This document shows positions 1 to 64,000 of a stretch of DNA of 64,000 nt, one piece after another. The stretch lies in NCBI GenBank assembly GCA_963769855.1, contig CAVYNN010000007.1, positions 558 through 64,557 on the forward strand, in the 5' to 3' direction. Each line of letters begins with the position of its first letter. Position 1 is the stretch's first letter. Both the position numbers and the translations under genes were made by a program. This DNA comes from an uncultured Actinomycetota bacterium (lineage in GTDB: Bacteria > Actinomycetota > Actinomycetes > Actinomycetales > Cellulomonadaceae). The notes beneath the pieces are model-generated. The model saw only the letters and a program-made list of their open reading frames with translations, had not been told where the DNA came from and made no database searches.

Positions 1-2041
1 GCCATCGGCTACGGCATCCGGTACGAGTACGGCATCTTCCGCCAGACGTTCGTCGACGGCTTCCAGGTGGAGCAGCCGGACACGTGGCTCGCGCTCGGTG
101 CGCCGTGGGAGTTCCCGCACCCCGAGAAGGCGGTCACGGTCGGCTTCGGCGGGCGTTCCGAGCAGTACGTGGACGACGCAGGGCCGTCACCGGACCCGGT
201 GGACCCCGGCGTGGAACGTGCAGGGCATCCCCTACAACTACATGGTCCCCGGCTACCGCAACGGCCGCGTCAACACCCTGCGGCTGTGGAGCGCGGAGGC
301 GACCAAGGCCTTCGACCTGCAGATCTTCAACGAGGGCGACTACGTCGAGGCGGCCCGCGCCCAGACGTTCGCGGAGAACATCTCCAAGGTGCTCTACCCC
401 GAGGACTCCACGCCGCAGGGCAAGGAGCTGCGGCTGCAGCAGCAGTACTTCTTCGTCGCCTGCTCCATCTCGGACTTCCTGCACGAGGTGCTGCCGGCAG
501 GGTTCGACCTGCACCGGCTGCCGGAGCGGATCATCTTCCAGCTCAACGACACCCACCCGGTGATCGCCATCCCCGAGCTGATGCGCGTGCTGGTCGACGA
601 GGAGGGCTTCGACTGGGACGAGGCCTGGGCGATCACCCGGCAGTGCTTCGCCTACACCTGCCACACGCTGCTCCCCGAGGCGCTCGAGGTGTGGCCGGTC
701 GACCTGCTGGGCCGGCTGCTGCCGCGCCACCTGGAGATCATCTTCCGGATCAACGACGACTTCCTCGACGAGGTCCGGGCCCGGTACCCCGGTGACGCCG
801 ACCGGGTCCGGCGGATGTCGATCGTCGGCGAGGGGCAGTCGCGAACCGTGCGGATGGCGCACCTGGCGACCGTCGCCTCGGTCAAGGTCAACGGGGTGGC
901 CGAGCTGCACAGCCGGCTGCTCCGCGAGCGGCTGCTCGGTGACTTCGCCGAGTTCTGGCCGGACCGGTTCACCAACGTCACCAACGGCGTCACGCCCCGG
1001 CGGTTCGTCCGGCTGTCCAACCCGCCGCTCTCGGCCCTCATCGACGAGGCGATCGGCGAGGGCTGGATCACCGACCTCGAGCGGCTGCGTGAGCTGGAGC
1101 CGCTGGCCGACGACGCCTCGTTCCGGGAGAGTTTCGCCACCGTCAAGGCGGGCAACAAGAAGTGGCTGCGGCACTACCTCGAGCAGCGCGACGGCACCAC
1201 GCTGCGCACCGACGCGATGATCGACGTCATGGTCAAGCGGCTGCACGAGTACAAGCGCCAGTCGCTCAAGCTGCTGCACATCGTCACGCTCTACCAGCAG
1301 ATCATCAGCGGCGAGCTGGACCCGTCGACCGTCCAGCCCCGGGTCTTCGTCTTCGGTGCCAAGGCCGCGCCCGGCTACGAGATGGCCAAGCAGGTGATCG
1401 GGCTGATCAACGCCGTGTCCCGCACGGTCAACGCCGACCTGCGGGTCAAGGGCGCGCTGAGCGTCGTGTTCCCGCCGAACTACGACGTCACCCTCGGCCA
1501 GCGGCTGTTCCCGGCGGCCGACCTGTCGGAGCAGATCTCGCTGGCCGGCAAGGAGGCGTCCGGCACCGGCAACATGAAGCTGGCGCTGAACGGCGCGCTG
1601 ACCATCGGCACCGACGACGGCGCGAACGTCGAGATCCGCAAGCTGGTGGGCGACGACAACTTCTTCCTGTTCGGGATGACCGAGCCGGAGGTCGAGGCGC
1701 TCGTCGCGCAGGGCTACCACCCGGCGTCGTACTACGAGGCCGACCCGCGCCTGCGCGGCGCGATCGACCTCATCGCCTCGGGCGCGTTCGCCGACGGCGA
1801 CCGCCGCGTGTTCGAGCCGGTGGTGAACAACCTGCTCTACGAGGACCGGTTCCTGGCCCTGGCGGACTACGCCTCGTACCTGGACGCGCAGGCCCGGGTC
1901 GACGCCGCCTACCAGGACACCGATGCGTGGGTGCGGTCGGCGGTGCTCAACATCGCGCGGTGCGGCTACTTCTCGTCGGACCGCGCGATCGGCGACTACG
2001 TCGACCGGATCTGGCACACGCCGCCGGTGCCGGTGGCGTAG
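1..2041 (+). pseudogene. glgP: Glycogen/maltodextrin phosphorylase (GT35); 5' end lies outside the window and the reading frame breaks near base 181
   Basis: Frame 1 from base 1 reads AIGYGIRYEYGIFRQ...VGFGGRSEQYVDDAG. Frame 2 continues RHRTRWTPAWNVQGIPYNYMVPGY...LRLWSAEA...GKEASGTGNMKLALNGALTIGTDDGANVEI to TAG 2039-2041. One extra G in GCAGGGCCG explains the shift. Confidence 0.85.
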
Positions 2042-2044
2042 CGG

Positions 2045-2503
2045 ATGGCGGTCGACCTCGACGAGCTGCGCCGGCTGCGTCGGGCGCGTGACCGGATGGA
2101 CCGGGAGTACACGGCGCCGCTCGACGTGGCGGCCCTGGCGCGCACCGCGCTGATGTCGCCGTCGCACTTCGCCCGCCGGTTCCGTGAGGTGTACTCCGAG
2201 ACCCCGTACTCGTACCTCATGACGCGGCGCATCGAACGGGCCGCCGCGCTGCTCCGCCGGGGCGACGTGTCGGTCACGGAGGCGTGCTTCGCCGTCGGCT
2301 GCTCCAGCCTGGGCTCGTTCTCGGCCCGGTTCACGCTGCTCGTCGGCGAGACGCCGAGCGCGTACCGCAGCCACAGGCACGCCGAGCTGCGGCCCGTCCC
2401 CGGCTGCCAGGCGATGGTGCTCACCCGGCCCCGCCAGCCGGCCGGCCGGCGGGGCGGTGCGAAGAGCGGTTTCGGAGAAGCCACCGGGGGAGCACCCGCC
2501 TAG
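2045..2503 (+). CDS. AraC-family HTH transcriptional regulator
   Basis: 152-aa ORF with an AraC-type HTH block: SPSHFARRFREVYSETPYSYLMTRRIERAAALLRRGDVSVTEACFAVGCSSLGSFSARF. Confidence 0.8.
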   Translation: MAVDLDELRRLRRARDRMDREYTAPLDVAALARTALMSPSHFARRFREVYSETPYSYLMTRRIERAAALLRRGDVSVTEACFAVGCSSLGSFSARFTLLVGETPSAYRSHRHAELRPVPGCQAMVLTRPRQPAGRRGGAKSGFGEATGGAPA

Positions 2504-2512
2504 CGTGGGGCC

Positions 2513-2917
2513 ATGACCGTTTCCATCAGCGCCGTGCACGTCCTCGTCGACGACCCCGACGCCGCCCTGGCCTTCTACCGCGACACCCTCGGCCTCACCG
2601 TGAAGTTCGAGGTCGCCAACGGCGGGTTCCGCTGGATCACCCTGGTCACCGACACCCAGCCCGAGATCGAGATCGTCCTGTCCCAGCCGCACGCCGGCCG
2701 CTCCCAGGAGGACGGCGACGCGATCGCGGCCATGCTCGCCAAGGGCGAGCTCCGGCCGTTGCACTTCGTGTCCGACGACCTCGACGCGACCTTCGAGAAG
2801 GTCGCTGCCGCGCCGGGCGCCTCCGTGGTGGAGGAACCGACAAACCAGCCCTGGGGCGTCCGCGACGGGGCCGTGCGCGACCCGGCGGGCAACTTCATCC
2901 GGATCCAGCAGGGCTGA
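2513..2917 (+). CDS. VOC / glyoxalase-bleomycin resistance family protein
   Basis: 134 aa. N-terminal VHVLVDDPDAALAFYRDTLGL and C-terminal QPWGVRDGAVRDPAGNFIRI are typical of the VOC fold. Confidence 0.75.
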   Translation: MTVSISAVHVLVDDPDAALAFYRDTLGLTVKFEVANGGFRWITLVTDTQPEIEIVLSQPHAGRSQEDGDAIAAMLAKGELRPLHFVSDDLDATFEKVAAAPGASVVEEPTNQPWGVRDGAVRDPAGNFIRIQQG

Positions 2918-2926
2918 CCGCGCCGG

Positions 2927-3658
2927 TCACCGGACCCGGCGGAACACCAGGTCGCGCGCGGTCCGGCCGGCGGCACGGGCCTTCCGCTCGAAGGCGGTCT
3001 CCGGCCGGCCGGTGGCGTCGGCGTATCCCTCGGCGGTGTTCTGAAGGCCCGGGTCGGCGGACAGCACGTCGAGCATCTGCTCGGCGTAGTCCGGCCAGTC
3101 GGTCGCGGTGTGCAGCACGCCGCCGACGACGAGCCGGCTGCGCAGCAGGGCGACGTGCGCGGGCTGCACCAGGCGCCGCTTGTGGTGCCGGGCCTTCGGC
3201 CACGGGTCGGGGAAGAAGGCGCGCACCTCGGCCAGCGACCCCGGCGCGAGCGCCTGCCGGACCAGGTCGAGCGCGTCGCCGTGCCCGACCCGGACGTTGC
3301 CCAGGCCGGTCTCGTCGAGCAGCTTGAGCAGGTTGGCAACACCCGGCAGGTGCGCCTCGACGGCCAGGACGTCACGCGCGGGGTCCGCGGCCGCCATCGC
3401 CACGGTCGCCTCGCCCATCCCGGGTCCGATCTCGAGGATCAGCGGTGCGTCGCGGCCGAACATCGCCGCCGGATCGAGCAGGCCGTCGGGCGTGCGGGGG
3501 AAGGGTGCGGCGTCGTCGTGCACCGAGAACCCCAGGACGGGGAACAGGCGGTGCAGCGCGTCCTGCCGCACCGGGCCGAGACCCACCCGCCGGGGGTGGA
3601 ACGTGCGCACCGGCTCGTGCGGCACCGCGGCGGGGTGGCGGAACAGGTCGTCGGTCAC
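2927..3658 (-). CDS. trmB: tRNA (guanine-N7)-methyltransferase
   Basis: C-terminal 243 aa of ORF 2927..4369. Shows the SAM motif LEIGPGMGE and the TrmB signature FFPDPWPKARHHKRRL. GTG start at 3658 is in frame. Confidence 0.85.
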   Translation of the reverse strand: MTDDLFRHPAAVPHEPVRTFHPRRVGLGPVRQDALHRLFPVLGFSVHDDAAPFPRTPDGLLDPAAMFGRDAPLILEIGPGMGEATVAMAAADPARDVLAVEAHLPGVANLLKLLDETGLGNVRVGHGDALDLVRQALAPGSLAEVRAFFPDPWPKARHHKRRLVQPAHVALLRSRLVVGGVLHTATDWPDYAEQMLDVLSADPGLQNTAEGYADATGRPETAFERKARAAGRTARDLVFRRVR

Positions 3659-3687
3659 GGCACCATCCTGGCGCCGCGACCGAGGCG

Positions 3688-4338
3688 TCAGGCGCCGACG
3701 GTCTGGGCGGACGGCACGGGGCGGGTGGCGATGCTGCCCTGCCCGGCGACGTCGACGCCGACCGAGAGCAGCCGTGCCGTGCCGTCGGGCTCGACCGTCA
3801 CGGTCGACACCGAGGCGTTCGGCAACGCGACGAGCCCGGCTGGGTCGAGCGTGGCCAGCCACGCACCGAGCGCCAGGCCGTGCCCGACGACGAGCACGTC
3901 GCCGCCGGGGTGGCGGGTCGTGATGGTGGCGAACGCCCGCCGCACGCGCGTCATGAAGTCGGCGCCGTGCTCGCCCCGGGGCAGGCCCGGGTAGGTGCCG
4001 GCGAGGATCTCCGGGACGATCTGCGTCCACGGCGCCACCTCCTCGAGCTCGCGCTCGGGCCGGCGCTCGAAGCTGCCGAAGTCGTACTCGCGCAGGTCGG
4101 GGTCGGTGGTCAGGCGGAGCTGGGGGTGGTGCCGCAGCAGCTCGACCGCGGTGCTGACCGCGCGCCCGGAGGGCGAGGAGTAGGCCGCGACGAAGGGGAT
4201 GTCGGCCAGGTGGCGCGCCGTGACGCGCACCCCGTCCCGGCCTGGCCGGGTGAGCGGGGAGTCGCAGCTGCCCTGGATCAGCTGACGCTGGTTGAAGTGG
4301 GTCTGCCCGTGTCGCACGAGCGTGAGCGTGAGGGTCAT
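3688..4338 (-). CDS. Histidine phosphatase (phosphoglycerate mutase-like) family protein
   Basis: MTLTLTLVRHGQTHFNQRQLIQG carries the RHG catalytic motif, and HG recurs in VVGHGLALG. ATG start at 4338 is in frame with the stop at 3688. Confidence 0.8.
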   Translation of the reverse strand: MTLTLTLVRHGQTHFNQRQLIQGSCDSPLTRPGRDGVRVTARHLADIPFVAAYSSPSGRAVSTAVELLRHHPQLRLTTDPDLREYDFGSFERRPERELEEVAPWTQIVPEILAGTYPGLPRGEHGADFMTRVRRAFATITTRHPGGDVLVVGHGLALGAWLATLDPAGLVALPNASVSTVTVEPDGTARLLSVGVDVAGQGSIATRPVPSAQTVGA

Positions 4339-4439
4339 CGATGCCCTTCCTTGTCTGGGTCGACCCCACGATATCCCCGGCTCGGTGACGTTCCGGCGAC
4401 CGTCCGGTGAGCGTGCGGCGAACGGTCGTTCGCAGTGCC

Positions 4440-5033
4440 TCAGTGCAGGGCGGCGTCCTGCGGCGTCGTCCGCCAGTCCAGGAAGCGCACGACGAGGCCG
4501 GCGCGCGACGGCGCGCAGCAGTACGGCCCGGCCTCGAGCGGCACGTCCACGGCGAACGGTGCCACCCTGACCAGGCGCCACGGCTCGCCCTCGGCCCGGG
4601 CCCGGACCACCAGGGCGTCGCCGAACCGGCTCGCCCGGACGGTCACCACACGGCCGGCCCACTGCGGCACGGGACCGATCGACCAGTCGGACCTGCCCCG
4701 GGTGACCACCGCACCGAGCTGGGGCAGCCCGTCGGAGATCTCGACCCCGGCCTTGGCCCACGTCTCGTCGGACGCACGGACGTACAGGCCGGCCTGGTCG
4801 AACAGCGCGTCGTAGGCCAGCGCGACGTCGACCTCGACCGCGGTGCCCTCGGCGAGCGGGGCGAGCAGGGCGTGCTCGGTCCCGTGGACGAAGCCGTACG
4901 CGGTGTGCCGCCAGGCGTCCGAGCCCTTCACGGCCTCGACGAGCAGCGCGTCGCCGTCCTCGCTGGTGGCCACGGGCGGGTGCGTCCAACGTCCGGCGGA
5001 CCAGGGGACGCGGTGCGTGTCGTCGTCGGCCAT
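4440..5033 (-). CDS. DUF1349-like (concanavalin-like) protein
   Basis: 197-aa ORF. The pattern W..P...DALLVEAVKGSDAWRHTAYGFVHGTEHALL resembles DUF1349 from memory. Confidence 0.55.
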   Translation of the reverse strand: MADDDTHRVPWSAGRWTHPPVATSEDGDALLVEAVKGSDAWRHTAYGFVHGTEHALLAPLAEGTAVEVDVALAYDALFDQAGLYVRASDETWAKAGVEISDGLPQLGAVVTRGRSDWSIGPVPQWAGRVVTVRASRFGDALVVRARAEGEPWRLVRVAPFAVDVPLEAGPYCCAPSRAGLVVRFLDWRTTPQDAALH

Positions 5034-5077
5034 ACGGCGAGACTAGCCAGGGCACGTGACCCGGCGAAGGGCCGCGC

Positions 5078-6046
5078 TCAGGCGGGCAGGCGTGCGGCGA
5101 GCCAGTCCAGCACGGTCGCGAGGTACGCCTCGCGAGCGGGCGACGGGGACAGGGACAGGTCGTGCGCGCCGCCGGGGATCTGCACGACGGTGACGTCCCG
5201 GCCGAGCAGGGGGGCCCGCCCGGTGATGTCGCGGACGTCGAGGATGACGTCGGTGGTCAGCAGCCCCTCGTGCGCGTGGTCGTCCGGCCCGCTCGCGCCG
5301 GAGGCGAGCGCGAGGACCGGAGCGAGGACCTCGAGGCCGCGTGCGACTCGGCGGTGCCCGGCCCGGATCGTGCGCACCCACCCGGCGCGCACGGGGAAGC
5401 CGTCGTGCGGCTTCCACCTCAGGTCGTAGTCCCACTCGCCGCCGGTCGCCACGTGCAGCGCGCGGCCGTAGAAGGGCTGCATCCGGCGCACCGGCAGCCG
5501 GGGTAGCACGCGCCCGACGACATCGAGGATCGCGGTCAGCGGTCCGCGCTCGAACGGCGTGCCGTTGAGGTCGAGCCACGGGCTGTTGAGCACCAGCGCG
5601 TCGACCAGGCCGGGCCGCCGGTCGGCCCAGAGCGGGGCGATCAGCCCGCCCGTCGAGTGCCCGTGCACGACGACGACGTCGTGGTCTGCCCGCAGCACCT
5701 CCATCGCCAGGTCGAGCTCCTGGGCGTACAGGCCGATGTCGGTGGTGAAGTTCGGCTCCCGGCCCGGCCGGATCGAGCGCCCGTGGTCGCGCAGGTCGAG
5801 GGCGAAGAAGTCCCAGCCTGCAGCGTCGAACGCGTCCGCGAGGTGGCGCTGGAAGAAGTAGTCGACGAAGCCGTGCACGTGCAGCACGGCGCGCCGGGAC
5901 GCCCGGCCGGGGTGGTCGCGCCGGACGAGGGTGGCGACGGCGGGTCCGAACCCGTCGGGCGGCAGGTCGAGCGTGCAGGCGGACCAGCCGTCCCCGAGCA
6001 CATCGGGTTGCCACACCGGTGGCCGGAACACCCTCGAGCTGGTCAC
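5078..6046 (-). CDS. Alpha/beta hydrolase (lysophospholipase / monoacylglycerol lipase-like)
   Basis: Shows the HVHGFVDYF oxyanion region, the nucleophile elbow VVHGHSTGG and a C-terminal GGAHD. GTG start at 6046 is in frame; the longer ORF prefix is Arg/Pro-rich and looks non-coding. Confidence 0.75.
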
Positions 6047-6060
6047 GCACCGATCCTCGC

Positions 6061-6230
6061 ACCCTCTCCCCCCCTCCACCCCCTCTCTCCCGCACCCCCT
6101 CCCCTTCCTCCCTCCCCCCCGGTCGTCGTCGCGAACGCGGCAGTTGGTGTCGAACGCGGCAGTCCTGCCTGCCGCGCTCGCGTGGAACTGCCGCGTTCGA
6201 GGAAGGAGGGGGATGGAGGGGGGAGGGGTT
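6061..6230. repeat. Composite intergenic repeat: a 60-nt pyrimidine tract, a duplicated CGAACGCGGCAGT core with one inverted copy, and a G-rich closing arm
   Basis: 6061-6120 has only 4 purines in 60 nt. CGAACGCGGCAGTT is at 6132-6145 and CGAACGCGGCAGTC at 6151-6164. The inverted copy AACTGCCGCGTTCG is at 6186-6199. GGAAGGAGGGGGATGGAGGGGGGAGGGG is at 6201-6228. Confidence 0.7.
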
Positions 6231-6260
6231 GCTAGGGAAGTTGAGCGGAATAGACTCAAG
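6229..6260 (+). promoter_or_regulatory. Predicted clpB promoter overlapping a HAIR-type (HspR) operator
   Basis: -35 TTGCTA (6229-6234), 16-nt spacer, -10 TAGACT (6251-6256). The inverted repeat gTTGAGC-GGAATAG-ACTCAAG (6240-6260) fits the HAIR consensus CTTGAGT-N7-ACTCAAG. Confidence 0.6.
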
Positions 6261-6305
6261 TTCGGCCAGGTTGCCTTCGCTAGACGCCACCACCAGGAGG
6301 AACGC

Positions 6306-8936
<2,631 letters not shown>

Positions 8937-8940
8937 CGCA

Positions 8941-9048
8941 CCCCTCCGCCCGCCCCCTACGCCGAGCGCACAGTTCGTCGCCGAAGTCGTGTGTTCCGGA
9001 GCACGCTGGCCACGGTCTCGCTGATGAACGCTGCGCTCGGCGGAGGGG
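8941..9048. repeat. Intergenic inverted repeat with C-rich and G-rich arms between convergent clpB and the ABC permease
   Basis: CCCCTCCGCC (8941-8950) is the exact reverse complement of GGCGGAGGGG (9039-9048). The C-rich tract extends back into the clpB 3' end. Confidence 0.6.
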
Positions 9049-9852
9049 TCAGCGGGAGGTGCGCCGGTAGCGCGCGATGGACAGCGGCGCGAACACCCCG
9101 ACCAGGATCACCACCCAGACCAGCGTGTAGAGCACCGGGTGCTGCATCGACCAGACCTGCGGCACGGCCGCGTTCGGGTTCGTGTTGCCGAACAGCTCCC
9201 GCACCGCCTGGGTGACCGCCGACACCGGGTTCCACTCGACGAAGTGCCGCAGCCCGGACGGGAACGACTCCAGCGGCACGAAGGCGTTGGAGATGAAGGT
9301 CAGCGGCATGACGACCATGAACGACGCGTTGTTGATCACGTCCACGCTCGGCACCAGGAGCCCGACCAGCGCCATCACCCAGCTGAACGCGTACGCGAAC
9401 AGGAGCAGCAGGGCGAACGCGGCCAGGGCCTCGGCGAGCGAGGTGCGCACGCGCCAGCCGACCAGCAGCCCCGTCGCCGCCATGATGACCAGCGAGACGA
9501 CGTTGTAGAAGACGTCCGACGCGGTGCGCCCGACGAGCACCCCAGAGCGGGACATCGGCAGCGACCGGAACCGGTCGATGATCCCCTTCTGCATGTCCTC
9601 GGCCAGGCTGGCGCCGGTGTACGTCGCCCCGAAGACGACGGTCTGGGCGAAGATCCCGCCGATGAGGAACTCCCGGTAGCTGACGCCCTGTCCAGGGTTG
9701 ATCGCCCCGCCGAACACGTAGGCGAACAGCAGCACGAACATGATCGGCGAGAGCAGCACGAAGACGAGGATCTCGGGGACCCGCCGGATCTTGACGAAGT
9801 TGCGCTGGGCGATGATGTTGCCGTCCCGCAGCACCCGCAGCACGCCGGTCAC
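9049..9852 (-). CDS. ABC-2 type transporter permease (DrrB-like)
   Basis: 267 aa with six hydrophobic segments and the ABC-2 pattern IIDRFRSLPMSR. The GTG start overlaps the ATPase stop (GTGA at 9849-9852). Confidence 0.8.
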   Translation of the reverse strand: MTGVLRVLRDGNIIAQRNFVKIRRVPEILVFVLLSPIMFVLLFAYVFGGAINPGQGVSYREFLIGGIFAQTVVFGATYTGASLAEDMQKGIIDRFRSLPMSRSGVLVGRTASDVFYNVVSLVIMAATGLLVGWRVRTSLAEALAAFALLLLFAYAFSWVMALVGLLVPSVDVINNASFMVVMPLTFISNAFVPLESFPSGLRHFVEWNPVSAVTQAVRELFGNTNPNAAVPQVWSMQHPVLYTLVWVVILVGVFAPLSIARYRRTSR

Positions 9853-10826
9853 CGGGCCACCCCCGCGGGCTGCCCGGTCGGCGCATCCTCCGCGGCGTGC
9901 CCGGTCAGGGCGAGGAACACGTCGTCCAGGGTCGGTCGGCGCAGGCCGACGTCCAGCACCTCGACGTGGTCGGCCTCCAGGCGTCGCAGCAGGCCGGCCA
10001 GCGACGCCGCGCCGCCGGTCACCGCGACCGACAGCGCACGCTCGCTGATCCCGTCGCGCACCTCGCCGGAGCCGGCGGCGGCGAGCGCGGCCTGCGCGGC
10101 CGGGCGGTCGGCGGCGTCGGCGAGCACCAGCTCGATCCGCTCGCCGCCGATCTGCGTCTTGAGCTCGTCGGCAGTGCCGTGCGCGATGGCCAGCCCGTGG
10201 TCGATGACGAGGATCTGGTGGGCCAGCCGGTCGGCCTCCTCGAGGTACTGCGTGGTGAGCAGCAGCGTGGTGCCGTCCGCGACCAGCTCGCGGATGACGT
10301 CCCACATCGCCAGCCGGCTGCGCGGGTCGAGGCCGCTGGTCGGCTCGTCGAGCACCAGCACGGGCGGTGCCGCGACCAGGGCCGCGGCCAGGTCGATCCG
10401 GCGGCGCAGGCCGCCGGAGTACGTCTTCGTCGGGCGCCGGCCGACGTCGACGAGGTCGAACCGCTCGAGCAGCTCGTCCGCCCGGGCCCGGGCGCGCGAC
10501 TTCGCGAACCCGTACAGCCGGCCGACCATGACGAGGTTCTCGAACCCGGTCAGGTACTCGTCCACGGCCGCGTACTGGCCGGACAGCCCGATCCGGGACC
10601 GGACTGCCTCGGGGTCGGCCCGCACATCGACCCCGGCGACGACGGCGGAGCCCTCGTCCGGCGCGATGAGCGTGGTGAGGATCCGGACCGCGGTCGTCTT
10701 GCCCGCGCCGTTCGGTCCGAGGAGTCCGAGGACGGTCCCTTGGGGCACTGCCAGGTCGAGCCCCGCGAGCGCGGTCACCGAGCCGAACCGCTTGACCAGC
10801 CCGGTGGCCGTGATCATGTCCGTCAT
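9849..10826 (-). CDS. ABC transporter ATP-binding protein (DrrA-like)
   Basis: Walker A GPNGAGKTT, signature YSGGLRRR, Walker B VLVLDEPTSGLD. ATG at 10826 sits 6 nt after GGAGG; the ORF track start at 10856 is an alternative. Confidence 0.9.
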   Translation of the reverse strand: MTDMITATGLVKRFGSVTALAGLDLAVPQGTVLGLLGPNGAGKTTAVRILTTLIAPDEGSAVVAGVDVRADPEAVRSRIGLSGQYAAVDEYLTGFENLVMVGRLYGFAKSRARARADELLERFDLVDVGRRPTKTYSGGLRRRIDLAAALVAAPPVLVLDEPTSGLDPRSRLAMWDVIRELVADGTTLLLTTQYLEEADRLAHQILVIDHGLAIAHGTADELKTQIGGERIELVLADAADRPAAQAALAAAGSGEVRDGISERALSVAVTGGAASLAGLLRRLEADHVEVLDVGLRRPTLDDVFLALTGHAAEDAPTGQPAGVAR

Positions 10827-10919
10827 GGCTGCACCTCCGTGATGACGTGGTGTCACCTACGGTGCCATGGACCACCGACACGACGGAACGCCTTTCCGCC
10901 GTGGGCGGAGCGCCGCAGG

Positions 10920-13157
10920 TCAGCCGTTCGCTGCGGCGACCAGCCTCGCCACGTCGTCGGGCGCCATCGCGCCGCCCGTGAACGTCAGCGCGACCTGGAG
11001 CGGGGTCTGCCGGAGCATCTCGTCGTCCGGCAGCTGGAACCCGCCGGCCTGGGCGAGCTGCGTCAGCATCGGGCCGCCCACCGGATGGGCCAGCCACTCG
11101 GCCACCGTGGACATCGGGTCCAGCGGCAGTGCCGCGCTCTCGCCGACCACCTCGAGCGTCACCGAGCCCCGGATGTCCCGTGACGAGGCGCCGACCTCGA
11201 CGACGAACGCGCCGCCCTCGACCAGCCAGCGCCGCAGCCCCGGGTGCCAGTAGGACAGGTCCCGCCCGGTCAGGGCGAACGTCACCACCTCGGCTGCGCC
11301 CGGCTCGAGCCGTACCTTGCGGAACGCCCGCAGCTCGCGGGGCGGCCGGAGCACGGACGCCTGCGGGTCACGCACGTACACCTGGACCACCTCGGCGCCC
11401 GCCACCGGGCCCGTGTTCGTCACCCGGACCGAGACCTCGACCTGCACGTCCGCACCCGCACCCGAGGCGGTCGCCGTGACCTCGTCGTACGCGAACGTGG
11501 TGTACGTCAGGCCGTGGCCGAACGGGTAGGCCACCGCCGCGTCGCGGGCGTCGTACCACCGGTAGCCGACCAGCACGCCCTCGCCGTAGCGCACGTGCCC
11601 GAACTCGCCGGGGAAGTTGCCGAACGCCGGGGTGTCCTCCAGCCGGTGCGGGATCGTCTCGGCCAGCCGGCCCTCCGGTGCGCGCCGGCCGGTGAGCAGG
11701 TCAGCCACCGCCGAGCCGCCGGCCTGCCCGCCGAGCCACGTCTCGAGGATCGCCGGGACGGACCGCCGCCAGCCGGTGAGCGACACCACGGAGCCGTTCG
11801 CGAGCACGACGACCACCCGGCGGTTCACCTCGGCCAGCGCCGCCAGCAGCGAGACCTGGTTGGCCGGCAGCTCGAGACGCTCGCGGTCGTACCCCTCGGA
11901 CTCGTCGGCCGGCAGCAGGCCGGCGAACAGCACCACCGTGCCGGCCCGGCGGGCCGCGTTCACCGCCTGGTTACGCAGTCGCATGTCGTCGTAGGTCGCG
12001 CCGCTCAGCGTGTAGCCCGGGGCGAACGGGACCTCGCGGCCGGTCGCCGCGCGCAACGCCGTCAGGGCGTCGTCCAGTCGGGTCGGGTTCACCTGCGACG
12101 AGCCAGCACCTTGGTAGCGGGGCGTGCGGGCAAGCTCGCCGACGACCAGCACCTCCCCGTCGGCCGGCAGCGGCAGCACCGGGCGCCCGTCGACCGGGTC
12201 GTTCTTCAGCAGCACGGCACCCGCCGCAGCGGCCTCGCGGGCCAGCTCGTGGTGGGCGTCGGCGTCCGGCTCGTCGCCGGGCTCGGTGCGGGACCGCCCG
12301 ACGAGGTGCAGCACGCGGCGCACCGCGGTGTCGAGCACGCCCTCGGCGACGTCGCCGTGGAGCACCGCGCCGACCACCGCCATGTCCGGCGCCGAGCCGA
12401 TCCCCGGCATCTGCAGGTCCAGGCCGGCGACCAGCGCGGCGACCCGGTCGTGCACCGCGCCCCAGTCGGAGACGACCAGGCCGTCGAACCCCCACTCCTC
12501 GCGCAGCACGGTGCTGAGCAGCCAGCGGTGCTGCGACGCGTAGACGCCGCCCACCTTGTTGTAGGCGCACATGACGGTCCATGGCTGGGCCTGCGTGACG
12601 ACCCGCTCGAACGCGGGCAGGTAGACTTCGCGCAAGGTGCGCTCGTCGACGTCCGCCGACACGCGCATCCGGTCGGTCTCCTGGTTGTTCGCCGCGAAGT
12701 GCTTGAGGCTGGTCCCGACGCCTTCGGACTGGACGCCCTGGACGTAGGCCACGGCCAGTGCGCCGGCCAGGTGCGGGTCCTCCGAGAAGTACTCGAAGTT
12801 GCGCCCGCAGAGCGGTGTGCGCTTGATGTTGACCCCCGGGCCGAGCAGCACGGCCACACCCTGCGCGGCGGCCTCCCGGCCGAGTGCCGCACCGACCCGG
12901 CGGACCAGCTCGGGGTCCCAGCTGGAGGCGAGCGCCGCGGCGGTCGGGAAGCACGTCGCCGGCACGGACTCGCCGAGCGCGGCGGCGCCGCCCTCGGCGA
13001 CCTGCTTGCGCAGCCCGTGCGGGCCGTCGGTCATCATGATCGCCGGCACCCCGGCGCGGGCGACGGCCGCGGTGTGCCAGAAGTCCGCCCCGGACGTGAG
13101 CGACGCCTTCTCCTGCAGGGTCAGGGTGGCCAGCACCCGGTCTTCGTCGAACGGCAT
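10920..13157 (-). CDS. Glycoside hydrolase family 3 beta-glucosidase
   Basis: MPFDEDRVLATLTLQEKASL..., TDGPHGLRKQ, nucleophile block EWGFDGLVVSDWGAV, and a C-terminal Fn3-like region. ATG at 13157 is preceded by GGAGG. Confidence 0.9.
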   Translation of the reverse strand: MPFDEDRVLATLTLQEKASLTSGADFWHTAAVARAGVPAIMMTDGPHGLRKQVAEGGAAALGESVPATCFPTAAALASSWDPELVRRVGAALGREAAAQGVAVLLGPGVNIKRTPLCGRNFEYFSEDPHLAGALAVAYVQGVQSEGVGTSLKHFAANNQETDRMRVSADVDERTLREVYLPAFERVVTQAQPWTVMCAYNKVGGVYASQHRWLLSTVLREEWGFDGLVVSDWGAVHDRVAALVAGLDLQMPGIGSAPDMAVVGAVLHGDVAEGVLDTAVRRVLHLVGRSRTEPGDEPDADAHHELAREAAAAGAVLLKNDPVDGRPVLPLPADGEVLVVGELARTPRYQGAGSSQVNPTRLDDALTALRAATGREVPFAPGYTLSGATYDDMRLRNQAVNAARRAGTVVLFAGLLPADESEGYDRERLELPANQVSLLAALAEVNRRVVVVLANGSVVSLTGWRRSVPAILETWLGGQAGGSAVADLLTGRRAPEGRLAETIPHRLEDTPAFGNFPGEFGHVRYGEGVLVGYRWYDARDAAVAYPFGHGLTYTTFAYDEVTATASGAGADVQVEVSVRVTNTGPVAGAEVVQVYVRDPQASVLRPPRELRAFRKVRLEPGAAEVVTFALTGRDLSYWHPGLRRWLVEGGAFVVEVGASSRDIRGSVTLEVVGESAALPLDPMSTVAEWLAHPVGGPMLTQLAQAGGFQLPDDEMLRQTPLQVALTFTGGAMAPDDVARLVAAANG

Positions 13158-13210
13158 GGCAACCGCACCTCCAGGTGGCACCGTAGCGGTCGGTGCCGGT
13201 CGACGCCGGG

Positions 13211-13834
13211 TCAGGTGCCGGTCAGGGAGCTGACCGACGGCGTGGTGGCGAGGCACGTCACCGTGGCGTGGCCCGGCGTGGGTGCCCAGACGACGACTCC
13301 GCCGGCGGCGGCCGGAAGCGCTGCACCGGCACACAGGGCGGTGGCCGCCGCATCGAGCCGGGTCTGGCCGGTAGGCGGGTCGGTCAGGTTCTGGCGCAGG
13401 ACGACCTGCGCCTGGTGCGAGTTCGCGCAGGGCACGATGCGGACCACCCACACCGTGCCGTCCGCGGGCAGGGTGGCCAGGCAGTTGCCCTCGGTCAGCT
13501 GTTGCGCGGCGGCGTACCTCGGCGCGCCCACGTCGGCCGGCAGTGGGCGGAGCAGCAGCCAGGCGAGGCCGCCGAGCACCAGCCAGGACAGGATCGCGAC
13601 GAGCCCGAGCACCATCCCGGTCCAGGCCATCCAGCGCCCGCGGCGCTGCCGCCCGGCTGTCCGGCGGGCACCGACCATGCCGAGCACGACGGGCACCGGA
13701 CCGAGGCCGACGATCCCGGTGACGAGGGCGGCGACGCTCACGCCGTCCCACCGCCCGGCCGGTGGCGCGGTCTGCTGCCATCCGGGCGCGTAGTGCGGCT
13801 CGGGATAGGAGTAGCGATCCGCGGGCTGCGTCAT
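13211..13834 (-). CDS. Membrane protein (DUF4190-like N-terminus, Cys-containing extracellular domain)
   Basis: 207 aa with two TM segments (VAALVTGIVGLGPVPVVLGMV, MVLGLVAILSWLVLGGLAWLLL) and conserved-looking Cys residues. ATG overlaps the xthA stop (ATGA). Confidence 0.5.
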   Translation of the reverse strand: MTQPADRYSYPEPHYAPGWQQTAPPAGRWDGVSVAALVTGIVGLGPVPVVLGMVGARRTAGRQRRGRWMAWTGMVLGLVAILSWLVLGGLAWLLLRPLPADVGAPRYAAAQQLTEGNCLATLPADGTVWVVRIVPCANSHQAQVVLRQNLTDPPTGQTRLDAAATALCAGAALPAAAGGVVVWAPTPGHATVTCLATTPSVSSLTGT

Positions 13835-14625
13835 GACGCCTCCACCTCGAGCACCACCGGCACGTGGTCGGACGGGCCCTTGCCCTTGCGCTCGTTGCGC
13901 TCGATCCTCACGCCGGTGACGGCCGCCGCCAGCGTGGGGGAGGCGTAGGTCAGGTCGATCCGCATCCCCTCGTTCCGCGGGAACCGCAGCTGCTGGTAGT
14001 CCCAGTAGGTGTAGGTGTGCTCGGCCGGCAGGTGCACCCGGCTGATCTCCGTGTACCCGGCGTCGGCGACCGCGGTGAACGCCTCCCGCTCCGCGGGCGT
14101 GACATGGGTGCGGCCGGCGAACACCTCGATGTCCCAGACGTCGGTGTCCAGGGGCGCGATGTTCCAGTCCCCGACCAGCGCGATCTTCGCCGTGGGGTCG
14201 TCCTGCAGCCAGCCCGCGGCCGCGGTGCGCAGGGCGGCGAGCCAGGTGAGCTTGTACGCGTAGTGCGGGTCGGCGATCTCCCGGCCGTTGGGCACGTAGA
14301 GGCTCCACACGCGCACGCCGCCGCAGGTGGCGCCGATGGCCCGGGCCTCGACGACCGGGGGGTCGCCCCAGGTCGGCTGTCCCGCGAAGCCGCGGACGAC
14401 GTCCGCCAGCCCCACCTTCGAGGCGATCGCCACGCCGTTCCACTGGCTGAAGCCGAAGGTGGCGACCTCGTAGCCGAGCGCCTCGAACCCCTCCCGGGGA
14501 AACTGCTCGTCCTTGCACTTGGTCTCCTGCAGCGCGAGCACCTCCACGCCGGAGGCCTCGACCCAGCCGAGCACCCGGTCGATCCGCGACCGCACCGAGT
14601 TGACGTTCCACGTCGCCACGCGCAT
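13831..14625 (-). CDS. xthA: Exodeoxyribonuclease III
   Basis: MRVATWNVNSVRSR...LALQETK...GDWNIAP...SDHVPV, the typical EEP/ExoIII motifs. Start taken at the MRVATWN ATG (14625). Confidence 0.9.
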   Translation of the reverse strand: MRVATWNVNSVRSRIDRVLGWVEASGVEVLALQETKCKDEQFPREGFEALGYEVATFGFSQWNGVAIASKVGLADVVRGFAGQPTWGDPPVVEARAIGATCGGVRVWSLYVPNGREIADPHYAYKLTWLAALRTAAAGWLQDDPTAKIALVGDWNIAPLDTDVWDIEVFAGRTHVTPAEREAFTAVADAGYTEISRVHLPAEHTYTYWDYQQLRFPRNEGMRIDLTYASPTLAAAVTGVRIERNERKGKGPSDHVPVVLEVEAS

Positions 14626-14736
14626 GACGCGACCGTACCCGGAGCCACCCACCCAGGACACGGCGAGGGCCGGGTGCCGTCTCGCGGCGGTCACCCGGCC
14701 CTCGTCACCCGCCCCTCGTCGGGGGCGGACCGTGCC

Positions 14737-16260
14737 TCACTTCACGTCGGCGTCGACCCACTCGAAGGTCCGCGTGACGGCCTTCTTCCACAGCCGGTAG
14801 GTCCGGTCGCGCTCGGCCGGGTCGATCGACGGGTTCCAGCGCTTGTCCTCGGCCCAGTTGTCGATGACGTCCTGCTCGCCGCTCCAGAACCCGACCGCGA
14901 TGCCGGCCGCGTAGGCGGCACCCAGCGCGGTGGTCTCGGCGACCTTCGGCCGGATCACCGGGACGCCGAGGATGTCGGCCTGGAACTGCATGAGCGCCTC
15001 GTTGGCGACCATGCCGCCGTCCACCTTGAGCTCGGTCAGCGCCACGCCGGAGTCGGCGTTCATGGCGTCGAGGACCTCGCGGGTCTGGAAGGCCGTGGCC
15101 TCCAGGGCGGCGCGGGCGATGTGGCCCTTGTTGACGTACCGGGTGAGGCCGACGAGCGCACCGCGCGCGTCGCCCTTCCAGTACGGCGCGAACAGGCCGG
15201 AGAACGCCGGCACGAAGTACGCGCCGCCGTTGTCCTCGACCGTGTCGGCCAGCTGCTCGATCTCCGGGGCGGACGAGATGAGGCCCAGGTTGTCGCGCAG
15301 CCACTGCACCAGCGAGCCCGTCACGGCGATCGAGCCCTCGAGCGCGTACACGGCCGGCTGGTCGCCGATCTTGTAGCAGAGGGTGGTCAGCAGGCCGTTC
15401 TTCGACGGGACCGGCGACGTGCCCGTGTTGAGGAGCATGAAGTTGCCGGTGCCGTACGTGTTCTTCGCGTTGCCGACCTCGAAGCAGGCCTGGCCGAACG
15501 TCGCGGCCTGCTGGTCGCCGAGGTCGCCGGCGATCGGCACGCCCGGGACCATGCCGCCCTCGCGGCCGGTGCCGTAGACCTCGGACGACGACTTGATCGC
15601 CGGGAGCATCGACATCGGGATGCCCATGTCCTTGGCGATGTCGGCGTCCCAGGCCAGGGTCGCCAGGTCCATCAGCATGGTGCGCGAGGCGTTGGTGACG
15701 TCGGTGACGTGCACGCCGCCGTCGACGCCGCCGGTCATGTTCCAGATCACCCACGAGTCGGTGTTGCCGAAGGCGAGCTGGCCCGCCTCGGCCTTCTCCT
15801 GGGCGCCGGGGACGTTGTCGAGGATCCAGCGGACCTTCGGGCCGGAGAAGTAGGTGGCCAGGGGGAGGCCGACACGCGCCTTGTAGCGGTCCTGGCCGCC
15901 GCCGAGGGCGCCGAGGTCCTCGGTGATCTTCTGCGTGCGGGTGTCCTGCCAGACGATCGCGTTGTAGACCGGCTGGCCGGTCGTGCGGTCCCAGACCACG
16001 GTGGTCTCGCGCTGGTTGGTGATGCCGACGGCGGCGATGTCGTGGTACGTGAGGTTGGCGCGGGTCAGGGCCAGGCCGACGACCTCGCGGACGTTGTCCC
16101 AGATCTCGACGGGGTTGTGCTCGACCCATCCGGCCCGCGGGAAGATCTGCTCGTGCTCCTTCTGGCCGACGGAGACGATCTGGCCGGAGTGGTCGAAGAC
16201 GATGGCGCGCGAGCTGGTGGTGCCCTGGTCGATGGCGAGTACGTACATGGTTTCGGGCAT
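14737..16260 (-). CDS. glpK: Glycerol kinase
   Basis: 507 aa. [17 protein letters not shown] plus FGGY-family blocks throughout. Confidence 0.95.
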
Positions 16261-16395
16261 GTCAAGGACTCCTTGCGATGTGTGGAGCGGGCCTTCCCGG
16301 CGGCGCGTCGTCGTGGTCTGCGCGGCGCGCCGCCGGGCTCGGGGGATGTCGGCCGTGGCCCGTCGTCGGGCGGCCGGCGTTACCTCAGGATGCGA

Positions 16396-17137
16396 TCAGC
16401 TGACGATGTACGCGTGAGCCGCGAGGCCGGCCAGAGTGCCACCGACCAGCGGACCGAAGACCGGGACCCAGGAGTACGCCCAGTCGCTGGTGCCCTTGCC
16501 GGGGATCGGCAGGAAGGCGTGCGCGATGCGCGGGCCGAGGTCACGGGCGGGGTTGATGGCGTACCCGGTCGGGCCACCGAGGCTCATGCCGATGCCGACG
16601 ACGAGGAACGAGACGGCGAGCGGGCCGAGCGCCGGCCGGGGTCTTGCCGAACGCGATGACGATGAAGACCAGGATGAAGGTGCCGATGACCTCGGTGACG
16701 AAGTTCCAACCGTAGGAACGGATCGCCGGGCCGGTCGAGAAGACGCCGAGCTTGGCGCCCGGGTCGGCCTCGGGGTCGTCGAAGTGCTTCTTGTACGCCA
16801 GCCAGCACAGGATGGCGCCGATGATGGCGCCGATCAGCTGGGCGAGCCAGTACAGGAACATGTTCCCGATGCTGGACGTCACGCCCTTGGCGAAGGCATC
16901 GGCCGTGTTGGGGTGATCCACGTAGAGGCCGAGGGTGACGGCCGGGTTGATGTGTGCGCCCGACTTGTAGGCGGCGTACACGCCGGCCATGACGGCGAGG
17001 CCCCACCCGAAGGTGATGACGACCCAGCCGGAGCCGTACCCCTTGTTTCTCGGGAGGATCACGTTGGCGACCACACCGGTACCGAGGAGGACCAGGATCG
17101 CGGTGCCGACGATCTCGGAGACGAACGCTTGACTCAC
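16396..17137 (-). pseudogene. glpF: Glycerol uptake facilitator (MIP/aquaporin) with an apparent frameshift
   Basis: ORF 16541..17137 holds the first NPA (SGAHINPAVTL). ORF 16396..16587 holds the second ([13 protein letters not shown]). The frames only join if GKTPA|[20 protein letters not shown] is read across an indel near 16628-16640. Confidence 0.85.
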
Positions 17138-17180
17138 GGTCTACCCACTTTCTTGTGACGGGACTTCGTTGTCACGTACA

Positions 17181-17202
17181 CCCCGCGACCTGCGTCGCGG
17201 GG
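17181..17202 (-). terminator. GC-rich hairpin directly after the glpD stop
   Basis: CCCCGCGAC-CTGC-GTCGCGGGG, a 9-bp perfect stem 2 nt from the glpD stop codon (17204-17206). Confidence 0.45.
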
Positions 17203-17203
17203 C

Positions 17204-18976
17204 CTAGCGGCCGGCACCCCCAGAACCGGCTCCTCCCCCGACGCTGTACATCGGGGTGAGATCCGTGGCCTTGAGGCGGACGGCTTCGGCGGTGGCGTCG
17301 TCGGTCTCGTGCGCGGCCGCCTCCTCCGCCTCGACACGCTCGCGGTAGGCCTGGATCTCTCGGCTGCGCGCCTCGTCGTCCCAGCCGAGGACGGGGGCGA
17401 TGAGGTCGACGATCTCCTCCGCCGCACCAAGACCCTTGTCGGTCTGCTCGAAGTTGAGCCGGGTGCGGTGCATCAGCACGTCGTCGAGGTGCAGCACACC
17501 CTCGTGCGTCGCGGCGTACAGCGCCTCGACCCGGGTGTAGGCCGGGGCTCCCTCGAGCGGCTTGGCGAGGTCGGGGCGCTGCTCGACGAGCTCGACCAGC
17601 TCGGGCAGCAGCGAGCCGTACCGGCTGAGCAGGTGCGCTTGGCGTCCCTCGTCCCAGCCGTACGTCTTGCCCCAGCCCTTGGCCTGGTTCGTCACGACGG
17701 CCAGGCCCTCGGCACCGGCGAGCGGCAGGGTCGCGGTCGGCGACGGCAGGGACTTGGCGCGCGCTCCGAGCGCGAAGTCGACCGCGTCCTTGGCCATCAC
17801 GCGGTACGTGGTCAGCTTGCCGCCGGCGATGACCGTGAAGCCGGGGGCCGGCGAGGCGACGGTGTGCTCGCGGGACACCTTGGCCGAGCTGGTGCCCTCC
17901 TTCATCTCCGGCTGGAGCAGCGGCCGCAGGCCGGCGTACACGCCGAGGATGTCGTCCCGGGTGAGCGGGTCCTTGAGCACGGTGTTCGCGTGCTCGATGA
18001 CGTAGTCGATGTCAGCGCCGGTGGCGACCGGGTGGCGCAGCTCCTGCTTCCACGGGGTGTCGGTGGTGCCGATCACCCAGTACCGGGGCCACGGGATGAG
18101 GAAGAGCACCGACTTCTCGGTCTGCAGGATCAGGCCGACGTCGCCGCGGATCCGGCTGCGCGGCACGGTGATGTGGATGCCCTTGCTGGCGAGGACCTTG
18201 AGCCCGCCGGTCGAGCCGGTGAGCGCCTCGGTCTGCTCGGTCCACACGCCGGTGGCGTTGATGACGTTCTTGGCGGCCACCGGGAACCGGTCGCCCGTCT
18301 CCAGGTCGGCCACGATCACGCCGGTGACCCGGCCCGAGCCGTCCTTGACGAGGTCGACCACCTCGGTCCGGCTCGCCGCCCGTGCCCCGTACGAGACGGC
18401 CGTCCGGACCAGGGTCTCGACCAGGCGCGCGTCGTCGAGCATCGTGTCCCAGTACTCGATCGCGCCGACGGCGACGTCCGGCCGGAAGTCCGGGAACATC
18501 TGCATCATCTTCGTGTGCGAGATGTGCTTGTGGTAGGGGATCGCATGCCGGGTGCCGGTGGAGGTGGCCAGGGCGTCGTACATCGCGATGCCGGAGCCGA
18601 CGTAGGCCCGCTCCCAGACGTGGTGCTGCAGCGGGTACAGGAAGGGCGTCGGCCGGACCAGGTGCGGGGCGATGGTCGACCGCAGCCGGTTGCGCTCCAC
18701 GAGCGCCTCGTGCACCAGGTGGAAGTCGAGCATCTGCAGGTAGCGCAGGCCGCCGTGGGCCATCTTCGTCGAGCGGCTCGATGTGCCGCTGGCCCAGTCC
18801 TGGGCCTCCACGATGGCGGTGGACAGGCCCCGGGCGACCGCGTCGAGCGCGATCCCCGCACCGGTGACGCCGCCGCCGATGACCAGGACGTCCATCTCGT
18901 GGCCGGGCTCCGTGCTGGATCGCATCACATCGAGTGCAGCGGAGCGGGCCTGCAGCGTCAGCGGCGCGGTCCTCAT
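17204..18976 (-). CDS. glpD: Glycerol-3-phosphate dehydrogenase (FAD-dependent)
   Basis: MRTAPLTLQ..., FAD motif DVLVIGGGVTGAGIALDA, GTSSRSTKMAHGGLRYL. ATG at 18976 is in frame. Confidence 0.9.
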   Translation of the reverse strand: MRTAPLTLQARSAALDVMRSSTEPGHEMDVLVIGGGVTGAGIALDAVARGLSTAIVEAQDWASGTSSRSTKMAHGGLRYLQMLDFHLVHEALVERNRLRSTIAPHLVRPTPFLYPLQHHVWERAYVGSGIAMYDALATSTGTRHAIPYHKHISHTKMMQMFPDFRPDVAVGAIEYWDTMLDDARLVETLVRTAVSYGARAASRTEVVDLVKDGSGRVTGVIVADLETGDRFPVAAKNVINATGVWTEQTEALTGSTGGLKVLASKGIHITVPRSRIRGDVGLILQTEKSVLFLIPWPRYWVIGTTDTPWKQELRHPVATGADIDYVIEHANTVLKDPLTRDDILGVYAGLRPLLQPEMKEGTSSAKVSREHTVASPAPGFTVIAGGKLTTYRVMAKDAVDFALGARAKSLPSPTATLPLAGAEGLAVVTNQAKGWGKTYGWDEGRQAHLLSRYGSLLPELVELVEQRPDLAKPLEGAPAYTRVEALYAATHEGVLHLDDVLMHRTRLNFEQTDKGLGAAEEIVDLIAPVLGWDDEARSREIQAYRERVEAEEAAAHETDDATAEAVRLKATDLTPMYSVGGGAGSGGAGR

Positions 18977-19060
18977 GAACGTCTCCCGAACTAGACAGGC
19001 TCGCCCGATCAGGGCGGCTGGGTTATCGTCGTCACGTTCTGAACGGATGCGCAACCTGAG

Positions 19061-19074
19061 TGCACATATGTGCA
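19061..19074. promoter_or_regulatory. Perfect 14-bp palindrome in the glpD / SorC-regulator divergent region (candidate operator)
   Basis: TGCACATATGTGCA is its own reverse complement. It is AT-rich in a GC-rich background and lies 27 nt upstream of the regulator ATG. Confidence 0.45.
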
Positions 19075-19100
19075 GCGGCAATAGGACCTTGGGGGTGGGG

Positions 19101-20102
19101 ATGTACGTCGGCAAGGAGCAGCAGGACGTCCTGCGCGCGGCGTCCATGTACTACCTGCAGGACCTCAAGATGGAGGTCATCGCCAAGCACCTGGGCACCT
19201 CGCGCTCGACGGTCTCGCGTCTGATCAAGCGTGCCCGGCAGTCCGGACTGGTCGAGATCACGCTGCGCCCGGCGAGCACGCGTGCGCCGGGGCTCGGCCG
19301 TTCGATCACGTCGATCTTCGGCGTCGAGTCCTACGTGGTGCCCGTCCCGGACTCTGCGAGCGACCTCGAGCGGCTGGAGCAGGTGTCGATGACGGGGGCC
19401 AAGCTCATCTCGTCCTGGTTCGACTCCGACATGGTGATGGGCCTGGCCTGGGGCACCACGCTGGCCTCGGTGTCGCGCTACCTGGTGCCCAAGCCGACCC
19501 GGAGCGCGGCCGTCGTCCAGCTCAACGGCGCCGCGAACATGCGCACGTCCGGCATCGAGTACGCCTCTGACCTCATCTCGAGCTTCGGGACCGCCTTCGG
19601 TGCGGCCGTTCACCACTTCTCCGTGCCGGCGTTCTTCGACTACCCCGACACCAAGGCCGCGATGTGGCGCGAACGGTCGGTCAGGCGGGTCCTGGACATG
19701 CAGCGCCGGGCGGACATCGCGGTGTTCTCGGTCGGCGCGCTGTCCGGAGCAGTGCCGTCGCACGTCTACTCGGCGGGCTATCTCGACGAGGACGACAACC
19801 GCGTGCTGCACGAGGAGGGCGTGGTGGGGGACGTGTGCACGGTGTTCCTCCGGGCCGACGGCTCCTGGCAGGACATCCCGTTGAACGAACGTGCGACCGG
19901 GCCGACCCCGGTCGAGCTCCAGCGCATCCCGCGCCGTGTCTGCATCGTCGCCGGCGACGCCAAGGTGCCGCCGCTGCTGGCGGCCCTGCGGGCGGGCGTG
20001 GTCACCGACCTCGTCGTCGACGAGATCACGGCGACCGGGCTGCTCGATGCCGTCGAGCCCGCTCCGCTGCCGCGTCGGACGCGCAGCCACGCCGGCGGGT
20101 GA
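19101..20102 (+). CDS. SorC-family transcriptional regulator (HTH plus sugar-phosphate-binding domain)
   Basis: MYVGKEQQDVLRAASMYYLQDLKMEVIAKHLGTSRSTVSRLIKRARQSGLVEI. Divergent from glpD. Confidence 0.8.
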   Translation: MYVGKEQQDVLRAASMYYLQDLKMEVIAKHLGTSRSTVSRLIKRARQSGLVEITLRPASTRAPGLGRSITSIFGVESYVVPVPDSASDLERLEQVSMTGAKLISSWFDSDMVMGLAWGTTLASVSRYLVPKPTRSAAVVQLNGAANMRTSGIEYASDLISSFGTAFGAAVHHFSVPAFFDYPDTKAAMWRERSVRRVLDMQRRADIAVFSVGALSGAVPSHVYSAGYLDEDDNRVLHEEGVVGDVCTVFLRADGSWQDIPLNERATGPTPVELQRIPRRVCIVAGDAKVPPLLAALRAGVVTDLVVDEITATGLLDAVEPAPLPRRTRSHAGG

Positions 20103-20142
20103 CCGCGCCGGGCCCGGCGCCGAGGGTGGATACCGTGGGCCA

Positions 20143-20652
20143 GTGACCTCCGCCGACCTGCGGGTGCGCCCTGCGCTGCCCGCCGATGTGCACGCCATCC
20201 GCGACCTCGTCGAGCCGTACGCGTCCGAGCGGATCCTCCTGGCCAAGGAGTGGGTCGGCTACTACGAGGCGGTGCAGGAGTTCCAGGTCGCCGTCGAGGG
20301 CGAGGACGTGATCGGGTGCGGCGCGTTGCACGTCATGTGGTCCGACCTGGCGGAGATCCGCACGCTCGCGGTCGACCCGGCGCGCCGTCGGCACGGGGTG
20401 GGGCACACGCTGATGGCCGCGCTGCTCGACCGGGCGCGTGCGCTCGGCCTGCGCCGCGTGTTCTGCCTGACCTTCGAGGTGGACTTCTTCGCAGCGCACG
20501 GCTTCCGGGTGATCGAGGGCACACCGGTGGCCCCGGACGTCTACGCGGAGCTGCTCCGCTCGCACGACGACGGCGTCGCGGAGTTCCTCGACCTGGCCCG
20601 GGTCAAGCCGAACACCCTGGGCAACACCCGCATGCTCCTCGAGCTCACCTGA
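20143..20652 (+). CDS. GNAT amino-acid N-acetyltransferase (short ArgA-like)
   Basis: 169 aa from an in-frame GTG. VRPALPADVHAIRDLVEPYA...GCGALHVMWSDLAEIRTLAVDPARRRHGVGHTLM is the acetyl-CoA motif. Confidence 0.75.
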   Translation: MTSADLRVRPALPADVHAIRDLVEPYASERILLAKEWVGYYEAVQEFQVAVEGEDVIGCGALHVMWSDLAEIRTLAVDPARRRHGVGHTLMAALLDRARALGLRRVFCLTFEVDFFAAHGFRVIEGTPVAPDVYAELLRSHDDGVAEFLDLARVKPNTLGNTRMLLELT

Positions 20653-20671
20653 CCCCCACCCACCACCGCCT

Positions 20672-20732
20672 CCCAGAGTGGAACAGACACGCACCGACAC
20701 GCCGTGGATGGGTACCGGTTCGTTCCACTGGG
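20672..20732. repeat. Inverted repeat GTGGAAC...GTTCCAC between convergent genes, flanked by C-rich and G-rich stretches
   Basis: CCCAGAGTGGAAC (20672-20684) faces GTTCCACTGGG (20722-20732). Upstream is CCCCCACCCACCACCGCCTCCC and downstream is GGACGGGGAG. Confidence 0.5.
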
Positions 20733-20757
20733 TCGTGCTTGGACGGGGAGCTTGTGC

Positions 20758-21753
20758 TCACAGGGGCAGGCGGTAGCCGGAGGGGTCGTCGTCCGGGCCG
20801 GCAGGGACGCCGGTGGACGTCACGGGGACGACGAGACCGTCGGCGACCAGGGACTCGACGCACCGGACCAGCTGGCGGCGATCGGGCCACACGTCCAGCA
20901 CGACCTCGAGGGGGACCGGGCCGTCGCCGTCGCGCAGCACCGCCATCACCCGGCCGCGGACCTGACGGTCGGTGCCGGCCCACGGCTGGGCGCGCCGGCG
21001 GCCCGGCTCGTCGGGCGGCCGTCCCGCAGCCAGCCAGGCGCACGTCGAGGCGATCGGGCAGGCCTCGCAGCGCGGCGCCCGGGCGGTGCAGACGAGCGCG
21101 CCCAGCTCCATCGTCGCCAGCGCCCAGCGGGCGGCCGTCGCGTCGTCGGGCGGGGTGAGCCGGTCGGCGAGGGCGACCTCGGCCGCGGTCTGGACCGGGG
21201 CGGCCTGCGCCGTGCCGTGGACGGACCGGGCCAGCACCCGCCGCACGTTCGTGTCCAGCACCACCGCACGGCGACCGAACGCGAACGCCCGGACCGCGGC
21301 CGCGGTGTACCCGCCGACCCCGGGCAGCGCGCGCAGCGCCGCCTCGTCGTCGGGCACGGCCCCGCCGTGCCGCTCGACGATCGCCACGGCGCACGCGTGC
21401 AGCCGCAACGCCCGCCGCGGGTAGCCGAGCCGGTCCCAGGCGCGCACCGCGTCACCGGGTGAGGCGGCGGCGAGGTCGGCCGGCGTGGGCCAACGTGCCA
21501 TCCAGTCCACCCAGGCGGGTTCGACCCGCGCCACCGGCGTCTGCTGGAGCATCACCTCGCTGACCAGGACGCCCCACGGCGTGCGGTCGACCGAGCGCCA
21601 CGGCAGGTCGCGCGCGTGGTCGTCGAACCACGCGAGGAGCGGATCGGTGGGCACGGGCCATCCTCTCCCGGCGGTGCCGGGGCCGGGTGCGGGGGTACTG
21701 CGGGTGAGACTCCGGATGAAGGCTGGGTCCGCACCCCCTAGTCTCGGAAGCAT
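20758..21753 (-). CDS. mutY: A/G-specific adenine DNA glycosylase
   Basis: HhH-GPD blocks (PWGVLVSEVMLQQTPV, LPGVGGYTAAAV) and a 4Fe-4S cluster CTARAPRCEACPIASTC. Start uncertain (ATG 21753 or a downstream GTG). Confidence 0.85.
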   Translation of the reverse strand: MLPRLGGADPAFIRSLTRSTPAPGPGTAGRGWPVPTDPLLAWFDDHARDLPWRSVDRTPWGVLVSEVMLQQTPVARVEPAWVDWMARWPTPADLAAASPGDAVRAWDRLGYPRRALRLHACAVAIVERHGGAVPDDEAALRALPGVGGYTAAAVRAFAFGRRAVVLDTNVRRVLARSVHGTAQAAPVQTAAEVALADRLTPPDDATAARWALATMELGALVCTARAPRCEACPIASTCAWLAAGRPPDEPGRRRAQPWAGTDRQVRGRVMAVLRDGDGPVPLEVVLDVWPDRRQLVRCVESLVADGLVVPVTSTGVPAGPDDDPSGYRLPL

Positions 21754-21859
21754 GGTCGAGGGGGGCTCGACGGGCAGGGCAGGCAGGCCGCGGGTGGCCT
21801 CGCCGGCGAAGCCCGTGACGCTCGGCGCGGCCCGCCTGCCGACGCCGCTGGCACCCCCC

Positions 21860-22432
21860 ATGTTCGACGAGGTGCACACCGCGGCCTGCCGCTCGATCGA
21901 GGAGCTCGACGAGGTGTTCGGCACCCGGGGCTCCGCGGCGCACTGCTGGTGCCAGTTCGACCGGATGCCGGTGGCCCTGTTCGAGACCCTCGACGACGCG
22001 CAGCTGCGCGACCTGCTCGCCGTCGAGCTGCGGCACGCGCCTACGCCCGGGGTGGTCGCGACGCTCGAGGGCGAGCGCGTGGGCTGGTGCTCGGTGGCGC
22101 CGCGCTCGCAGTTCAGCAGGCTGCGGACGGCGGCGTCCACCTCCTCGCCCGCCACCGCGGCCGACGACCCGGCGGTGTGGTCGGTCACCTGCTTCGTCGT
22201 GCGCCTGGCGTTCCGGCGGCGCGGCATCGCGCGGGCGTTGCTCACCGGGGCGATCCTGCACGCGCGGAACAACGGCGCCGGCTGGCTCGAGGCGTACCCG
22301 GTCGACACCGCCGGGCGCAAGGCCGCCGCGGCGGACCTCTACCGCGGCACGCTCTCGCTGTTCCGCTCGGTCGGGTTCGAGGTCGTCGCCCGGCCGCGTC
22401 CGGGGCGGGCCATCGTGCGGCTCGAGCTGTAG
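21860..22432 (+). CDS. GNAT-family N-acetyltransferase
   Basis: C-terminal VRLAFRRRGIARALLTGAILHARNNGAGWLEAYP is the acetyl-CoA-binding motif. Start ambiguous (ATG 21860 or 21752). Confidence 0.65.
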   Translation: MFDEVHTAACRSIEELDEVFGTRGSAAHCWCQFDRMPVALFETLDDAQLRDLLAVELRHAPTPGVVATLEGERVGWCSVAPRSQFSRLRTAASTSSPATAADDPAVWSVTCFVVRLAFRRRGIARALLTGAILHARNNGAGWLEAYPVDTAGRKAAAADLYRGTLSLFRSVGFEVVARPRPGRAIVRLEL

Positions 22433-22495
22433 GGCGGCGCGTCGTCGGTCGACTGCCCGGAGCCGCGGGCTAGCGTCGAGCGCGGAGGTGCGACC

Positions 22496-23071
22496 GTGAA
22501 CGAGAACACGCTGCCCCCGAGCGTCTACTGGCGACGCCGGGTCATCGTGCTCGGCATCCCCCTCGCCGTGGTCGTCGCGCTGGTGGTCTGGTTCGTCAAC
22601 CGCGGGCACGACGGGACGGAGGTGGCCGCCGCGCACACCACGGCGCCGGTGGTGACCACCAGCGCGCCTGCCCCGGGCGTGCCCGACTGCGCGCCGCCGG
22701 CCCTCGCGGTGTCGATCGAGGCGGACTCGGCCGACGTGGCAGCCGGGGTGATGCCGACGTTCACGGTGACGATCACCAACGCCGGAAACACGTCGTGCGT
22801 GGTCGACGCCGGCGAGCTGAAGCGCGAGGTGGTCATCGTCTCCGGCACGGACCGTGTCTGGTCGTCGAAGGACTGCGCGCCCGCGGACTCCCCCGCTCGC
22901 GCGCTGCTGCTCACCCCGGGGATGACGGACACGACGCAGCTGGCCTGGAACCGGATCCGGTCCGCGGTGGGCTGCCCGACCGGGCTCCCGGCGCCGGGCG
23001 CCGGCACCTACCAGGCGACGGTCGCCCTGGCCGGCACGTCCGGCGGGCCGACGGTGTTCCGGCTGCACTGA
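22496..23071 (+). CDS. Membrane-anchored hypothetical protein (DUF4232-like)
   Basis: 191 aa with an N-terminal TM (VIVLGIPLAVVVALVVWFV) and paired Cys residues in the extracytoplasmic part. Confidence 0.4.
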   Translation: MNENTLPPSVYWRRRVIVLGIPLAVVVALVVWFVNRGHDGTEVAAAHTTAPVVTTSAPAPGVPDCAPPALAVSIEADSADVAAGVMPTFTVTITNAGNTSCVVDAGELKREVVIVSGTDRVWSSKDCAPADSPARALLLTPGMTDTTQLAWNRIRSAVGCPTGLPAPGAGTYQATVALAGTSGGPTVFRLH

Positions 23072-23101
23072 GCGGCCGGCGTCCCGGAGGGACCGACGCG
23101 G

Positions 23102-24172
23102 CTACACGTACCGCTCGAGGATGCTCGACTCGGCCAGGCGGGACAGCCCTTCGCGGACCGTCCGGGCCCGCTGCTCGCCGACGCCGTCGACGGCCATCAG
23201 CTCCTCCACGCCGGCGGCGAGCAGCTTCTGCAGTGCGCCGAAGTGCACCACCAGCCGCTCGACGACCGCACCGGGCAGCCGCGGCACGCGCGACAGCAGG
23301 CGGTACCCGCGCGGTGCCACCGCAGCGTCGAGGGTGTCACCACCGGGCAGGCCGAGCACCCGCGCGATGTGGCTCAGGTCGAGCAGCTCGGTGCTCGTCA
23401 GCTCGGCCAGCGCGGCGAGCACCTGGTCGCCGTCGCGGCGGGCGGTGTCGACGTAGTCCCGGATGACCAGCTCACGGTCGGCCCCCGAGCCGGCGATCAG
23501 CTCGTCGAGCTGGAGGGCGAGCAGTCGCCCGTCGGTGCCCAGCTCGACGACGTAGCCGCCGATCTCGTCCGAGATGCGGCGGACCATCTCCAGGCGCTGC
23601 ACGACGGCGGACACGTCCCGCACGGTGACCAGGTCCTCGATCTCCAGGGCGGAGAGCGTGCCGGTCACCTCGTCGAGCCGGGCCTTGTACCGCTCCAGGG
23701 TCGCCAGCGCCTGGTTCGCGCGGGACAGGATGGTCGTCGAGTCCTCGAGCTGGTGCCGCGCGTCGCCGACGTACACGGCGATGATCCGCATCGACGCGGA
23801 GACGGAGATCACCGGGTGCCCGGTCTGCTTGGCCACCCGCTCGGCGGTGCGGTGCCGGGTGCCGGACTCGCTGGTCTGGATCGACGGGTCGGGCAGCAGC
23901 TGGACGCCGGCCCGGACGATGTGGTTGCTCGTCGTGTCGATGACGACGGCGCCGTCCATCTTGCACAGCTCGCGCAGCCGCGTCCCGGAGAAGTCGACGT
24001 CCAGGACGAACCCGCCCGAGCACAGCGCGTCGACCGACTCGTCCATGCCGAGAACGATGAGCGCGCCGGTGCGGCCGCGCAGGATGCGTTCCAGGCCGTC
24101 GCGCAGCTCGCCGCCGGGAGCGACGGCGGCGAGGGTCGAGCGCAGGAGCTCGTCCTGGGACGGGTGGGCCAC
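23102..24172 (-). CDS. disA: DNA integrity scanning protein / diadenylate cyclase
   Basis: GALIVLG...DGAVVID...[15 protein letters not shown] (DAC domain) plus a C-terminal HhH. GTG at 24172 is in frame. Classic disA-radA pairing. Confidence 0.9.
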
Positions 24173-24263
24173 GGGCCGATCGTAGTGGTCCCGGGCCCAG
24201 CTGCCCCTGGCGGTCGAGGGCCGGTCGCGAGCCGGTCGGGCGGCCGGCGACCGGGGCGTGCGG

Positions 24264-25787
24264 TCAGCCCACGGGCAGCCGCGCGACGCCCTCCGGCAGC
24301 CCGTCCTCCTCCCCGCGGTCCGCCGACCGGCCGACGTGCCGCTCATGCGCGTCGCCGTCCAGGCCCGCCGCCCGCACGGCCGCCGCCAGGTCGCCGGCCC
24401 GGGTGACGCGCATCCCCTCGGGCACGACGATCTCGTCGGACGCGGCCGGGACCACGGCCCGCCGGAAGCCGAGCCGGGCCGCCTCGGCGAGCCGCCTGCT
24501 GACGCCGGCCACGGCCCGGATCTCCCCGGCCAGCCCGATCTCGCCGACGGCCACCAGCCCGCGCACCGGGGGCCGGTTGACGTGCGAGGACACCGTGGCC
24601 AGGGCGAGCGCCAGATCCGCTGCGGGCTCGACGACGCGGGACCCGCCCACCGTGGAGACGTAGACGTCCTGGTCGCCGATCCGCATGCCGAACCGGCGCT
24701 GGAGCACGGCCAGCACCATCGCCAGCCGTGCCGAGTCGACCCCGGACGTGGTGCGCCGCGGGTTGGGCGCCCCGGTCGGGGCGACCAACGACTGGATCTC
24801 GCACGCCATCGGCCGCCGGCCCTCGAGCGTCACGGTCAGGCACGTGCCGGACGTCGGGTGCAGCGCCTGCAGGACGAACAGCCCGCTCGGGTCGGTCAGT
24901 CCGACGATGCCCTTCTCCGACAGGTCGAAGCAGCCGACCTCGTCGGTCGGGCCGTACCGGTTCTTCGTCGCGCGCAGCAGGCGCAGCCGCGAGTGCCGGT
25001 CGCCCTCGAACTGGCACACGACGTCGACCAGGTGCTCGAGCGTGCGCGGCCCGGCCACCGACCCGTCCTTGGTGACGTGGCCGACGATCACCACCGGCAT
25101 GCCCCGCCCCTTCGCGGCGGCGATCAGCGCGGCCGCCACCTCGCGCACCTGGGTGACGCCGCCGGCCGCGCCCTCGACCTGGTCGGAGGCGATCGTCTGC
25201 ACCGAGTCGACGACCAGCAGGTCCGGCTCGACCTGCTCGACGTGGCCGAGCACGGTCGCCAGGTCGGTCTCGGCGGCCAGGAGGAGGCCGGGCTCCAGCG
25301 CGCCGATCCGCCCGGCGCGCAGCCGCACCTGCCCCGCCGACTCCTCGCCGGTGACGTAGAGCACCCTGCGGCCGCCGCGCGCGGTCCGGGCGGCGACGTC
25401 CAGCAGCAGGGTCGACTTGCCCACGCCCGGCTCACCGGCCAGCAGCACCACGGCGCCGGCCACCAGGCCGCCGCCGAGCACGCGGTCCAGCTCCTCGACG
25501 CCGGTCGGGCGCGCCCGGGTGGACTCGACGTCGATCTCGTCGATCGGCCGGGCCGGGGAGCCGGCGGGGCTGGCCGCGACGGTCCGTGGCGCGCCGCCGC
25601 CGGGGCCGATCCCCTCGACCACGGTGCCCCAGGCCTGGCACTCGCCGCACCGGCCGACCCACTTGGCCGTCACCCAGCCGCACTCGGTGCAGCGGAACCC
25701 GCGCGACTGCGCACGCGGTCGGTCCCGGGTCTGCCTGTTCCCAGCGCTCGTCGTCACGCGCGGCACGCTAGCGGTCGGGTCCGACAT
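24264..25787 (-). CDS. radA: DNA repair protein RadA
   Basis: Zinc finger [18 protein letters not shown], Walker [15 protein letters not shown] motif and a Lon-like C-terminus. Start at ATG 25787 or a nearby GTG. Confidence 0.9.
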
Positions 25788-25827
25788 CGGTACGCTGCCT
25801 GCGGTCGAGGGAGCAGGAGGCGGCGCG

Positions 25828-26490
25828 ATGGCGGAGAGCGTGGGCCCGCAGCACGGGCACGACGTGGGTGGCGGTCGGCCGCGGTGGTTGCTGCCGGTCG
25901 CGATCGGCGCGGCGGTGGTCGTCGTCGCCGGCGTCACCGTGGGCGTGGTCCTCTCCCAGTCCGGTGCCGGCGGCACGCCGACCGCCACGGCTCCTGCGCC
26001 GGTGGTCACGACCGTGGTCCTGCCGGTGCCGACCCCGAGCGTGTCGCCCAGTCCACGCGCATCGACCACGGCGTTCGCCGCCCTCCTGCCGGCGAGCGTG
26101 CTGCAGTACGCGTACGCGTCGTCCCAGCCCGTGCCCGAGTGGCAGGCCGGCGGCGCCCTCGAGGCGTGGCTGGACACCTACACCGACGGCGGCACCGGCA
26201 CGCTGACCGTGCAGGCCGGGCAGTTCCCCACGGCCGACGCCGCCACCGCGTTCGCGGCGACCCTCGTCGCCGCACTGCCGACCGGCGCGCCCAGTCCCAC
26301 GGCGACCGGAGCCCCGACCCTCCCGCAGAGCGGCAGCGTCATGGTCGGCGGCGCGAGCACCGGCAGCTACACGATCGTCGACGGCGGGGACGGCACGGGC
26401 GTCGCGGTGTGGACCAACGGCACCGCGGTGTTCCGGATGGTGGCGCCGGTGGCCGACATCGTCAACGCCTACGGCGCCTTCCCGCTCTGA
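25828..26490 (+). CDS. Membrane-anchored hypothetical protein
   Basis: ATG 8 nt after AGGAGG. One TM (WLLPVAIGAAVVVVAGVTVGVVL) followed by a T/P/A-rich linker. No recognisable domain. Confidence 0.45.
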   Translation: MAESVGPQHGHDVGGGRPRWLLPVAIGAAVVVVAGVTVGVVLSQSGAGGTPTATAPAPVVTTVVLPVPTPSVSPSPRASTTAFAALLPASVLQYAYASSQPVPEWQAGGALEAWLDTYTDGGTGTLTVQAGQFPTADAATAFAATLVAALPTGAPSPTATGAPTLPQSGSVMVGGASTGSYTIVDGGDGTGVAVWTNGTAVFRMVAPVADIVNAYGAFPL

Positions 26491-26581
26491 CCCTGCCCGG
26501 CACCGCTCGTCAGAAGGTGCCGCCCGAAGGGGACCCCGTGGCCAGGTCGTCGAGGGCCGTGCTGCGGCGCCAAGATGCGGG

Positions 26582-28072
26582 TCAGGAGGACATGGCGGCG
26601 GGCAGGCTCACCGTGAACACCGTGTGCCCGGGCTGCGACGCGCAGGTCAGCGTCCCGCCGTGCGCGCCGACGACGGCATGGGCGATCGCCAGGCCCAGCC
26701 CGGTCGAGCCGGCCGCGTGGTTGCGCGACGCGTCTCCCCGGGTGAACCGCTCGAACAGACGGTCGCGCAGGTCCGAGGGGATGCCCGGCCCGTCGTCGTC
26801 GACCCGGACGACGACCTCGTCACCCTCCCGGCGCACCGCGACACCGACGTGCGTGCCGGCCGGCGTGTGCAGCCGCGCGTTCGTCAGCAGGTTGGCCAGC
26901 ACCTGGCGCAGCCGGTGGTCGTCGCCCCGGACCAGCGTCGCCGGGTCGCCGTCGGACTCGTCGTCCGCGTCCACCTCCAGCCGCCACACGTGGTCCGGAC
27001 CCGCGGCATGGGCGTCCGCCACGGCATCGACCGCCAGCTCGGCGACGTCGACCGTCTCCCGCTCCAGGGGTCGTCCGGCGTCGAGCCGGGCGAGCAGCAG
27101 CATGTCGCCGACCAGCGCCGTCATCCGGATCGCCTCGGCCTCGACCCGGGCCAGCGCCCGGCCGGCGCCGTCGGGCAGGGGCTCGTCGGACCGCCGCACC
27201 AGCTCGGTGTAGCCCCGGATCGAGGCGAGCGGGGTGCGCAGCTCGTGGCTGGCGTCGGCGACGAACTGGCGCACCTGCTGCTCGGACTCCTGGCGCGCGG
27301 TGAGCGCCGCCTCGACGTGGCCGAGCATCCGGTTGAGGGCCGCGCCGACCTGACCGACCTCGGTCGCCGGGTCGGCGAACGGCACGCGCTCGCGCAGCGA
27401 CACCTCGCCCTTGTCCAGGGGGAGCTCGCTGACCCGCGTCGCGGTGGCGGCGACCCGGTTCAGCGGGCGCAGCTCGCGGTGCACCAGCACGTTCGCGGCC
27501 GCACCGGCGAGCAGCAGGCCGAGCGCGCCGACGACGACCTCGACCAGGACGTAGCGCTCGACGGTGGCGTGGACTGCCGCGGTCGGCAGCGCGGTGATGA
27601 CGGTGCCGTCCACGCCGGTGCTCGCCATCGCGCGGTACGAGCCGAGGTCGTCGAGCGAGATGGAGCGGATCACGCCGTCGGCCGGCACGGCGAGCAGGGT
27701 GGCCAGCTGGGCCCCGTCCAGCGGGTGGTACTGGCCCGCGGCGTCGATGTAGCCGCCGCGCACGCTGGTCCCGGAGACGAGCACGTTGGCGGTGCCCAGC
27801 TCCTGGCCCGGGCCGTCGAAGAACGGCGGTCGGTCGTCACTGTCGGTCGGGATCGTCGGCGCGGTCGCTCCCGTGCCGGCCGTCGGCGACGCGGTCCGGA
27901 GAGGGGCGACCGCGGCGCGCTGGCCCGCGCTGACCAGCCGGTTGTCGACCTGGCCGAGCAGCGAGGCGCGCAGCGCAAGGGTCGAGGTGAGCCCGATGAC
28001 CGCCACGACGACGGCGAGCAGCCCGACGACGGTGAGCAGCAGCCGGCGCCGGAGGGTCACGCTGCGTCTCAC
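26582..28072 (-). CDS. Sensor histidine kinase (HAMP-HisKA-HATPase_c)
   Basis: H-box ASHELRTPLASIRG, N-box VLANLLTNARLHTP, G-boxes DDGPGIP and STGLGLAIAHAV. GTG overlaps the regulator stop (GTGA 28069-28072). Confidence 0.9.
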   Translation of the reverse strand: MRRSVTLRRRLLLTVVGLLAVVVAVIGLTSTLALRASLLGQVDNRLVSAGQRAAVAPLRTASPTAGTGATAPTIPTDSDDRPPFFDGPGQELGTANVLVSGTSVRGGYIDAAGQYHPLDGAQLATLLAVPADGVIRSISLDDLGSYRAMASTGVDGTVITALPTAAVHATVERYVLVEVVVGALGLLLAGAAANVLVHRELRPLNRVAATATRVSELPLDKGEVSLRERVPFADPATEVGQVGAALNRMLGHVEAALTARQESEQQVRQFVADASHELRTPLASIRGYTELVRRSDEPLPDGAGRALARVEAEAIRMTALVGDMLLLARLDAGRPLERETVDVAELAVDAVADAHAAGPDHVWRLEVDADDESDGDPATLVRGDDHRLRQVLANLLTNARLHTPAGTHVGVAVRREGDEVVVRVDDDGPGIPSDLRDRLFERFTRGDASRNHAAGSTGLGLAIAHAVVGAHGGTLTCASQPGHTVFTVSLPAAMSS

Positions 28073-28815
28073 GCCGGTCGCAGCACGTACCCGACGCCCC
28101 GCAGCGTGTGCAGCATCGGCGTGCGGCCCTTGTCGATCTTGCGGCGCAGGTAGGAGACGTACAGCTCGACGATGTTCGCCTGGCCGCCGAAGTCGTACTG
28201 CCAGACCCGGTCGAGGATCTGGGCCTTGGACAGCACGCGGCGTGGGTTGCGCATGAAGTAGCGGAGCAGCTCGAACTCGGTGGCCGTCAGGTGGATCTCG
28301 TCGATCCCGCGCCACACCTCGTGGCTGTCCTCGTCCATCCGCAGGTCGCCCACGACGAGCTGGGCCTCCTGGTGCCCGGTCGCGGTGCTGGTTCGGCGGA
28401 GCAGGGCGCGCAGCCGCGCGACGACCTCCTCGAGGCTGAACGGCTTGGTGACGTAGTCGTCGCCACCGGCGGTCAGGCCGGCGATCCGGTCCTCGACGGC
28501 GTCCTTGGCGGTGAGGAAGAGCACCGGCACGTTCGGCTGCGTGGCCCGCATCCGGGCCAGCACCTCGAGCCCGGTGAGGTCGGGCAGCATGATGTCGAGG
28601 ACGACGACGTCGGGGTCCAGATCCTTGGCGCGACGCACCGCCGCGTGGCCGGTCAGGGCGTGCTCGACCTGCCAGCCCTCGTAGCGCAGGGCCGTGGCCA
28701 GCAGCTCGGCCAGGTTGGGCTCGTCGTCCACGACGAGGGCCCGGATCGGAGAACCGTCGGCGCGAGTCAGGACGTCGGGCCGACGGGCAGTTGTCGTCGT
28801 CATGGCAGACAGCAT
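28069..28815 (-). CDS. OmpR-family response regulator
   Basis: Receiver domain (ALVVDDEPNL...VVLDIMLPDLTG...TAKD) plus a winged-helix domain (LTATEFELLRYF...LRGVGYVLR). ATG 28803 is an alternative start. Confidence 0.9.
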   Translation of the reverse strand: MLSAMTTTTARRPDVLTRADGSPIRALVVDDEPNLAELLATALRYEGWQVEHALTGHAAVRRAKDLDPDVVVLDIMLPDLTGLEVLARMRATQPNVPVLFLTAKDAVEDRIAGLTAGGDDYVTKPFSLEEVVARLRALLRRTSTATGHQEAQLVVGDLRMDEDSHEVWRGIDEIHLTATEFELLRYFMRNPRRVLSKAQILDRVWQYDFGGQANIVELYVSYLRRKIDKGRTPMLHTLRGVGYVLRPA

Positions 28816-28869
28816 CGAAGGGTCACCTGTGGTGCCCCTGGGGTCTTCCTGTGAACTGTCTGAGCGAGG

Positions 28870-29544
28870 TCATCCCGCCGGCGGGGGCACCGGGCTCGGC
28901 CGGTCCGGACCGGCCAGGACGGCAGCAACGATCGCCTCGATCGCGAAGGTGGTGGCCTCGGCCAGGTCGACAGCGTCCGGGTCGAGCAGCCACTGGATCT
29001 GCACACCGTCCATCACGCCCAGGATGGCGGCGGCCGCCCGGTAGGCGACCTCCCGGTCGAGCTCGGGGTGCCAGGCGAGGAAGGCGTCGGCGACCTCGTC
29101 GCGGAGCACGGCGAACCGGCCGGTCGCCCACGACCGAGCGGGGTGCCCGTCGGTGACCGCCTCGCCGGTGATCACCGCATAGGTCTGCACCATGCCGGGC
29201 CGCTCGGCGTTCATCCGCGCGGTGCGCAGCAGGTGGCGGAACAGCTCGAGCCCACCCGGGATGTGCTGGCCCTCGAGGTCGCGCACCTGGTCGGCGTCGC
29301 GGAGGTCCAGCACGGCGGTGAGCAGCTGCTCCTTGGACTTGAAGTGGTGCAGCACACCGGCGTGGGTCATCCCGACCTGCTCGGCGACGTCCGCGAGCGA
29401 GCCGGTCTTGTACCCCTTCTGACCGAACGTGCTGGCCGCGGCACGGAGGATCTCCTCGCGCCGGGCGGCCGTCCCCTCGCGGGGTCCGCGTCGAGCCGTG
29501 CGGCCCGTCCCGCGGGCCGGCTCCGCTTTCATGGCCGAAACCAT
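28870..29544 (-). CDS. TetR/AcrR-family transcriptional regulator
   Basis: EEILRAAASTFGQKGYKTGSLADVAEQVGMTHAGVLHHFKSKEQLL. Divergent from the GH3 gene, with only 46 nt between the starts. Confidence 0.85.
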   Translation of the reverse strand: MVSAMKAEPARGTGRTARRGPREGTAARREEILRAAASTFGQKGYKTGSLADVAEQVGMTHAGVLHHFKSKEQLLTAVLDLRDADQVRDLEGQHIPGGLELFRHLLRTARMNAERPGMVQTYAVITGEAVTDGHPARSWATGRFAVLRDEVADAFLAWHPELDREVAYRAAAAILGVMDGVQIQWLLDPDAVDLAEATTFAIEAIVAAVLAGPDRPSPVPPPAG

Positions 29545-29590
29545 ACTGTGACCTTCTATTTACTGACAGGCAAGTAACCACTGCTGTTCC

Positions 29591-32101
29591 ATGGCCCCGC
29601 GACACGACGACGTCCCGCAGGAAGGCCCCGACGCAGTGGCTCCCGAGCCGGTCACCCCGAGCACCCACGACACCCTCCCCGACACGGTGCTGTCCGTCCT
29701 GACCCGGGACGAGAAGGTCGCCCTGGTGGTCGGGGCGGACATGTGGTCCACCGCCGCGGTGCCGCGGGCCGGGCTGCGTCCGGTCGTCATGTCCGACGGC
29801 CCGGCCGGGGTGCGGGCGCTGGGCGGCGGCTCGTCCGCGTCGTTCCCGGCTCCGTCGGCGCTCGGTGCGACCTGGGACGTCGACCTCGCCGCCAGCGTGG
29901 GCGCGGCGTTCGCCGCCGAGGCCCGCCGGCACGGCGTGGACGTCGTGCTCGCCCCGCAGGTCAACCTCCAGCGCACCCCGGTCGGCGGCCGGCACTTCGA
30001 GTGCTACAGCGAGGACCCGGTGCTGACCGCAGCGCTCGCCGTCGCCCTGGTCACCGCGGCGCAGGACCGGGGCGTCGGGATGTGCGTCAAGCACTACGTC
30101 GCCAACGACTCCGAGACCGACCGCACCCGCTACGTCGCGCGCGTCGACGAGCGGACGCTCCGCGAGGTGTACCAGGCGCCGTTCGAGGCGCTGGTCCAGG
30201 CCGGTGCGTGGGCCGTGATGGGCGCCTACAACGGGGTGGACGACGGCGTGGAGTCGGCGCCCGTGCTCGAGCACCACCACCTGCTGACCGACGTGCTCAA
30301 GGACGAGTGGGGCTTCGACGGCCTCCTGGTCTCGGACTGGGTGGCCACCACGTCGGTGCTCGGGCCGGTGCGGGCCGGGATGGACCTGCAGATGCCCGGC
30401 CCGGACGGGCCCTGGGGCGACGGGCTGGCCGCCGCGGTCTCGGCCGGACAGGTCGACGAGGCCGAGCTGGACGACAAGGTGCTCCGGCTGCTCCGGCTGG
30501 CCCGGCGGGTCGGTGCCCTGGGCGAGCCGGCGGCGCCGGTGAACGGCGTGGACGTCCCGGCCGTGCTGCGTGAGCTGGCCGCCCGGTCGCTCGTCGTGCT
30601 CAAGGACGAGGACGGGCTGCTGCCCCTGCCGCCGGTGCGCCGGATCGCGCTCGTCGGGCCCAACGCCGTGCACCCCTTCCTGGCCGGCGGCGGCTCGTCC
30701 GCGCTGCGCGCCGACCGGCAGGTGCCGCTGCCGGACGCGATCACCCGCGCCCTGCCCGGCGTGACGGTCGACCTGCGGGCCGGTGCGGTGTCCCGGTTCA
30801 CCGCCCCGGCGCTGGACCTGTCCGCCGCGACCACCCCCGACGGCAAGCCCGGCGCACGCGCCCAGCTGTTGGACGCGGCCGGCGGGGTGCTCGCCGAGTG
30901 GGTCGCCACCGAGTGGGACGAGGTCCTGGTCGACCTGCCGGACGAGGCCGTGGCGCTGCGGCTGCGCACCCGCGTGCCGCTGACCACCCCCGGCGTCCAC
31001 GCGGTCGGGGTGGCCACGATCGGCCGGCACCGGGTCCTCGTCGACGGGCTGCAGGTGTCCGCCGCGGACCGGCTGGTCGGCGCGGACGTCATCCTGGACT
31101 CGACGTACAACCACCCGACGGCCGTCATGGTGCCGGTGGTCGGGCTGGAGGACGTCGAGATCGACGCCACGGTCCAGGTGGTGCACCCGGTCGGCTACGA
31201 CCCGTTCCTGCGGCTGCGCCTGCTGCACGACGAGCCCGGGCCGACCGCGGCCGAGCTGCGGACCGAGGCTGTTGCCGCAGCGGCCGGCGCTGACCTGGCG
31301 ATCGTCGTCGTCGGCACCACCGAGGAGGTCGAGTCCGAGGGCTGGGACCGGGTCGACCTGGACCTGCCGGGGGACCAGGACGAGCTGGTCAGGGCCGTGC
31401 TCGCGGTGCAGCCGCGCACCGTCGTGGTGGTCAACGCGGGCGCCCCCGTCCTGCTGCCGTGGCTGGACCAGGCGCGGTGCGTGGTGTGGGGCTGGCTCGG
31501 CGGTCAGGAGTGGGCCGACGCGCTGGCCGACGCCCTGAGCGGCGCGGTCGAGCCGTCCGGCCGGCTGCCCTGGACGCTGCCCGGCCGGCTCGCCGACGTG
31601 CCGGTGCCGCATGCCGTGCCTGTCGACGGCGTCGTCGAGTACACCGAAGGGGTCGACGTCGGCCACCGCTCGTGGGACCGGCTCGGCCGTACCCCGGCCG
31701 CGCCGTTCGGCCACGGCCTGGGCTGGACGACGTGGCAGTACACGTCGGCCGAGGCGGTCGCGGCCGAGGACGGTGTCACGGTCGCCGTCACGCTGACCAA
31801 CACCGGCCCGCGGCCCGGCCGCGAGGTGGTCCAGGTCTACGTCGAGCCGCCCGTCGGCCTCCCGCAGGGGGGGCGACCGGTGCGCCGGCTCGGCGGTTTC
31901 ACCGTCGTGGACGCCGAACCCGGCGCCACCACGACCGCCCAGGTCCGTCTGCATCCGCACGCGCTGCGAACCTGGGACCCCGGTGCCGGCTGGGCGACGC
32001 CTGCCGGCACCTACCCGATCCGCGTCGGCCGATCGTCACGCGACCTACGGCTGACCACCGGGATCACCATCCCGGTAGCGCAGAAGCAGTCCCTGCAGTA
32101 G
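29591..32101 (+). CDS. Glycoside hydrolase family 3 beta-glucosidase
   Basis: 836 aa. MSDGPAGVR, KHYVANDSE, nucleophile block EWGFDGLLVSDWVAT and an Fn3-like C-terminus. Confidence 0.9.
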   Translation: MAPRHDDVPQEGPDAVAPEPVTPSTHDTLPDTVLSVLTRDEKVALVVGADMWSTAAVPRAGLRPVVMSDGPAGVRALGGGSSASFPAPSALGATWDVDLAASVGAAFAAEARRHGVDVVLAPQVNLQRTPVGGRHFECYSEDPVLTAALAVALVTAAQDRGVGMCVKHYVANDSETDRTRYVARVDERTLREVYQAPFEALVQAGAWAVMGAYNGVDDGVESAPVLEHHHLLTDVLKDEWGFDGLLVSDWVATTSVLGPVRAGMDLQMPGPDGPWGDGLAAAVSAGQVDEAELDDKVLRLLRLARRVGALGEPAAPVNGVDVPAVLRELAARSLVVLKDEDGLLPLPPVRRIALVGPNAVHPFLAGGGSSALRADRQVPLPDAITRALPGVTVDLRAGAVSRFTAPALDLSAATTPDGKPGARAQLLDAAGGVLAEWVATEWDEVLVDLPDEAVALRLRTRVPLTTPGVHAVGVATIGRHRVLVDGLQVSAADRLVGADVILDSTYNHPTAVMVPVVGLEDVEIDATVQVVHPVGYDPFLRLRLLHDEPGPTAAELRTEAVAAAAGADLAIVVVGTTEEVESEGWDRVDLDLPGDQDELVRAVLAVQPRTVVVVNAGAPVLLPWLDQARCVVWGWLGGQEWADALADALSGAVEPSGRLPWTLPGRLADVPVPHAVPVDGVVEYTEGVDVGHRSWDRLGRTPAAPFGHGLGWTTWQYTSAEAVAAEDGVTVAVTLTNTGPRPGREVVQVYVEPPVGLPQGGRPVRRLGGFTVVDAEPGATTTAQVRLHPHALRTWDPGAGWATPAGTYPIRVGRSSRDLRLTTGITIPVAQKQSLQ

Positions 32102-32208
32102 TCCGTGCCAACGCGACGGGGACAACCGCCCCGTCGCCGACGAGCTCGCCGTGCGCTGAGCCGGTCCGGAGGCTCGCGCCGCAGGCACGCACGACGCACA
32201 GTGGGGGG

Positions 32209-33207
32209 ATGCGCGCGTGGACCGGTGGCAGTCGCTGGGCGGCCGGCGCTGCCCTCGCGGCGCTCCTGCTGGCCGGATGCAGCGCGCCGCCGACATCGCC
32301 GTCGCCGTCGGCGACCGGCCCCGGCACAGCCACCGGCACCGTCGTCCCGTCCACTCCCGCTCCGACGGCCTCCCCGACGGCCGGCGTCGCCACCACGTCG
32401 GCGACCGCAGCCCGGCCGTGCGTCGGCGCACCCGCGCCCACCACGTGGCGGCACGTCATCTGGATCTGGTTCGAGAACAAGCCGGCGTCCGGCGTGCTCG
32501 GCTCGCCGCAGGCGCCGTACCTGGACGGCCTCGCGACGGGGTGCGCCTCGGCGTCCGACTACCACGGCGTCACCCACCCGTCGCTGCCGAACTACCTGGC
32601 CGCCACGTCCGGCTCGACCCACGGCGTGGCCGACGACGGCCCGCCGTCGGCCCATCCGCTCGCCGGCCCGTCGCTGTTCTCGCAGGTCGCCGACTCGGGC
32701 CGGCAGTGGCGCTCCTACGAGGAGGCGATGCCGTCGCCGTGCGCGCTGGCGTCCGCCGGCCAGTACGCCGTCAAGCACAACCCCGCGGCCTATTTCACCG
32801 CGATCCGTCCGGACTGTGCCCGCTGGGACGTCGGTCTCGACCGGCTGAGCACCGACCTGGCGGCGCACCAGCTGCCCGCGTTCGCCCTGATCACCCCGGA
32901 CCTGTGCCACGACATGCACAACTGCTCGGTGGCCACCGGCGACGCGTGGCTGCGCGCCACGCTCCCGGCGCTGCTGGCCAGCCCGGAGTACGCCGACGGC
33001 AGCACCGCGGTGCTCATCACCTGGGACGAGGACGACGGCGGCCACGGCAACCAGGTGCCGCTGCTCGTCGTCGCTCCCTCGATCATGCCCGGGACGACGA
33101 TCGCCGGTCGGCTCGACCACTACGGCTTGCTGCACACCACCGAGCAGATGCTCGGTCTGCCGCCGCTCGGCGCCGCCGCGGGTGCCCCGACCATCCCCGG
33201 GCTGTGA
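32209..33207 (+). CDS. Secreted lipoprotein, phosphoesterase (PlcC/AcpA-like) family
   Basis: Lipobox LLLAGCS. HVIWIWFENK, HPSLPNYLA, KHNPAAYF and ITPDLCHDMHN resemble the phosphoesterase family from memory. Confidence 0.55.
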   Translation: MRAWTGGSRWAAGAALAALLLAGCSAPPTSPSPSATGPGTATGTVVPSTPAPTASPTAGVATTSATAARPCVGAPAPTTWRHVIWIWFENKPASGVLGSPQAPYLDGLATGCASASDYHGVTHPSLPNYLAATSGSTHGVADDGPPSAHPLAGPSLFSQVADSGRQWRSYEEAMPSPCALASAGQYAVKHNPAAYFTAIRPDCARWDVGLDRLSTDLAAHQLPAFALITPDLCHDMHNCSVATGDAWLRATLPALLASPEYADGSTAVLITWDEDDGGHGNQVPLLVVAPSIMPGTTIAGRLDHYGLLHTTEQMLGLPPLGAAAGAPTIPGL

Positions 33208-33316
33208 CCGTTCGTCCGACGGGCATCGGGCTCTCAGGCGAACCGGTGGCGATGCTCAGCATGGTCCCAGGAGCGGGCGATGGGGTGGGCAGTGCCCGAC
33301 GACGAGGGAGCCCCCG

Positions 33317-33631
33317 ATGGCACCGACCGACCCCACCTGGATCACTGCCGAGGTACGGCCGGCCGGCTCGTTCGGCCGACGGGAGGCCGACCGGCTGAGC
33401 ACCCTGCTCGGGGCGTTGTCGGCCTGCGCGTCGCTCGTCGTGCTCGACCTGTCCGCGGCGCGGCTGCGCTCGCCGCACGCGGCCGAGGCGATCGACGCGG
33501 CCGCGGCCACCCTGGAGGGGCACGGCGGCGTGCTGCTCTGCGTGCACGCCGACCCCGAGTCCCGGGCATGCCTCGGCACCTGCACGCATGCCGTCGTCGT
33601 GGCCGCCGAGGAGCCTGTGCCGATCAGCTGA
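33317..33631 (+). CDS. Small STAS-like (anti-sigma-antagonist-like) protein
   Basis: 104 aa, with GAGGGAG upstream of the ATG. The pattern VVLDLSAARLRSPHAAEAIDAA...GGVLLCV is only weakly STAS-like. Confidence 0.35.
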   Translation: MAPTDPTWITAEVRPAGSFGRREADRLSTLLGALSACASLVVLDLSAARLRSPHAAEAIDAAAATLEGHGGVLLCVHADPESRACLGTCTHAVVVAAEEPVPIS

Positions 33632-33729
33632 TCGGGCACCGCCGACGGTCCCGCATGACGTGCGGCGGGACGACTCGTCGTAGAGTCCCCCGGGGAATCG
33701 GACCGTTGGTCGGCGGAAGGCCGCAGAGC

Positions 33730-36429
33730 ATGGCACGCAAGCTCGTCATCGTGGAGTCGCCCGCCAAGGCGCGCACCATCGCCGGTTACCTCGGCGCGGA
33801 CTACGACGTCGAGGCGTCCGTGGGACACATCCGTGACCTCCCCCAGCCGTCCGAGCTGCCGGCCGACATGAAGAAGGGCCCGTTCGGCAAGTTCGCGGTG
33901 AACGTCGACGACGGCTTCGCGCCGTACTACGTCGTCGACGCGGACAAGAAGAAGAAGGTCGCCGAGCTCAAGAAGCTGCTCAAGGGGTCCGACGAGCTCT
34001 TCCTCGCGACCGACGAGGACCGCGAGGGCGAGGCGATCGCCTGGCACCTGCTCGCCGAGCTCAAGCCCCAGGTCCCGGTCAAGCGGATGGTGTTCCACGA
34101 GATCACCCGCGAGGCGATCGAGCGGGCGCTGACCAGCACCCGGGAGCTCGACGACCGCCTGGTCGACGCCCAGGAGACCCGGCGCATCCTCGACCGGCTG
34201 TACGGCTACGAGGTCTCGCCGGTGCTCTGGCGCAAGGTCCGCCCGGGCCTGTCCGCGGGCCGGGTGCAGTCGGTGGCGACCCGGCTCGTCGTCGAGCGCG
34301 AGCGCGAGCGGATGGCGTTCCGCGCGGCGGACTACTGGGACGTCACCGGCACGTTCCGGGTCGCCGACGCGGCCGAGCCGGCGTTCTCGGCGCGGCTGAC
34401 CGGGCTGGACGGGCACCGGGTGGCGACCGGCCGGGACTTCGACGACCGTGGCGCGCTGCGCGGCACGGACCTGGTCCACCTCGACGGCCAGACCGCCGGC
34501 GCGCTGGCGGCCGCGCTGACCGGCGCGGACTTCGTCGTGCAGAGCCTGGAGACCAAGCCGTACACCCGCCGGCCTGCCGCGCCGTTCACCACCTCGACGC
34601 TGCAGCAGGAGGCCGGCCGCAAGCTGCGGATGAGCGCGCGCGCGACGATGCGTACCGCCCAGTCGCTGTACGAGAACGGCTACATCACCTACATGCGGAC
34701 CGACTCCCCGGCCCTGTCGACACAGGCGGTCGACGCCGCGCGGCGCCAGGCGGCCGAGCTGTACGGGCCCGCGTACGTGCCGGAGCAGGTCCGGGTCTAC
34801 ACCGCGCGGGCCAAGGGCGCGCAGGAGGCGCACGAGGCGATCCGTCCGGCCGGCGACCACTTCCGCACCCCGGCCCAGGTGGCGGGCGAGCTGTCCGGCG
34901 AGCAGTTCCGGCTGTACGAGCTGATCTGGAAGCGCACGGTCGCCTCGCAGATGGCCGACGCGTCCGGGCAGACCGCCTCGGTCCGGCTCGCGGCAGCGGC
35001 CGAGCTGGCCACCGGCCGCCGGGACGCGGTGTTCTCCGCCTCCGGCACGGTGATCACGTTCCGCGGGTTCCTCGCCGCCTACGAGGAGGGCCAGGACAGC
35101 ACCCGGTACGACGAGGAGGGCGGTTCGTCCTCGTCGGACGAGCGACGGCTGCCGGTGATGGCCCAGGGCGACCCGCTGACCGCGAGCGAGCTGGGCGCGG
35201 ACGGCCACTCCACGACCCCCCCGCCGCGGTACACCGAGGCGGCGCTGGTCAAGGCGCTCGAGGAGCGCGGCATCGGCCGTCCGTCCACCTACGCGGCGAC
35301 GATCTCGACGATCCAGGACCGCGGCTACGTGACGAACCGTGGCCAGGCGCTGGTGCCGACCTGGCTGGCGTTCGCCGTCACCCGGCTGCTCGAGGAGAAC
35401 TTCGACCGGCTGGTGGACTACTCGTTCACCGCCGCGATGGAGGAGGACCTCGACGACATCGCAGAGGGCCGGCGCGACCGGGTCGACTGGCTCACCCAGT
35501 TCTACTTCGGTGACCGGTCCGACTCGCGGGTCACCGGGGGCCTGCGCGGCCTGGTGGACAACCTGGGCGACATCGACGCGCGGGACGTCAACTCGATCGA
35601 GATCGGTGACGGCATCACCCTGCGGGTGGGCCGGTACGGGCCGTACCTCGAGGGCCCGGAGGGCGCCCGCGCCTCGGTGCCGGAGGACCTGGCGCCCGAC
35701 GAGCTCACCGAGGAGCACGCGCGTGAGCTGCTCGCCGCCGAGCCCGAGGGCGACCGGGAGCTCGGCGTGGACCCGGGGACCGGCACGACGATCGTCGTGA
35801 AGAACGGCCGGTACGGCCCGTACGTCACCGAGCTGCTGCCGGAGCCGGAGCTGGACCCCGGCCTGTCCGCGGCCGCCCGCAAGCGGGCCCTGGCCGCCGC
35901 GCCCAAGCCCCGCACGGCCTCGCTGTTCACGTCGATGACCGTCGACGGCGTCACGCTCGAGGACGCGCTGCGGCTGTTCTCCCTGCCCCGGGTGGTCGGC
36001 ACCGACCCGGCGACCGGCGAGGAGATCACCGCGCAGAACGGCCGGTACGGGCCGTACCTGAAGAAGGGCACCGACTCGCGGACCCTGCCCTCCCAGGAGG
36101 CGCTGTTCGAGATCAACCTCGACCAGGCGCTCGAGATCTACGCGCAGCCCAAGTACGGGCGCGGCTCGGCGGCTGCCACGGCGCCCTTGCGCGAGCTGGG
36201 CGACGACCCCGACACGGGCCGGCCGATCCACGTCAAGGACGGCCGGTTCGGCCTGTACGTCACCGACGGGATCACCAACCGCACGCTGCCGAAGGACGTC
36301 ACCGCGGAGTCGGTGACCCGGGAGCAGGCGGTCGAGCTGCTCGCGATCAAGCGCGCCGCCGGCCCGGCGCCGAAGCGCGGTGGCCGCCCGTCGGGCGCCC
36401 GCACGACGAAGGCCCGCGCCAAGGCGTAG
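33730..36429 (+). CDS. topA: DNA topoisomerase I
   Basis: MARKLVIVESPAKARTI (Toprim), the active-site Tyr block GIGRPSTYA, and repeated GRYGPY C-terminal modules typical of actinobacterial TopA. Confidence 0.95.
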   Translation: MARKLVIVESPAKARTIAGYLGADYDVEASVGHIRDLPQPSELPADMKKGPFGKFAVNVDDGFAPYYVVDADKKKKVAELKKLLKGSDELFLATDEDREGEAIAWHLLAELKPQVPVKRMVFHEITREAIERALTSTRELDDRLVDAQETRRILDRLYGYEVSPVLWRKVRPGLSAGRVQSVATRLVVERERERMAFRAADYWDVTGTFRVADAAEPAFSARLTGLDGHRVATGRDFDDRGALRGTDLVHLDGQTAGALAAALTGADFVVQSLETKPYTRRPAAPFTTSTLQQEAGRKLRMSARATMRTAQSLYENGYITYMRTDSPALSTQAVDAARRQAAELYGPAYVPEQVRVYTARAKGAQEAHEAIRPAGDHFRTPAQVAGELSGEQFRLYELIWKRTVASQMADASGQTASVRLAAAAELATGRRDAVFSASGTVITFRGFLAAYEEGQDSTRYDEEGGSSSSDERRLPVMAQGDPLTASELGADGHSTTPPPRYTEAALVKALEERGIGRPSTYAATISTIQDRGYVTNRGQALVPTWLAFAVTRLLEENFDRLVDYSFTAAMEEDLDDIAEGRRDRVDWLTQFYFGDRSDSRVTGGLRGLVDNLGDIDARDVNSIEIGDGITLRVGRYGPYLEGPEGARASVPEDLAPDELTEEHARELLAAEPEGDRELGVDPGTGTTIVVKNGRYGPYVTELLPEPELDPGLSAAARKRALAAAPKPRTASLFTSMTVDGVTLEDALRLFSLPRVVGTDPATGEEITAQNGRYGPYLKKGTDSRTLPSQEALFEINLDQALEIYAQPKYGRGSAAATAPLRELGDDPDTGRPIHVKDGRFGLYVTDGITNRTLPKDVTAESVTREQAVELLAIKRAAGPAPKRGGRPSGARTTKARAKA

Positions 36430-36439
36430 CGGCTCGGCG

Positions 36440-36460
36440 GCCGGGGCCTGGCGCCCCGGC
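36440..36460 (+). terminator. Hairpin after topA
   Basis: GCCGGGGC-CTGGC-GCCCCGGC, an 8-bp stem 11 nt after the topA stop. It is followed by TAGGTT, a possible -10 for a leaderless next gene. Confidence 0.4.
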
Positions 36461-36472
36461 TAGGTTGGTGCC

Positions 36473-37480
36473 ATGGCTCGCACCGAGGACCCGCGCACCG
36501 CTCCGTCGATCCGCTGGGGGATCCTCGGCGCCGGGGGCATCGCCGCGCACTTCGCCCAGACCGTCTCCGCCGGGACCCGGGCGCAGGTCGTCGCCGTCGG
36601 CTCGCGCAACCGGGACCGGGCCGAGCGGTTCGCCACGGCGCACGGCATCCCGACGACGCACGTCGGCTACCGCGACCTGGTCGAGGACCCGCAGGTCGAC
36701 GCGATCTACGTCGCGACGCCGCACTCCGAGCACGCCGAGAACGCCCTGCTGGCGATCGGCGCAGGCAAGCACGTGCTGGTCGAGAAGCCGTTCACCCGCA
36801 ACGCCGCCGAAGCCCAGACCGTCCTCGCGGCGGCGAAGTCAGCCGGGGTGTTCGTCATGGAGGCGATGTGGACCCGCTTCCTGCCGCACGTCGCGGCGCT
36901 GCACGAGGTGATCGACGCCGGTGAGATCGGCGAGATCGTCTCGCTGCGCGCCGACCACGGGCAGTGGTTCCCGTTCGACCCGAAGAGCCGGCTGTTCGCC
37001 CCGGGCCTGGCCGGCGGGGCGCTGCTCGACCTCGGCGTGTACCCGGTCGCCTGGGCGCTGGACTTCCTCGGCGTGCCGGACGAGGTCAAGGCGATCGGCC
37101 AGCTGACCGAGACCGGCGTCGACGGGCAGACCTCGATGCTGCTGTCGTACGGCGAGCGCGCCCAGGCGGACCTCACCACGACGCTGTGGGCCAAGACGCC
37201 TACCACGTCGGAGATCTCGGGCAGCGAGGGCTTCATCCGGGTGGACGGCGACTTCTACGAGCCGACGAGCTTCACGGTGTGCCGTCGCGACGGACGGACC
37301 TGGCGGTTCGAGCAGCCGATGGCCCGCACGTTCGCGCACGAGGCGGCCGAGGTCGCCCGGCGGGTGGCGGAGGGGGCGACCGAGAGCCCGCTGATGACCT
37401 GGGAGGGCACGCTCGCCGTGCAGCGCGTGCTGGACGAGGTGCGCCGGCAGATCGGGGTCGTCTACCCGGGCGAGGCGTGA
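36473..37480 (+). CDS. Gfo/Idh/MocA-family oxidoreductase
   Basis: IRWGILGAGGIAAHFA Rossmann motif and EKPF motif (VLVEKPFTRN). The ATG lies 6 nt after a TAnnnT hexamer. Confidence 0.85.
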   Translation: MARTEDPRTAPSIRWGILGAGGIAAHFAQTVSAGTRAQVVAVGSRNRDRAERFATAHGIPTTHVGYRDLVEDPQVDAIYVATPHSEHAENALLAIGAGKHVLVEKPFTRNAAEAQTVLAAAKSAGVFVMEAMWTRFLPHVAALHEVIDAGEIGEIVSLRADHGQWFPFDPKSRLFAPGLAGGALLDLGVYPVAWALDFLGVPDEVKAIGQLTETGVDGQTSMLLSYGERAQADLTTTLWAKTPTTSEISGSEGFIRVDGDFYEPTSFTVCRRDGRTWRFEQPMARTFAHEAAEVARRVAEGATESPLMTWEGTLAVQRVLDEVRRQIGVVYPGEA

Positions 37481-37509
37481 GCGTCGGTGGGCACGGCTAC
37501 CCTGACGCC

Positions 37510-38127
37510 GTGACCGGGCTGTTCGTCTCCTTCGAGGGTGGTGACGGCTCCGGCAAGTCGACGCAGATCCGGCTCCTCGCCGACTGGCTGGAGGCGGATG
37601 GGCACCGGGTGGTGCTGACCCGTGAGCCCGGCGGTACCCCGCTCGGCATCGTGCTGCGCGACGCGGTGCTGCACGGCACCCACGTCGATGCCCGTGCCGA
37701 GGCGCTCATCTACGCGGCGGACCGGGCGCACCACGTCGCCACGGTGGTCCGCCCCGCGCTGGCCCGCGGCGACGTGGTGCTCACCGACCGCTACCTGGAC
37801 TCGTCGGTCGCCTACCAGGGGGTGGGCCGTGACCTGGGCGGGGACGACGTGGAGCGGCTGTCGCTGTGGGCGACCCGTGACCTGCTGCCCGACCTGACGG
37901 TGCTGCTGGACATCGACCCGGTGGTCGGGCTGGCCCGGATGACCGGGGCGCCGGACCGGCTGGAGCGAGCCGGCGACGACTTCCACCGGCGCACCCGCCA
38001 GGCCTTCCTCGACCGCGCCGCCGCGGCGCCCGGGCGCTGGCTGGTCCTGGATGCCACCGCGCCGGCCGACGAGCTCGCGGCAGCGATCCGGTCCCGTGTG
38101 GCGGGGCTCCTCGGCGGGCCTCGATGA
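37510..38127 (+). CDS. tmk: dTMP (thymidylate) kinase
   Basis: GTG start in frame. P-loop FVSFEGGDGSGKSTQ, TREPGGT, DRYLDSSVAYQG. Confidence 0.9.
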   Translation: MTGLFVSFEGGDGSGKSTQIRLLADWLEADGHRVVLTREPGGTPLGIVLRDAVLHGTHVDARAEALIYAADRAHHVATVVRPALARGDVVLTDRYLDSSVAYQGVGRDLGGDDVERLSLWATRDLLPDLTVLLDIDPVVGLARMTGAPDRLERAGDDFHRRTRQAFLDRAAAAPGRWLVLDATAPADELAAAIRSRVAGLLGGPR

Positions 38128-39260
38128 GCGTCTGGGACGAGGTCGTCGGGCAGGAGCCCGCGGTGGCCGTGCTGTCCCACGCGGCCACGCACCCCGAGGC
38201 GATGACGCACGCCTGGCTGCTCACCGGGCCACCCGGCTCCGGCCGGTCGATCGCCGCCCGCGCCTTCGCCGCCGCGCTGCAGTGCTCTGACGGCGGGTGC
38301 GGCCACTGCCACCAGTGCACGACGACGCTGGGCGGCAGCCACCCCGACGTCACCGTCGTGGCGACCGAAGGGGTGTTCATCCGGGTCGAGGCCGCCCGCT
38401 CGTTGGTCGGGCTGGCCGCGCGGACGCCGTCCCAGGGCCGCTGGCGGGTCATCCTCGTCGAGGACGCCGACCGGTTCACCGACGAGGCGGCCGACGCGCT
38501 GCTCAAGGCGATCGAGGAGCCGGCCAGCCGGACCGTCTGGGTGCTCTGCGCGCCCGGCGCGGCCGACGTCATCGTCACCATCCGGTCGCGCTGCCGCTCG
38601 GTGGCGCTGCGGGTGCCCCCGGTGGAAGCGGTCGCGGACCTGTTGGTCCGCCGCGACGGGGTCGACCCGCCCCTCGCCCTGGTCTCGGCCCGGGCGGCGA
38701 GCAGCCACGTCGGCGTCGCGCGCCGGCTCGCCCGGGACCCGGAGGCGCGGGCGCGCCGGGCCGATGTGCTGGCGATCGCCGGCCGGGTGCGAGGTGTCGG
38801 CGACGCCGTGCTCGCCGCGGGCGAGCTGGTCGAGACCGCGCAGGCCGACGCGAAGGCCGCGACCGCCGAGCGGGATGCCGCCGAGCGCGCGACGCTGCTC
38901 CGGTCGCTGGGGGCCGAGGGGTCGGCCACCGTGCCGCCGGCCGTGCGCTCGCAGGTCAAGCAGCTCGAGGACGACCAGAAGCGCCGGGCCACCCGCGCCC
39001 AGCGCGACGTGCTCGACCGGGCGATGCTCGACCTGCTGTCGCTCTACCGCGACGTGCTCGTCGTGCAGCTCGGCGCGGGCGTGGACCTGGTCAACGCCGA
39101 GCAGGAGGCGATGGTCCGCGAGCTGGCCGCAGGTTCGACGCCCGAGCAGACGCTGCGCCGGATGGATGCCGTCGGGCTGGCCCGGACCCGGTTGGCGGGC
39201 AACGTCGCGCCGCTGCTCGCGGTCGAGGCGATGGCGGTCGCCCTGCGGCCCCAGGCCTAG
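38124..39260 (+). CDS. holB: DNA polymerase III delta' subunit
   Basis: ATGA overlap with tmk. GPPGSGRS, zinc module CSDGGCGHCHQC, and IRSRC (sensor-1 region). Confidence 0.9.
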   Translation: MSVWDEVVGQEPAVAVLSHAATHPEAMTHAWLLTGPPGSGRSIAARAFAAALQCSDGGCGHCHQCTTTLGGSHPDVTVVATEGVFIRVEAARSLVGLAARTPSQGRWRVILVEDADRFTDEAADALLKAIEEPASRTVWVLCAPGAADVIVTIRSRCRSVALRVPPVEAVADLLVRRDGVDPPLALVSARAASSHVGVARRLARDPEARARRADVLAIAGRVRGVGDAVLAAGELVETAQADAKAATAERDAAERATLLRSLGAEGSATVPPAVRSQVKQLEDDQKRRATRAQRDVLDRAMLDLLSLYRDVLVVQLGAGVDLVNAEQEAMVRELAAGSTPEQTLRRMDAVGLARTRLAGNVAPLLAVEAMAVALRPQA

Positions 39261-39311
39261 GGCAACGCCACCCCTTGCGCCCCGCAGTCCATCGGCGTCT
39301 ACTTATCATTC

Positions 39312-39620
39312 GTGACGACGAATACAGGTGGTGCCTGGACGGCGCTCGGTGACCCGAGCCGCCGGCAGATCGTCGAACGCCTCGCGGAGCACCCGCGGAC
39401 GGTCGCCGAGCTGACCCGGGACCTGCCGATCAGCCAGCCCGCGATCTCCCAGCACCTGCGGGTGCTGCGCGAGGCGGACCTGGTCACCTACACCGTCGAC
39501 GGCACCCGGCACGTCTACCAGGTGCGACCGGACGGCCTTGCGGCGCTGCGTGCTGACCTCGACCGGTTCTGGCGCACCGCCCTGCTGAACTTCCAGCACA
39601 TCGCCGAGGAGGAGACATGA
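39312..39620 (+). CDS. ArsR/SmtB-family HTH regulator
   Basis: ALGDPSRRQIVERLAEHPRTVAELTRDLPISQPAISQHLRVLREADLV. Confidence 0.85.
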   Translation: MTTNTGGAWTALGDPSRRQIVERLAEHPRTVAELTRDLPISQPAISQHLRVLREADLVTYTVDGTRHVYQVRPDGLAALRADLDRFWRTALLNFQHIAEEET

Positions 39621-40096
39621 CCGAGACGACGGCCGCGACCGCGGTCCACCAGGAGATCACCGTCGGCGTGGCCCAGGACCGGGCCTTCGCCGTGTTCACC
39701 GAGCGGTTCGACGAGGTCAAGCCACGCGAGCACACGCTGCTCACCGTGCCGATCGCCCGGAGCGTGCTCGAGCCGTTCGTCGGTGGCCTGCTATACGACC
39801 TGGCCGAGGACGGCTCGACGCTGGTCTGGGGCGAGGTCCTGGTCTTCGAGCCACCGGCGCGGCTGGTCCTGGGCTGGCACCTCGACCCGCAGTTCGAGGT
39901 GGAGGCCGACCCGGCCCGGTGGAGCGAGGTCGAGGTGCGGTTCGTCCCCGAGGCGCCGGACCGCACCCGTGTGGTGCTGGACCACCGGCACCTCGACCGG
40001 CACGGCGCCGGCTGGGAGTCGGAGCGCGACGGGGTCGCCGGGCAGAACGGCTGGCCGCTGTACCTGGCGAGGTTCGCGGCGGCGGCCGGGCGCTGA
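39617..40096 (+). CDS. SRPBCC / AHSA1-like protein
   Basis: 159 aa, with a 4-nt overlap with the ArsR gene. This is the usual ArsR-SRPBCC pair, called on arrangement and size. Confidence 0.6.
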   Translation: MTETTAATAVHQEITVGVAQDRAFAVFTERFDEVKPREHTLLTVPIARSVLEPFVGGLLYDLAEDGSTLVWGEVLVFEPPARLVLGWHLDPQFEVEADPARWSEVEVRFVPEAPDRTRVVLDHRHLDRHGAGWESERDGVAGQNGWPLYLARFAAAAGR

Positions 40097-40126
40097 GGGC
40101 CGCAGTCTGGTCGATAGCATCGCCGC

Positions 40127-41914
40127 GTGAGTGCGCAGCCGAACGGCTTCCAGGACAAGGTCGCGTTCATCTGGAAAGTCGCGGACACGCTGCGTGGGCA
40201 CTTCAAGCAGCACGAGTACGGCTCGGTGATGCTGCCGCTGCTCGTCCTGCGCCGGATGGACGCCGTGCTCACCCCGACGCGGGAGAAGGTCCGTCAGGTC
40301 GCCGCGTCGTTCGGCGCCAAGCAGCGCGGCCCGGGCGAAGAGCTGCTGCTGCGGAGCACCGCCGGCGTGCCGTTCTACAACCTGTCGCCGCTGGACTTCC
40401 GCGGCATCCTCGCGGACCCGAACAACGTCGCCGAGAACCTCTGGGCGTACGTCAACGGCCTGTCGCCCGAGGCGTTCGAGATCATCGACCGCTACGACTT
40501 CGCCCCGAAGGTCACCCGGATGCAGGCCGGCGGCATCCTCTACCAGGTCCTGTCCGATTTCGCCGACCTCAAGATCGACCCCGGCTCGGTGCCCAACGAG
40601 ACGATGGGCCTGATCTTCGAGGAGCTGCTGCGCAAGTTCTCGGAGATGAGCAACGAGACCGCCGGCGAGCACTACACGCCGCGCGAGGTGGTCCGACTCG
40701 TCGTCGACCTGCTGCTCTCGGGCGAGGCGGCCGACGAGATCGAGGGCAAGACGAAGCCGGTCCGCACGGTGTTCGACCCGGCGGCCGGCAGCGGCGGCAT
40801 GCTCTCGGCCGCGATCGACCGGATCACCGAGCTCAACGCGACCGCGATCGTGCAGGTTTACGGCCAGGAGCTCAACCCCGAGACGTGGGCGATCGCGCGG
40901 TCGGACCTGTTCTTCAAGGGCGTCGACCAGCGCAGCGAGGTCGTCCTCGGCAACTCGCTGACGCAGGACGCGTTTCCGGGCCAGAAGTTCGACTACATGC
41001 TCGCCAACCCGCCCTACGGCGTGGACTGGAAGTCCTACGCCAAACCCATCCAGGCGGAGGCGGCCAACGAGGGCTTTGCCGGTCGGTTCGGCGCCGGGCT
41101 GCCACGTGTCAGCGACGGCAGCCTGCTGTTCCTCCAGCACATGCTCAGCAAGATGAAGTCCGGCTCCCGGATCGGGATCGTGCTGAGCGGGTCGCCGCTG
41201 TTCTCCGGCGGCGCCGGTTCCGGGGAGTCGGAGATCCGGCGCTGGATCCTCGAGAGCGACTGGCTCGAAGGCATCGTCGCGCTGCCGGACCAGATGTTCT
41301 ACAACACCGGCATCTCGACGTACGTGTGGGTGCTGACCAACGCCAAGCCCGCGCACCGGGCCGGGAAGGTCGCGCTCGTCGACGGCCGCGAGCTATTCGC
41401 CAAGATGCGCAAATCGCTCGGGGACAAGCGCAAGTACCTGCCCGACGAGGCGATCGCGACGATTGTCGAGCTCTACCAGGACCTGCCCGACGACCCCCGG
41501 GTCAAGGTGGTGCCCAACGAGGCCTTCGGCTTCCAGCGGGTGACGGTGGAACGGCCGCAACGTTCTGGGGACGACGAGGATGCGCCCGTCGTGATGGTGA
41601 AGGGCAAGCCGGTCGCAGACGCCTCGCTGAGGGACTCCGAGAACATCCCGCTGCCCGCCGGGTATCTGGAGATGTCCGACGAGCAGAAGACGAAGGCACT
41701 CGTCGAGCAGGCCGAGGAGCACCTGCGGACCGAGATCCACCCGTATGTGCCGGACGCCTGGCTCGACCACGCCAAGACGAAGGTCGGCTACGAGATCCCG
41801 TTCACGCGGCAGTTCTACGTGTACACGGCCCCGCGGCCGGTCGAGGAGATCGCTGGAGAGATCCGTGGGCTCGAAGTCCAGATCCAGGAGTGGATGAAGG
41901 GGCTCGGGTTGTGA
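40127..41914 (+). CDS. hsdM: Type I restriction-modification system, N6-adenine methyltransferase subunit
   Basis: HsdM_N-like start FQDKVAFIWKVADTLRG, SAM motif VFDPAAGSGGML, catalytic MLANPPYG. Confidence 0.9.
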   Translation: MSAQPNGFQDKVAFIWKVADTLRGHFKQHEYGSVMLPLLVLRRMDAVLTPTREKVRQVAASFGAKQRGPGEELLLRSTAGVPFYNLSPLDFRGILADPNNVAENLWAYVNGLSPEAFEIIDRYDFAPKVTRMQAGGILYQVLSDFADLKIDPGSVPNETMGLIFEELLRKFSEMSNETAGEHYTPREVVRLVVDLLLSGEAADEIEGKTKPVRTVFDPAAGSGGMLSAAIDRITELNATAIVQVYGQELNPETWAIARSDLFFKGVDQRSEVVLGNSLTQDAFPGQKFDYMLANPPYGVDWKSYAKPIQAEAANEGFAGRFGAGLPRVSDGSLLFLQHMLSKMKSGSRIGIVLSGSPLFSGGAGSGESEIRRWILESDWLEGIVALPDQMFYNTGISTYVWVLTNAKPAHRAGKVALVDGRELFAKMRKSLGDKRKYLPDEAIATIVELYQDLPDDPRVKVVPNEAFGFQRVTVERPQRSGDDEDAPVVMVKGKPVADASLRDSENIPLPAGYLEMSDEQKTKALVEQAEEHLRTEIHPYVPDAWLDHAKTKVGYEIPFTRQFYVYTAPRPVEEIAGEIRGLEVQIQEWMKGLGL

Positions 41915-43137
41915 GGCTCAAGCACGTTTGCGTCGATAACGGGCAGTACGGACTGCTTGTGTCGCCCGACGCGTACCGCGATTCAGGCGTTCGTCTCATC
42001 CGGATAGGCGATCTCGCAGCGGGGAACCTCGCTGACGAGGGGATCTACGTCGAGGGCCCCGTCGCTGAACGCCATCGTCTCGCAGAGGGCGACCTGCTCT
42101 TGTCCCGGTCGGGCACGGTGGGAAGGGCGTACTCGGTGCCAAGTGCTGCGAGTGGCTCAACTTTTGCCGGCTTCCTCATTCGCTTCCGGCCTCGTGATGC
42201 TCGATCGTGCAGGTTTCTCGCATACGCCACGCAGTCTCGCCATTTCCAGGACCAAGTGGCTGCCGGCTCGGTGACCAGCACGATCGACAACTTCAATGCC
42301 GACAGATACGCCAACATCGAGATTCCCTTTCCTGACCTGGACGAGCAGCGGCGGATCGCGGACTTCCTCGACGACCAGGTCTCCCGCATCGACAACGTCA
42401 TCGCCGCCCGTCAGCGGCAAGTGGCTCTGACCGAGTCGATCGGCCGCTCATCGCTGCAATGGGATCTCGACGTGCTAGGCGTCCGATACGGCTGGGTACG
42501 ACTGCGCCACGCTATTCGCGGCATGGAGCAAGGGTGGTCGCCGCAGGCAGACGCCTACCCAGCTCCCGAGGATTCCTGGGGCGTCATGCGCGCTGGTTGT
42601 GTCAACGGCGGCCATTTCGACGCCGAGGACAACAAGGTTCTGCCGGACGGCATCGATCCGCGCACGGAGTACGAGGTCCGGCCCGGAGACCTTCTGATGT
42701 CGAGGGCGAGTGGTTCGATCGAGCTGATCGGGAGCGTGGCAGTCGTGCCGAGTGATGTGCGGCCGCGCCTGTTGCTCTGCGACAAGCTCTATCGGATCGA
42801 CGTTCGCCCTAGGTGGGACCGTGAGTTCGTGGCATTTGCGCTGCGAGGTCAGCACAATCGCGAGCGCATCCGGCTCGGGGTGAGCGGGGCCGAAGGAATG
42901 GCGAACAACCTGCCATCCGGCGTGATCCGCGACTTGCTCTTACCCAACGCACCGCGACCCGTCCAGTCCGGGGCTGCGCGGCGTTTTGCGGAACTGAACG
43001 CCGACTCCCAGCACGGGCGCGATGCCCTCGCACGCTTCATCGACCTGCTGGCGGAGTACAAGCAGTCACTCATCACCGCCGCCGTCACGGGCGAGCTCGA
43101 CGTGACAACGGTGTCCGCTCTCGCGCTGCCGGCCTGA
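41911..43137 (+). CDS. hsdS: Type I R-M specificity subunit
   Basis: GTG overlaps the hsdM stop (GTGA). Two variable TRDs are separated by LDEQRRIADFLDDQVSRIDNVIAARQRQ and close with LLAEYKQSLITAAVTGELDV. Confidence 0.85.
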   Translation: MRLKHVCVDNGQYGLLVSPDAYRDSGVRLIRIGDLAAGNLADEGIYVEGPVAERHRLAEGDLLLSRSGTVGRAYSVPSAASGSTFAGFLIRFRPRDARSCRFLAYATQSRHFQDQVAAGSVTSTIDNFNADRYANIEIPFPDLDEQRRIADFLDDQVSRIDNVIAARQRQVALTESIGRSSLQWDLDVLGVRYGWVRLRHAIRGMEQGWSPQADAYPAPEDSWGVMRAGCVNGGHFDAEDNKVLPDGIDPRTEYEVRPGDLLMSRASGSIELIGSVAVVPSDVRPRLLLCDKLYRIDVRPRWDREFVAFALRGQHNRERIRLGVSGAEGMANNLPSGVIRDLLLPNAPRPVQSGAARRFAELNADSQHGRDALARFIDLLAEYKQSLITAAVTGELDVTTVSALALPA

Positions 43138-43214
43138 CCCGACCTTGCTGCTCGCGTGCTCTGGGGCCGTGTCAGTGCCGGGGAGCACGATCTCCCACAA
43201 GAGGAGGTGAGGAG

Positions 43215-43442
43215 ATGGCTGACTACGACGTCTACAAGGACGGCGAGGAGTGGAAGGCCAAGCGATCCGACGCTGGCCGAGCGGCATCGACGCACTCGAC
43301 GCAGGCCGACGCGATCGACGCGGCACGCGGCTACACCACGCGGTCTGGTGGTGGCGAGCTGAGCATCCATGCAGTCGACGGGCACATCCGCGCCAAGGAC
43401 ACGATCCCGCCGGGGAACGACCCGGTCCCGCCCGCAGGCTAG
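43215..43442 (+). CDS. DUF2188-like small protein
   Basis: 75 aa, with a strong RBS AGGAGGTGAGGAG upstream. YDVYKDGEEWKAKR...STQADAIDAARGY resembles DUF2188 from memory. Confidence 0.6.
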   Translation: MADYDVYKDGEEWKAKRSDAGRAASTHSTQADAIDAARGYTTRSGGGELSIHAVDGHIRAKDTIPPGNDPVPPAG

Positions 43443-43461
43443 ATCCGGAGACCGATACCTG

Positions 43462-43500
43462 ACGTGCCGCCGTAGGCCTCCACGAGCTACGGCGGCACGT
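43462..43500 (+). terminator. 14-bp perfect stem-loop after the DUF2188 gene
   Basis: ACGTGCCGCCGTAG-(11 nt)-CTACGGCGGCACGT. No clear U-tract follows. Confidence 0.4.
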
Positions 43501-43571
43501 TCACGCTGCAAGGCGAACGACACGCTGGGTGGGTGTCGGCGCGGGCCAGGGAGGGCGGTATATTTACTGGC

Positions 43572-44192
43572 ATGTTTTCACCACGAGAGTCGGACGACGT
43601 CCTCGGCGAACTCGGCGACAAGTTTCCGCTCGCGCTGGTCAGGGCCACGGAACGCGCCCGCGACGACCTGCGGGCGCTTCGCGCGTGGCAGCCGCGTTGG
43701 GTTGCCACGATGTTCCAGCGCGAAGTGGCGGGCATCGTCCATGCGCGGATTTGGGACTACGTGACGTCGGACCTCGACGGGGTGGACGGCATTAGCCTCC
43801 GCACCAGTGAGCCGTACCGCGAGGTGCGGATCAGCACTCCGCTCGGCCGCACGTTTCGCGTCCGGGTGAAGAGGCACTCGGAGAGCGATCGGATCAGCTC
43901 GTACCCGACGCCGTCCGACCTGGAGTTCTGGGCGGGCGCCGAGCCAACGTTCGAGGGCCTTGAGGACATCCCCTTGGCGGCTGGCTATCGCTGGGAGGCG
44001 GAGACCGGCGACGTCGGGGCCCCCGTCATCTCGTATCGCGAGGGCAAGCACAATGTCATCTGGGCGGTCGAGGTCGACGGCGGGGTGGCGAGCGGCACGA
44101 CGCCGATCCGCTACACGCCGATCCCGACGCCGGAACTGCCGACGATCGACCTTGCGCGCGGCACCCGCGAGGAGGAGCGCGACGCACGATGA
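43572..44192 (+). CDS. Hypothetical protein with no recognisable domain; candidate toxin/effector partner of the downstream XRE-M78 fusion
   Basis: 206 aa from ATG 43572. TATATT (43559-43564) ends 7 nt upstream, which would fit a leaderless mRNA. The stop overlaps the next start (ATGA at 44189-44192). The ORF track start at 43533 is an alternative. Confidence 0.55.
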   Translation: MFSPRESDDVLGELGDKFPLALVRATERARDDLRALRAWQPRWVATMFQREVAGIVHARIWDYVTSDLDGVDGISLRTSEPYREVRISTPLGRTFRVRVKRHSESDRISSYPTPSDLEFWAGAEPTFEGLEDIPLAAGYRWEAETGDVGAPVISYREGKHNVIWAVEVDGGVASGTTPIRYTPIPTPELPTIDLARGTREEERDAR

Positions 44193-45244
44193 GTGGGATC
44201 GGTGAGGTCCTCGAGACCGCACGCCGGGCCCGGGGGTTGACGCAGGAAGAGCTGGCGGGCGTCGCTGAAGTGACGCAGGCGGCACTGTCCCGCTACGAGC
44301 ACGACCTGCGGACGCCCGAGCCGGAGGTCCTGACGAGGATTGCCGCGGCCCTCGGCGTGACACCCGACCTGCTGACTCGTGGTGGGCGCATGGAGGGCGG
44401 CATCGCCGTCGGTGCGCACATGCGCCGACGGGCCACTGCGAAGGCGACGGTGTGGCGAGAGCTGGAGGCCAGGCTTAACATGCTCCGGCTCCACACGGCG
44501 CGCTTGATGGACGACGTGAACATGCACACAGACCGGCAGGTCCCGACGTTCGACCCTTCGGACGTCTCGCCCTCGGCCGCAGCCCGGATGCTCCGGATCC
44601 AGTGGCGTATCCCGGTGGGGCCGATCCACTCCCTCGCGGCGTGGCTCGATGCGGCTGGCGTACTCGTCGTCGAGCAGGACTTCGGACCGGCGGCGCGTGT
44701 CGACGGACTCTCTCAGTGGTCGGGGGCGTATCCGATCGTCTTGGTCAACAGCGCGGCGCCGCCGGACCGCAAGCGACTGACGCTCGCCCACGAGCTCGGC
44801 CATCTGGTGTTGCACACGTCGTACGTCGATGAGCACGTCGAGGACCAGGCCAACGAGTTCGCCGCCGAGTTGCTCATGCCGGCCGACGAGATCCGGCCCA
44901 TGTTGCGTCAACGGCTCACCCTGACCCGGCTTGTCGACCTCAAGCGCTACTGGGGGGTTTCGATCCAGGCGATTGTCGAGCGCGCCTACCGGCTCGGCCT
45001 CCTGGCGGCCGCTCAGCGCATGTCGCTGTACAAGCAGCTCAGCGCAAGGGGGATGCGCACCCACGAGCCCGCCAGCGACGAGCTCACTCCCGAGGTGCCG
45101 CGGCTCGCGCGCCACATAGCCGAAACTCTGCGCGACCGCGGGCTGACGGCGGGCGAAATCGCGCTACTTGCGGGCTACGACTCGCCGGAGGACAACACCC
45201 TCTTCCCCATAGGCGCCTCCGCGTCCGGATTGCACGCGGTCTGA
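44189..45244 (+). CDS. XRE-family HTH fused to an ImmA/IrrE (M78, COG2856) zinc metallopeptidase
   Basis: HTH LTQEELAGVAEVTQAALSRYEHDLRTPEPEVLTRIAAALGV. HExxH as LAHELGHLVLH, followed by EDQANEFAAELLMP. Confidence 0.85.
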   Translation: MSGIGEVLETARRARGLTQEELAGVAEVTQAALSRYEHDLRTPEPEVLTRIAAALGVTPDLLTRGGRMEGGIAVGAHMRRRATAKATVWRELEARLNMLRLHTARLMDDVNMHTDRQVPTFDPSDVSPSAAARMLRIQWRIPVGPIHSLAAWLDAAGVLVVEQDFGPAARVDGLSQWSGAYPIVLVNSAAPPDRKRLTLAHELGHLVLHTSYVDEHVEDQANEFAAELLMPADEIRPMLRQRLTLTRLVDLKRYWGVSIQAIVERAYRLGLLAAAQRMSLYKQLSARGMRTHEPASDELTPEVPRLARHIAETLRDRGLTAGEIALLAGYDSPEDNTLFPIGASASGLHAV

Positions 45245-45526
45245 CGATCCTTGCCCGACACCTCCTAGGAGGGGGCGGCTGGACCAGGCGGCGCATCCAC
45301 TGGCAGCCGCCGTCACAACCGCCGTCGACCAGCTCGCCGCGGCGGTCGGGGTCTCGCCGGGCAGCCTCGACGGGTTCGTCGGACCGGAGGCGACCTGGGG
45401 TGCTGCTGACCGTCAGCGACCGCCGTTCGCTCGTCGGGCGCGGAAGGTCCCTCAATCCGAGGCTCGCAGGTGCCGAGAGATCGGTACCCGCCGGTGGTCG
45501 TCGGGCATCGAGCGAAGGGGCTCGCC

Positions 45527-45901
45527 GTGATCGACTTCCAGAACGCCTCGTACATCAAGCTCTCGCCGTGGGACCCTGCCGACGCAATCAAGGCCCTCGA
45601 CGGCATCCTCATCGCGGGCGAGCAGGTGCACTTGGCGTTCAAGGGCATCCGCGACTCGGTCACCTTCACCGACAAGCGGATCGTTGCGCTCAACGTGCAG
45701 GGCATGACCGGCAAGAAGAAGGACTTCACCTCGCTGCCCTACGCGCACATCCAGGCCTTCTCGGTGGAGACTGCCGGCACGTTCGACCTCGATTCCGAGC
45801 TCGAGCTGTGGTTCTCCGGGCTGGGCAAGGTCAAGCTGGAGTTCGCCGGGCGCGTCGACATCCGGTCGCTCAGCTACCTCATCGCCGACAAGGTGCTCTG
45901 A
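45527..45901 (+). CDS. Bacterial PH-domain (YokE-like) protein
   Basis: A GTG 7 nt after AGGGG gives 124 aa: IDFQNASYIKL...GEQVHLAFKGIRDSVTFTDKRIVALNVQGMTGKKKDFTSLPY..I.AFSVETAG. The ORF track start at 45470 is an alternative. Confidence 0.6.
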   Translation: MIDFQNASYIKLSPWDPADAIKALDGILIAGEQVHLAFKGIRDSVTFTDKRIVALNVQGMTGKKKDFTSLPYAHIQAFSVETAGTFDLDSELELWFSGLGKVKLEFAGRVDIRSLSYLIADKVL

Positions 45902-45936
45902 CTCCACCAGTCTCGCTCAGGGCGAACACAATTCGC

Positions 45937-45952
45937 TCGAACAGGTGTTCGA
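45937..45952. promoter_or_regulatory. LexA (SOS) box, actinobacterial type
   Basis: TCGAACAGGTGTTCGA matches TCGAAC-N4-GTTCGA at all 12 defined positions. It lies 81 nt upstream of the DUF222/HNH start. Confidence 0.7.
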
Positions 45953-46032
45953 TCCGGTGTCGGATTCGGGTAGCATTGTCGCAGTTCAGGCACCATATCC
46001 GAGGTGCCGCTCGGCAGTGTGAGGGGGCGACC

Positions 46033-47445
46033 GTGGAACGCAGCACGCACCCGTTGGCGGGCGCTCTCACAGCCGCCGTGAACGGCGTGGTCCGGGCCGT
46101 GCAGGCCTCGTCAACCGGGCTGGGCGGGCTGTCGCAGGACGAGGCGCTCGAGCTGCTGCTGACCCTGGTCGCGCAGTCCGGCCGGTTGACCGTCGCCGCT
46201 GCCCGGCTGTCGACGACGGTGGACGACGACGGGATGTGGGCCACGGACGGCGCACGCTCGTTCGCGCACTGGCTGGCGGCCCGCACGGGCATGTCCTTCG
46301 CGAAGGCCCGGGAAACCGTGGCCACCGGCCGCGCGCTGCGCGACCACCTGCCGGCCACCGCTGTCGCGGGCTTGGCCGGGGAGGTTGCCGTGGAGCAGGT
46401 GGCGACGTTGGCGAAGCTGGCGCCGACCAGTAAGGCTCGCCAGACGGTGCTGGCGGCTCCGGCCGAGGAGTGCGGTGAGGAGTTCCTGCTGGCCGAGGCC
46501 CGCGTGCAGCCGGCCGACTCCTTCCGGCGGCTGGTCCGCCGCTGGGCGGCCGCTGCCGACCCGCAGGCCGACGAGCGCGGCTACCGCGAGGCGTGCGAGC
46601 GGGAGTTCGTCGCGGTGGCCCCTACCTTGGACGGTTGGCACCTGGCAGGGTTCCTGACCACGGAGCACGGTGCCCTGTTCGCTGCCGCTCTGGACGGCGT
46701 GATGACCCCGCCGGCCTCCGACGATCCGCGCAGCTACCAGCAGCGCCGCGCCCAGGCGGTAGCCGACGCGTCTCGCCTCCTCCTCGAGAACGGCCTGGTC
46801 GGCACCGGCTCGGCCGTGCGCCCGCACCTGTCGGTCGTGGTCGACTTCGACACCCTGCGCCGCGCCGTGCTGGACGGCCGCGAAGCCGCCGAGAGCGACC
46901 GCGGGACCGTCGAGAACGACCACAGGGCCGATGAGGACGACCGCACGAGCGATGAGACCGGGACAAGCTTCCGCCGGGTGACCGACCAGGCCAGGTCCGG
47001 GTGCCTGTTCCGGCTCGCCCCGGTGGCCGATGTGGAACGCTTCGCAGTCGCCGAGGTCCTGGGCGCCGGGCCGATCCCTTCCTCGGTGCTAGCCCGACTG
47101 GCCTGCGACAGCGAGATCAGCCGGGTCGTGTTCGGCCCGGACTCCCAGGTGATCAACGCCGGCCGCGCCGAACGCACCTTCTCCGGCCCACGACGCAAAG
47201 CCGTCATCGCCCGCGACGGGCACTGTCGCTACCCCGGGTGCACCGCACCACCGGCGCTCGGGGAGATCCACCACGTCGAGCAATGGGCTAGAGACCACGG
47301 CGATACCGACATCAACCTCGGCATTCTCCTGTGCTGGCACCACCATGACCTGGTCCATCGGCTGCACATCGAGATCCGTCGATCTCCCACCGGCGGGTGG
47401 CTGTTCCTCACCCGACACGGCGACCCCGTTGCAGCCGCGGTCTGA
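46033..47445 (+). CDS. DUF222 / HNH endonuclease (REP13E12-like)
   Basis: GTG after GAGGGGG. The N-terminus is DUF222-like (GLSQDEALELL...WATDGARSFAHWLAARTGMS). C-terminal HNH block CRYPGC...EIHHVEQWARDHGDTDINLGILLCWHHHDLVH. Confidence 0.8.
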   Translation: MERSTHPLAGALTAAVNGVVRAVQASSTGLGGLSQDEALELLLTLVAQSGRLTVAAARLSTTVDDDGMWATDGARSFAHWLAARTGMSFAKARETVATGRALRDHLPATAVAGLAGEVAVEQVATLAKLAPTSKARQTVLAAPAEECGEEFLLAEARVQPADSFRRLVRRWAAAADPQADERGYREACEREFVAVAPTLDGWHLAGFLTTEHGALFAAALDGVMTPPASDDPRSYQQRRAQAVADASRLLLENGLVGTGSAVRPHLSVVVDFDTLRRAVLDGREAAESDRGTVENDHRADEDDRTSDETGTSFRRVTDQARSGCLFRLAPVADVERFAVAEVLGAGPIPSSVLARLACDSEISRVVFGPDSQVINAGRAERTFSGPRRKAVIARDGHCRYPGCTAPPALGEIHHVEQWARDHGDTDINLGILLCWHHHDLVHRLHIEIRRSPTGGWLFLTRHGDPVAAAV

Positions 47446-47502
47446 CGCTGGCTTACTGCGCGCGCGCATGTCGTCGGTCAGGTGTCGAGGCGCCCCAACG
47501 CC

Positions 47503-47994
47503 CTACGGGCGCAGGACGAGCGCGGCATTCGTAGCGCGCAGCGCAGCGAAGGTGTCTGCGTAGGGCACGCCGATCGCGAGGCACGCATCGGGGATAAGGA
47601 TGCGCCTGTGTGAGCCCGGTGCCGGCCGCTCGTGCGTCACAACGGTATCGCCGTGCGCCTTGGCATACGCGACGAGGTAATAGTCCGCGGTGTTGCCCAG
47701 GAACTCTGAGATCGCGGCGGCCGTGTAGCTCTGCGAGTTAGCCCACTGTGTGAGCACGGGGAACTCGCGGATGGTCGCAGCGTCGACGGGGCGGAAGAAC
47801 GGCCCATGAGCCGCTGCCCACGCGGCCAAGGGATCGTCGCCGGCGACGAGCTCGTCGCGGACCGGCTCGATGCTGCACACCGACCCGGTGCTGTGGCCGA
47901 GACCGAGCCAGTCCCAGAAGCCCGGCGCGATGTCGAACCCGTAGTAGCGGTTCTTCGCCTCGATGAAGACGTTGGAGTCGAGCACGTACATCAC
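47503..47994 (-). CDS. DUF4411 (PIN-like) protein
   Basis: MMYVLDSNVFIEAKNRYYGFDIAPGFWDWL. The start overlaps the stop of the upstream peptidase gene by 4 nt. Confidence 0.7.
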   Translation of the reverse strand: MMYVLDSNVFIEAKNRYYGFDIAPGFWDWLGLGHSTGSVCSIEPVRDELVAGDDPLAAWAAAHGPFFRPVDAATIREFPVLTQWANSQSYTAAAISEFLGNTADYYLVAYAKAHGDTVVTHERPAPGSHRRILIPDACLAIGVPYADTFAALRATNAALVLRP

Positions 47995-49163
47995 GCGACC
48001 CCCAACTCGGTCGCGAGGTTCTCGAACGTCTCGTGCCTCTTGGTGCCCAGGAGTCGGTACGCGTCGCGGTACGCGGTGCCACCTTCGAGAGCATCGCTGA
48101 TGACGGATCGGGCGAACTTGCGGGAGAGGCGGATCGGCTGCGTGTAGTAGTAGTTCCCGCCGCCACTCTCGCCCCGGCGCGCGGACATGGCGTCGATCAC
48201 CCTGTCGCGCTCGTCGGCGTACCGCACGCGGTAGTCGTCCCAGTCGAGGAATCGGGCGTCGAATAGCCGCTTGAGGATGACAAGCGTGCTCACTCGGTAT
48301 CGCCGCGCCAGACGCTCGAGCTCGGCGACGGTGGGTTCACCGCGATAGTCGGACTGAAGGGCTCCGAGCGGGACGAGCACCTCCGCAGCGACCCGGTTGC
48401 ACCAGATTTCGGTGGCGTTGTCACTCCGACGGGCCATGGCCGCGTCGGACAGCGCGCTGCCGCCGAGCCAGGCGTGGGCAAGCTCGTGTACGAGAGTGAA
48501 GATCTGCGCTGCCTTGGTATCCGCGCCGTTGACGAACACGACGGGCGCGATCGGGTCCACGAGCGTGAAGCCGCGGAACTCCTCGGGATCCAGCGGGCGG
48601 TGCGTGTTCGTCCCCACGATCCCGCTGATCATGACCAGGACGCCCGTGTCCTCGACGAGGTCGATCAGGCGGCGCAGTGCGTCTTCCCAGGAAGCGAAAC
48701 GCGCGCGATCGGCGAGCTCGAAGCCGAGGGACCGGCGGATCCGGTCGGCAGCGATCTCGTGGGGTGTCCTCACGGTCACGGAGCCAATGTCCAAGACCTC
48801 AGGCAGTCCGTGCAGGTTGGCGTAGTTGCGGTACCAGTCCTGGCGTGCTTGACAGAGGTAGATGGTGTCGAGCAGGTCCGCCGAGGGTCGCTCGATCGCA
48901 TGGTTGCCGTGCGTCCGCATGTCCGGAATCGGCAAAGGCTCGTCGGGCGGCTCCTGAAGGAAGAGGAGGCCGACCGGGGTATGGGTCGCCGCGGCGAACC
49001 CCTCCAGCTGCTTGAGTGTGGGCCGATGTCCGGCGATCCATCCGGCAGCATGTGGCGCTCGAGCCGCGAGCTCCTCATCCGTCCACCGAGCCCGCTCGAT
49101 GGCCCACTGCAGGAGCTCAGGCCGGACCTCGACTCTGAGCACCACCGGAATCACCACCCCCAT
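47991..49163 (-). CDS. ImmA/IrrE-family metallopeptidase with a degenerate N-terminal HTH
   Basis: HExxH as LVHELAHAWLG, and an N-terminal LQWAIERARWTDEELAAR...PTLKQLEGFAAATHTPVGLLFL. Start at ATG 49163 or 49217. Confidence 0.75.
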   Translation of the reverse strand: MGVVIPVVLRVEVRPELLQWAIERARWTDEELAARAPHAAGWIAGHRPTLKQLEGFAAATHTPVGLLFLQEPPDEPLPIPDMRTHGNHAIERPSADLLDTIYLCQARQDWYRNYANLHGLPEVLDIGSVTVRTPHEIAADRIRRSLGFELADRARFASWEDALRRLIDLVEDTGVLVMISGIVGTNTHRPLDPEEFRGFTLVDPIAPVVFVNGADTKAAQIFTLVHELAHAWLGGSALSDAAMARRSDNATEIWCNRVAAEVLVPLGALQSDYRGEPTVAELERLARRYRVSTLVILKRLFDARFLDWDDYRVRYADERDRVIDAMSARRGESGGGNYYYTQPIRLSRKFARSVISDALEGGTAYRDAYRLLGTKRHETFENLATELGVA

Positions 49164-49365
49164 GTCGTCAGATCGTTGCTGGAACGTCTGACATCGCACC
49201 TGATCAGCCGGGCTCATACAGATGTGGTGCGGTCGGCTCCGCCTCGTCCTGGCGGGACATCAGCCACCGTACTGCGCATGCGGTGCCACCTTCGATATCC
49301 GAGGTCGTTGCGCCCACCCGCACAACCTGGGACGACGCGGTCAAGAAGCCGATACCGTCGCCTGC

Positions 49366-52356
49366 GTGAGCGTCCACACGGAGCAGGCGTTCGAGGCGAC
49401 CATCGAGCAACATCTGCTCGGTGCCGGCTGGCGGCGGCTCGAGCCGGCTGGCTACGACCGGAGCCTCGGCCTGTTCCCCGACGAGCTGCTGGCGTTCATC
49501 GCGACGTCGCAGCCCGACGAGTGGAAGCAGCTCGTCCTGCGGCTCGGAGGCCCGGATCTCGCCCGCTCGAAGGTGGTCCAGCACATCTCGTCGCTCCTGG
49601 ACCACCGCGGCGCCATCAGCGTGCTGCGCTCCCCGGTGAAGCTCAACGGTGTCACCTTCCGCACCTGCTTCTTCAAGCCCGCCAACACGCTGACGCCGAA
49701 GCTCGTCGAGCGCTACGACGCGAACCGCACGGCGATCGTCCGCCAGCTGCACCACAGCGAGTCGAACTCTGCCGACTCGGTGGACGTCGCACTCGTCGTC
49801 AACGGCATCCCGACGGCCACCGCCGAGCTGAAGAACGGGCTGACTGGCCAGACCTTCAGCGATGCGGTGCGGCAGTACCGCACCGACCGCAACCCTGCCG
49901 ACCTGATCTTCCGGTCGCGAGCCGTCGTCCACTTCGCCGTGGACCCGCACCAGGTCTACATGACGACGAGGCTCGAGAAGCTCGCCACCCGGTTCCTGCC
50001 GTTCAACCAGGGCGGCGGCGGCCCTGGCCACAGAGGCGGCGCTGGGAACCCGGGCAATCCCGACGGCTACGACACTGCCTACCTGTGGGAGCAGGTGTGG
50101 CAGCGCGACGCCTGGCTGGACCTCCTCGGTTCGTTCGTGCACGTCGAGGACGGCACCGTGCTGTTCCCGCGGTTCCACCAGTGGCACGCCGTGCGGTCGA
50201 TCATCGCCGCGACCCTTCGCGACGGCGCCGGCACCAACCGGCTGATCCAGCACTCCGCCGGCTCCGGCAAGTCCAACACGATCGCCTGGACGGCCCACGC
50301 GCTGTCCCGGCTGCACGACGAGACGAACTCCCCGATCTTCGACAAGGTCGTCGTCATCACCGACCGCGTGGTGCTCGACCGCCAGCTTCAGGACACCGTC
50401 GCCGGCCTGGAGCACACGCCAGGCACGATCGTGCGGATCGACAAGGACTCCGCCCAGCTCCATCAGGCGCTGGCAGGCAACGCCGCCCGGATCATCATCA
50501 CCACGCTGCAGAAGTTCCCCGTGGTGGCGACGATGGCCGCCGAGGTGGTCGGGCTCCACTTCGCGGTGATCGTCGACGAGGCGCACTCCTCGACCTCCGG
50601 CGAGTCGATCAAGCAGCTCCAGGCGGTGCTGTCCACCGGCGAGATCGCCGAGCTGACAGCCGAGGAGACCGACGCCGACGAGGGCGTCGACCTCGGGACC
50701 GACGTCATCGCACACTCGGCCGCGGCTCGTCGGGCTCAGCACAACCTCAGCTACCTCGCGTTCACCGCAACGCCGAAGCCGAAGACGCTCAACCTGTTCG
50801 GCGAGCTGGTGCCCGGGACGCCGGACACGTACGTGCCGTTCCACCTGTACTCGATGCGGCAGGCGATCGAGGAGCGCTTCATCCTCGATGTGCTCGCTAG
50901 CTACACGACCTACCAGACCTACTTCAAGCTGGCCACGTCCACGCCCGAGGACCGCGAGGTGCGGGTGGACGAGGCCCGGGCCGAGCTGGCCCGGTTCGTC
51001 GCCCTGCACCCAACGAATCTGTCGGCCAAAGCCCGGATCATCGTCGAGCACTTCCGGGCCAAGACCCGCGGCAAGATCGCCGGCCACGCCAAGGCGATGG
51101 TGGTGACGCGCTCGCGGCAGCACGCGGTGCGGTACTTCCAGGCGATCAGTGCGTACATCAAGGAGAAGGGCTACGACTCGGGGCCGCACCCCCTCGGCGT
51201 GCTCATCGCGTTCTCCGGGACGCTGAACGACGAGGGCGTCGCCTACACCGAGCCGATGCTCAACGGGTTCGGCGAGGCCGAGCTGCCGAAGCGCTTCGAG
51301 ACCGACGACTACCAGTTGCTCGTCGTCGCCGAGAAGTACCAGACGGGGTACGACCAGCCGCTGCTGCACACCATGTACGTCGACAAGAAGCTCGCCGGTG
51401 TCCGAGCCGTGCAGACGCTGTCCCGGCTCAACCGCACCCACGACGACAAGACCGACACGTTCATCCTCGACTTCGCGAACACGGTCGAGGAGATCCAGGA
51501 CGCCTTCGCGGGCTTCTATGAGTCCACGTCGGCCCTGGTCGCCGACCCGAACGACATCTACAACCTGCTCCACACGCTGATGACCCTCCCCGTGCTCGAC
51601 GAGGCCGAGATGGACCAGGCCGTCGCAGCCCTGCTGTCCGGGCAGCAGTCGAAGCAGCAGGTGGTCTACGCGATGACCGGCCGCGCGGTGGCGCGTTTCG
51701 GGGGCTTGGACGACGACCAGCAGGACTTGTTCCGGGGCGCGCTGAACGCCTACGTGCGGGCGTACACGTTCTTCGCCCAAGTGATGACGTGGACCGATCG
51801 CGAGCTCGAGCGCCTCTACCTCTTCGGCAAGGCCCTGGTGACCCAGCTGCCGCGCCACGCGGACGACCCGATGCCGCAGGTCGCCGACGAGGTCGAGCTG
51901 ACCCACCTGCGCACCGCACTCATCGCCGAGGAGGAGAACGCCGCCCTCGACGCCGGGAGTGAGGAGCCGGGCCAGGTGCTGCCCGGCGAGGGCAAGGGCG
52001 GTCAAGACCCCCTGGTCGACAAGCTCTCCGCGCTGATCGAACGGCTGAACGATAAGTTCGGTGTCGGAACCACGGACGCGGACAAGGTCTGGTTCACCCA
52101 GCAGCGCCTCGACGTCATGGCGGACGACGAGCTGCGGGTGGTCGCCCTCAACAACGACCGCGACGGGTTCGAGCTGGTGCTGGGTCAGCGGGTGCCGCAC
52201 CACGTCGCGAAGCGCCACCAGGAGAACCAGAAGATGTTCGACCTGTTCTTCGGCAACCCGCGGTTTCAGCGGATGGTGGTCCAGTACATGGGCGACGTGT
52301 ACGACGAGTTCCGCGCGGATGAGGTGGCGGCGCCGGCCGGGCCGAGCGCCGGGTAG
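49366..52356 (+). CDS. hsdR: Type I restriction enzyme R subunit (helicase-nuclease)
   Basis: GTG 49366 gives VSVHTEQAFEATIEQHL (HSDR_N). Walker A QHSAGSGKSNT and DEAH box VIVDEAHSS. The 48 codons upstream in the ORF track look non-coding. Confidence 0.9.
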   Translation: MSVHTEQAFEATIEQHLLGAGWRRLEPAGYDRSLGLFPDELLAFIATSQPDEWKQLVLRLGGPDLARSKVVQHISSLLDHRGAISVLRSPVKLNGVTFRTCFFKPANTLTPKLVERYDANRTAIVRQLHHSESNSADSVDVALVVNGIPTATAELKNGLTGQTFSDAVRQYRTDRNPADLIFRSRAVVHFAVDPHQVYMTTRLEKLATRFLPFNQGGGGPGHRGGAGNPGNPDGYDTAYLWEQVWQRDAWLDLLGSFVHVEDGTVLFPRFHQWHAVRSIIAATLRDGAGTNRLIQHSAGSGKSNTIAWTAHALSRLHDETNSPIFDKVVVITDRVVLDRQLQDTVAGLEHTPGTIVRIDKDSAQLHQALAGNAARIIITTLQKFPVVATMAAEVVGLHFAVIVDEAHSSTSGESIKQLQAVLSTGEIAELTAEETDADEGVDLGTDVIAHSAAARRAQHNLSYLAFTATPKPKTLNLFGELVPGTPDTYVPFHLYSMRQAIEERFILDVLASYTTYQTYFKLATSTPEDREVRVDEARAELARFVALHPTNLSAKARIIVEHFRAKTRGKIAGHAKAMVVTRSRQHAVRYFQAISAYIKEKGYDSGPHPLGVLIAFSGTLNDEGVAYTEPMLNGFGEAELPKRFETDDYQLLVVAEKYQTGYDQPLLHTMYVDKKLAGVRAVQTLSRLNRTHDDKTDTFILDFANTVEEIQDAFAGFYESTSALVADPNDIYNLLHTLMTLPVLDEAEMDQAVAALLSGQQSKQQVVYAMTGRAVARFGGLDDDQQDLFRGALNAYVRAYTFFAQVMTWTDRELERLYLFGKALVTQLPRHADDPMPQVADEVELTHLRTALIAEEENAALDAGSEEPGQVLPGEGKGGQDPLVDKLSALIERLNDKFGVGTTDADKVWFTQQRLDVMADDELRVVALNNDRDGFELVLGQRVPHHVAKRHQENQKMFDLFFGNPRFQRMVVQYMGDVYDEFRADEVAAPAGPSAG

Positions 52357-52359
52357 GTC

Positions 52360-53799
52360 TCAGGCCTTTCCGACGAGCTCGGGCGTGCGCTCGTCGGCCG
52401 GCGCCTGGTCGCGCGCGGCCACCCACCGTCCGGGCAGCCAGCAGCAGGCGACGAGCGCGAGCGCGGTGAACCCGACCGCCCACCAGAACGCGCGGTGGAA
52501 CGCCGCGAGCGGGTCGCCGGTCACCTGGACCGCGGCGTCGAGCACCACGGCGAGGATCGCGGTGCCGAAGGCGCCGCCCACCTGCTGGGAGATCCTGGTG
52601 AGCACCGAGGCGTGCGGCACCTCGTCGGGCCTGGTGTCGAGGTACGCCACGGTCATCACCGGGATCATCGCGCCGCCCAGGCCGAAGCCGCGGACGAGAA
52701 GGACCGTGACCAGCCACCACGTGCTCGTCGTCGGGCCCGCGAAGGCGAACGGGACGGTCGTCAGTGCGACGAGGAAGAACGCGGCCATCGTGACGGCCCG
52801 GGCGCCGATCGCGTCGGTCAACCGGCCGGCCAGCACGCGGCTGAAGATCGACCCGACGCCCTGCGGCACCATCATCAGGCCGGCCGTCAGCGCGGTGGCG
52901 CCGCGCACCTGCTGCCAGAACAGGGGCAGCAGCAGCATGGTGCCGAGCGTCGAGGCGCCCACGACGAACAGCGCGGCCGACGACGAGCCCACCGACCGCA
53001 GCCGCAGCAGCCGCACGTCGACCAGGGCGGCGCCGCGTCCGCGCACCGCATGAGCGACGAACGCGGCGACCAGCACGACACCGACCGCGAGCGGGACGAG
53101 CACCCGCGGATGGCCGAAGCCGTCGTCCACGCCCACCTGCGACAGCCCGTAGAGGAGCCCGACGAGGCCACCGGGCAGCAGCAACGCCCCGACGCCGTCG
53201 AGCGGCACGCGCGCGGCGAGCCGGGAGGCGGGCACCCAGGCGCGGGCCAGGATGAAGCCGACGACGAGGAGCGGCACGTTGATCCAGAACATCCAGCGCC
53301 AGTCCAGCCAGTGGAGCACGGCGCCGCCGACGAGCGGGCCCAGCACCGGGCCGAGCACCGCCGGAAGGCTGACGAGCGAGACGAGCCGGCCGGTGACCTT
53401 GCCGGCCATCGCCTGCATCGGCAGCGTCGTCATGAGCGGCATGAGGATGCCGCCGCCGATGCCCTGCAGCGCCCGCGCCGCGATCAGCCAGCCGACGGTG
53501 GGCGAGAGGCTGGCGGCGACCGAGCCGAGAAGGAACAGCGTGAGGCCGGCCAGCCAGAGGTTCCTGCCTCCGACGCGCCCCTGGGCCCACACCGCGAGGG
53601 GGATCGCGACGGCCAGCGCGAGCAGGTAGCCGGTGGACACCCACTGGATGGTGGCCAGCGACGCGTGCAGGTCGGTGGCGAGCGTCTGGACGGCGATCGA
53701 GACGATCGTCGAGTCGAACAGGACGGCGATGCCGCCGACGAGCGTCGCGACGACCACGCGGACCAGGCGCGGGTCGAGCTTCTCGGTGGTCCCTGACAT
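52360..53799 (-). CDS. MFS transporter, DHA2 (EmrB/QacA-like) drug efflux family
   Basis: 479 aa from ATG 53799 with about 14 hydrophobic segments. Its stop lies 3 nt from the hsdR stop. Confidence 0.8.
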   Translation of the reverse strand: MSGTTEKLDPRLVRVVVATLVGGIAVLFDSTIVSIAVQTLATDLHASLATIQWVSTGYLLALAVAIPLAVWAQGRVGGRNLWLAGLTLFLLGSVAASLSPTVGWLIAARALQGIGGGILMPLMTTLPMQAMAGKVTGRLVSLVSLPAVLGPVLGPLVGGAVLHWLDWRWMFWINVPLLVVGFILARAWVPASRLAARVPLDGVGALLLPGGLVGLLYGLSQVGVDDGFGHPRVLVPLAVGVVLVAAFVAHAVRGRGAALVDVRLLRLRSVGSSSAALFVVGASTLGTMLLLPLFWQQVRGATALTAGLMMVPQGVGSIFSRVLAGRLTDAIGARAVTMAAFFLVALTTVPFAFAGPTTSTWWLVTVLLVRGFGLGGAMIPVMTVAYLDTRPDEVPHASVLTRISQQVGGAFGTAILAVVLDAAVQVTGDPLAAFHRAFWWAVGFTALALVACCWLPGRWVAARDQAPADERTPELVGKA

Positions 53800-53868
53800 G
53801 ACAGCCTCGTAAGAGTCGTTGGTGTATCTAACGAGGGCGACCGTACGTTGCTGCGATAAGATACGCAA

Positions 53869-54579
53869 ATGGATCTTCAGGGGGCCGAGGCCGGTGCCGA
53901 GCGGCGGGCGGCGCGGCGGGCCGGGCTGGCGCAGCGGCGCGAGGCGCACGCTCGTGCGCGAGCCGCGGCGTCGGGCTCGCCGCTCCGCCGGCGCCGCGGG
54001 GCCGAGCTCGAGGACGCGCTGCTCGAGGCGGTCTGGGACGAGCTCGCCTCGAGCGGCTACGCCGAGCTGACGTACGAGAGGGTCGCCTACCGGGCTGCCA
54101 CCAGCCGCAGCGTCGTCTACCGGCGCTGGCCGACGAAGGCGGAGATGGTCCTCGCGGCGATCGCCCATCGCGGCGCGCGCTCGGCGCTGCACGTACCGGA
54201 CACTGGCAGCCTGCGTGGCGACCTGCTCGCGACGCTGCGCAGCTTCAACGAGTTGCGCCCCGACGCGATGGTGGTGTTCGGCCTGCAGGTCGGCACCTTC
54301 GCCCTGGACAGCGGCCTCAGCCTGGCCACGGTGCGCCAGTCCTGGATGGGCGACCGCGAGACGGGGCTCGTCCACATCGTCGAGCGGGCGATCGCCCGCG
54401 GCGAGGTCGAGGAGGCACGCGCCACGCCGCGCGCGGTCCAGGTGGCCCTCGACCTGCTGCGGCACGACGTGCTGATGCGGATGGACAGCGTCTCCGACGT
54501 CGAGATCGTCGAGATCGTCGACCAGGTCGCCGTGCCGCTGCTCACCGGCCGCCCACCGGAGAAGCTCCCGGCAGCGTGA
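53869..54579 (+). CDS. TetR-family transcriptional regulator
   Basis: ALLEAVWDELASSGYAELTYERVAYRAATSRSVVYRRWPTKAEMV. Divergent from the MFS gene. Confidence 0.8.
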   Translation: MDLQGAEAGAERRAARRAGLAQRREAHARARAAASGSPLRRRRGAELEDALLEAVWDELASSGYAELTYERVAYRAATSRSVVYRRWPTKAEMVLAAIAHRGARSALHVPDTGSLRGDLLATLRSFNELRPDAMVVFGLQVGTFALDSGLSLATVRQSWMGDRETGLVHIVERAIARGEVEEARATPRAVQVALDLLRHDVLMRMDSVSDVEIVEIVDQVAVPLLTGRPPEKLPAA

Positions 54580-56192
54580 CCGTGAAGTGCGAGATCGATC
54601 AGCGGATCGTTCAGGTCGTGTCAGGGTCGGGCGGCTACCGTGGGGCCGTGCCCTCCGCCCGCCGCCGCCTCACGTTCATCGCGACGCTGTCCGCGGCGCT
54701 GGCGCTCGGGGGCTGCGTGGCCCCGGTGCACCAGGTGACGCCGCCGACGACGCACCCCACCGTCGCCGCCCCGCCGTCGTCGGTGCCGGCCGGCGCGGCG
54801 AAGTTCTACAACCAGCACGTCGCCTGGTCGTCCTGCCCCCAGGGCACCCAGGCGGAGCAGTGCGCGACGATCGAGGTCCCCCTGGACTGGGCGAACCCGG
54901 CCGGCAAGACGATCAAGCTCGCGGTGGCCCGGGACGCGGCGACCGGCAGCAACCCGGTCGGCTCGATCCTGGTCAACCCCGGCGGGCCGGGCGCCTCCGC
55001 GATCGACTTCCTCTCCACGGTCGACACGATCATGAGCGCCGACGTGCGCGACGAGTACGACCTGGTCGCCTTCGACCCCCGCGGGGTGGGCCGCAGCGCC
55101 CCCGTGACCTGCTACGACGGCCCGCAGATGGATGAGCTGACCGCCGCGGACTTCAACCTGAGCACCGATGCCGGGGTCCAGGCGCAGGAGGACGCGTGGG
55201 GCGCCTTCGGCAAGGCGTGCGCCGCCAAGACCGGGATCGACGTGCTGGCCCACATCGACACCGTGAGCAGCGCGCGCGACATGGACGTCGTGCGCGCCCT
55301 CGTCGGCGACGTGACGCTCGACTACCTCGGCTACTCCTACGGCACCAAGCTCGGCGCCACCTACGCCGCGCTCTTCCCGACGACGGTCGGCCGGATGGTG
55401 CTGGACTCGGCCCTTGACCCACGCGTCGACGGCGACCAGATGTCCGCAGGGCAGGCGGCCGGCTTCGAGAGCGCGTTGCGGGCCTACGTCACCGACTGCC
55501 TCAGCGGCTCGCGCTGCCCGCTGTCCGGGTCGGTCGACCAGGCGATGGCGCAGATCAAGACGATGCTCGACAAGACCCACACCTCGCCGCTGCCGACCCA
55601 GTCCGGGCGCCGGCTGACCGCCCCGCTCGCCTTCACCGGCATCGCGTACCCGCTCTACTCGCAGTCGGCGTGGCCGCAGCTGACCACCGCGCTGCGGGCC
55701 GCGCTGGCCGGGGACGGCACGGTGCTGCTCGCGCTGTCCGACGCCTACTACGACCGCGCTCCGGACGGCACCTACACGACGAACACCACCGAGGCGTTCA
55801 GCGCGATCAGCTGCCTTGACCTGCCCGCGAGCACCGACCTGGCCACGATGCGGGCCGACGCCGCCCAGATCGAGAAGGTGGCGCCGACGGTCGGAGAGTT
55901 CTTCAGCTACTCCGGCACCCTGTGCGCGCAGTGGCCGGTGCCCGAGGTCGGCGGGCTGACCGACTACTCCGCCAAGGGAGCCCCGCCGATCCTCGTCATC
56001 GGCACGACGAACGACCCGGCGACCCCGTACGTCTGGGCGCAGTCGCTCGCGTCCGAGCTCTCGTCGGGCGTGCTGCTGACGCACGTCGGCCAAGGGCACG
56101 GCGTGTACGGCCTCGGCAACGCGTGCGCGACCAGCGCGGTGGACGACTACTTCCTGGACGGGACGACCCCGCCGGTCGGCACGCGCTGCTGA
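54576..56192 (+). CDS. Secreted alpha/beta hydrolase, tripeptidyl-aminopeptidase (TAP)-like
   Basis: Lipobox-like LALGGC and nucleophile elbow LGYSYGTKLG. GTGA overlap with the TetR stop; GTG 54648 is an alternative start. Confidence 0.75.
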   Translation: MTVKCEIDQRIVQVVSGSGGYRGAVPSARRRLTFIATLSAALALGGCVAPVHQVTPPTTHPTVAAPPSSVPAGAAKFYNQHVAWSSCPQGTQAEQCATIEVPLDWANPAGKTIKLAVARDAATGSNPVGSILVNPGGPGASAIDFLSTVDTIMSADVRDEYDLVAFDPRGVGRSAPVTCYDGPQMDELTAADFNLSTDAGVQAQEDAWGAFGKACAAKTGIDVLAHIDTVSSARDMDVVRALVGDVTLDYLGYSYGTKLGATYAALFPTTVGRMVLDSALDPRVDGDQMSAGQAAGFESALRAYVTDCLSGSRCPLSGSVDQAMAQIKTMLDKTHTSPLPTQSGRRLTAPLAFTGIAYPLYSQSAWPQLTTALRAALAGDGTVLLALSDAYYDRAPDGTYTTNTTEAFSAISCLDLPASTDLATMRADAAQIEKVAPTVGEFFSYSGTLCAQWPVPEVGGLTDYSAKGAPPILVIGTTNDPATPYVWAQSLASELSSGVLLTHVGQGHGVYGLGNACATSAVDDYFLDGTTPPVGTRC

Positions 56193-56264
56193 CCGGCGGG
56201 GACGCGCCGGCCACCGGTGTCACCCGCGGCGCCCGGTCGGCCGGGCCTCGTCGGGCGAACCGCT

Positions 56265-56293
56265 TTGGAGCGGGCCCCGCCGTTGGGTACAGT
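56265..56293 (+). promoter_or_regulatory. Predicted sigma-A type promoter for tRNA-Thr
   Basis: TTGGAG (56265-56270), 17-nt spacer, TACAGT (56288-56293), about 30 nt upstream of the tRNA. Confidence 0.4.
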
Positions 56294-56322
56294 TGCCCCG
56301 CTCGTCGGGCTCGCCCGACGAC

Positions 56323-56395
56323 GCCGCCTTAGCTCAGTCGGCAGAGCGTCTCACTCGTAATGAGAAGGTCCCGAGTTCGATTCTCGGAGGCGGCT
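56323..56395 (+). tRNA. tRNA-Thr (anticodon CGT/CGU)
   Basis: Cloverleaf by hand. Acceptor GCCGCCT/AGGCGGC, D arm GCTC-AGTCGGCA-GAGC, anticodon arm TCTCA-CTCGTAA-TGAGA (CGT at 56356-56358), T arm CCGAG-TTCGATT-CTCGG, discriminator T. 73 nt. Confidence 0.9.
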
Positions 56396-56415
56396 CAGAT
56401 ATAGCAGCAGGTCAG

Positions 56416-56433
56416 AGGCCCCGTTCGGGGCCT
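56416..56433 (+). terminator. Hairpin with T-rich tail after the tRNA
   Basis: AGGCCCC-GTTC-GGGGCCT followed by TTCGCTT. Confidence 0.5.
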
Positions 56434-56555
56434 TTCGCTTGTATACGGGGGAGCCGCCGGGAGCCGCTCCGGGAGCCACGGAGCCACTGGCCCGGAGCAG
56501 GCGTCTCATTTCCGGCGGTGATATACGGCGCGCCCGAGACTTCACCCGCGCAGTG

Positions 56556-57044
56556 TCAGGCCAGAACTCCGGGAGGCGGCGTAGCCCGCTGCGACTGCCC
56601 CAACGGCGCATGGGCGGCTCGGCGCTGAGCATCCCTAACGGCGGCCTCCACGGCGTCCGCGATGTCGGCGATGTTCTCGTGCTCCCAGAAGCGCAGAACG
56701 GTCCAGCCAGCAGCCGTGAGGGCGGACGTAGTCTCGGCGTCGCGGGCGACGTTACGGGCCAGCTTCGGCGACCAGTAGTGCTCGTTGACGGTCGGCATAC
56801 GGCTGTGGACGGGACAGGCGTGCCAGAAGCAGCCGTCGACGAAGACGGCAACCCTCCACCGCGTGAACACCACGTCAGCCGTCCGCCGCAGCGTCGGCAC
56901 GGGTCTCGTGGCAACGCGATAGCGCAGACCACGCTGGTGAAGTTCCCGGCGCAGCAAGAGTTCGGGACGGGTGTCCCGCGACCGGATCGCCTGCATGTTG
57001 GCGCGACGTCCCGGGGTGGATGCCCATGACTGCGTCTCGGTCAC
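56556..57044 (-). CDS. vsr: Very short patch repair endonuclease
   Basis: 162 aa from an in-frame GTG. RRANMQAIRSRDTRPE...TADVVF...VAVFVDGCFWHACP...GWTVLRFWEHE matches Vsr blocks. Confidence 0.85.
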   Translation of the reverse strand: MTETQSWASTPGRRANMQAIRSRDTRPELLLRRELHQRGLRYRVATRPVPTLRRTADVVFTRWRVAVFVDGCFWHACPVHSRMPTVNEHYWSPKLARNVARDAETTSALTAAGWTVLRFWEHENIADIADAVEAAVRDAQRRAAHAPLGQSQRATPPPGVLA

Positions 57045-57158
57045 TAGGCGAACGTACGGCGTGTGGGTGGTCGGGCATACGTTCGCGCGGCAGGCGTGGC
57101 TCCCACGCCCCGGGCGCGTGCGCGGGTAGCGTCGCGCCAACGAAGCGAGGGGTGGCAA

Positions 57159-58115
57159 GTGACCGATCTGACGTCCGTCGAAATCTGCACCGGAGCGGGC
57201 GGTCAGGCCCTCGGCTTGGAGCGCGCCGGCTTCAGCCACGAGGCGTGTGTCGAGATCGAGAATGCCGCGTGCGAGACGTTGCGACTTAACCGTCCCCACT
57301 GGAACGTCCTCGAGCGAGACCTTCTTGGCTGGTCCGCCTCCGATTACTCGGGTGTCGATCTTCTTGCTGGTGGCGTGCCGTGCCCGCCCTTCTCGCACGC
57401 TGGCAAGCAACTCGGGGAGAAGGACGAGCGGAACCTCTTCCCGAAGGCCATCGAGCTCGTCGACGAGATCCGCCCGAAGGCAGTCATGCTCGAGAACGTC
57501 CGCGGGCTCCTCGACACGGTGTTCGACCTCTACCGCCACGACGTCGAGCAGCAGCTCATCAAGCTCGGCTACAAGCCCGGCTGGCGGCTCTTGAACGCGA
57601 GTGATTTCGGAGTCTCCCAGCTGCGCCCGCGTGTGGTCTTTGTCGCCCTCCGCCACGAGTACGCCGACAACTTCCACTGGCCGACCGCGCACGAGAGCAA
57701 CCCGCCGACGGTTGGAGCTCTCCTCAAGGACCTCATGGCCGCGAACGGCTGGGAGGGTGCCGACGCGTGGGCAAACGAAGCAGACGACATCGCTCCGACC
57801 CTCGTTGGCGGTTCGAAGAAGCACGGCGGCCCTGACCTGGGTCCGACGCGTGCCCGTGCTGCGTGGGCGTCCCTAGGTGTTGACGGACGCACTATCGCTG
57901 AGGAAGCACCGGGGCCAGGCTTCGCCGGGATGCCTCACCTCACGGTCCGGATGGCGGCCCGTGTGCAGGGCTTCCCCGACGAGTGGCGGATCTTCGGCAA
58001 GAAGACGGCGGCGTACCGCCAGGTCGGCAACGCGTTCCCGCCCCCGGTTGCGGAGGCGGTCGGCATGAAGATCAAGGAAGCGATCACCACCCGGCGTCTG
58101 CACGCGACGTCGTGA
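57159..58115 (+). CDS. dcm: DNA (cytosine-5)-methyltransferase
   Basis: GTG 57159. Motif I EICTGAGGQALG, motif IV GGVPCPPFS, motif VI MLENV, motif VIII QLRPRV, motif X QVGNAFPPPV. Confidence 0.9.
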   Translation: MTDLTSVEICTGAGGQALGLERAGFSHEACVEIENAACETLRLNRPHWNVLERDLLGWSASDYSGVDLLAGGVPCPPFSHAGKQLGEKDERNLFPKAIELVDEIRPKAVMLENVRGLLDTVFDLYRHDVEQQLIKLGYKPGWRLLNASDFGVSQLRPRVVFVALRHEYADNFHWPTAHESNPPTVGALLKDLMAANGWEGADAWANEADDIAPTLVGGSKKHGGPDLGPTRARAAWASLGVDGRTIAEEAPGPGFAGMPHLTVRMAARVQGFPDEWRIFGKKTAAYRQVGNAFPPPVAEAVGMKIKEAITTRRLHATS

Positions 58116-58984
58116 GTACCGCCGAGCCGCTGTTCGCTGCTGCGCGCGCTCAGTTCCACGCCGGGCTGCTGAGGGACCACATCCTGACGGTCGACGGTCG
58201 TGGTGTCGCGAGCAACGCGGACAGCGGCAGCCGGGCAAGCTGCGCGTACGCCGCGCACCTCGCTCGCGCGTTGCAGGTCGAGACGGGTCAGTCTCGGCTC
58301 GCAGGGCAAACGTCCGGCGGCGGGTTCGAACAGGCGTGCGCCGACTTCCTCAACGAGACGTTCCCAGCGCTGCACCACCTGCGGCCCGGTGATTGGACCA
58401 TCCAGAAGGTCGGCGGGCGTGGGGAAGCGGCCGGTGTGGCGCGGTTCGAGCAGTACGCGCACCTCGTGGAGCTGACCGAGGCGGTCCGTCACAACCCGGC
58501 GCTGCGTGCGGTGCTCGGTAACGGTTAAGCGATCGCGCCTGATGTCGTGGTGTTCCGTGAGCCCGTTTCTGATGCGGATATCAACGCCTTCGAGTGGCTC
58601 GTTGATGACACTGTCGCGCTCAGCGCATCACTGCGCGCCGTGGTGCAGCCCAGGCCAATCCTTCACGCTGTGGTGTCCTGCAAGTGGACGCTGCGTTCGG
58701 ACCGCGCACAGAACGCCCGCAGCGAGGCCCTGAACCTCGTCCGGAACCGGAAGGGCCGTCTCCCGCACATTGCAGTCGTCACAGGCGAGCCGACTCCAAC
58801 CCGCATCAGTTCGCTCGCGCTCGGCACAGGCGACATCGACTGCGTGTACCACTTCGCGCTTCCCGAGCTTGTCGCGGCAGTCCGCGCAGAAGGCGCCGAC
58901 GACACGATCGAGCTGCTCGACATGATGATTGACGGCAAGCGGCTCAAGGACATCTCAGACCTGCCGCTCGACCTCGCGGTCTAG
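58112..58984 (+). pseudogene. NgoMIV-family (CCGG-family, PD-D/ExK) type II restriction endonuclease interrupted by an in-frame TAA
   Basis: GTGA overlap with dcm. The N-terminal half ends ...AVLGNG, then TAA at 58526-58528. The same frame continues AIAPDVVVFREP...VVSCKWTLRSDRAQNARSEALNLVRNRKGRLPH...GKRLKDISDLPLDLAV. I recognise this as NgoMIV-like along its whole length. Confidence 0.8.
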
Positions 58985-59952
58985 GTGTCCGCTTCGTCGA
59001 GGTCAGTTTCGGCTTCAAGCTCGTCGGCTTCGGGTGGTTCCACTGCGAGGTTGTCCAGCAAGGGAGTTGGCTTGAGCGTCTCGATGTCCGCGAAGAGCTG
59101 CGAAAGGTCGAATACACGCTCGCGCAGGTTCAGCCAGCGGGCGTAGTCCTTGACGTCTTGACTCTCGCCGAGCAACCGATCTTTGGGCACTGCATCGCCA
59201 GCTGCGACCCGCGGGAACGGCTCGTGCACCGCGAGGAGCATCGCCTTCGAGACGTGGTAGACGCGGTCGACGAGAGGGTCATTCGCTAGCCAGAACAGGA
59301 TGTTGGGGTTGAACTCGGAGACGACGAACGCCACCTGAAGGTCCGGGCGCCGACGCTTGTAGAAGTACGCCTCGTGTAGGTAGGTGCCGATGCGCTCTTT
59401 CCGGAGCGCCCACTTGGTGGAGATCAGCAGCCGGAAATCGTCGACTCCGAAGAGGGCCAGATCCGGTCGTGAGTGGTAACCGTCTGGTGCGAGCTCGAAG
59501 CCATTCAGAGTGCTGAGGAGCGGTTCCCGCGCCGGAGCGTGACCGCTGATCCGTCCGATGATGACCTGCAATGCGACCTCAAGGGCTGCACCTGTGATGT
59601 TCGGGTCACGGCCCTTCGGAGGAGCGAAACCCTGCTGCACGCGCTCGAAGGCGTATCGGCGACCGATGAAGTCGACGAATGGGAAGGGGTTGGCGACCCC
59701 GCCGGGCAGGAGATTTGCGCGCAGGTAGTCAGTGCCGCGGTTCGATAGTGCCTTGCCGCCGGCGCTAGACAGGCGGTGGTTCAGGTGCAGGTACGTGACC
59801 CCGGCCGCGTCCTCCGTCCACAGCGCGATGGCGTACACATATCGCCAGGCAGTCGCGGCAGTGAGGGGTCCGAGATACTGCGGGAGGTGTGCGTCGACCA
59901 GTTCCACGATTGTGTCGCGGTACCAACCGTCGGGGAGCTTGAACGTCGGCAT
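58981..59952 (-). CDS. Putative second CCGG-family PD-(D/E)xK restriction endonuclease-like protein
   Basis: 323 aa from ATG 59952, 5 nt after GAGGA. RPDLALFGVDDFRLLISTKWALRKERIGTYLHEAYF has the same S-x-K-W-x-L-R-x-(D/E)-R-x6-E spacing as the adjacent NgoMIV-like gene. Visibly more A/T-rich than the core. Confidence 0.5.
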   Translation of the reverse strand: MPTFKLPDGWYRDTIVELVDAHLPQYLGPLTAATAWRYVYAIALWTEDAAGVTYLHLNHRLSSAGGKALSNRGTDYLRANLLPGGVANPFPFVDFIGRRYAFERVQQGFAPPKGRDPNITGAALEVALQVIIGRISGHAPAREPLLSTLNGFELAPDGYHSRPDLALFGVDDFRLLISTKWALRKERIGTYLHEAYFYKRRRPDLQVAFVVSEFNPNILFWLANDPLVDRVYHVSKAMLLAVHEPFPRVAAGDAVPKDRLLGESQDVKDYARWLNLRERVFDLSQLFADIETLKPTPLLDNLAVEPPEADELEAETDLDEADT

Positions 59953-60373
59953 CGAATCCTCGTCCGCGTGTACCGCACTGTGTAGACGCGAACCTACAGG
60001 ACCCTCACCGCTGCACGGCCTGAGGCAGTCCTTCGCGTCCGGTGTGCGCAAGGCGTTCTAGCGTCCTGACGGCGGCGAGTGCGCGCCGGTCGACCCGGCC
60101 CGTCTCGTTTCGGGCTTCGCACTCGGCCCAGGGTGCACACCAGCGAGCTCGGGCACTGCGTGCCGGAGCGTCGCGATCCCGGCGAGCCCCAGCTCGAGCA
60201 CGGATCGTTCGTCCCAGCCGGGCCACAGCCCCACTGGCGGTGCGAGCAGTGCGAGCCGCGCCCGGAGTTCTACGGCGAGCGCGGCGGCCTCCTCGAGTGC
60301 GTCGTCCCGCTCTGCCGCGCTGCACTCCCCGTGGCTCCCTGTCCGCCCCGTCTCGTCCTGGTCGGCACGTTGC

Positions 60374-60772
60374 TCATCGCGGGCGGGTGACCGTGGCGTC
60401 GGAGAGGTCGCCGGCGAACCGCGTACTGGGGTCCGGGACCAGCACGCGGTGTTCGTCCCGGACGAGCCGCTCGAGATGCACCACGGCGGCACGGGCACGC
60501 GCACGGGTCGGCTCACCGGTTGTCCCGGAGACCGCGAGCACCCACGCCTGGTGTCGGTCGGCGAGCTCGGGTACACGGCCCACCAGCAGCGCGCACGCGT
60601 CGCATGCATCGGCCAGGAGGAGGAGCGCGCTGGCTCCGTCGGCCTCCTCTGCTCCCCGCAATCCACGCAGCCGCTGCCGGAGCACCAGCGCAGCGTCGCC
60701 TGCTGCACGAAACGCAGCGTCACGAAACGAAACGGTGGCGCTCGTGGTGGTGGCGTTCCCGGGGGTGCTCAT
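60374..60772 (-). CDS. Hypothetical protein; may continue by frameshift into 60058-60373
   Basis: 132 aa from ATG 60772. The downstream frame (ORF 60058..60723) turns coding-like (ECSAAERDDALEEAAALAVELRARLALLAPP...) right where this ORF stops. Confidence 0.35.
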   Translation of the reverse strand: MSTPGNATTTSATVSFRDAAFRAAGDAALVLRQRLRGLRGAEEADGASALLLLADACDACALLVGRVPELADRHQAWVLAVSGTTGEPTRARARAAVVHLERLVRDEHRVLVPDPSTRFAGDLSDATVTRPR

Positions 60773-60923
60773 GAAATAGCACAGTACCGGCACCCACCCA
60801 CATTCGCCACAATGCCCACGGTGCACACGCTATGCATCGTGTGTATAGGCGACCAGGTACCGTTTACACACAGCCCGATAAGTGGCGAAACGTAGTACAC
60901 ACACCGTCCCGAAAGGACACATC

Positions 60924-61440
60924 ATGAGCACGACCACCGAAACCGTCCCAGTCCAACCGGCCAAGCCAAAACAGCAGCATCATTACGGCCGGGCCGCACT
61001 CGTCGGCTGCCTCGCCGCAGCCATCGCGGTCGGCGGATACATCGCCAACGACCAACACCAGCGCACCGTCGCCGAAGACGCCGTGGCGCACACCGTCACT
61101 CTCCCCGACAACAGCACCGTGGTCGTTCGTCCGGGTGATCAGCTGCCCGCATCGGTCCGGACCCGCTCGCTGAGAAGTCGAAGGCTTACACATCGCGGTC
61201 CAGCCGCGAGTCACCGGCAGCCACGTCCTGCTCGTCGAAGCCACCGACGGTGCACGGTTCGTCGGCATCGACCCCCTCGCCAGCGGCTCGTCGATCGTCA
61301 GCGCATCGACCCCGGTAGCCGAACTCGCGCTCGCAGGCACGCAGGAATACGCCGCGTCCCACACCGAGAAGGACGGCTACAAGTGGCAGATTGGGACCTA
61401 CGCACTAGGCGCCCCTGTCCAAGCGAAAGCGGCCCGGTGA
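60924..61440 (+). pseudogene. Small membrane-anchored protein; coding signal changes frame at about 61150-61180
   Basis: MSTTTETVPVQ...ALVGCLAAAIAVGGYIA...TLPDNSTVVVRPGD is in one frame. HIAVQPRVTGSHVLLVEATDGARFVGIDPLASG...KDGYKWQIGTYALGAPVQAKAAR is in another and ends at TGA 61438-61440 inside a terminator stem. Confidence 0.35.
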
Positions 61441-61460
61441 GCGATTCACCGGGCCGCTTT
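61426..61460 (+). terminator. 15-bp perfect hairpin ending in TTT
   Basis: AAAGCGGCCCGGTGA-GCGAT-TCACCGGGCCGCTTT. Confidence 0.6.
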
Positions 61461-61564
61461 CTGCATCACACACCACACCACAGGCACGAGCCCGTGACCA
61501 CACCACAAAGACTACCTGCGCGTTCCGACGCCGGCGTCCTCACGGAGCCTTTTCGACGGCGTTC

Positions 61565-62389
61565 CTATGCCGCCGTCTCTGCGGCTTGATTGGCGGCTCG
61601 GATTGCCGCCACCACACGCTGCCGAGAAACGCCCTCACGCTCGGCAATGGTGGCGGGTGTTCGCGGCGAGCATCTGCGCGGCCGAGGACTTGCCCCTCGG
61701 CAAGGGCTGCGGTGCGCTCGGCCTCCCGGCGTGCCTTGGCGGCGGCAGCGCGCTGGGTCTGCTCGGCCCGGACCTGGGCGCGCGCCGTCTGCATTTCGGG
61801 GCTCACGTAGCGCTGGTTGGGCTGCTCGGCGAGGAGCGCGAACATGCGCCGTGTTCCGACGCCGGCTTCGCGAGCGAGCTGCTCTACTGGCACACCGGCG
61901 TCGCGGCGCTCGCGGAGCGTGCTCGAGCGGAGCTGCCTGAGGCGCTTGAGGATCCCGTTTCCCCGGGTCGGCGAGGGCCCGGTCGACCCGCGCGAGCTGG
62001 CGGCTGCGGCGGGCCAAGTCCTTGTGTCGGGCAGCACGGGTCAGCAGTTGGTCGAGTGCGGCGAGCGCCTGGTCGATGGCGGTGTCGTCAGCCGCGAGGA
62101 GCGCGTCGAGCTCGGCTCGTTCCAGCTCGGGGTGCGGCGCCGTCTCGGGGTTGCGCGGCCAGTACCCGCCCGGCCGGTCATCCTGCCGGCGCTGCTCGGC
62201 CACGACGTCACGAGCCGCTGCCAGGTCGTCCTGACGTGCTTCCACGAGCGCGGGGGCCATCCAGCCCATGACCGCTAGCAGGTCGTCACGGTCCGCGCTC
62301 GACATGCAGGCGAACTGTTCCTGCTCCGCGTCCGGGAGCGCGGCGGCGTACTGCGCCTGCGCCGCGGTTAGTGGCTCTGGCGTGTCCAT
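61565..62389 (-). pseudogene. HTH-containing protein of mobile-element flavour, readable only across two frame changes
   Basis: ATG 62389 sits 5 nt after AAGGAG. Frame A reads MDTPEPLTAAQAQ...RVDRALADPG. Frame B reads ILKRLRQLRSSTLRERRDAGVPVEQLAREAGVGTRRMFALLAE...AALAEGQVL. Frame A resumes with ATIAEREGVSRQRVVAAIRAANQAAETAA to the stop. Confidence 0.35.
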
Positions 62390-62557
62390 CGGGGCTCCTT
62401 GCGTAGGTCGATCAACTGAGGACCATCCTACGCGATAGTGCATACGGTATGCAGACAACCGTACACCTGTTCGGCTATACTGGTGTTCGAACAGAAAGCC
62501 CACCAACCAGCACGGCACACCGACCCAGGAGCCGCCCCAGACACGAGGAGTTACGAA

Positions 62558-63174
62558 ATGACCAGCACGAAGCTAGACGCCATCCCAGCCATCGGCCTCG
62601 TCCTCGCGGGCCTGCTCACCGGTTGCGCGAACACATCGCAGCGCACCATGGACACGCCGACCCAGACCGCCACGACCGCGGCGACGCCTACTGCGGTCGC
62701 CACCCCGAGCGCCATGCCGGTCGCCGTGACCACCCCCGGGCCCGTGCCCGTTGGCGGCACCGTTGCCGCTGGGCTCAAGACCGTCAGCCTGTCGGACGGC
62801 ACCAACTGGGCCATTGACCCCGCCCAACCGCTCCCCGAGACGGTCAAGGCCGACCTCGCCAAGCCTCTCGTCGCGCTGCTCGCTGACACGGCAAGCAAGC
62901 ACAACGTTTCGAGCGCCGCAGTCGATGCTCAGGCGGGAGCAATGAAATCCCCCGACGGGTCGCACGACCATCGTGTCTGACCCGCCAGTGGACAAGTCCT
63001 GACGGGACGACGTACTCCTGGCGGTTCTACGGCGACGCCGCGGGCAACCCCGACGGAATCACCAAGGCGACGAAGGCAGGAACCAAGGCGGCCCTGCTGG
63101 CGAACCTCGACAAGTGGTTCGCTAACCACGGCGGCGCGGCCAAGTACGACATCGTGGACGCGACCGGAGCCTGA
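62558..63174 (+). pseudogene. Lipoprotein; the ORF stops at 62980 but coding signal continues in another frame to 63174
   Basis: GAGGAG RBS and lipobox LLTGC. After TGA 62978-62980 the adjacent frame reads TRQWTSPDGTTYSWRFYGDAAGNPDGITKATKAGTKAALLANLDKWFANHGGAAKYDIVDATGA to its stop. Confidence 0.45.
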
Positions 63175-63184
63175 ACCTGCTGCC

Positions 63185-63227
63185 AACAAGTAAGGGGCAC
63201 CCATAGCCAGGGTGCCCCTTACTTGTT
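63185..63227. terminator. 18-bp perfect hairpin between convergent genes
   Basis: AACAAGTAAGGGGCACCC-ATAGCCA-GGGTGCCCCTTACTTGTT. Confidence 0.55.
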
Positions 63228-64000
63228 GTGCGCTCCAGTGAGCCGATCGGCAGACTGGCCGTTGTCCATGCCGAGGCACCAGTTGCGTTGACCGCTCGGA
63301 CTTGGATCTTGATGGCGGACATACCCGTTGAATCGTGACGGTGGCATTCAGTTGCCGCATGATGCCCGAGGACGCGTCACCGCCAGGCGGCGGCTGCGGG
63401 ATCTGACCGGCCGAGACCGGCGACGGCTGAGTCCACTCTCCCTTCTCAGTGTCGAGTTCCGATACCTGCGCTTCGTAACTCGTCGCGTAGCGCGAGGAGC
63501 AGAAGTTCAGGTACGCAGTCCCCACCCGCACCGAAGACGGTGTAGGAGAGGTTTTGCGCGCACGACGGTGCGGCTGGTGCTGGCGTTGCGACGTTGACGC
63601 TTCCGCAGCCGACGGACCCGCTGCGGTTGACCCCGTCGGTTGCAGAAGCGGTCCCAACCCACGTGCCCGGCTGGGTGAGCGTGAACGTGGTCCCGGAGGC
63701 GTACCAGCCGGACCCGGCGGCGGCGACTTGTGCCGTGCCGTTCGACCCGGACGCCGTGACCCTGATCGTGCCGGACGGTGCCGTACCACCGCCGCTCACG
63801 GAGCACACCGGCTGAGTGAGCAGCGCTGTCGATGCGGTGACGCTCGAGGACACCGAGTTGTCTCCGTCGCTGTTGGTGGCGACGACCGTGTACCCGGTTG
63901 CGTCGGCGAGGCCATCCCACGCACCGCTCGTCCCGCCCTGAGCGTTGCCGTTCAGGGCGAGCGTCTGGCTGGTCCCGAACCCTGGCGTGAAGCTCGCCGT
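63219..64000 (-). pseudogene. Secreted Ig/Fn3-like repeat protein; 5' end lies outside the window and the 3' part reads across several frames
   Basis: The frame is open from 64000 down to 63446 (GYTVVATNSDGDNSV...TIRVTASGSNGTAQV...). It then continues in other frames (YATSYEAQVSELDTEKGEWTQPSPVS; IKIQVRAVNATGASAWTT, an Fn3-type ending). The 3' end is uncertain. Confidence 0.35.

Follow-up and report, generated by a model that had tools for sequence, protein, structure and literature searches.

Why does a type I restriction-modification (R-M) operon carry seven additional genes between hsdS and hsdR, and do these genes govern restriction? The window, the whole 64-kb stretch of DNA analysed here, contains hsdM, hsdS and hsdR of a type I R-M operon that is interrupted between hsdS and hsdR. 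Our preferred reading, with a probability of roughly 0.7, is a horizontally acquired type I R-M locus whose recurrent insertion point between hsdS and hsdR has been filled in at least two steps by self-contained modules.

Architecture of the interrupted operon

Genes were called from GC3 periodicity in the ~70% GC sequence together with Pfam, PADLOC and NCBIfam matches. The calls bear out an hsdM-hsdS pair followed by a same-strand hsdR, with the cargo in between. The features of the locus are:

40127-41914, plus strand: hsdM, methyltransferase subunit of type I R-M, 595 aa (Pfam N6_Mtase 1e-60, HsdM_N 2.8e-21; PADLOC MTase_I 1.8e-225)
41911-43137, plus: hsdS, specificity subunit, 408 aa (Pfam Methylase_S 3e-9; PADLOC Specificity_I 2.6e-50, in two stretches)
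43215-43442, plus: DUF2188 small protein, 75 aa (Pfam DUF2188 1.4e-17; PADLOC PDC-S16 1.7e-17; phrog_3220 7e-12)
43461-43501, plus: terminator-like hairpin directly 3' of the DUF2188 gene, with a perfect 15-bp stem and without a T-run
43559-43564, plus: TATATT, a -10-like box within the motif GGTATATTT, 7 nt before the ATG of the 206-aa gene
43572-44192, plus: 206-aa protein, candidate RmrT-like toxin of a RosmerTA-like pair
44189-45244, plus: XRE-HTH and M78 (ImmA/IrrE) peptidase, 351 aa, RmrA-type antitoxin (Pfam HTH_3 2.5e-14, Peptidase_M78 1.9e-22)
45527-45901, plus: bPH_1 bacterial PH-domain protein, 124 aa (Pfam bPH_1 2.3e-38; PDB 3HSA and 3DCX at 2e-20; phrog_7115 9e-43)
45937-45952, plus: LexA (SOS) box TCGAACAGGTGTTCGA, the sole exact TCGAAC-N4-GTTCGA match in the 64-kb window
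46033-47445, plus: 470-aa protein of the DUF222 (13E12 repeat) family, HNH motif at the C terminus (Pfam DUF222 6e-28)
47503-47994, minus: DUF4411 PIN-like nuclease, 163 aa, VapC52-like toxin (Pfam DUF4411 6.6e-45; PDB 9VZY chain D 2.5e-8)
47991-49145, minus: HTH-like N-terminal domain and IrrE/M78 peptidase, 384 aa, VapB52-like antitoxin (Pfam Peptidase_M78 4.9e-15; PDB 9VZY chain A 1e-13, residues 15-355)
49146-49365, no strand: intergenic region from which the VapB52-like gene and hsdR diverge, aligned with L098 and L097
49366-52356, plus: hsdR, restriction/translocase subunit, 996 aa, intact (Pfam HSDR_N, ResIII, SWI2_SNF2, T1R_D3-like; NCBIfam hsdR 2.4e-55)

The hsdM and hsdS genes overlap by 4 bp, the GTG start of hsdS lying within the TGA stop of hsdM (GTGA). 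The HsdR translation shows D...ExK and DEAH motifs, and the public gene call of the same contig (P0169) gives 996 aa from the identical GTG start. The interval from hsdS to hsdR, 43138-49365, is 6228 bp long and holds exactly seven genes, the first five on the plus strand and the last two (DUF4411 and Peptidase_M78) on the minus strand. The original prediction counted the seven correctly but took them to be unrelated; four of them make up two toxin-antitoxin-type pairs with overlapping genes. The nearest relatives of the locus are found in Cellulomonas and allied Micrococcales.

The cargo modules

The DUF2188 gene is preceded by a strong ribosome-binding site, AAGAGGAGG, and is probably the final gene of the hsdMS transcription unit. 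The hairpin behind it folds at -39.9 kcal/mol (z = -3.0 against shuffles), and its arms occur nowhere else in the window. The DUF2188 gene is a PADLOC candidate (PDC-S16); neither it nor the bPH_1 gene has an assigned role.

The XRE-M78 protein matches 14 RmrA models of PADLOC (RmrA 2.2e-56), carries an HELGH motif and also hits the NCBIfam spr1629-family antitoxin (4e-34, under the family cut-off) and phrog_2439 (1.8e-80). Its 206-aa partner has no match in Pfam, PADLOC (RmrT models included), NCBIfam or PHROGs, and has 48 close homologues and relatives in 397 clusters at 50% identity. An AlphaFold2 model of the partner (pLDDT 87, pTM 0.82) has no PDB or BFVD match at E<0.001. In five of six distinct loci of 206-aa homologues, an XRE-M78 gene lies downstream with a 4-bp overlap; in the sixth (L084), XRE-M78-like sequence sits just 3' of the homologue, uncalled on that strand. 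The same 4-bp overlap recurs where the pair is found in otherwise unrelated surroundings or on a viral contig. The arrangement GGTATATTT-N6-ATGTTTTC is kept upstream of homologues ~40% identical in protein, one viral contig included, and GGTATATTT-N6-ATG is matched or visible in all pair loci except L081/L082, where it is inferred from translation. This conservation suggests that the TATATT box is the promoter of a leaderless transcript for the 206-aa gene.

RosmerTA (RmrT/RmrA; Millman et al. 2022; Ernits et al. 2023, PMC10440598) is defined by a Zn-peptidase antitoxin with variable toxins, and the window pair resembles it in three respects. On the antitoxin side, an XRE HTH is joined to an ImmA-type zinc peptidase and the RmrA HMM match is strong; the partner gene precedes the antitoxin gene and overlaps it, a toxin-first order found in 58% of the class; and homologues of the pair occur in phage-derived sequence. 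It differs in that the candidate toxin has no RmrT, Pfam, solved-fold or viral predicted-fold match. By informal judgement, the 206-aa protein apparently has no predicted membrane segments such as those reported for the phage Kita toxin.

The predicted PH-domain protein is the bPH_1 product. Its start is taken as GTG 45527, whereas the longest ORF begins at 45470; a 124-aa gene in L097 is 93% identical (dN/dS 0.12). The DUF222 protein shows the HNH signature CRYPGC...HHVEQW...N...HHHDLVH and is 66-67% identical to its L097 and L096 counterparts (dN/dS 0.37-0.39). The LexA box fits the consensus TCGAAC-N4-GTTCGA (PMC3381160) and is followed after 18 nt by a -10-like TAGCAT (45971-45976). L096 has one mismatch in the box and L097 a degenerate version of it; the window, L096 and L097 all keep TAGCAT. 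The HNH gene is thus SOS-boxed as predicted, but the box is a trait of the 13E12/DUF222 family (PMC3381160) and not specific to this locus. Like mycobacterial 13E12 members (REP13E12, DUF222), the protein joins a DUF222 domain to a C-terminal HNH motif, and a perfect mycobacterial-type SOS box lies over the promoter, as in most M. tuberculosis members (PMC3381160). Unlike them, it resides in a non-mycobacterial host, as one DUF222 copy in the 64-kb window, inside an R-M operon.

The inverted pair resembles M. tuberculosis VapBC52 (PDB 9VZY/9VZZ; Singh et al., NAR 2026, PMC13273310), whose mechanism was shown experimentally. In both, a large antitoxin gene precedes a DUF4411 toxin gene with overlapping ORFs (4 bp in the window). 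The window antitoxin, with an HELAH motif and a match to phrog_2439 (1.8e-36), aligns across the N-terminal and peptidase domains and part of the C-terminal domain (E = 1e-13), with both HEXXH and the third zinc-ligand Glu retained. The DUF4411 protein keeps the catalytic Asp (D6 of VapC52). However, sequence identity of the pair is apparently low, the cysteine-switch C229 aligns with Ser, and the 'FR' cleavage motif with 'MR'; given the Cys-to-Ser difference, activation by ssDNA may differ. The window pair, a predicted toxin-antitoxin system, also differs in lying within an R-M operon, divergent from hsdR. An M78 gene accompanies DUF4411 in every context examined, including at least five unrelated contexts without R-M genes. 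VapBC52 belongs to the HTH-DUF955 + DUF4411 class, a predicted three-component toxin-antitoxin class (Matelska et al. 2017, PMC5499597). Both ImmA modules fall into described families, RosmerTA and VapBC52 / HTH-DUF955 + DUF4411.

Cargo at related hsdS-hsdR junctions

The junction was surveyed in 60 related loci in which hsdR lies 3' of hsdM. The hsdM-hsdR spacing leaves room for hsdS only in 48 loci and is larger in 12. Cargo was annotated in ten of these 12, where L013 and L014 are near-duplicates, and also in L038, which is truncated; the twelfth locus, L076, carries none, and its hsdS is unusually long. The cargo elsewhere comprises ParD/ParE, VapBC, Fic (three loci), an MNT-like gene, DUF4268, CBASS SMODS+SAVED and ImmA-DUF4411 (two loci). 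The ImmA-DUF4411 pair is co-oriented with hsdR in L024; in L038 the ImmA gene is co-oriented with hsdMS, and the contig stops short of any DUF4411 gene or hsdR. The compared loci carry differing cargo or none, in agreement with a variable junction rather than one conserved unit throughout.

The relative L097, with an 85% identical HsdR and an 86% identical HsdM (aa), contains in order the ArsR-AHSA1 flank that it shares with the window, hsdM, hsdS, bPH_1, DUF222, DUF4411 (minus), ImmA (minus) and hsdR. It lacks the window segment 43110-45439, and with it the DUF2188 gene. The hsdMSR genes are contiguous in L001 (HsdR 78% identical). At DNA level, hsdS matches L097 and L001 only in its conserved central and C-terminal parts, meaning that the target-recognition domains are different. 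The 85% relative is represented by metagenome-derived assemblies (L095-L097), and L098 is an 87% relative. In L096, a misjoin at the DUF222 repeat is possible.

Since the 85% relative has only four of the seven cargo genes, the cargo appears to have been built up stepwise. The older core, common to this relative, would consist of bPH_1, the LexA-boxed 13E12-family DUF222-HNH gene and the inverted VapBC52-like pair. The DUF2188 gene (PDC-S16 candidate) and the RosmerTA-like pair would have come later, with a 2.3-kb segment immediately 3' of hsdS. No insertion scars, repeats or recombinase accounting for the arrival of the cargo were found.

Expression of hsdR and place of the locus among embedded defence genes

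The original prediction placed an hsdR promoter in a 202-bp gap (49164-49365) shared divergently with the ImmA-like gene. Homologue N-termini and a Shine-Dalgarno-like GGGGGTGG make GTG 49145 the most likely start of that gene (alternative ATG 49163), and the gap is accordingly 220 bp. The divergent layout itself is kept in the closest relatives, and each of the three lineages in the 85-87% HsdR clade has it. The hsdR gene very probably needs its own promoter, judging from the 15-bp hairpin after DUF2188, the converging last two cargo genes and a TANNNT hexamer kept 7-8 nt upstream of the GTG in the window, L098 and L097. In the window the hexamer is TACCGT (49353-49358), 7 nt before the GTG. 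A sigma-70 consensus scan found no promoter, a null expected at this GC content. Promoters, terminator and leaderless starts are read from sequence and from conservation in three to six sequences.

No support was found for the earlier suggestion that restriction could be coupled to the embedded module's state. It is unlikely that hsdR is co-regulated by the VapB52-like protein through an operator in the 220-bp region, with antitoxin cleavage raising or lowering restriction in the manner of the C (controller) proteins that govern R genes in other R-M systems. The conserved divergent layout would suit such control, as would an imperfect, partly conserved inverted repeat (49167-49192) beside the ImmA start, but the left arm of the repeat is not kept in L097 and the putative hsdR -10 is ~190 bp away. 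The N-terminal domain of VapB52 structurally resembles the controller protein C.Csp231I (PMC13273310), but Pfam detects no HTH in the window protein. VapBC52-like pairs entered this junction separately in L024 and in L038, but their co-orientation there means that the divergent promoter is not a general feature, and the pair's recurrence away from R-M genes also argues against this role.

Slightly less probable still is a decaying system, in which the insertion orphaned hsdR, now silent or being lost, and left the HsdMS methyltransferase with selfish toxin-antitoxin genes. The hairpin and converging genes do separate hsdR from hsdMS, the consensus promoter scan was negative, L096 has an identical HsdR protein without adjacent hsdMS, and the restriction gene of a second R-M system in the window is inactivated. 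However, hsdR is full-length with nuclease and DEAH motifs, the -10-like hexamer directly upstream is conserved, and dN/dS between cargo-bearing lineages is 0.19-0.24, equal to that against the contiguous L001. These values (about 0.2) indicate that hsdR is under purifying selection and still maintained.

A single mobile element around DUF222-HNH, carrying the cargo or the four-gene core as passengers, is very improbable: 13E12/DUF222 genes are described as insertion elements and recombination hotspots (PMC3381160), DUF222-DUF4411-ImmA-hsdR of L096 meets a different upstream neighbourhood exactly at DUF222, and bPH_1 adjoins DUF222 in the window and L097, but no terminal inverted or direct repeats, transposase or integrase were found, DUF222 is single-copy in the window, the M78-DUF4411 pair occurs elsewhere without it, and unequal window-L097 synonymous divergence (bPH_1 0.33, DUF222 0.64, ImmA/DUF4411 about 1.2) argues against one co-inherited unit.

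With modules gained stepwise, the preferred reading, hsdM, hsdS and DUF2188 would be transcribed as one unit ending at the hairpin, and the RosmerTA-like pair from its own conserved promoter as a leaderless transcript. LexA would repress the DUF222-HNH gene, the VapBC52-like pair would be transcribed from the opposite strand, and hsdR, separated from hsdMS, would use a promoter just upstream of its GTG. By homology, restriction would form the first defence line, and both ImmA/IrrE-type antitoxins would act as VapB52 and CapP do. ssDNA from infection or DNA damage would activate the metallopeptidase, and self-cleavage of the antitoxin would free the toxin. The freed toxins, a tRNA-cutting PIN nuclease from the VapBC52-like pair and the 206-aa candidate from the RosmerTA-like pair, would then stop growth. 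The recurrence of the pairs in unrelated contexts indicates that the modules are autonomous. They may be co-located because defence loci tolerate and retain insertions, and mutual dependence is not required.

Precedents for embedded genes, such as prrC in EcoprrI, had been noted correctly, but the combination is less unfamiliar than was supposed. Payne et al. 2024 (bioRxiv 10.1101/2024.01.29.577857) systematically catalogued defence genes nested within BREX, DISARM, Hma and type I R-M loci, and in EPEC the hsdS-hsdR junction of the RRDM island is likewise occupied, by DarTG2 (PMC12255303). As in these embedded-defence loci, toxin-antitoxin and defence genes lie inside an otherwise complete hsdMSR, and the cargo varies between related loci. 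The DUF2188 protein also matches PDC-S16, a PDC family defined through the embedding approach. In contrast to them, the window has two of its seven cargo genes on the strand opposite the R-M genes (96.7% share the orientation in Payne et al. 2024), and the cargo is large (seven genes, 6.2 kb) and composite, with a probable selfish 13E12-family gene. In RRDM a promoter was characterised upstream of the whole seven-ORF island (PMC12255303), whereas hsdR here is seemingly transcribed separately; unlike PrrC, the cargo has no known dependence on the R-M system.

The cargo consists mostly of toxin-antitoxin or phage-defence modules, a well-documented habit of R-M loci and not a new kind of system. 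The locus adds another case to the catalogued nesting of defence genes in type I R-M.

Organization of the split R-M locus

The type I R-M locus is interrupted between hsdS and hsdR by a gap of 6228 bp, which contains seven genes, five on the forward strand and two on the reverse strand; hsdM, hsdS and hsdR are not contiguous. Gene calls and family searches confirm this split, which had been the core of the original prediction. At a GC content of about 70%, the window yields raw ORF lists full of spurious frames. Genes were picked by third-position GC and then confirmed by family searches (Pfam, PADLOC, NCBIfam and PHROGs).

Genes of the R-M locus and its cargo
40127-41914, hsdM (N6_Mtase 1e-60, HsdM_N 2.8e-21; PADLOC MTase_I 1.8e-225)
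41911-43137, hsdS; its GTG start overlaps the hsdM TGA stop
43215-43442, forward, DUF2188 gene (PADLOC PDC-S16, 1.7e-17 and 2.2e-16 to two models)
43572-44192, forward, uncharacterised gene for a 206-aa protein
44189-45244, forward, XRE-HTH/M78 peptidase, RmrA-type antitoxin (PADLOC RmrA 2.2e-56; HTH_3 2.5e-14; Peptidase_M78 1.9e-22)
45527-45901, forward, bPH_1 PH-domain protein (closest structures 3HSA and 3DCX)
46033-47445, forward, DUF222 protein with a putative C-terminal HNH motif (PF02720 6e-28)
47503-47994, reverse, DUF4411 PIN-like toxin, VapC52-like (DUF4411 6.6e-45; 9VZY chain D 2.5e-8)
47991-49145, reverse, M78 peptidase, VapB52-like (Peptidase_M78 4.9e-15; PDB 9VZY chain A 1e-13, residues 15-355)
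49366-52356, hsdR, 996 aa, full length (HSDR_N, ResIII, SWI2_SNF2, T1R_D3-like)

The start of hsdR agrees with the public gene call of the contig (P0169), and HsdR can be aligned end to end with the HsdR proteins of relatives. HsdR combines a nuclease domain at the N-terminus with an SF2 helicase/translocase. HsdS possesses two target-recognition domains, seen as two stretches matched by PADLOC Specificity_I (2.6e-50); Pfam Methylase_S reports one. At the DNA level, hsdM and hsdR align throughout with two related loci, L097 and L001, whereas hsdS matches only in its conserved central and C-terminal segments (42337-42410 and 43041-43109). This pattern indicates that the target-recognition domains, and hence the recognition sequence, differ between close relatives, as is usual for type I systems.

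The GC content is 0.72-0.79 in the flanks and drops to 0.62-0.74, mostly below 0.70, over 40000-52500. The flanks consist of housekeeping genes, with topA and holB upstream and tRNA-Thr downstream. From its low GC and housekeeping surroundings, the entire R-M locus looks acquired.

A second R-M system is located just after tRNA-Thr (56323-56396), at 57063-58984, with a GC content of 0.62-0.70. Its two genes are one for a Dcm-type C5 cytosine methyltransferase (57063-58115, DNA_methylase 1.5e-64) and, after it, an NgoMIV-like restriction gene. The latter carries an in-frame stop at 58526-58528, and only its C-terminal half (58547-58984) matches NgoMIV_restric (4e-72). The region looks like an orphaned methyltransferase beside a dead restriction gene.

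The embedded genes

A strong ribosome-binding site precedes the DUF2188 gene, and a hairpin with a perfect 15-bp stem comes after it, at 43461-43501 (folding z = -3.0). PDC-S16 is a phage-defence candidate family, and the genes from which it was defined were themselves nested in BREX, DISARM or type I R-M loci (bioRxiv 10.1101/2024.01.29.577857). Even at E<=10, PADLOC returns no matches for the 206-aa, bPH_1, DUF222 and DUF4411 proteins. A PrrC/RloC-type anticodon nuclease in the cargo, with an ABC-ATPase-like N-terminal domain and a C-terminal anticodon nuclease domain, is rejected, as PADLOC and Pfam models of this kind match none of the cargo proteins.

The 206-aa protein and the XRE-M78 protein form a RosmerTA-like pair. 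RosmerTA systems are defined by this type of antitoxin, combined with variable toxins in either gene order (PMC10440598). The XRE-M78 protein matches 14 RmrA models in PADLOC. The 206-aa protein matches nothing in Pfam, NCBIfam or PHROGs and no described RmrT family. Its own family is compact, with 48 close homologues and 397 clusters at 50% identity. The predicted fold is confident (pLDDT 87, pTM 0.82) and has no Foldseek match in PDB or BFVD at E<0.001; weak resemblances to EcoRV and UL24 (TM about 0.3) are rejected as noise.

The association between the two genes is conserved. In five of six distinct homologue loci (L081, L083, L085, L086 and L099), an XRE-M78 gene lies directly 3' with the identical 4-bp overlap, down to about 40% protein identity. 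No XRE-M78 gene is called on that strand in the sixth, L084, where tblastn reveals XRE-M78-like sequence just downstream. Among the contexts of the pair are housekeeping neighbourhoods, a viral contig and, in Cellulomonas fimi, an island with Wadjet and hsdR. The 206-aa family is the conserved partner of RmrA-type antitoxins and a candidate new toxin. A third component is rejected, since the genes 3' of the pair in L081 and L085 are related neither to one another nor to genes of the window.

A DNA motif, GGTATATTT-N6-ATGTTTTC, is conserved ahead of the genes of the 206-aa family and extends into their starts, even at about 40% protein identity, and is also present on the viral contig.

Positions of the GGTATATTT-N6-ATGTTTTC sites
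Window, 43557-43574
L083, 9986-10008
L084 and L085, 7986-8008
L086, 62-84
L099, 826-848

We infer that the motif is the pair's own promoter, giving a leaderless transcript. Such conservation of promoter and start is unusually strong for a toxin-antitoxin-like module.

The HNH motif of the DUF222 protein (CRYPGC...HHVEQW...N...HHHDLVH) is read in translation; no Pfam HNH model matches at E<0.01. The 64-kb window contains one DUF222 copy. As had been noticed earlier, the gene is preceded by an SOS box, which lies over the putative promoter. This box, TCGAACAGGTGTTCGA at 45937-45952, is the sole exact match in the window to TCGAAC-N4-GTTCGA, the actinobacterial LexA consensus. The box and a downstream TAGCAT are conserved 5' of the DUF222 orthologue in the related locus L096 and partly degenerate in L097. 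DUF222 corresponds to the 13E12 repeat family, most M. tuberculosis members of which are bound by LexA (PMC3381160). As LexA binding is a trait of the family, the SOS box comes with the DUF222 gene. The family has also been described as insertion elements and recombination hotspots. The DUF222 gene in the cargo is probably a selfish 13E12 gene.

The two reverse-strand genes overlap by 4 bp (47991-47994), with the large antitoxin gene (about 385 aa) immediately upstream of the toxin gene. The structure whose two chains they match, 9VZY, is M. tuberculosis VapBC52 according to the data-availability statement of the paper describing it (PMC13273310). In VapBC52, ssDNA activates the IrrE-type peptidase of the antitoxin, which removes its own N-terminal domain and frees a tRNA-cleaving DUF4411 PIN toxin (PMC13273310). 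The system protects M. smegmatis from phage, and these activities are known only for the M. tuberculosis proteins (PMC13273310). The class had been predicted earlier as HTH-DUF955 plus DUF4411 (PMC5499597).

The HEXXH motif of VapB52, HELAH in the window protein, and the glutamate zinc ligand are conserved, and the catalytic aspartate of the DUF4411 protein is aligned to D6 of VapC52. The zinc-occluding cysteine switch of VapB52, C229, is replaced by serine in a single pairwise alignment (GGSALSDA versus TEGLCDV). In VapB52, the self-cleavage motif 'FR' lies where the N-terminal domain meets the middle domain, and the window protein has 'MR' at the aligned position (ipdMRthg versus lrdFRrl). 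Only 27% of residues in the peptidase core are identical between the two M78 proteins of the window, which are therefore not duplicates.

Cargo in related loci

A scan with HsdM yielded 80 loci, mostly from Actinomycetota, and hsdR is visible downstream in 60 (L-numbers in the text designate compared loci, from this and other searches). The spacing between hsdM and hsdR fits only hsdS in 48 of these and is wider in 12. Cargo is annotated in ten of the 12 wide-spaced loci, L013 and L014 being near-duplicates, and also in L038, which is truncated within the M78 gene. The twelfth, L076, contains no cargo, and its wide spacing reflects an unusually long hsdS. The junction is occupied by ParD/ParE, VapBC, an MNT-like nucleotidyltransferase, DUF4268 or a CBASS SMODS+SAVED set, by Fic/DOC in three loci and by M78+DUF4411 in L024 and L038. 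In L024, the M78+DUF4411 pair has the same orientation as hsdR. The junction, whose comparison the original prediction had proposed, is contiguous in most relatives, and its cargo is variable.

Three loci with similar HsdR proteins bear on how the cargo was assembled. In L001 (HsdR 78% identical), hsdMSR is contiguous and hsdS and hsdR overlap. In L097 (85% identical), the ArsR-AHSA1 flank of the window recurs and is followed by hsdM, hsdS, bPH_1, DUF222, DUF4411 and M78 on the reverse strand, and hsdR; the sequence equivalent to 43110-45439 is lacking. L098 (87% identical) displays the same divergent M78/hsdR junction as the window. This comparison indicates that the cargo was built in two steps or more: a core of four genes came first, and 2.3 kb were then added immediately behind the hsdS stop codon. 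An identical or near-identical copy of the locus was sought and not found; with the closest HsdR at 87% identity, the comparison is above strain level. Direct and inverted repeats were sought as insertion scars at the flanks of the cargo and its sub-blocks, and only short chance-level matches were found.

The M78+DUF4411 pair is intact in all its occurrences, among them five unrelated contexts. Between the window and L097 (6514-8159), the synonymous divergence of the pair (47503-49145) is about 1.2, three times that of hsdR, hsdM and bPH_1 (about 0.35-0.42); that of DUF222 is 0.64. Against L098, the pair diverges by 0.36, matching hsdR (0.39). These values suggest that the pair was exchanged later, by in-place replacement in one lineage.

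Other arrangements were observed among the relatives. In L096 (6687-12988), an HsdR identical to that of L097 is preceded by DUF222 and by DUF4411 and M78 on the reverse strand, and a cysS-like tRNA synthetase gene lies upstream of DUF222 instead of hsdM-hsdS-bPH_1. Either the DUF222 gene, which is prone to recombination, was the site of a real rearrangement, or the metagenome was misassembled at a repeat. L060 contains an N-terminal hsdR fragment (14654-14935; 50% identical, residues 3-96) within a 5-kb cargo upstream of the full hsdR, which may have been left by recombination between R-M loci as cargo was acquired. L058 (13187-21412) harbours a CBASS-like set (SMODS 7e-20, SAVED 1e-27), an XRE HTH gene and a GNAT gene at the hsdS-hsdR junction; at 8.2 kb, this is the only cargo larger than that of the window. 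Relatives of the cargo genes also occur close to other R-M loci of this family, outside them: an RmrA-like gene 4 kb upstream of hsdM in Cellulomonas chitinilytica (L001, 5431-6315), a bPH_1 gene 3 kb upstream in Kytococcus sedentarius (L064, 6572-6880), and DUF222-HNH fragments beside two further loci, L009 (18920-19225) and L058 (9512-9853).

hsdR expression and the role of the cargo

Translational coupling of hsdR to hsdS is seen in relatives that lack cargo. Read-through from hsdMS is unlikely in the window, because the two are separated by a hairpin, by several independent units and by two converging genes. A TANNNT hexamer, TACCGT at 49353-49358, is positioned 7 nt before the hsdR GTG and is conserved in L098 and L097, and no Shine-Dalgarno sequence is found at the hsdR start. 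We infer a promoter that would give a leaderless or near-leaderless mRNA. The original prediction that hsdR needs its own promoter is therefore probably correct. Its further suggestion, that the promoter is shared with the divergent M78 gene and could couple restriction to the embedded module, goes beyond these points, as does control of hsdR by the M78 gene. An imperfect inverted repeat beside the M78 start (49167-49192) is only partly conserved.

A scan of 39900-52600 with sigma-70 and terminator consensus sequences found no promoters and only two chance-level terminator matches, although such a scan carries no information in DNA of this GC content. Neither the g5-bPH gap nor the ImmA-hsdR gap folds significantly. 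A bidirectional terminator in the converging DUF222/DUF4411 gap (47425-47525) is rejected, since it folds no better than shuffled sequences. The dN/dS ratio of hsdR is 0.19-0.24 in every comparison, split or contiguous, which argues that hsdR is still in use after its separation from hsdMS.

The arrangement had been described as unfamiliar, which is overstated. PrrC of EcoprrI is almost exclusively type I-embedded according to a figure legend of Payne et al. (bioRxiv 10.1101/2024.01.29.577857), and DarTG2 is located between hsdS and hsdR in EPEC (PMC12255303). The locus fits this documented pattern of defence genes nested in type I R-M systems. Compared with the known nested loci, it is unusual in its antisense VapBC52-like pair, the size and layered history of its cargo, its probable selfish 13E12 gene, and the uncharacterised partner of its RmrA-like antitoxin.

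A more specific reading sees the cargo as a second layer that senses ssDNA and is wired to restriction, with the VapB52-like antitoxin acting on hsdR and the 206-aa protein serving as a toxin of undescribed fold. We give it a probability of about 0.1. The cargo may not be a random pile. Three of its units, the two ImmA/IrrE-type sensors and the LexA-controlled HNH gene, are predicted to respond to ssDNA or DNA damage. The ssDNA that fires the two toxins would come from cuts that HsdR makes in incoming DNA, or from phage replication escaping restriction. The N-terminal domain of the VapB52-like protein resembles R-M controller proteins, and the protein would also set the level of hsdR expression via the conserved divergent promoter.

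The locus offers a clear natural case of a restriction operon turning into a layered defence island. Related genomes display three stages, with no cargo, four genes and seven genes, and hsdR has been kept under selection after being cut off from hsdMS. The VapBC52-type module beside hsdR, in a rare antisense orientation, offers a case in which an effect of an embedded antitoxin-regulator on the restriction gene can be looked for. The current picture of defence islands is unchanged, and a well-resolved case is added to it.

What the first reader, a model, noticed from the sequence alone, without database searches (positions are those of the whole stretch)
43559..45244. Unrecognisable 206-aa protein coupled to an XRE-HTH/M78 peptidase fusion: a RosmerTA-like pair with a possibly new partner
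The 43572-44192 product has no motif I can place. It has no P-loop, no HExxH and no obvious PD-(D/E)xK, and it contains stretches such as REVRISTPLGRTFRVRVKRHSESDRISSYP. Its stop overlaps the start (ATGA) of a protein that fuses an XRE HTH to an ImmA/IrrE peptidase (HELGH ... EFAAELLMP). That fusion is the hallmark antitoxin/sensor of the Xre-COG2856 toxin-antitoxin class and of the RosmerTA defence system (Millman et al. 2022), whose toxin partners are diverse. A TATATT hexamer 7 nt upstream of the ATG suggests a leaderless, self-contained two-gene operon. The setting inside an R-M locus supports a defence role. This is my best candidate for an undescribed module.
Basis: partly seen in the sequence, partly recalled or inferred. 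Interest (0 to 1): 0.75.

Follow-up and report, generated by a model that had tools for sequence, protein, structure and literature searches.

The report
Rv2016/Rv2017-type toxin–antitoxin defence pair
This is a real two-gene toxin–antitoxin (probable anti-phage) module whose antitoxin is a RosmerTA-type HTH–zinc-peptidase fusion. Its unannotated 206-aa partner is not entirely new: it very probably belongs to the same family as the experimentally toxic M. tuberculosis protein Rv2016.

Summary
A 206-aa ORF (43572-44192) overlaps by ATGA a 351-aa XRE-HTH/M78 peptidase gene (44189-45244), inside a split type I R-M island.

- **Antitoxin.** It matches PADLOC RmrA over its full length (E 2e-56).
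- **Partner.** It matches nothing in Pfam, NCBIfam, PADLOC, PHROGs or PDB sequences. It nevertheless belongs to a family of at least 323 clusters. In every intact locus examined it sits directly upstream of an RmrA-like gene: actinobacterial chromosomes, Gordonia phages, an M. abscessus prophage and Rhodococcus plasmids. A proteobacterial sister branch is related by hhalign (98.5%).
- **Link to M. tuberculosis.** Published primers and an sgRNA for Rv2016/Rv2017 encode TELGDKF, RLHAI* and PESEIRP, with the same 4-nt overlap, all matching this family. Rv2016 is toxic, and rv2017 is essential only where Rv2016 is intact.
- **Promoter.** An 18-nt element, GGTATATTTTCTGGYATG (a -10 box plus a leaderless ATG), is conserved across Actinobacteria.
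- **Fold.** The toxin's β-domain weakly resembles PD-(D/E)xK nucleases, but with RxK in place of (D/E)xK.

Verdict: a new member of a known kind. The toxin's biochemistry is still unknown.

The parts
43462..43500 (+). Perfect 14-bp inverted repeat (hairpin) between the stop of the upstream DUF2188 gene (43442) and the module's promoter. It is a likely terminator or insulator that makes the pair a separate transcription unit.
   Evidence: arms 43462-43475 and 43487-43500, 100% complementary; folding energy -32.1 kcal/mol, z = -3.9, and 0 of 200 shuffles fold as well. There is no U-tract, so the terminator function is inferred.
43557..43574 (+). Conserved 18-nt promoter/start element GGTATATTTACTGGCATG. 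It comprises a -10 box (TATATT, 43559-43564), 7 nt, and then the ATG start, which implies a leaderless mRNA. It may also serve as the operator for the HTH domain.
   Evidence: The consensus GGTATATTTTCTGGYATG is present with 0-3 mismatches in 22 of 22 actinobacterial loci, although the proteins are only 25-73% identical. Information content is 1.7-2.0 bits from -15 to +3 and about 0-0.6 bits further upstream. The element is unique in the window. It contains no Shine-Dalgarno sequence. In 6 of 22 loci the ATG is the only possible start. The transcription start site and operator role are inferred.
43572..44192 (+). Toxin candidate: a 206-aa soluble acidic alpha/beta protein of the Rv2016-like family. 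It has an N-terminal helical region (residues 7-68) and a beta-sheet domain (residues 74-183).
   Evidence: There is no hit in Pfam, PADLOC, NCBIfam or PHROGs and none among PDB sequences. The family has 323 clusters. The AF2 model has pLDDT 87 and pTM 0.82. There is no transmembrane segment and the pI is 5.05. Conserved residues are R50, R83, R98, K100, H102, T113, G138, Y139, W141 and W164.
44189..45244 (+). Antitoxin/regulator: a 351-aa fusion of an XRE HTH and an M78 (ImmA/IrrE) zinc peptidase, of RmrA type. Its start overlaps the toxin stop (ATGA).
   Evidence: PADLOC RmrA E 2.2e-56, covering residues 8-325 of the protein. Pfam HTH_3 and Peptidase_M78. phrog_2439 E 1.8e-80. NCBIfam spr1629 antitoxin scores 118 bits, below its cutoff of 335. 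A homologue lies immediately downstream of every toxin homologue examined.
44201..44377 (+). XRE-type helix-turn-helix DNA-binding domain (residues 5-63 of the antitoxin).
   Evidence: HTH_3, HTH_31 and HTH_19.
44648..44986 (+). M78 peptidase domain (residues 154-266). The HELGH zinc motif is at 44789-44803.
   Evidence: HE[LF]GH is conserved at residues 200-203 in all 24 partner proteins long enough to cover it.
45227..45241 (+). Conserved hydrophobic C-terminal tail GLHAV*, with family consensus (R/G)-L-x-(A/V/L)-(V/I)*. It is a candidate ClpX-type degron.
   Evidence: Searches show the tail conserved in most partners. Rv2017 ends in RLHAI*, is listed as a candidate ClpP1P2 substrate, and is described as having a ClpX-like Ala-Ile degron (PMC8165232). 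Degron function here is inferred.

Best explanation
The locus 43557-45244 is a self-contained, leaderless, two-gene type II toxin-antitoxin / abortive-infection module of the Xre-COG2856 (RosmerTA-like) class. It is very probably the same family as M. tuberculosis Rv2016-Rv2017.

**Proposed working**
1. The 206-aa first product is the toxin.
2. The 351-aa second product neutralises it. Through its XRE HTH it also represses the operon at the conserved 18-bp promoter element.
3. Loss of the antitoxin frees or over-produces the toxin and arrests the cell. That loss could come from turnover through the hydrophobic C-terminal tail (ClpXP) and/or from M78-peptidase self-processing triggered by phage infection or stress.
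4. The toxin most likely attacks nucleic acid. Its core has the alpha-beta-beta-beta-alpha-beta layout of PD-(D/E)xK nucleases, but with a rewired site (E84 ... R98-x-K100).

**Status of each step**
- Shown here: the architecture, strict co-occurrence of the two genes, the conserved promoter element, an intact peptidase site, and the absence of a membrane segment.
- Taken from the literature, for the probable M. tuberculosis orthologue: toxicity, weak rescue, conditional essentiality of the antitoxin, and candidate Clp-substrate status.
- Inferred: operator binding, the trigger, the nuclease activity, and anti-phage protection.
For: **Antitoxin identity**
- Full-length RmrA match, HTH plus M78, and HExxH conserved in all 24 partners.

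**Co-occurrence**
- 15 of 15 genome loci have an RmrA-like gene 0-50 nt downstream on the same strand.
- The same holds for distant members at 25-32% identity, for six Gordonia phages and M. abscessus prophage prophiGD44-1, for Rhodococcus plasmids and for IMG/VR prophages.
- Toxin and antitoxin divergence are correlated (r = 0.88).
- Among phages, the eight closest RmrA relatives (49-54% identity) are exactly the eight records that carry the toxin.

**Decay pattern**
- The toxin gene is truncated or frameshifted in L013 and L014 while the partner stays intact.

**Rv2016/Rv2017 link**
- The primers encode M-TELGDKF (window GELGDKF, 18 of 24 nt identical) and a C-terminus RLHAI* (window GLHAV*).
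- The amplicon length 1613 = 576 + 1041 - 4 gives the same 4-nt overlap.
- The sgRNA encodes PESEIRP (window PADEIRP).

**Literature on the M. tuberculosis pair**
- Rv2016 is highly toxic in M. smegmatis and is partly rescued by Rv2017 (PMC6504116).
- rv2017 is essential in H37Rv but dispensable in HN878 (PMC8382161).
- Rv2016 is a Beijing-specific IS6110 insertion site (PMC3701491). HN878's Beijing identity is my own knowledge.
- Rv2017 is a candidate Clp substrate (PMC8165232).

**Promoter**
-.

**Fold**
- The beta-domain model (pLDDT 87) gives as top Foldseek hits two SPARDA-complex chains of about 390 residues (E 2e-3, prob 0.97), then EcoRV, HincII and Cas4-like ACE1. EcoRV, HincII and Cas4 are PD-(D/E)xK enzymes; I could not check which SPARDA subunit or domain is matched.
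- The secondary-structure order fits that core.

**Context**
- A lower-GC R-M island. In phage Howe the pair lies beside the integrases, a VapBC TA pair and the immunity repressor.
Against: - Nothing was tested experimentally for this protein.
- The Rv2016/Rv2017 link rests on short primer- and sgRNA-derived fragments. I could not obtain the full sequences.
- Rescue of Rv2016 toxicity by Rv2017 was 'very limited'.
- Structural similarity to PD-(D/E)xK enzymes is weak (TM 0.29-0.36). The full-length model gave nothing below E 0.09.
- The canonical acidic residues are only partly conserved (D58 88%, D78 81%, E84 79%). The window protein has A58 and T78.
- H57 and H102 are not kept in the proteobacterial branch.
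- Co-occurrence alone does not say which partner is toxic.
- No phage-defence data exist for this family.
Confidence: 0.72

Rival explanations
1. Same module, but the toxin is not a nuclease. It acts in some other way, for example by binding or modifying an essential protein or nucleotide, and the PD-(D/E)xK resemblance is only topological.
For: Foldseek matches are weak. The motif is R98-x-K100 rather than (D/E)-x-K, the acidic positions 58 and 78 are lost in the window's clade, and no nuclease family is detected by sequence. Known RosmerTA toxins are mechanistically diverse (PMC10440598).
Against: The hits after the two SPARDA chains are all PD-(D/E)xK enzymes. The secondary-structure order fits that core. 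The invariant Lys and the conserved Arg/Thr cluster are typical of phosphate chemistry.
Confidence: 0.3
2. It is an ordinary RosmerTA system whose toxin is a very divergent member of an already catalogued RmrT family, so the partner is not new at all.
For: The antitoxin is a full-length RmrA. Four PADLOC RmrT models are 212-227 positions long, close to the 206 aa here. An RmrT-positive E. coli phage protein (Tritos gp40, 204 aa) occupies the same position with the same 4-nt overlap.
Against: None of 86 family members, plus 9 further members, hits any RmrT model, even at permissive thresholds. hhalign of the family profiles against Tritos gp40 gives probability below 1%. The same method does link the actinobacterial and proteobacterial branches at 98.5%.
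Confidence: 0.15
3. The pair is not a toxin-antitoxin system but an ImmR/ImmA-like switch of a mobile element. In this reading the XRE-M78 protein controls induction or immunity, and the upstream protein is a non-toxic accessory such as a sensor or anti-repressor.
For: M78/XRE pairs control ICEBs1 and the Deinococcus radiation response (PMC10440598; PMC6868357, listed). Copies lie in temperate phages near integrases.
Against: Phage Howe has its own immunity repressor elsewhere. Many copies lie in non-prophage chromosomal sites, in R-M islands or on plasmids. The probable orthologue Rv2016 is toxic on its own, and rv2017 is conditionally essential.
Confidence: 0.08
4. The toxin is a membrane-depolarising protein like RmrT_D5 of Gordonia phage Kita.
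For: Kita's RosmerTA also comes from a Gordonia phage and its toxin also has no detectable homologues (PMC10440598).
Against: The Kita toxin is annotated as transmembrane. The window protein has no hydrophobic segment (maximum 19-residue Kyte-Doolittle mean 0.68), is acidic and is predicted globular. Kita is not among the phages matched by either protein.
Confidence: 0.03

Closest known systems
M. tuberculosis Rv2016-Rv2017 toxin-antitoxin pair (TASmania, Akarsu et al. 2019, PMC6504116)
   Same: The gene order is the same (toxin first), as is the 4-nt overlap. Sizes are similar (191 and 346 aa against 206 and 351 aa). The toxin N-terminus is TELGDKF against GELGDKF, the antitoxin C-terminus is RLHAI* against GLHAV*, and the peptidase-region peptide is PESEIRP against PADEIRP. 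The partner is annotated as an HTH_3 regulator.
   Different: Only fragments of the M. tuberculosis proteins could be compared. Rv2016 is annotated about 10 residues shorter at its N-terminus, so the tested construct may have been truncated. TASmania assigned it to a HicA-like cluster, which nothing here supports. The host and context also differ (a Cellulomonas-like R-M island).
RosmerTA (Millman et al. 2022; PADLOC RmrA/RmrT models)
   Same: The antitoxin is a full-length RmrA (XRE HTH plus M78 peptidase), the operon has two genes, and the setting is a defence island.
   Different: The partner matches none of the RmrT models, so PADLOC-type tools would not call the system. Neither defence nor toxicity has been tested.
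Gordonia phage Kita RmrT_D5/RmrA_D25 (NetFlax, Ernits et al. 2023, PMC10440598)
   Same: It is an actinophage-borne ImmA-type antitoxin paired with an orphan toxin, and it has been validated as a toxin-antitoxin system and as anti-phage.
   Different: The Kita toxin is a membrane protein that forms pores, whereas this one is soluble. The native Kita operon is described as antitoxin-toxin, whereas here the toxin comes first.
Proteobacterial branch: Acinetobacter phage ABMM1 gp30 (phrog_15813) and plasmid homologues in Roseicitreum, Polaromonas and Rhizobium
   Same: hhalign gives 98.5% probability and E 2.5e-15 over 185 columns. R50, A53, R98-x-K100, T113, R156 and W164 are conserved. These genes are also always directly upstream of an XRE-M78 gene.
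   Different: H57, H102 and the G-Y-x-W motif are not conserved. The mRNAs are leadered and have Shine-Dalgarno-like sequences, and the 18-nt element is absent.
PD-(D/E)xK nucleases (EcoRV, HincII, Cas4-like ACE1), and two SPARDA-complex chains that top the Foldseek list
   Same: They are the best structural matches to the beta-domain. The alpha-beta-beta-beta-alpha-beta order, a Lys on the third strand, and an acidic residue at the start of the second strand all fit.
   Different: TM-scores are only 0.29-0.36. The motif is R-x-K and not (D/E)-x-K. The acidic residues are incompletely conserved and there is no sequence-level signal. I could not check which SPARDA subunit or domain is matched.
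ImmR/ImmA (ICEBs1) and DdrO/IrrE (Deinococcus)
   Same: The same M78 peptidase and XRE HTH parts are used.
   Different: There the HTH repressor and the protease are separate proteins that control gene induction, with no toxin. Here the two are fused and paired with a toxic partner.

Membership tests
RosmerTA | The antitoxin RmrA is an XRE HTH fused to an M78 (ImmA/IrrE) zinc peptidase | tested here: met
   PADLOC RmrA E 2.2e-56, covering residues 8-325 of the protein. Pfam HTH_3 plus Peptidase_M78. HELGH is present and conserved in homologues.
RosmerTA | An adjacent, co-oriented partner gene forming a two-gene operon | tested here: met
   The two genes share a 4-nt ATGA overlap. The arrangement is conserved in all loci examined.
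RosmerTA | The partner belongs to a recognised RmrT toxin family | tested here: not met
   No RmrT hit was found for the window protein, for 86 family members or for 9 further members. hhalign against an RmrT-positive protein gives probability below 1%.
RosmerTA | The toxin is toxic, the antitoxin neutralises it, and the system protects against phage | not testable with these tools
   Only literature on the probable orthologue is available: Rv2016 is toxic with weak rescue. No defence data exist.
Rv2016-Rv2017 TA family (Xre-COG2856 class) | The toxin is homologous to Rv2016 | tested here: inconclusive
   Only primer-derived ends were available. M-TELGDKF matches the conserved ELGDKF motif (18 of 24 nt), the C-terminus ends in CGATGA, and the gene is 576 bp. 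This is strongly suggestive, but no full-length alignment was done.
Rv2016-Rv2017 TA family (Xre-COG2856 class) | The antitoxin is homologous to Rv2017 (HTH plus M78, about 346 aa, hydrophobic C-terminal tail) | tested here: inconclusive
   RLHAI* matches the family tail. The sgRNA-encoded PESEIRP matches the peptidase region. The overlap arithmetic is 1613 = 576 + 1041 - 4. Only fragments were compared.
PD-(D/E)xK nuclease superfamily | An alpha-beta-beta-beta-alpha-beta core fold | tested here: inconclusive
   The secondary-structure order fits. The hits after the two SPARDA chains are PD-(D/E)xK enzymes, and the best hit has E 2e-3 and probability 0.97, but TM-scores are only 0.29-0.36. The full-length model gave no match.
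PD-(D/E)xK nuclease superfamily | The catalytic D ... (D/E)-x-K motif | tested here: not met
   The third strand carries R98-x-K100 (R 97%, K 100%). E84 is acidic in 79% of members. D58 and D78 are replaced by A and T in the window protein.
HEPN RNases | An R-x4-6-H motif on the last helix of a four-helix bundle | tested here: not met
   R50-x6-H57 exists in the actinobacterial branch, but H57 is lost in the proteobacterial branch. No HEPN hit was found in Pfam or Foldseek.
ImmR/ImmA-type mobile-element switch | A separate HTH repressor cleaved by a stand-alone M78 protease, controlling element induction | tested here: not met
   HTH and M78 are fused in one protein. Many copies lie outside mobile elements. 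Phage Howe carries a separate immunity repressor.

The most novel reading that the evidence does not exclude
The 206-aa protein founds an unnamed toxin superfamily that spans Actinobacteria (including M. tuberculosis Rv2016 and prophages of Gordonia and M. abscessus) and Proteobacteria. In this reading it is a catalytically rewired derivative of the PD-(D/E)xK nuclease fold (R-x-K in place of (D/E)-x-K). An XRE-M78 protease-antitoxin holds it in check; that antitoxin both represses a conserved leaderless promoter and is removed by self-cleavage or ClpXP on phage attack. This would be a distinct, uncatalogued RosmerTA subtype with a new effector chemistry.
Probability: 0.3. Interest if true: 0.6.

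Novelty: new member of a known kind. Interest (0 to 1): 0.42.

Why it matters
- It gives family context to an orphan M. tuberculosis toxin (Rv2016), whose antitoxin is conditionally essential. That context includes conserved residues to mutate, a predicted fold and a promoter/operator element.
- The family is carried by temperate actinophages, plasmids and R-M islands, and current defence-finding tools would miss it because no RmrT model covers it.
- The invariant 18-nt leaderless promoter element offers a direct test of how an HTH-peptidase antitoxin regulates its own operon.
- The system type itself (Xre-COG2856 / RosmerTA) is already known, so the gain is incremental unless the toxin chemistry proves new.

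Tried and rejected
- **Sequence libraries.** The toxin and up to 95 relatives gave nothing meaningful in Pfam, NCBIfam, PADLOC, PHROGs or PDB sequence profiles.
- **Foldseek on the full-length model.** Nothing below E 0.01 against the PDB or BFVD. Only the isolated beta-domain gave weak hits.
- **HEPN idea (R-x6-H).** Dropped because H57 is not conserved in the sister branch.
- **His-based RNase idea.** Weakened for the same reason (H57 and H102).
- **Membrane toxin.** Rejected: no hydrophobic segment.
- **Finding Rv2016 by protein search.** Two profile searches returned only unnamed relatives, and a cluster look-up found no M. tuberculosis entry. The link finally came from published primers.
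- **NetFlax supplement.** The file is truncated, so I could not tell whether node D41 (paired with D25 in a Nocardiaceae genome) is this family.
- **Building an RmrT alignment.** E. coli genomes, plasmids and phages gave almost no diversity, so the profile-profile test against canonical RmrT is weak.
- **Consensus sigma-70 and terminator scans.** Nothing found. The promoter was recognised only by comparing loci.
- **The 18-mer in viral contigs.** 4 of 10 hits were family members; the rest were chance matches in AT-rich phages.
Full report
**Observation**

- TATATT lies at 43559-43564, and an ATG follows at 43572.
- The 206-codon ORF ends at 44192, and its TGA overlaps the ATG of a 351-codon ORF (44189-45244).
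- The second product has an XRE HTH (HTH_3, E 2.5e-14) and an M78 peptidase domain (E 1.9e-22) with HELGH at residues 201-205.
- The pair sits between hsdM/hsdS (40127-43137) and hsdR (49222-52356), all confirmed by Pfam.
- The R-M genes and the roughly 6 kb inserted between them have 65-70% G+C, against 74-79% in the flanking holB/tmk and MFS/TetR genes. This is what an acquired island looks like.

**The second gene**

It matches PADLOC's RmrA models over nearly its whole length (best E 2.2e-56) and phrog_2439 (E 1.8e-80). Its score on NCBIfam's spr1629 antitoxin model is below that model's cutoff. By architecture it is a RosmerTA-type antitoxin.

**The first gene**
- It matches nothing in Pfam, NCBIfam, PADLOC or PHROGs. 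The same is true for 86 diverse relatives in Pfam and PADLOC, and a family profile finds no PDB sequence.
- It is a real gene. There are 35 close clusters, all in Actinomycetes, and a profile search of 1.8 billion representatives finds 323 clusters at E<=1e-3 and 203 at E<=1e-10, nearly all about 200 aa.
- Conserved positions in 86 members are K100, G138 and W164 (100%) and R50, H57, R98, H102, T113, F119, L135, Y139 and W141 (90% or more).
- It is soluble and acidic, with no hydrophobic segment.

**Co-occurrence**
- In 15 of 15 loci from a species-level genome collection, an RmrA-like gene (48-78% identical to the window's) starts 0-50 nt after the homologue on the same strand. None of the window's other neighbours is conserved. 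The mobile unit is therefore the pair.
- The same holds for members only 25-32% identical.
- It also holds for six Gordonia phages. In Howe, gp35 and gp34 lie beside two integrases, a VapBC pair and the immunity repressor.
- It holds for M. abscessus prophage prophiGD44-1, for Rhodococcus plasmids and for IMG/VR prophages.
- Toxin and partner divergence are correlated (r = 0.88), and the peptidase HExxH is intact in all 24 partners long enough to cover it.
- Decayed copies lose the first gene. L013 is truncated next to a tRNA and L014 is frameshifted, yet both keep an intact partner. L015 has lost parts of both genes.
- A proteobacterial branch is homologous by hhalign (98.5%, E 2.5e-15, 185 columns). 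It comprises Acinetobacter phage ABMM1 gp30 (phrog_15813) and plasmid genes of Roseicitreum, Polaromonas and Rhizobium, and it too always lies upstream of an XRE-M78 gene.

**Regulatory anatomy**
- The 18 nt ending in the start codon are almost invariant in 22 actinobacterial loci (consensus GGTATATTTTCTGGYATG; GGTATATTTACTGGCATG in the window, 43557-43574). The proteins themselves have diverged to 25% identity.
- Conservation stops abruptly at -15. The element is unique in the window.
- It contains a -10 hexamer 7 nt from the ATG and no Shine-Dalgarno sequence. In 6 of 22 loci no other start is possible.
- Bases outside the hexamer are also conserved (GG at -15/-14 and -5/-4, forming a GGTAT direct repeat). 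This suggests that the element is also the operator for the HTH domain, which is an inference.
- A perfect 14-bp hairpin (43462-43500, -32 kcal/mol, z = -3.9) separates the operon from the upstream DUF2188 gene.
- Proteobacterial relatives have ordinary leaders.

**Link to M. tuberculosis**

I recalled the Rv2016 (191 aa) / Rv2017 (346 aa) pair, and TASmania confirms its layout and tests.
- Rv2016 is highly toxic in M. smegmatis. Rv2017 gives 'effective but very limited' suppression.
- I could not fetch the proteins, but the paper's primers encode M-TELGDKF. The window has GELGDKF at residues 12-18, with 18 of 24 nt identical at 43602-43625.
- The primers also give a toxin 3' end of ...CGATGA and an antitoxin C-terminus of RLHAI*. 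The window's antitoxin ends GLHAV*, and the family consensus is (R/G)L-x-(A/V/L)(V/I)*.
- The joint amplicon is 1613 bp = 576 + 1041 - 4, which means the same 4-nt overlap.
- A published rv2017 sgRNA encodes PESEIRP, against PADEIRP in the window.
- Together these make family membership very likely, but it is not a full-length test.

Further literature fits toxin-antitoxin logic.
- rv2017 is essential in H37Rv but dispensable in HN878.
- IS6110 insertion in Rv2016 is a Beijing-specific hot spot. HN878 being a Beijing strain is my own knowledge, and the combined inference is mine.
- Rv2017 is listed as a candidate ClpP1P2 substrate with a ClpX-like Ala-Ile end. That matches the conserved tail I see.
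- TASmania's 'HicA-like' label for Rv2016 came from a marginal hit (0.038) and finds no support here.

**Fold and mechanism**
- AF2 gives a confident model (pLDDT 87, pTM 0.82). It has four helices (residues 7-68) followed by an antiparallel sheet with one helix (residues 74-183).
- Foldseek finds nothing significant for the whole chain.
- The beta-domain alone (pLDDT 87) gives weak hits. The top two are SPARDA-complex chains of about 390 residues (E 2e-3, prob 0.97, TM 0.36; E 8.5e-3). EcoRV, HincII and a Cas4-like protein follow. EcoRV, HincII and Cas4 are PD-(D/E)xK nucleases, and the SPARDA effector also carries such a domain (my own knowledge). I could not verify which SPARDA subunit or domain is matched.
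- The order helix(49-68)-strand-strand-strand-helix-strand fits that core. E84 lies at the start of strand 2 and R98-x-K100 on strand 3, 16 residues apart.
- The canonical acidic residue is an Arg, however, and D58 and D78 are A and T in the window's clade. H57 and H102 are absent in the proteobacterial branch, which argues against a His-based or HEPN-type RNase.
- I therefore commit to a nucleic-acid-targeting toxin on a rewired PD-(D/E)xK scaffold. I put only about one-in-three confidence on that step.

**Comparison with known systems**
- The module works like RosmerTA and meets its antitoxin and operon criteria. Its partner fails the test against catalogued RmrT families (hhalign below 1% against an RmrT-positive E. 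coli phage protein). That last test used a single sequence, because I could not assemble a diverse RmrT alignment.
- It differs from the Kita phage RosmerTA, whose toxin is a membrane pore-former.
- It is not an ImmR/ImmA-type switch.

**Verdict**

This is a genuine, well-conserved toxin-antitoxin / defence-type module. It is a new member of a known kind (Xre-COG2856 / RosmerTA-like, Rv2016-Rv2017 family). Three things add value:
- the toxin family is unannotated;
- its reach extends to M. tuberculosis, actinophages and Proteobacteria;
- it carries a conserved leaderless promoter element.

Toxicity, the trigger, the toxin's chemistry and phage defence all remain untested for this locus.

Noticed in passing
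window 47503-49217 (- strand): A second peptidase-containing pair lies in the same island. A 408-aa M78 peptidase protein (47991-49217) has a stop that overlaps the start of a 163-aa DUF4411 PIN-like protein (47503-47994; DUF4411 E 6.6e-45). This is the ImmA/PIN-like association noted by NetFlax. It has the opposite gene order to the target pair.
   Followed up: partly
window 43215-43442 (+): A 75-aa DUF2188 protein lies just upstream of the module. It matches PADLOC's phage-defence candidate PDC-S16 (E 1.7e-17). It is not conserved next to the pair in other genomes.
   Followed up: partly
window 40127-52356: The type I R-M system is split. hsdM and hsdS are separated from hsdR by about 6 kb carrying DUF2188, the target pair, a bPH_1 protein, a DUF222 protein and the M78/DUF4411 pair. 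The whole block has 65-70% G+C against 74-79% in the flanks.
   Followed up: partly
window 45470-45901 and 46033-47445 (+): A bacterial PH-domain protein (bPH_1, E 2.3e-38) is followed by a 470-aa DUF222 protein (E 6e-28). From my own knowledge, not checked here, DUF222/REP13E12 genes also flank Rv2016 in M. tuberculosis (Rv2015c).
   Followed up: no
window 39312-40096 (+): An ArsR-family HTH gene is followed by an AHSA1/SRPBCC gene at the island's edge. The same domain pairing (COG3832-ArsR, Rv2035-Rv2034) is listed as a putative toxin-antitoxin pair in M. tuberculosis (PMC3968373).
   Followed up: no
L003 3360-3403; L007-L011 and L014, about -27 to -20 from the ATG: The Aeromicrobium locus L003 carries two tandem copies of the GGTATATTT(C/T)C core before the start. 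Pseudonocardiaceae loci share an extra CCAAGATC box about 20 nt upstream of the element, which may be a -35-like site or a second operator half.
   Followed up: no
L013 700-1404; L014 1879-2473; L015 6001-6963; L009 6606-7748: These are decayed copies. The toxin is truncated beside a tRNA gene in L013, frameshifted in L014 and reduced to its last ~57 residues in L015. The partner is intact in L013 and L014. In L009 the partner ORF stops at 233 aa, which may be a MAG error.
   Followed up: partly
L017 6001-9291 versus L018 6001-7667: Two Mycobacteriales-like genomes carry the pair at the same chromosomal site, after a Na/Ca exchanger gene and near pepN and an Rv2466c-like gene. One of them has an additional N6_N4 DNA methyltransferase plus a 238-aa gene inserted right after the pair.
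   Followed up: no
L039 (Klebsiella aerogenes) 1801-2959: A proteobacterial-branch toxin homologue is unannotated here. It lies next to a retron-like reverse transcriptase, an SMC-domain gene and an integrase. The partner is annotated only as a short 'y4mF family' regulator, so it may be truncated.
   Followed up: no
window 52360-54579: Strong A-over-T skew on the + strand (up to 0.55) coincides with an MFS-type membrane transporter gene on the - strand and a divergent TetR-like regulator. This is an ordinary codon-composition effect.
   Followed up: yes

Follow-up and report, generated by a model that had tools for sequence, protein, structure and literature searches.

Judged from its conserved motifs, its profile homology and its predicted fold, the 323-residue protein described here very probably works as a restriction enzyme and belongs to a branch of the CCGG family that is as yet unnamed. 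It is referred to as X323, which is this report's own label for the family. The window, meaning the whole stretch of 64,000 nucleotides that was analysed, carries the X323 gene near those of a C5-cytosine DNA methyltransferase, a Vsr endonuclease and an NgoMIV-type nuclease (Table 1). The best explanation overall, and one that we consider probable, is that X323 is active on a GCCGGC-type site, that the methylase protects this site, and that the module has a history of two nucleases. A putative function is thereby assigned to a conserved family that has no Pfam, NCBIfam or PADLOC model and whose public name is "hypothetical".

Table 1. Positions of the genes and sequence elements discussed, numbered from the first nucleotide of the window.
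Feature	Position	Strand	Basis
Vsr very-short-patch repair endonuclease, divergent from methylase	56556..57053	-	TIGR00632 1.2e-39; PF03852 1.8e-19
C5-cytosine DNA methyltransferase, common to both nucleases	57063..58115	+	PF00145 1.5e-64, full length
NgoMIV-family restriction endonuclease gene, broken by single in-frame TAA (58526-58528)	58112..58984	+	PF09015; alignment to 1fiu_A
X323, probable 323-aa CCGG-family restriction endonuclease gene, intact	58981..59952	-	ORF, homologs, AF2 model, hhalign
S178-T-K180-W-A-L-R184-K-E186-R187-...-E194, predicted catalytic Lys/Glu and R-(D/E)-R CCGG-reading motif	59371..59421	-	Invariant in alignment A1; aligned to NgoMIV
P163-D164, predicted PD catalytic Asp, start of predicted strand 165-167	59461..59466	-	Invariant in alignment A1
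N118-I-T-G-A-A-L-E125, proposed counterpart of NgoMIV Q63-T-S-G-N-A-F-E70	59578..59601	-	Motif and spacing
GAGGA, ribosome-binding-like, 5' of the X323 ATG	59957..59961	-	Direct reading of sequence

The X323 gene and its neighbours

The full open reading frame of X323 runs over 58981..60051 on the minus strand. The ATG at 59952, which gives a protein of 323 aa, agrees with the N-termini of the homologs. The copy in the window shows no decay; its near-invariant columns contain three departures, as compared to a family median of four. The gene meets the NgoMIV-type gene tail to tail in the sequence CTAG (58981-58984), in which TAG is the stop of each, and the 4-nt overlap described in the first-pass annotation is therefore present. 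The higher A/T content claimed there holds as well: the GC fraction of X323 is 0.632, as compared to 0.716 in the window overall, 0.672 in the methylase gene and 0.669 in the NgoMIV pseudogene. A search of positions 56300-60400 gave no sigma-70-like promoter, and the ORFs to the right of X323 (60-64 kb) had no Pfam match. An att-like direct repeat of the tRNA-Thr end bounding the island was not found.

The methylase stop overlaps the start of the NgoMIV-type gene in GTGA (58112-58115). PF09015 matches both halves of the broken gene (4.6e-34 and 4.4e-72), which contains SCKWTLRSDRAQNARSE, and the read-through product aligns to NgoMIV (1fiu_A) with an E-value of 1.7e-100. Residues counted along this alignment are D140, S185, K187, R191, D193, R194 and E201, among which are the NgoMIV residues named in the first-pass annotation. 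The TAA occupies the site of NgoMIV Tyr135, five codons ahead of the PD Asp, where intact homologs read GNGYAIAPD. A sequencing error is conceivable here, as none of the public sequencing runs searched for window positions 58112-59952 contained them. Given this nonsense codon, X323 is the sole intact nuclease of the window's module.

Conserved residues of X323

The central motif of X323 is S178-x-K180-W-x-L-R184-K-E186-R187-x6-E194, present as the peptide RPDLALFGVDDFRLLISTKWALRKERIGTYLHEAYF. Its counterparts in NgoMIV are S185-C-K187...R191-S-D193-R194...E201. Members of the CCGG family have a permuted active site, PDX46-53KX13E (PMC3413111; also PMC6344858), together with an R-(D/E)-R motif that reads CCGG (as defined in PMC6344858 and PMC3413111). 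Counting from K180 places R184 at +4, E186 at +6, R187 at +7 and E194 at +14, exactly the offsets first reported, and the K-X13-E spacing is exact in X323 and identical in NgoMIV. The distance from D164 to K180 is 16 residues (15 between) as compared to 47 in NgoMIV, again as first reported, and X323 thus falls outside the 46-53-residue spacing of the family.

These residues are strongly conserved. In alignment A1, which comprises 43 X323 homologs, E125, P163-D164, S178, K180, W181, R184, K185, E186, R187 and E194 are invariant. In a set of 16 relatives, with identities down to 21%, R184, R187 and D164 do not vary, and position 186 holds D or E throughout. The stretch R184-K-E186-R187 precedes or starts a predicted helix (185-201). 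By homology, the helix tip starting at R184 would enter the major groove, where R184, E186 and R187 would read the CCGG core.

A second motif lies at the start of predicted helix 117-136. An additional Glu on an N-terminal helix is found in NgoMIV (E70) and Bse634I (E80), with a minor-groove Gln or Asn at -7 (PMC3413111 for Bse634I). The family form in X323 is N118-x-T-G-x-x-[FL]-E125, in which N118, T120, G121 and E125 are invariant in A1, and its spacing of 7 equals that of Q63..E70 in NgoMIV and N73..E80 in Bse634I (PMC3413111). We propose that N118..E125 take the roles of NgoMIV Q63..E70, namely the minor-groove contact and the third acidic active-site residue. Patterns of this type arose in 201 of 200,000 shuffles, a chance of about 1e-3, and the pairing was not recovered by profile alignment. 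In hhalign the N-terminal halves match at the PD strand alone, and not significantly; the equivalence of E125 and E70 is therefore a motif-level argument. With this addition, a permuted CCGG-family active site would be formed by E125, D164, K180 and E194.

Homology and predicted fold

Comparison of A1 with 27 NgoMIV homologs by hhalign gave a probability of 89-90% and an E-value of ~2e-6 over 69-94 columns. The alignment pairs K180, R184, E186, R187 and E194 with NgoMIV K187, R191, D193, R194 and E201 and carries on through VVxE..P, DxVYH and a C-terminal RLxDLxxL, so that profile homology extends from residue 176 to about 286. Together with the N118-x-T-G-x-x-L-E125 motif, this overturns the earlier statement that X323 is unrelated to NgoMIV outside the central motif. 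For the N-terminal halves alone, the best match (GYHSRPDLALF against GYAIAPDVVVF) had an E-value of 0.28 and was not significant.

The AF2 model of X323 has a pLDDT of 90.4 and a pTM of 0.88. A Foldseek search of the PDB, one of the checks that had been suggested, placed PD-(D/E)xK structures of the CCGG family on top: NgoMIV came first (E 2.7e-6), followed by PspGI (1.3e-5), BbvCI (4.6e-3), and then AgeI and Ecl18kI. The Foldseek probability was at least 0.97 for NgoMIV, PspGI, AgeI and Ecl18kI. The TM-scores to NgoMIV are, however, only 0.47-0.52, at ~12% identity in the structural alignment, which counts against the assignment.

Direct sequence searches were mostly silent. X323 had no match in Pfam (E <= 1) or PADLOC, its sole match in NCBIfam was a spurious dioxygenase (0.043), and a PDB sequence search with the protein or the family profile returned no nuclease. 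The PF09126 (NaeI) model has no match in X323, and the NaeI homologs of related loci are separate genes. PF09015 (NgoMIV_restric) does not match X323 either, and the distant X323 relatives P0241, P0251 and P0259 score 18.2-23.1 bits at profile positions 172-252, against a gathering threshold of 23.2 bits. The profile-profile match, the predicted fold and these distant relatives near PF09015 place X323 in the CCGG family.

The lack of a direct Pfam or PDB sequence match would be expected if the motif match were a coincidence and X323 were unrelated to restriction enzymes. The bare pattern of the first-pass annotation does occur in 70 of 200,000 composition-matched shuffles of X323; the extended motif S-x-K-W-x-L-R-x-[DE]-R-x6-E occurs in none of 200,000. 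With the hhalign E-value, the CCGG-family enzymes as top Foldseek matches and a methylase adjacent in every informative locus, coincidence is effectively refuted. The profile-profile match, the predicted fold and the invariant catalytic and recognition residues instead support the original proposal of a distinct CCGG-family nuclease, and do so more firmly than it was first put.

Distribution and related loci

X323 has 123 homologs with 43-68% identity, annotated as "hypothetical" in almost all records. The family comprises ~120 clusters at 90% identity, chiefly from Actinomycetota and Thermoleophilia. Among 1.84 billion proteins, 92 representative clusters were found (E <= 0.001), with a patchy distribution. 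The modules that contain X323 are compositionally foreign and lie near transposases and defence genes.

In each of the 19 distinct related loci whose flanks were usable, an m5C methylase stands beside the X323 homolog, and most have Vsr too. The window, too, has a Dcm-type methylase adjoining X323, which is the nuclease-beside-methyltransferase arrangement of a Type II restriction-modification system. Tight methylase-then-X323 pairs on one strand are seen in L001, L013, L014, L015 and L019; L007 has the pair side by side in divergent orientation. The methylases beside X323 homologs are 53-63% identical to that of the window (87% in L012) and have a near-identical target-recognition core. This core, APT[LI]VGGSKKHGG[PA]DLGPTRA, is common to the methylases of X323-only, NgoMIV-only and NaeI-containing loci. 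The same methylase type is found elsewhere with NgoMIV homologs (L025, L026) and with NaeI plus NgoMIV (L027). In L027 a gene of 307 aa separates NgoMIV from the methylase; it was considered as an X323 relative and rejected, being not X323-like by tblastn and having no Pfam match.

The constant linkage to an m5C methylase, usually with Vsr, could also mean that X323 works with Dcm and Vsr as a repair or strand-discrimination nuclease on hemimethylated or mismatched GCCGGC. There is a precedent in MutH, which nicks DNA during repair and has a restriction enzyme as a relative. We regard such a role as very improbable. NgoMIV-only loci with this methylase type also have Vsr, which hence tracks the methylase rather than X323; the family is small, patchy and housed in compositionally foreign modules, as are mobile restriction-modification genes; and X323 decays in L011, L012 and L021.

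A second nuclease accompanies X323 in 14 loci including the window, NaeI in 10 and NgoMIV in four. The 10 distinct loci with an intact NaeI homolog are L029, L030 and eight genome loci. In L003 and L004 the genes for NaeI, methylase, X323 and Vsr all share a strand; L005 and L010 show no Vsr and have the other three likewise on a single strand. In eight distinct loci X323 and the methylase occur without another recognised nuclease, and a scan of the neighbours in L001, L007 and L015 detected no other recognisable restriction enzyme.

The tail-to-tail pair of NgoMIV-type and X323 genes beside one methylase is found in four independent loci. L012 and the window are colinear, with 75.5% nucleotide identity, and in L012 the NgoMIV-type gene is intact and X323 is frameshifted across three frames, the reverse of the situation in the window. 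Both genes are intact in L028. Because the pair is conserved, the losses in L012 and the window are reciprocal and L028 retains both, the pair is an inherited module and the window represents loss of one of two nucleases, not replacement. A swap of nucleases under one methylase had been suggested at first; the same methylase type does serve both nucleases, but the swap itself gives way to the loss of one member of an inherited pair. Modules of two nucleases and one methylase recur in other Actinomycetota, and a literature search for such loci returned nothing on point.

The frequent presence of a second nuclease, with NaeI, methylase and X323 on one strand in some loci, might suggest that X323 is an accessory to NaeI- or NgoMIV-type enzymes, acting as a subunit of a heteromer, as a nickase or as an activator that supplies a second DNA site. 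Efficient cutting by NaeI (Type IIE) and by NgoMIV (Type IIF) depends on two sites in both cases (PMC4081073). An accessory role is quite improbable, since X323 occurs with the methylase alone in eight distinct loci, and the two partner nucleases are structurally unrelated, which makes a specific complex between the proteins less likely. X323 also appears to retain a full catalytic set, and the window and L012, with their reciprocal losses, show that either nuclease can persist when the other is gone.

Proposed function and recognition site

The motifs, the predicted fold, the homology, the gene linkage and the reciprocal decay are observations; for X323 itself we infer catalysis, the recognition site, the cleavage position and protection by the window's methylase. 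It would be an active, Mg2+-dependent Type II restriction endonuclease of a mainly actinobacterial PD-(D/E)xK CCGG branch. NgoMIV and NaeI both recognise GCCGGC (PMC4081073), and we infer the specificity of the methylase from its neighbours. As the methylase has the target-recognition core of those that serve NgoMIV and NaeI homologs, the site of X323 is most likely GCCGGC or a longer site with GCCGGC inside. GCCGGC is over-represented in the window and not avoided, and site avoidance is therefore silent on specificity. By analogy with every characterised family member, X323 would cut before the first C of CCGG and leave 5'-CCGG ends. C5 methylation by the adjacent methylase would protect host DNA, and Vsr would repair the T:G mismatches that result from deamination of m5C. 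The four genes, vsr and those of the methylase, the NgoMIV-type nuclease and X323, would have been acquired horizontally as a module that at first had two nucleases with one specificity.

Simple redundancy does not explain why X323 so often stands beside a second intact nuclease, and X323 may therefore not be a plain isoschizomer. One version of this idea is that X323 is a real CCGG-family enzyme with a site longer or narrower than GCCGGC, for example a site of 8 bp, of which CGCCGGCG would be one, or GCCGGC within preferred flanks, and that it complements NaeI or NgoMIV. Stable coexistence with an intact homolog of either would fit, and so would the invariant Lys185 within R-x-(D/E)-R and the family-specific N-terminal region of ~115 residues, which could add contacts. 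The methylase demands merely that methylated GCCGGC sit inside the site. Against it stand the eight distinct loci in which X323 and the methylase have no other recognised nuclease, the weaker defence that a rarer cutter would give, and the want of direct evidence for extra base contacts. We consider a longer or narrower site unlikely, and GCCGGC-type recognition remains the preferred reading.

It is possible, though doubtful, that modules joining X323 to NaeI or to NgoMIV under one methylase are a selected design that provides layered defence, not transient redundancy. NaeI and NgoMIV cut well when two copies of GCCGGC are present. X323, without the inter-strand insert, may act as a plain dimer able to cut single sites or sites with other flanks, and its structure may differ enough to withstand a phage inhibitor of its partner. 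If so, an escape route would be shut for phages and plasmids with few sites, and the window and L012 would be lineages reduced to one arm.

A recurrent feature of these loci is that a single methylase and a single Vsr accompany two or three unrelated nucleases that presumably have one specificity, and the nucleases lost differ by lineage. Questions of redundancy and complementarity, and of how genes turn over in restriction-modification systems, thus become directly testable. If active, X323 would be a new enzyme for GCCGGC or a related site.

Comparison with known enzymes

In the CCGG family, a single structural core has given rise to differing specificities and oligomeric states, and the family serves as a model system for such evolution. 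X323 would add a compact branch to it, in which the canonical short hairpin between the catalytic strands is combined with the permuted Lys/Glu.

The closest likeness is to NgoMIV (G|CCGGC, Type IIF, PDB 1FIU/4ABT, Pfam PF09015). The active site E70/D140/K187/E201 corresponds to E125/D164/K180/E194 of X323, with E125 at motif level, and both proteins carry S-x-K-W-x-L-R-x-(D/E)-R at the start of the recognition helix. The C-terminal halves are homologous, NgoMIV is the best Foldseek match, and the two share a methylase type and hence probably the same core site. In contrast, an insert of ~30 residues between the catalytic strands of NgoMIV is absent from X323, the N-terminal 115 residues of X323 are unlike those of NgoMIV, and X323 has E186 for D193 and K185 for S192.

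PspGI, Ecl18kI, EcoRII-C, AgeI, BsaWI, Kpn2I, PfoI, Cfr10I/Bse634I and SgrAI resemble X323 in having a PD...K...(D/E) site and R-(D/E)R (PMC6344858). These other members have different recognition contexts and no detectable sequence similarity to X323 outside the motifs. In the case of PfoI, the D169...K187 spacing is also short (PMC6344858), and the 46-53 spacing is therefore not universal in the family; the canonical Glu position, however, is lost in PfoI and kept in X323.

NaeI (GCC|GGC, Type IIE, Pfam PF09126) shares with X323 a presumed hexanucleotide, a methylase type and, in the 10 loci noted above, a locus. It differs as a beta-class PD-(D/E)xK enzyme and blunt cutter with a Topo/CAP domain (PMC4081073), and has no sequence or fold match to X323.

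Gene content of the module

The window has high-GC DNA (71.6% G+C), and X323, the 323-aa ORF product studied here, is encoded by the most A+T-rich of four adjacent genes (GC 0.632). GC3 is 0.78-0.81 in all four genes as compared to 0.97 in the adjacent hydrolase gene, and a tRNA-Thr gene lies close to vsr, which suggests that the four genes are an acquired, island-like module. A search for an att-like direct repeat of the tRNA-Thr end bounding the module gave none, and a Pfam scan of the ORFs at 60-64 kb of the window gave no match. The methylase stop codon and the NgoMIV-type start codon overlap as GTGA; the NgoMIV-type and X323 genes are convergent and share 4 nt. The first-pass annotation had reported both this overlap and the lower G+C of the X323 gene correctly.

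Features of the module in the window and in related loci
Sequence	Feature	Position	Strand	Remarks
Window	tRNA-Thr(CGT)	56323-56396		160 nt from vsr end
Window	vsr	56556-57053	-	TIGR00632, 1.2e-39
Window	C5-cytosine methylase	57063-58115	+	PF00145, 1.5e-64
Window	NgoMIV-family endonuclease gene	58112-58984	+	PF09015 on both halves
Window	In-frame TAA in NgoMIV-type gene	58526-58528
Window	Overlap of NgoMIV-type and X323 genes	58981-58984		CTAG
Window	X323	58981-59952	-	ORF, 323 aa from ATG
Window	Region colinear with L012	56756-59946		75.5% nucleotide identity
L011	X323 homolog	3931-4821		Internal stop
L012	vsr homolog	952-1233		No gene called
L021	X323 homolog	919-1804		Frameshifted
L026	HNH-motif protein	5882-6577		231 aa
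L027	Gene cluster	3824-8412		NaeI-family, NgoMIV-family, 307-aa ORF, same-type methylase, Vsr
L027	307-aa ORF	5917-6840

In the assembled sequence, a single in-frame TAA splits the NgoMIV-type gene. The read-through protein matches crystallised NgoMIV (E 1.7e-100), and the stop falls at the position of NgoMIV Tyr135, five codons ahead of the catalytic PD, where intact relatives have GNGYAIAPD.

X323 is related to NgoMIV

X323 had been proposed at first pass to be a distinct CCGG-family nuclease from one peptide, which is indeed present, with residues at +4, +6, +7 and +14 from its Lys. The NgoMIV numbering and the PD-to-K spacing (16 in X323, 47 in NgoMIV) had also been given correctly. The bare pattern K-x3-R-x-[DE]-R-x6-E arose in 70 of 200,000 shuffles of X323, and the fuller common pattern S-x-K-W-x-L-R-x-[DE]-R-x6-E in none of 200,000. 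Coincidence as the origin of the CCGG-family motif in X323 is excluded.

X323 has no match in Pfam, NCBIfam, PADLOC or PDB sequences. Homologs of comparable length (n = 123, 43-68% identity) were found in genomes of Actinomycetota and Thermoleophilia and in soil metagenomes, and almost all are labelled "hypothetical protein". An exhaustive profile search among 1.84 billion representatives gave only 92 clusters, and the family is therefore small. Residues N118, T120, G121, E125, P163, D164, S178, T179, K180, W181, R184, K185, E186, R187, H193 and E194 are invariant in an alignment of 43 homologs. The window copy deviates at three near-invariant columns (D59H, A70S, T182A) compared to a family median of four, and shows no decay. 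Distant relatives (21-40% identity) retain D164, S178, W181 and R-x-(D/E)-R, and three of them match PF09015 in the same region slightly under threshold. In a distant subgroup of X323 relatives (P0244, P0245, P0246, P0251, P0253), D164, S178, W181 and R-x-D-R are retained, Ile, Leu or Phe replaces the catalytic Lys180, and the Pro of PD is mostly absent; its members could be DNA binders that lack activity, or their Lys may have moved elsewhere.

Comparison of the X323 profile with a profile of 27 NgoMIV homologs gave a probability of 89-90% (E about 2e-6) over X323 176-244, or to 286 with looser settings. This alignment pairs K180/R184/E186/R187/E194 with NgoMIV K187/R191/D193/R194/E201 and carries on through VVxE..P, DxVYH and the C-terminal RLxDLxxL. 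The whole C-terminal half is therefore homologous, and the earlier statement, which called the remainder of the protein unrelated, was wrong. An AlphaFold2 model made from the family alignment was confident (pLDDT 90.4, pTM 0.88), and Foldseek against the PDB ranked NgoMIV first (E 2.7e-6), followed by PspGI, BbvCI, AgeI and Ecl18kI. The predicted fold is of the CCGG-family class, and the profile and structure searches together bear out the first-pass assignment to this family. In the predicted secondary structure, PD begins a strand, S-x-K ends the next strand and R-x-E-R begins the following helix, which is the family arrangement (PMC6344858, PMC3413111).

At the profile level, the sole echo in the N-terminal half is the PD strand, GYHSRPDLALF versus GYAIAPDVVVF, which is not significant alone. 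By eye, N118-x-T-G-x-x-L-E125 resembles NgoMIV Q63-T-S-G-N-A-F-E70 and probably matches it; the chance of such a pattern is about 1e-3 in shuffles, and N73 and E80 of Bse634I have the same spacing of 7 (PMC3413111).

One methylase type adjoins X323

Related loci were collected from genomes (11), metagenomes (11) and via specific proteins (4), giving 26 loci of which 24 are distinct. A Dcm-type methylase adjoins the X323 homolog in 19 of the 19 distinct loci with usable flanks, at 53-63% identity to that of the window (87% in L012, a colinear locus), and Vsr is found in about three quarters of them. A MutH-like repair role for X323 is highly improbable, because Vsr tracks the methylase rather than X323 and the X323 family behaves as mobile defence genes do.

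The target-recognition core of the methylases, APT[LI]VGGSKKHGG[PA]DLGPTRA..W..LGVD, is near-identical irrespective of which nuclease lies next to them: X323 alone, NgoMIV alone (L025, L026), NaeI with NgoMIV (L027) or NaeI with X323. Both NgoMIV and NaeI have GCCGGC as their site (PMC4081073). On the most economical reading, GCCGGC is the target of this methylase type, and X323 would cut GCCGGC or a site containing it. GCCGGC is not avoided in the window; 184 sites were observed, over the 105 expected from shuffles, and a live X323 would therefore rely fully on the methylase. The 3.4-kb module has only two (57225, 59758), as compared to about ten by window-wide density.

In eight distinct loci, X323 and the methylase occur without another recognised nuclease, and X323 therefore looks able to serve as the system's only nuclease. 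Five of the loci (L001, L013, L014, L015, L019) have a close-packed methylase and X323, in that order, on one strand. Scanned neighbours in L001, L007 and L015 were a transposase, transporters, a helicase and ORFs without a Pfam match.

Several nuclease genes beside one methylase gene

In L012, the NgoMIV-type gene is intact, its product being 89% identical to the window read-through protein, and the X323 homolog is scattered across three reading frames. Decay is thus reciprocal between the window and L012. Compared gene by gene with the window, L012 has a nucleotide identity of 81.7% in the methylase, 77.9% in NgoMIV and 71.8% in X323, the last with nine gap openings. In L028, neither nuclease gene is disrupted; the two lie tail to tail and their stop codons abut, and a short contig (L017) holds the C-terminal ends of both, also tail to tail. 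Because the same arrangement recurs in these three loci, the two genes were inherited together, and which of them was lost differs between lineages. The first-pass suggestion that the locus had swapped nucleases is replaced by loss from a redundant pair, with X323 broken in L012 and both genes intact in L028.

The window-L012 similarity starts within vsr, and the L012 vsr looks truncated, covering only residues 7-100 of the 164-residue window query. Beyond the module, L012 carries PIN, ISL3 transposase, HNH and AAA genes and is defence island-like. In L026 (Ruicaihuangia caeni), the inserted HNH-motif protein separates vsr from the NgoMIV-type gene. The module there is on an integrative element, since genes for an integrase and RepSA are nearby.

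Full-length NaeI-family and X323 genes occur together with one methylase in ten further distinct loci (L002-L006, L008, L009 (= L018), L010, L029, L030), several from cultured isolates; the isolate genera are Brachybacterium, Isoptericola, Arthrobacter, Kribbella and Paractinoplanes. L003 and L004 have NaeI, methylase, X323 and Vsr all on one strand, and L005 and L010 have the first three so arranged. X323 as an obligate accessory is unlikely, given that it is found alone with the methylase and elsewhere accompanies either of two nucleases that differ in structure and are unrelated to each other. A longer or more restricted X323 site containing GCCGGC, a variant of the main explanation, is somewhat less improbable and would account for coexistence with NaeI or NgoMIV.

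Methylases are apparently intact beside the decayed X323 homologs of L011 and L021 (MAG or metagenome sequences), apparently further cases of nuclease decay with the methylase kept. In L027, up to three nucleases could share one methylase; its 307-aa ORF has no Pfam match and is not X323-like. A literature search found no published account of recurrent several-nuclease, one-methylase modules.

X323 compared to known CCGG-family enzymes

By analogy with the CCGG family (PMC6344858, PMC3413111), E125, D164, K180 and E194 would bind Mg2+ and activate water, R184, E186 and R187 would read CCGG via the major groove, and N118 would contact the outer pyrimidine in the minor groove. Cleavage would fall ahead of the first C; the adjacent methylase would protect the host, and Vsr would repair deamination damage. 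The sole family feature that fails is the gap between PD and K, 15 intervening residues in X323 as compared to 46-53 in the CCGG family. PfoI, an accepted member, likewise has a short gap (PMC6344858), and X323 reads as a compact variant of the family, not an outsider. X323 forms a branch of this well-known family that had not been annotated before, and its compact core sets it apart.
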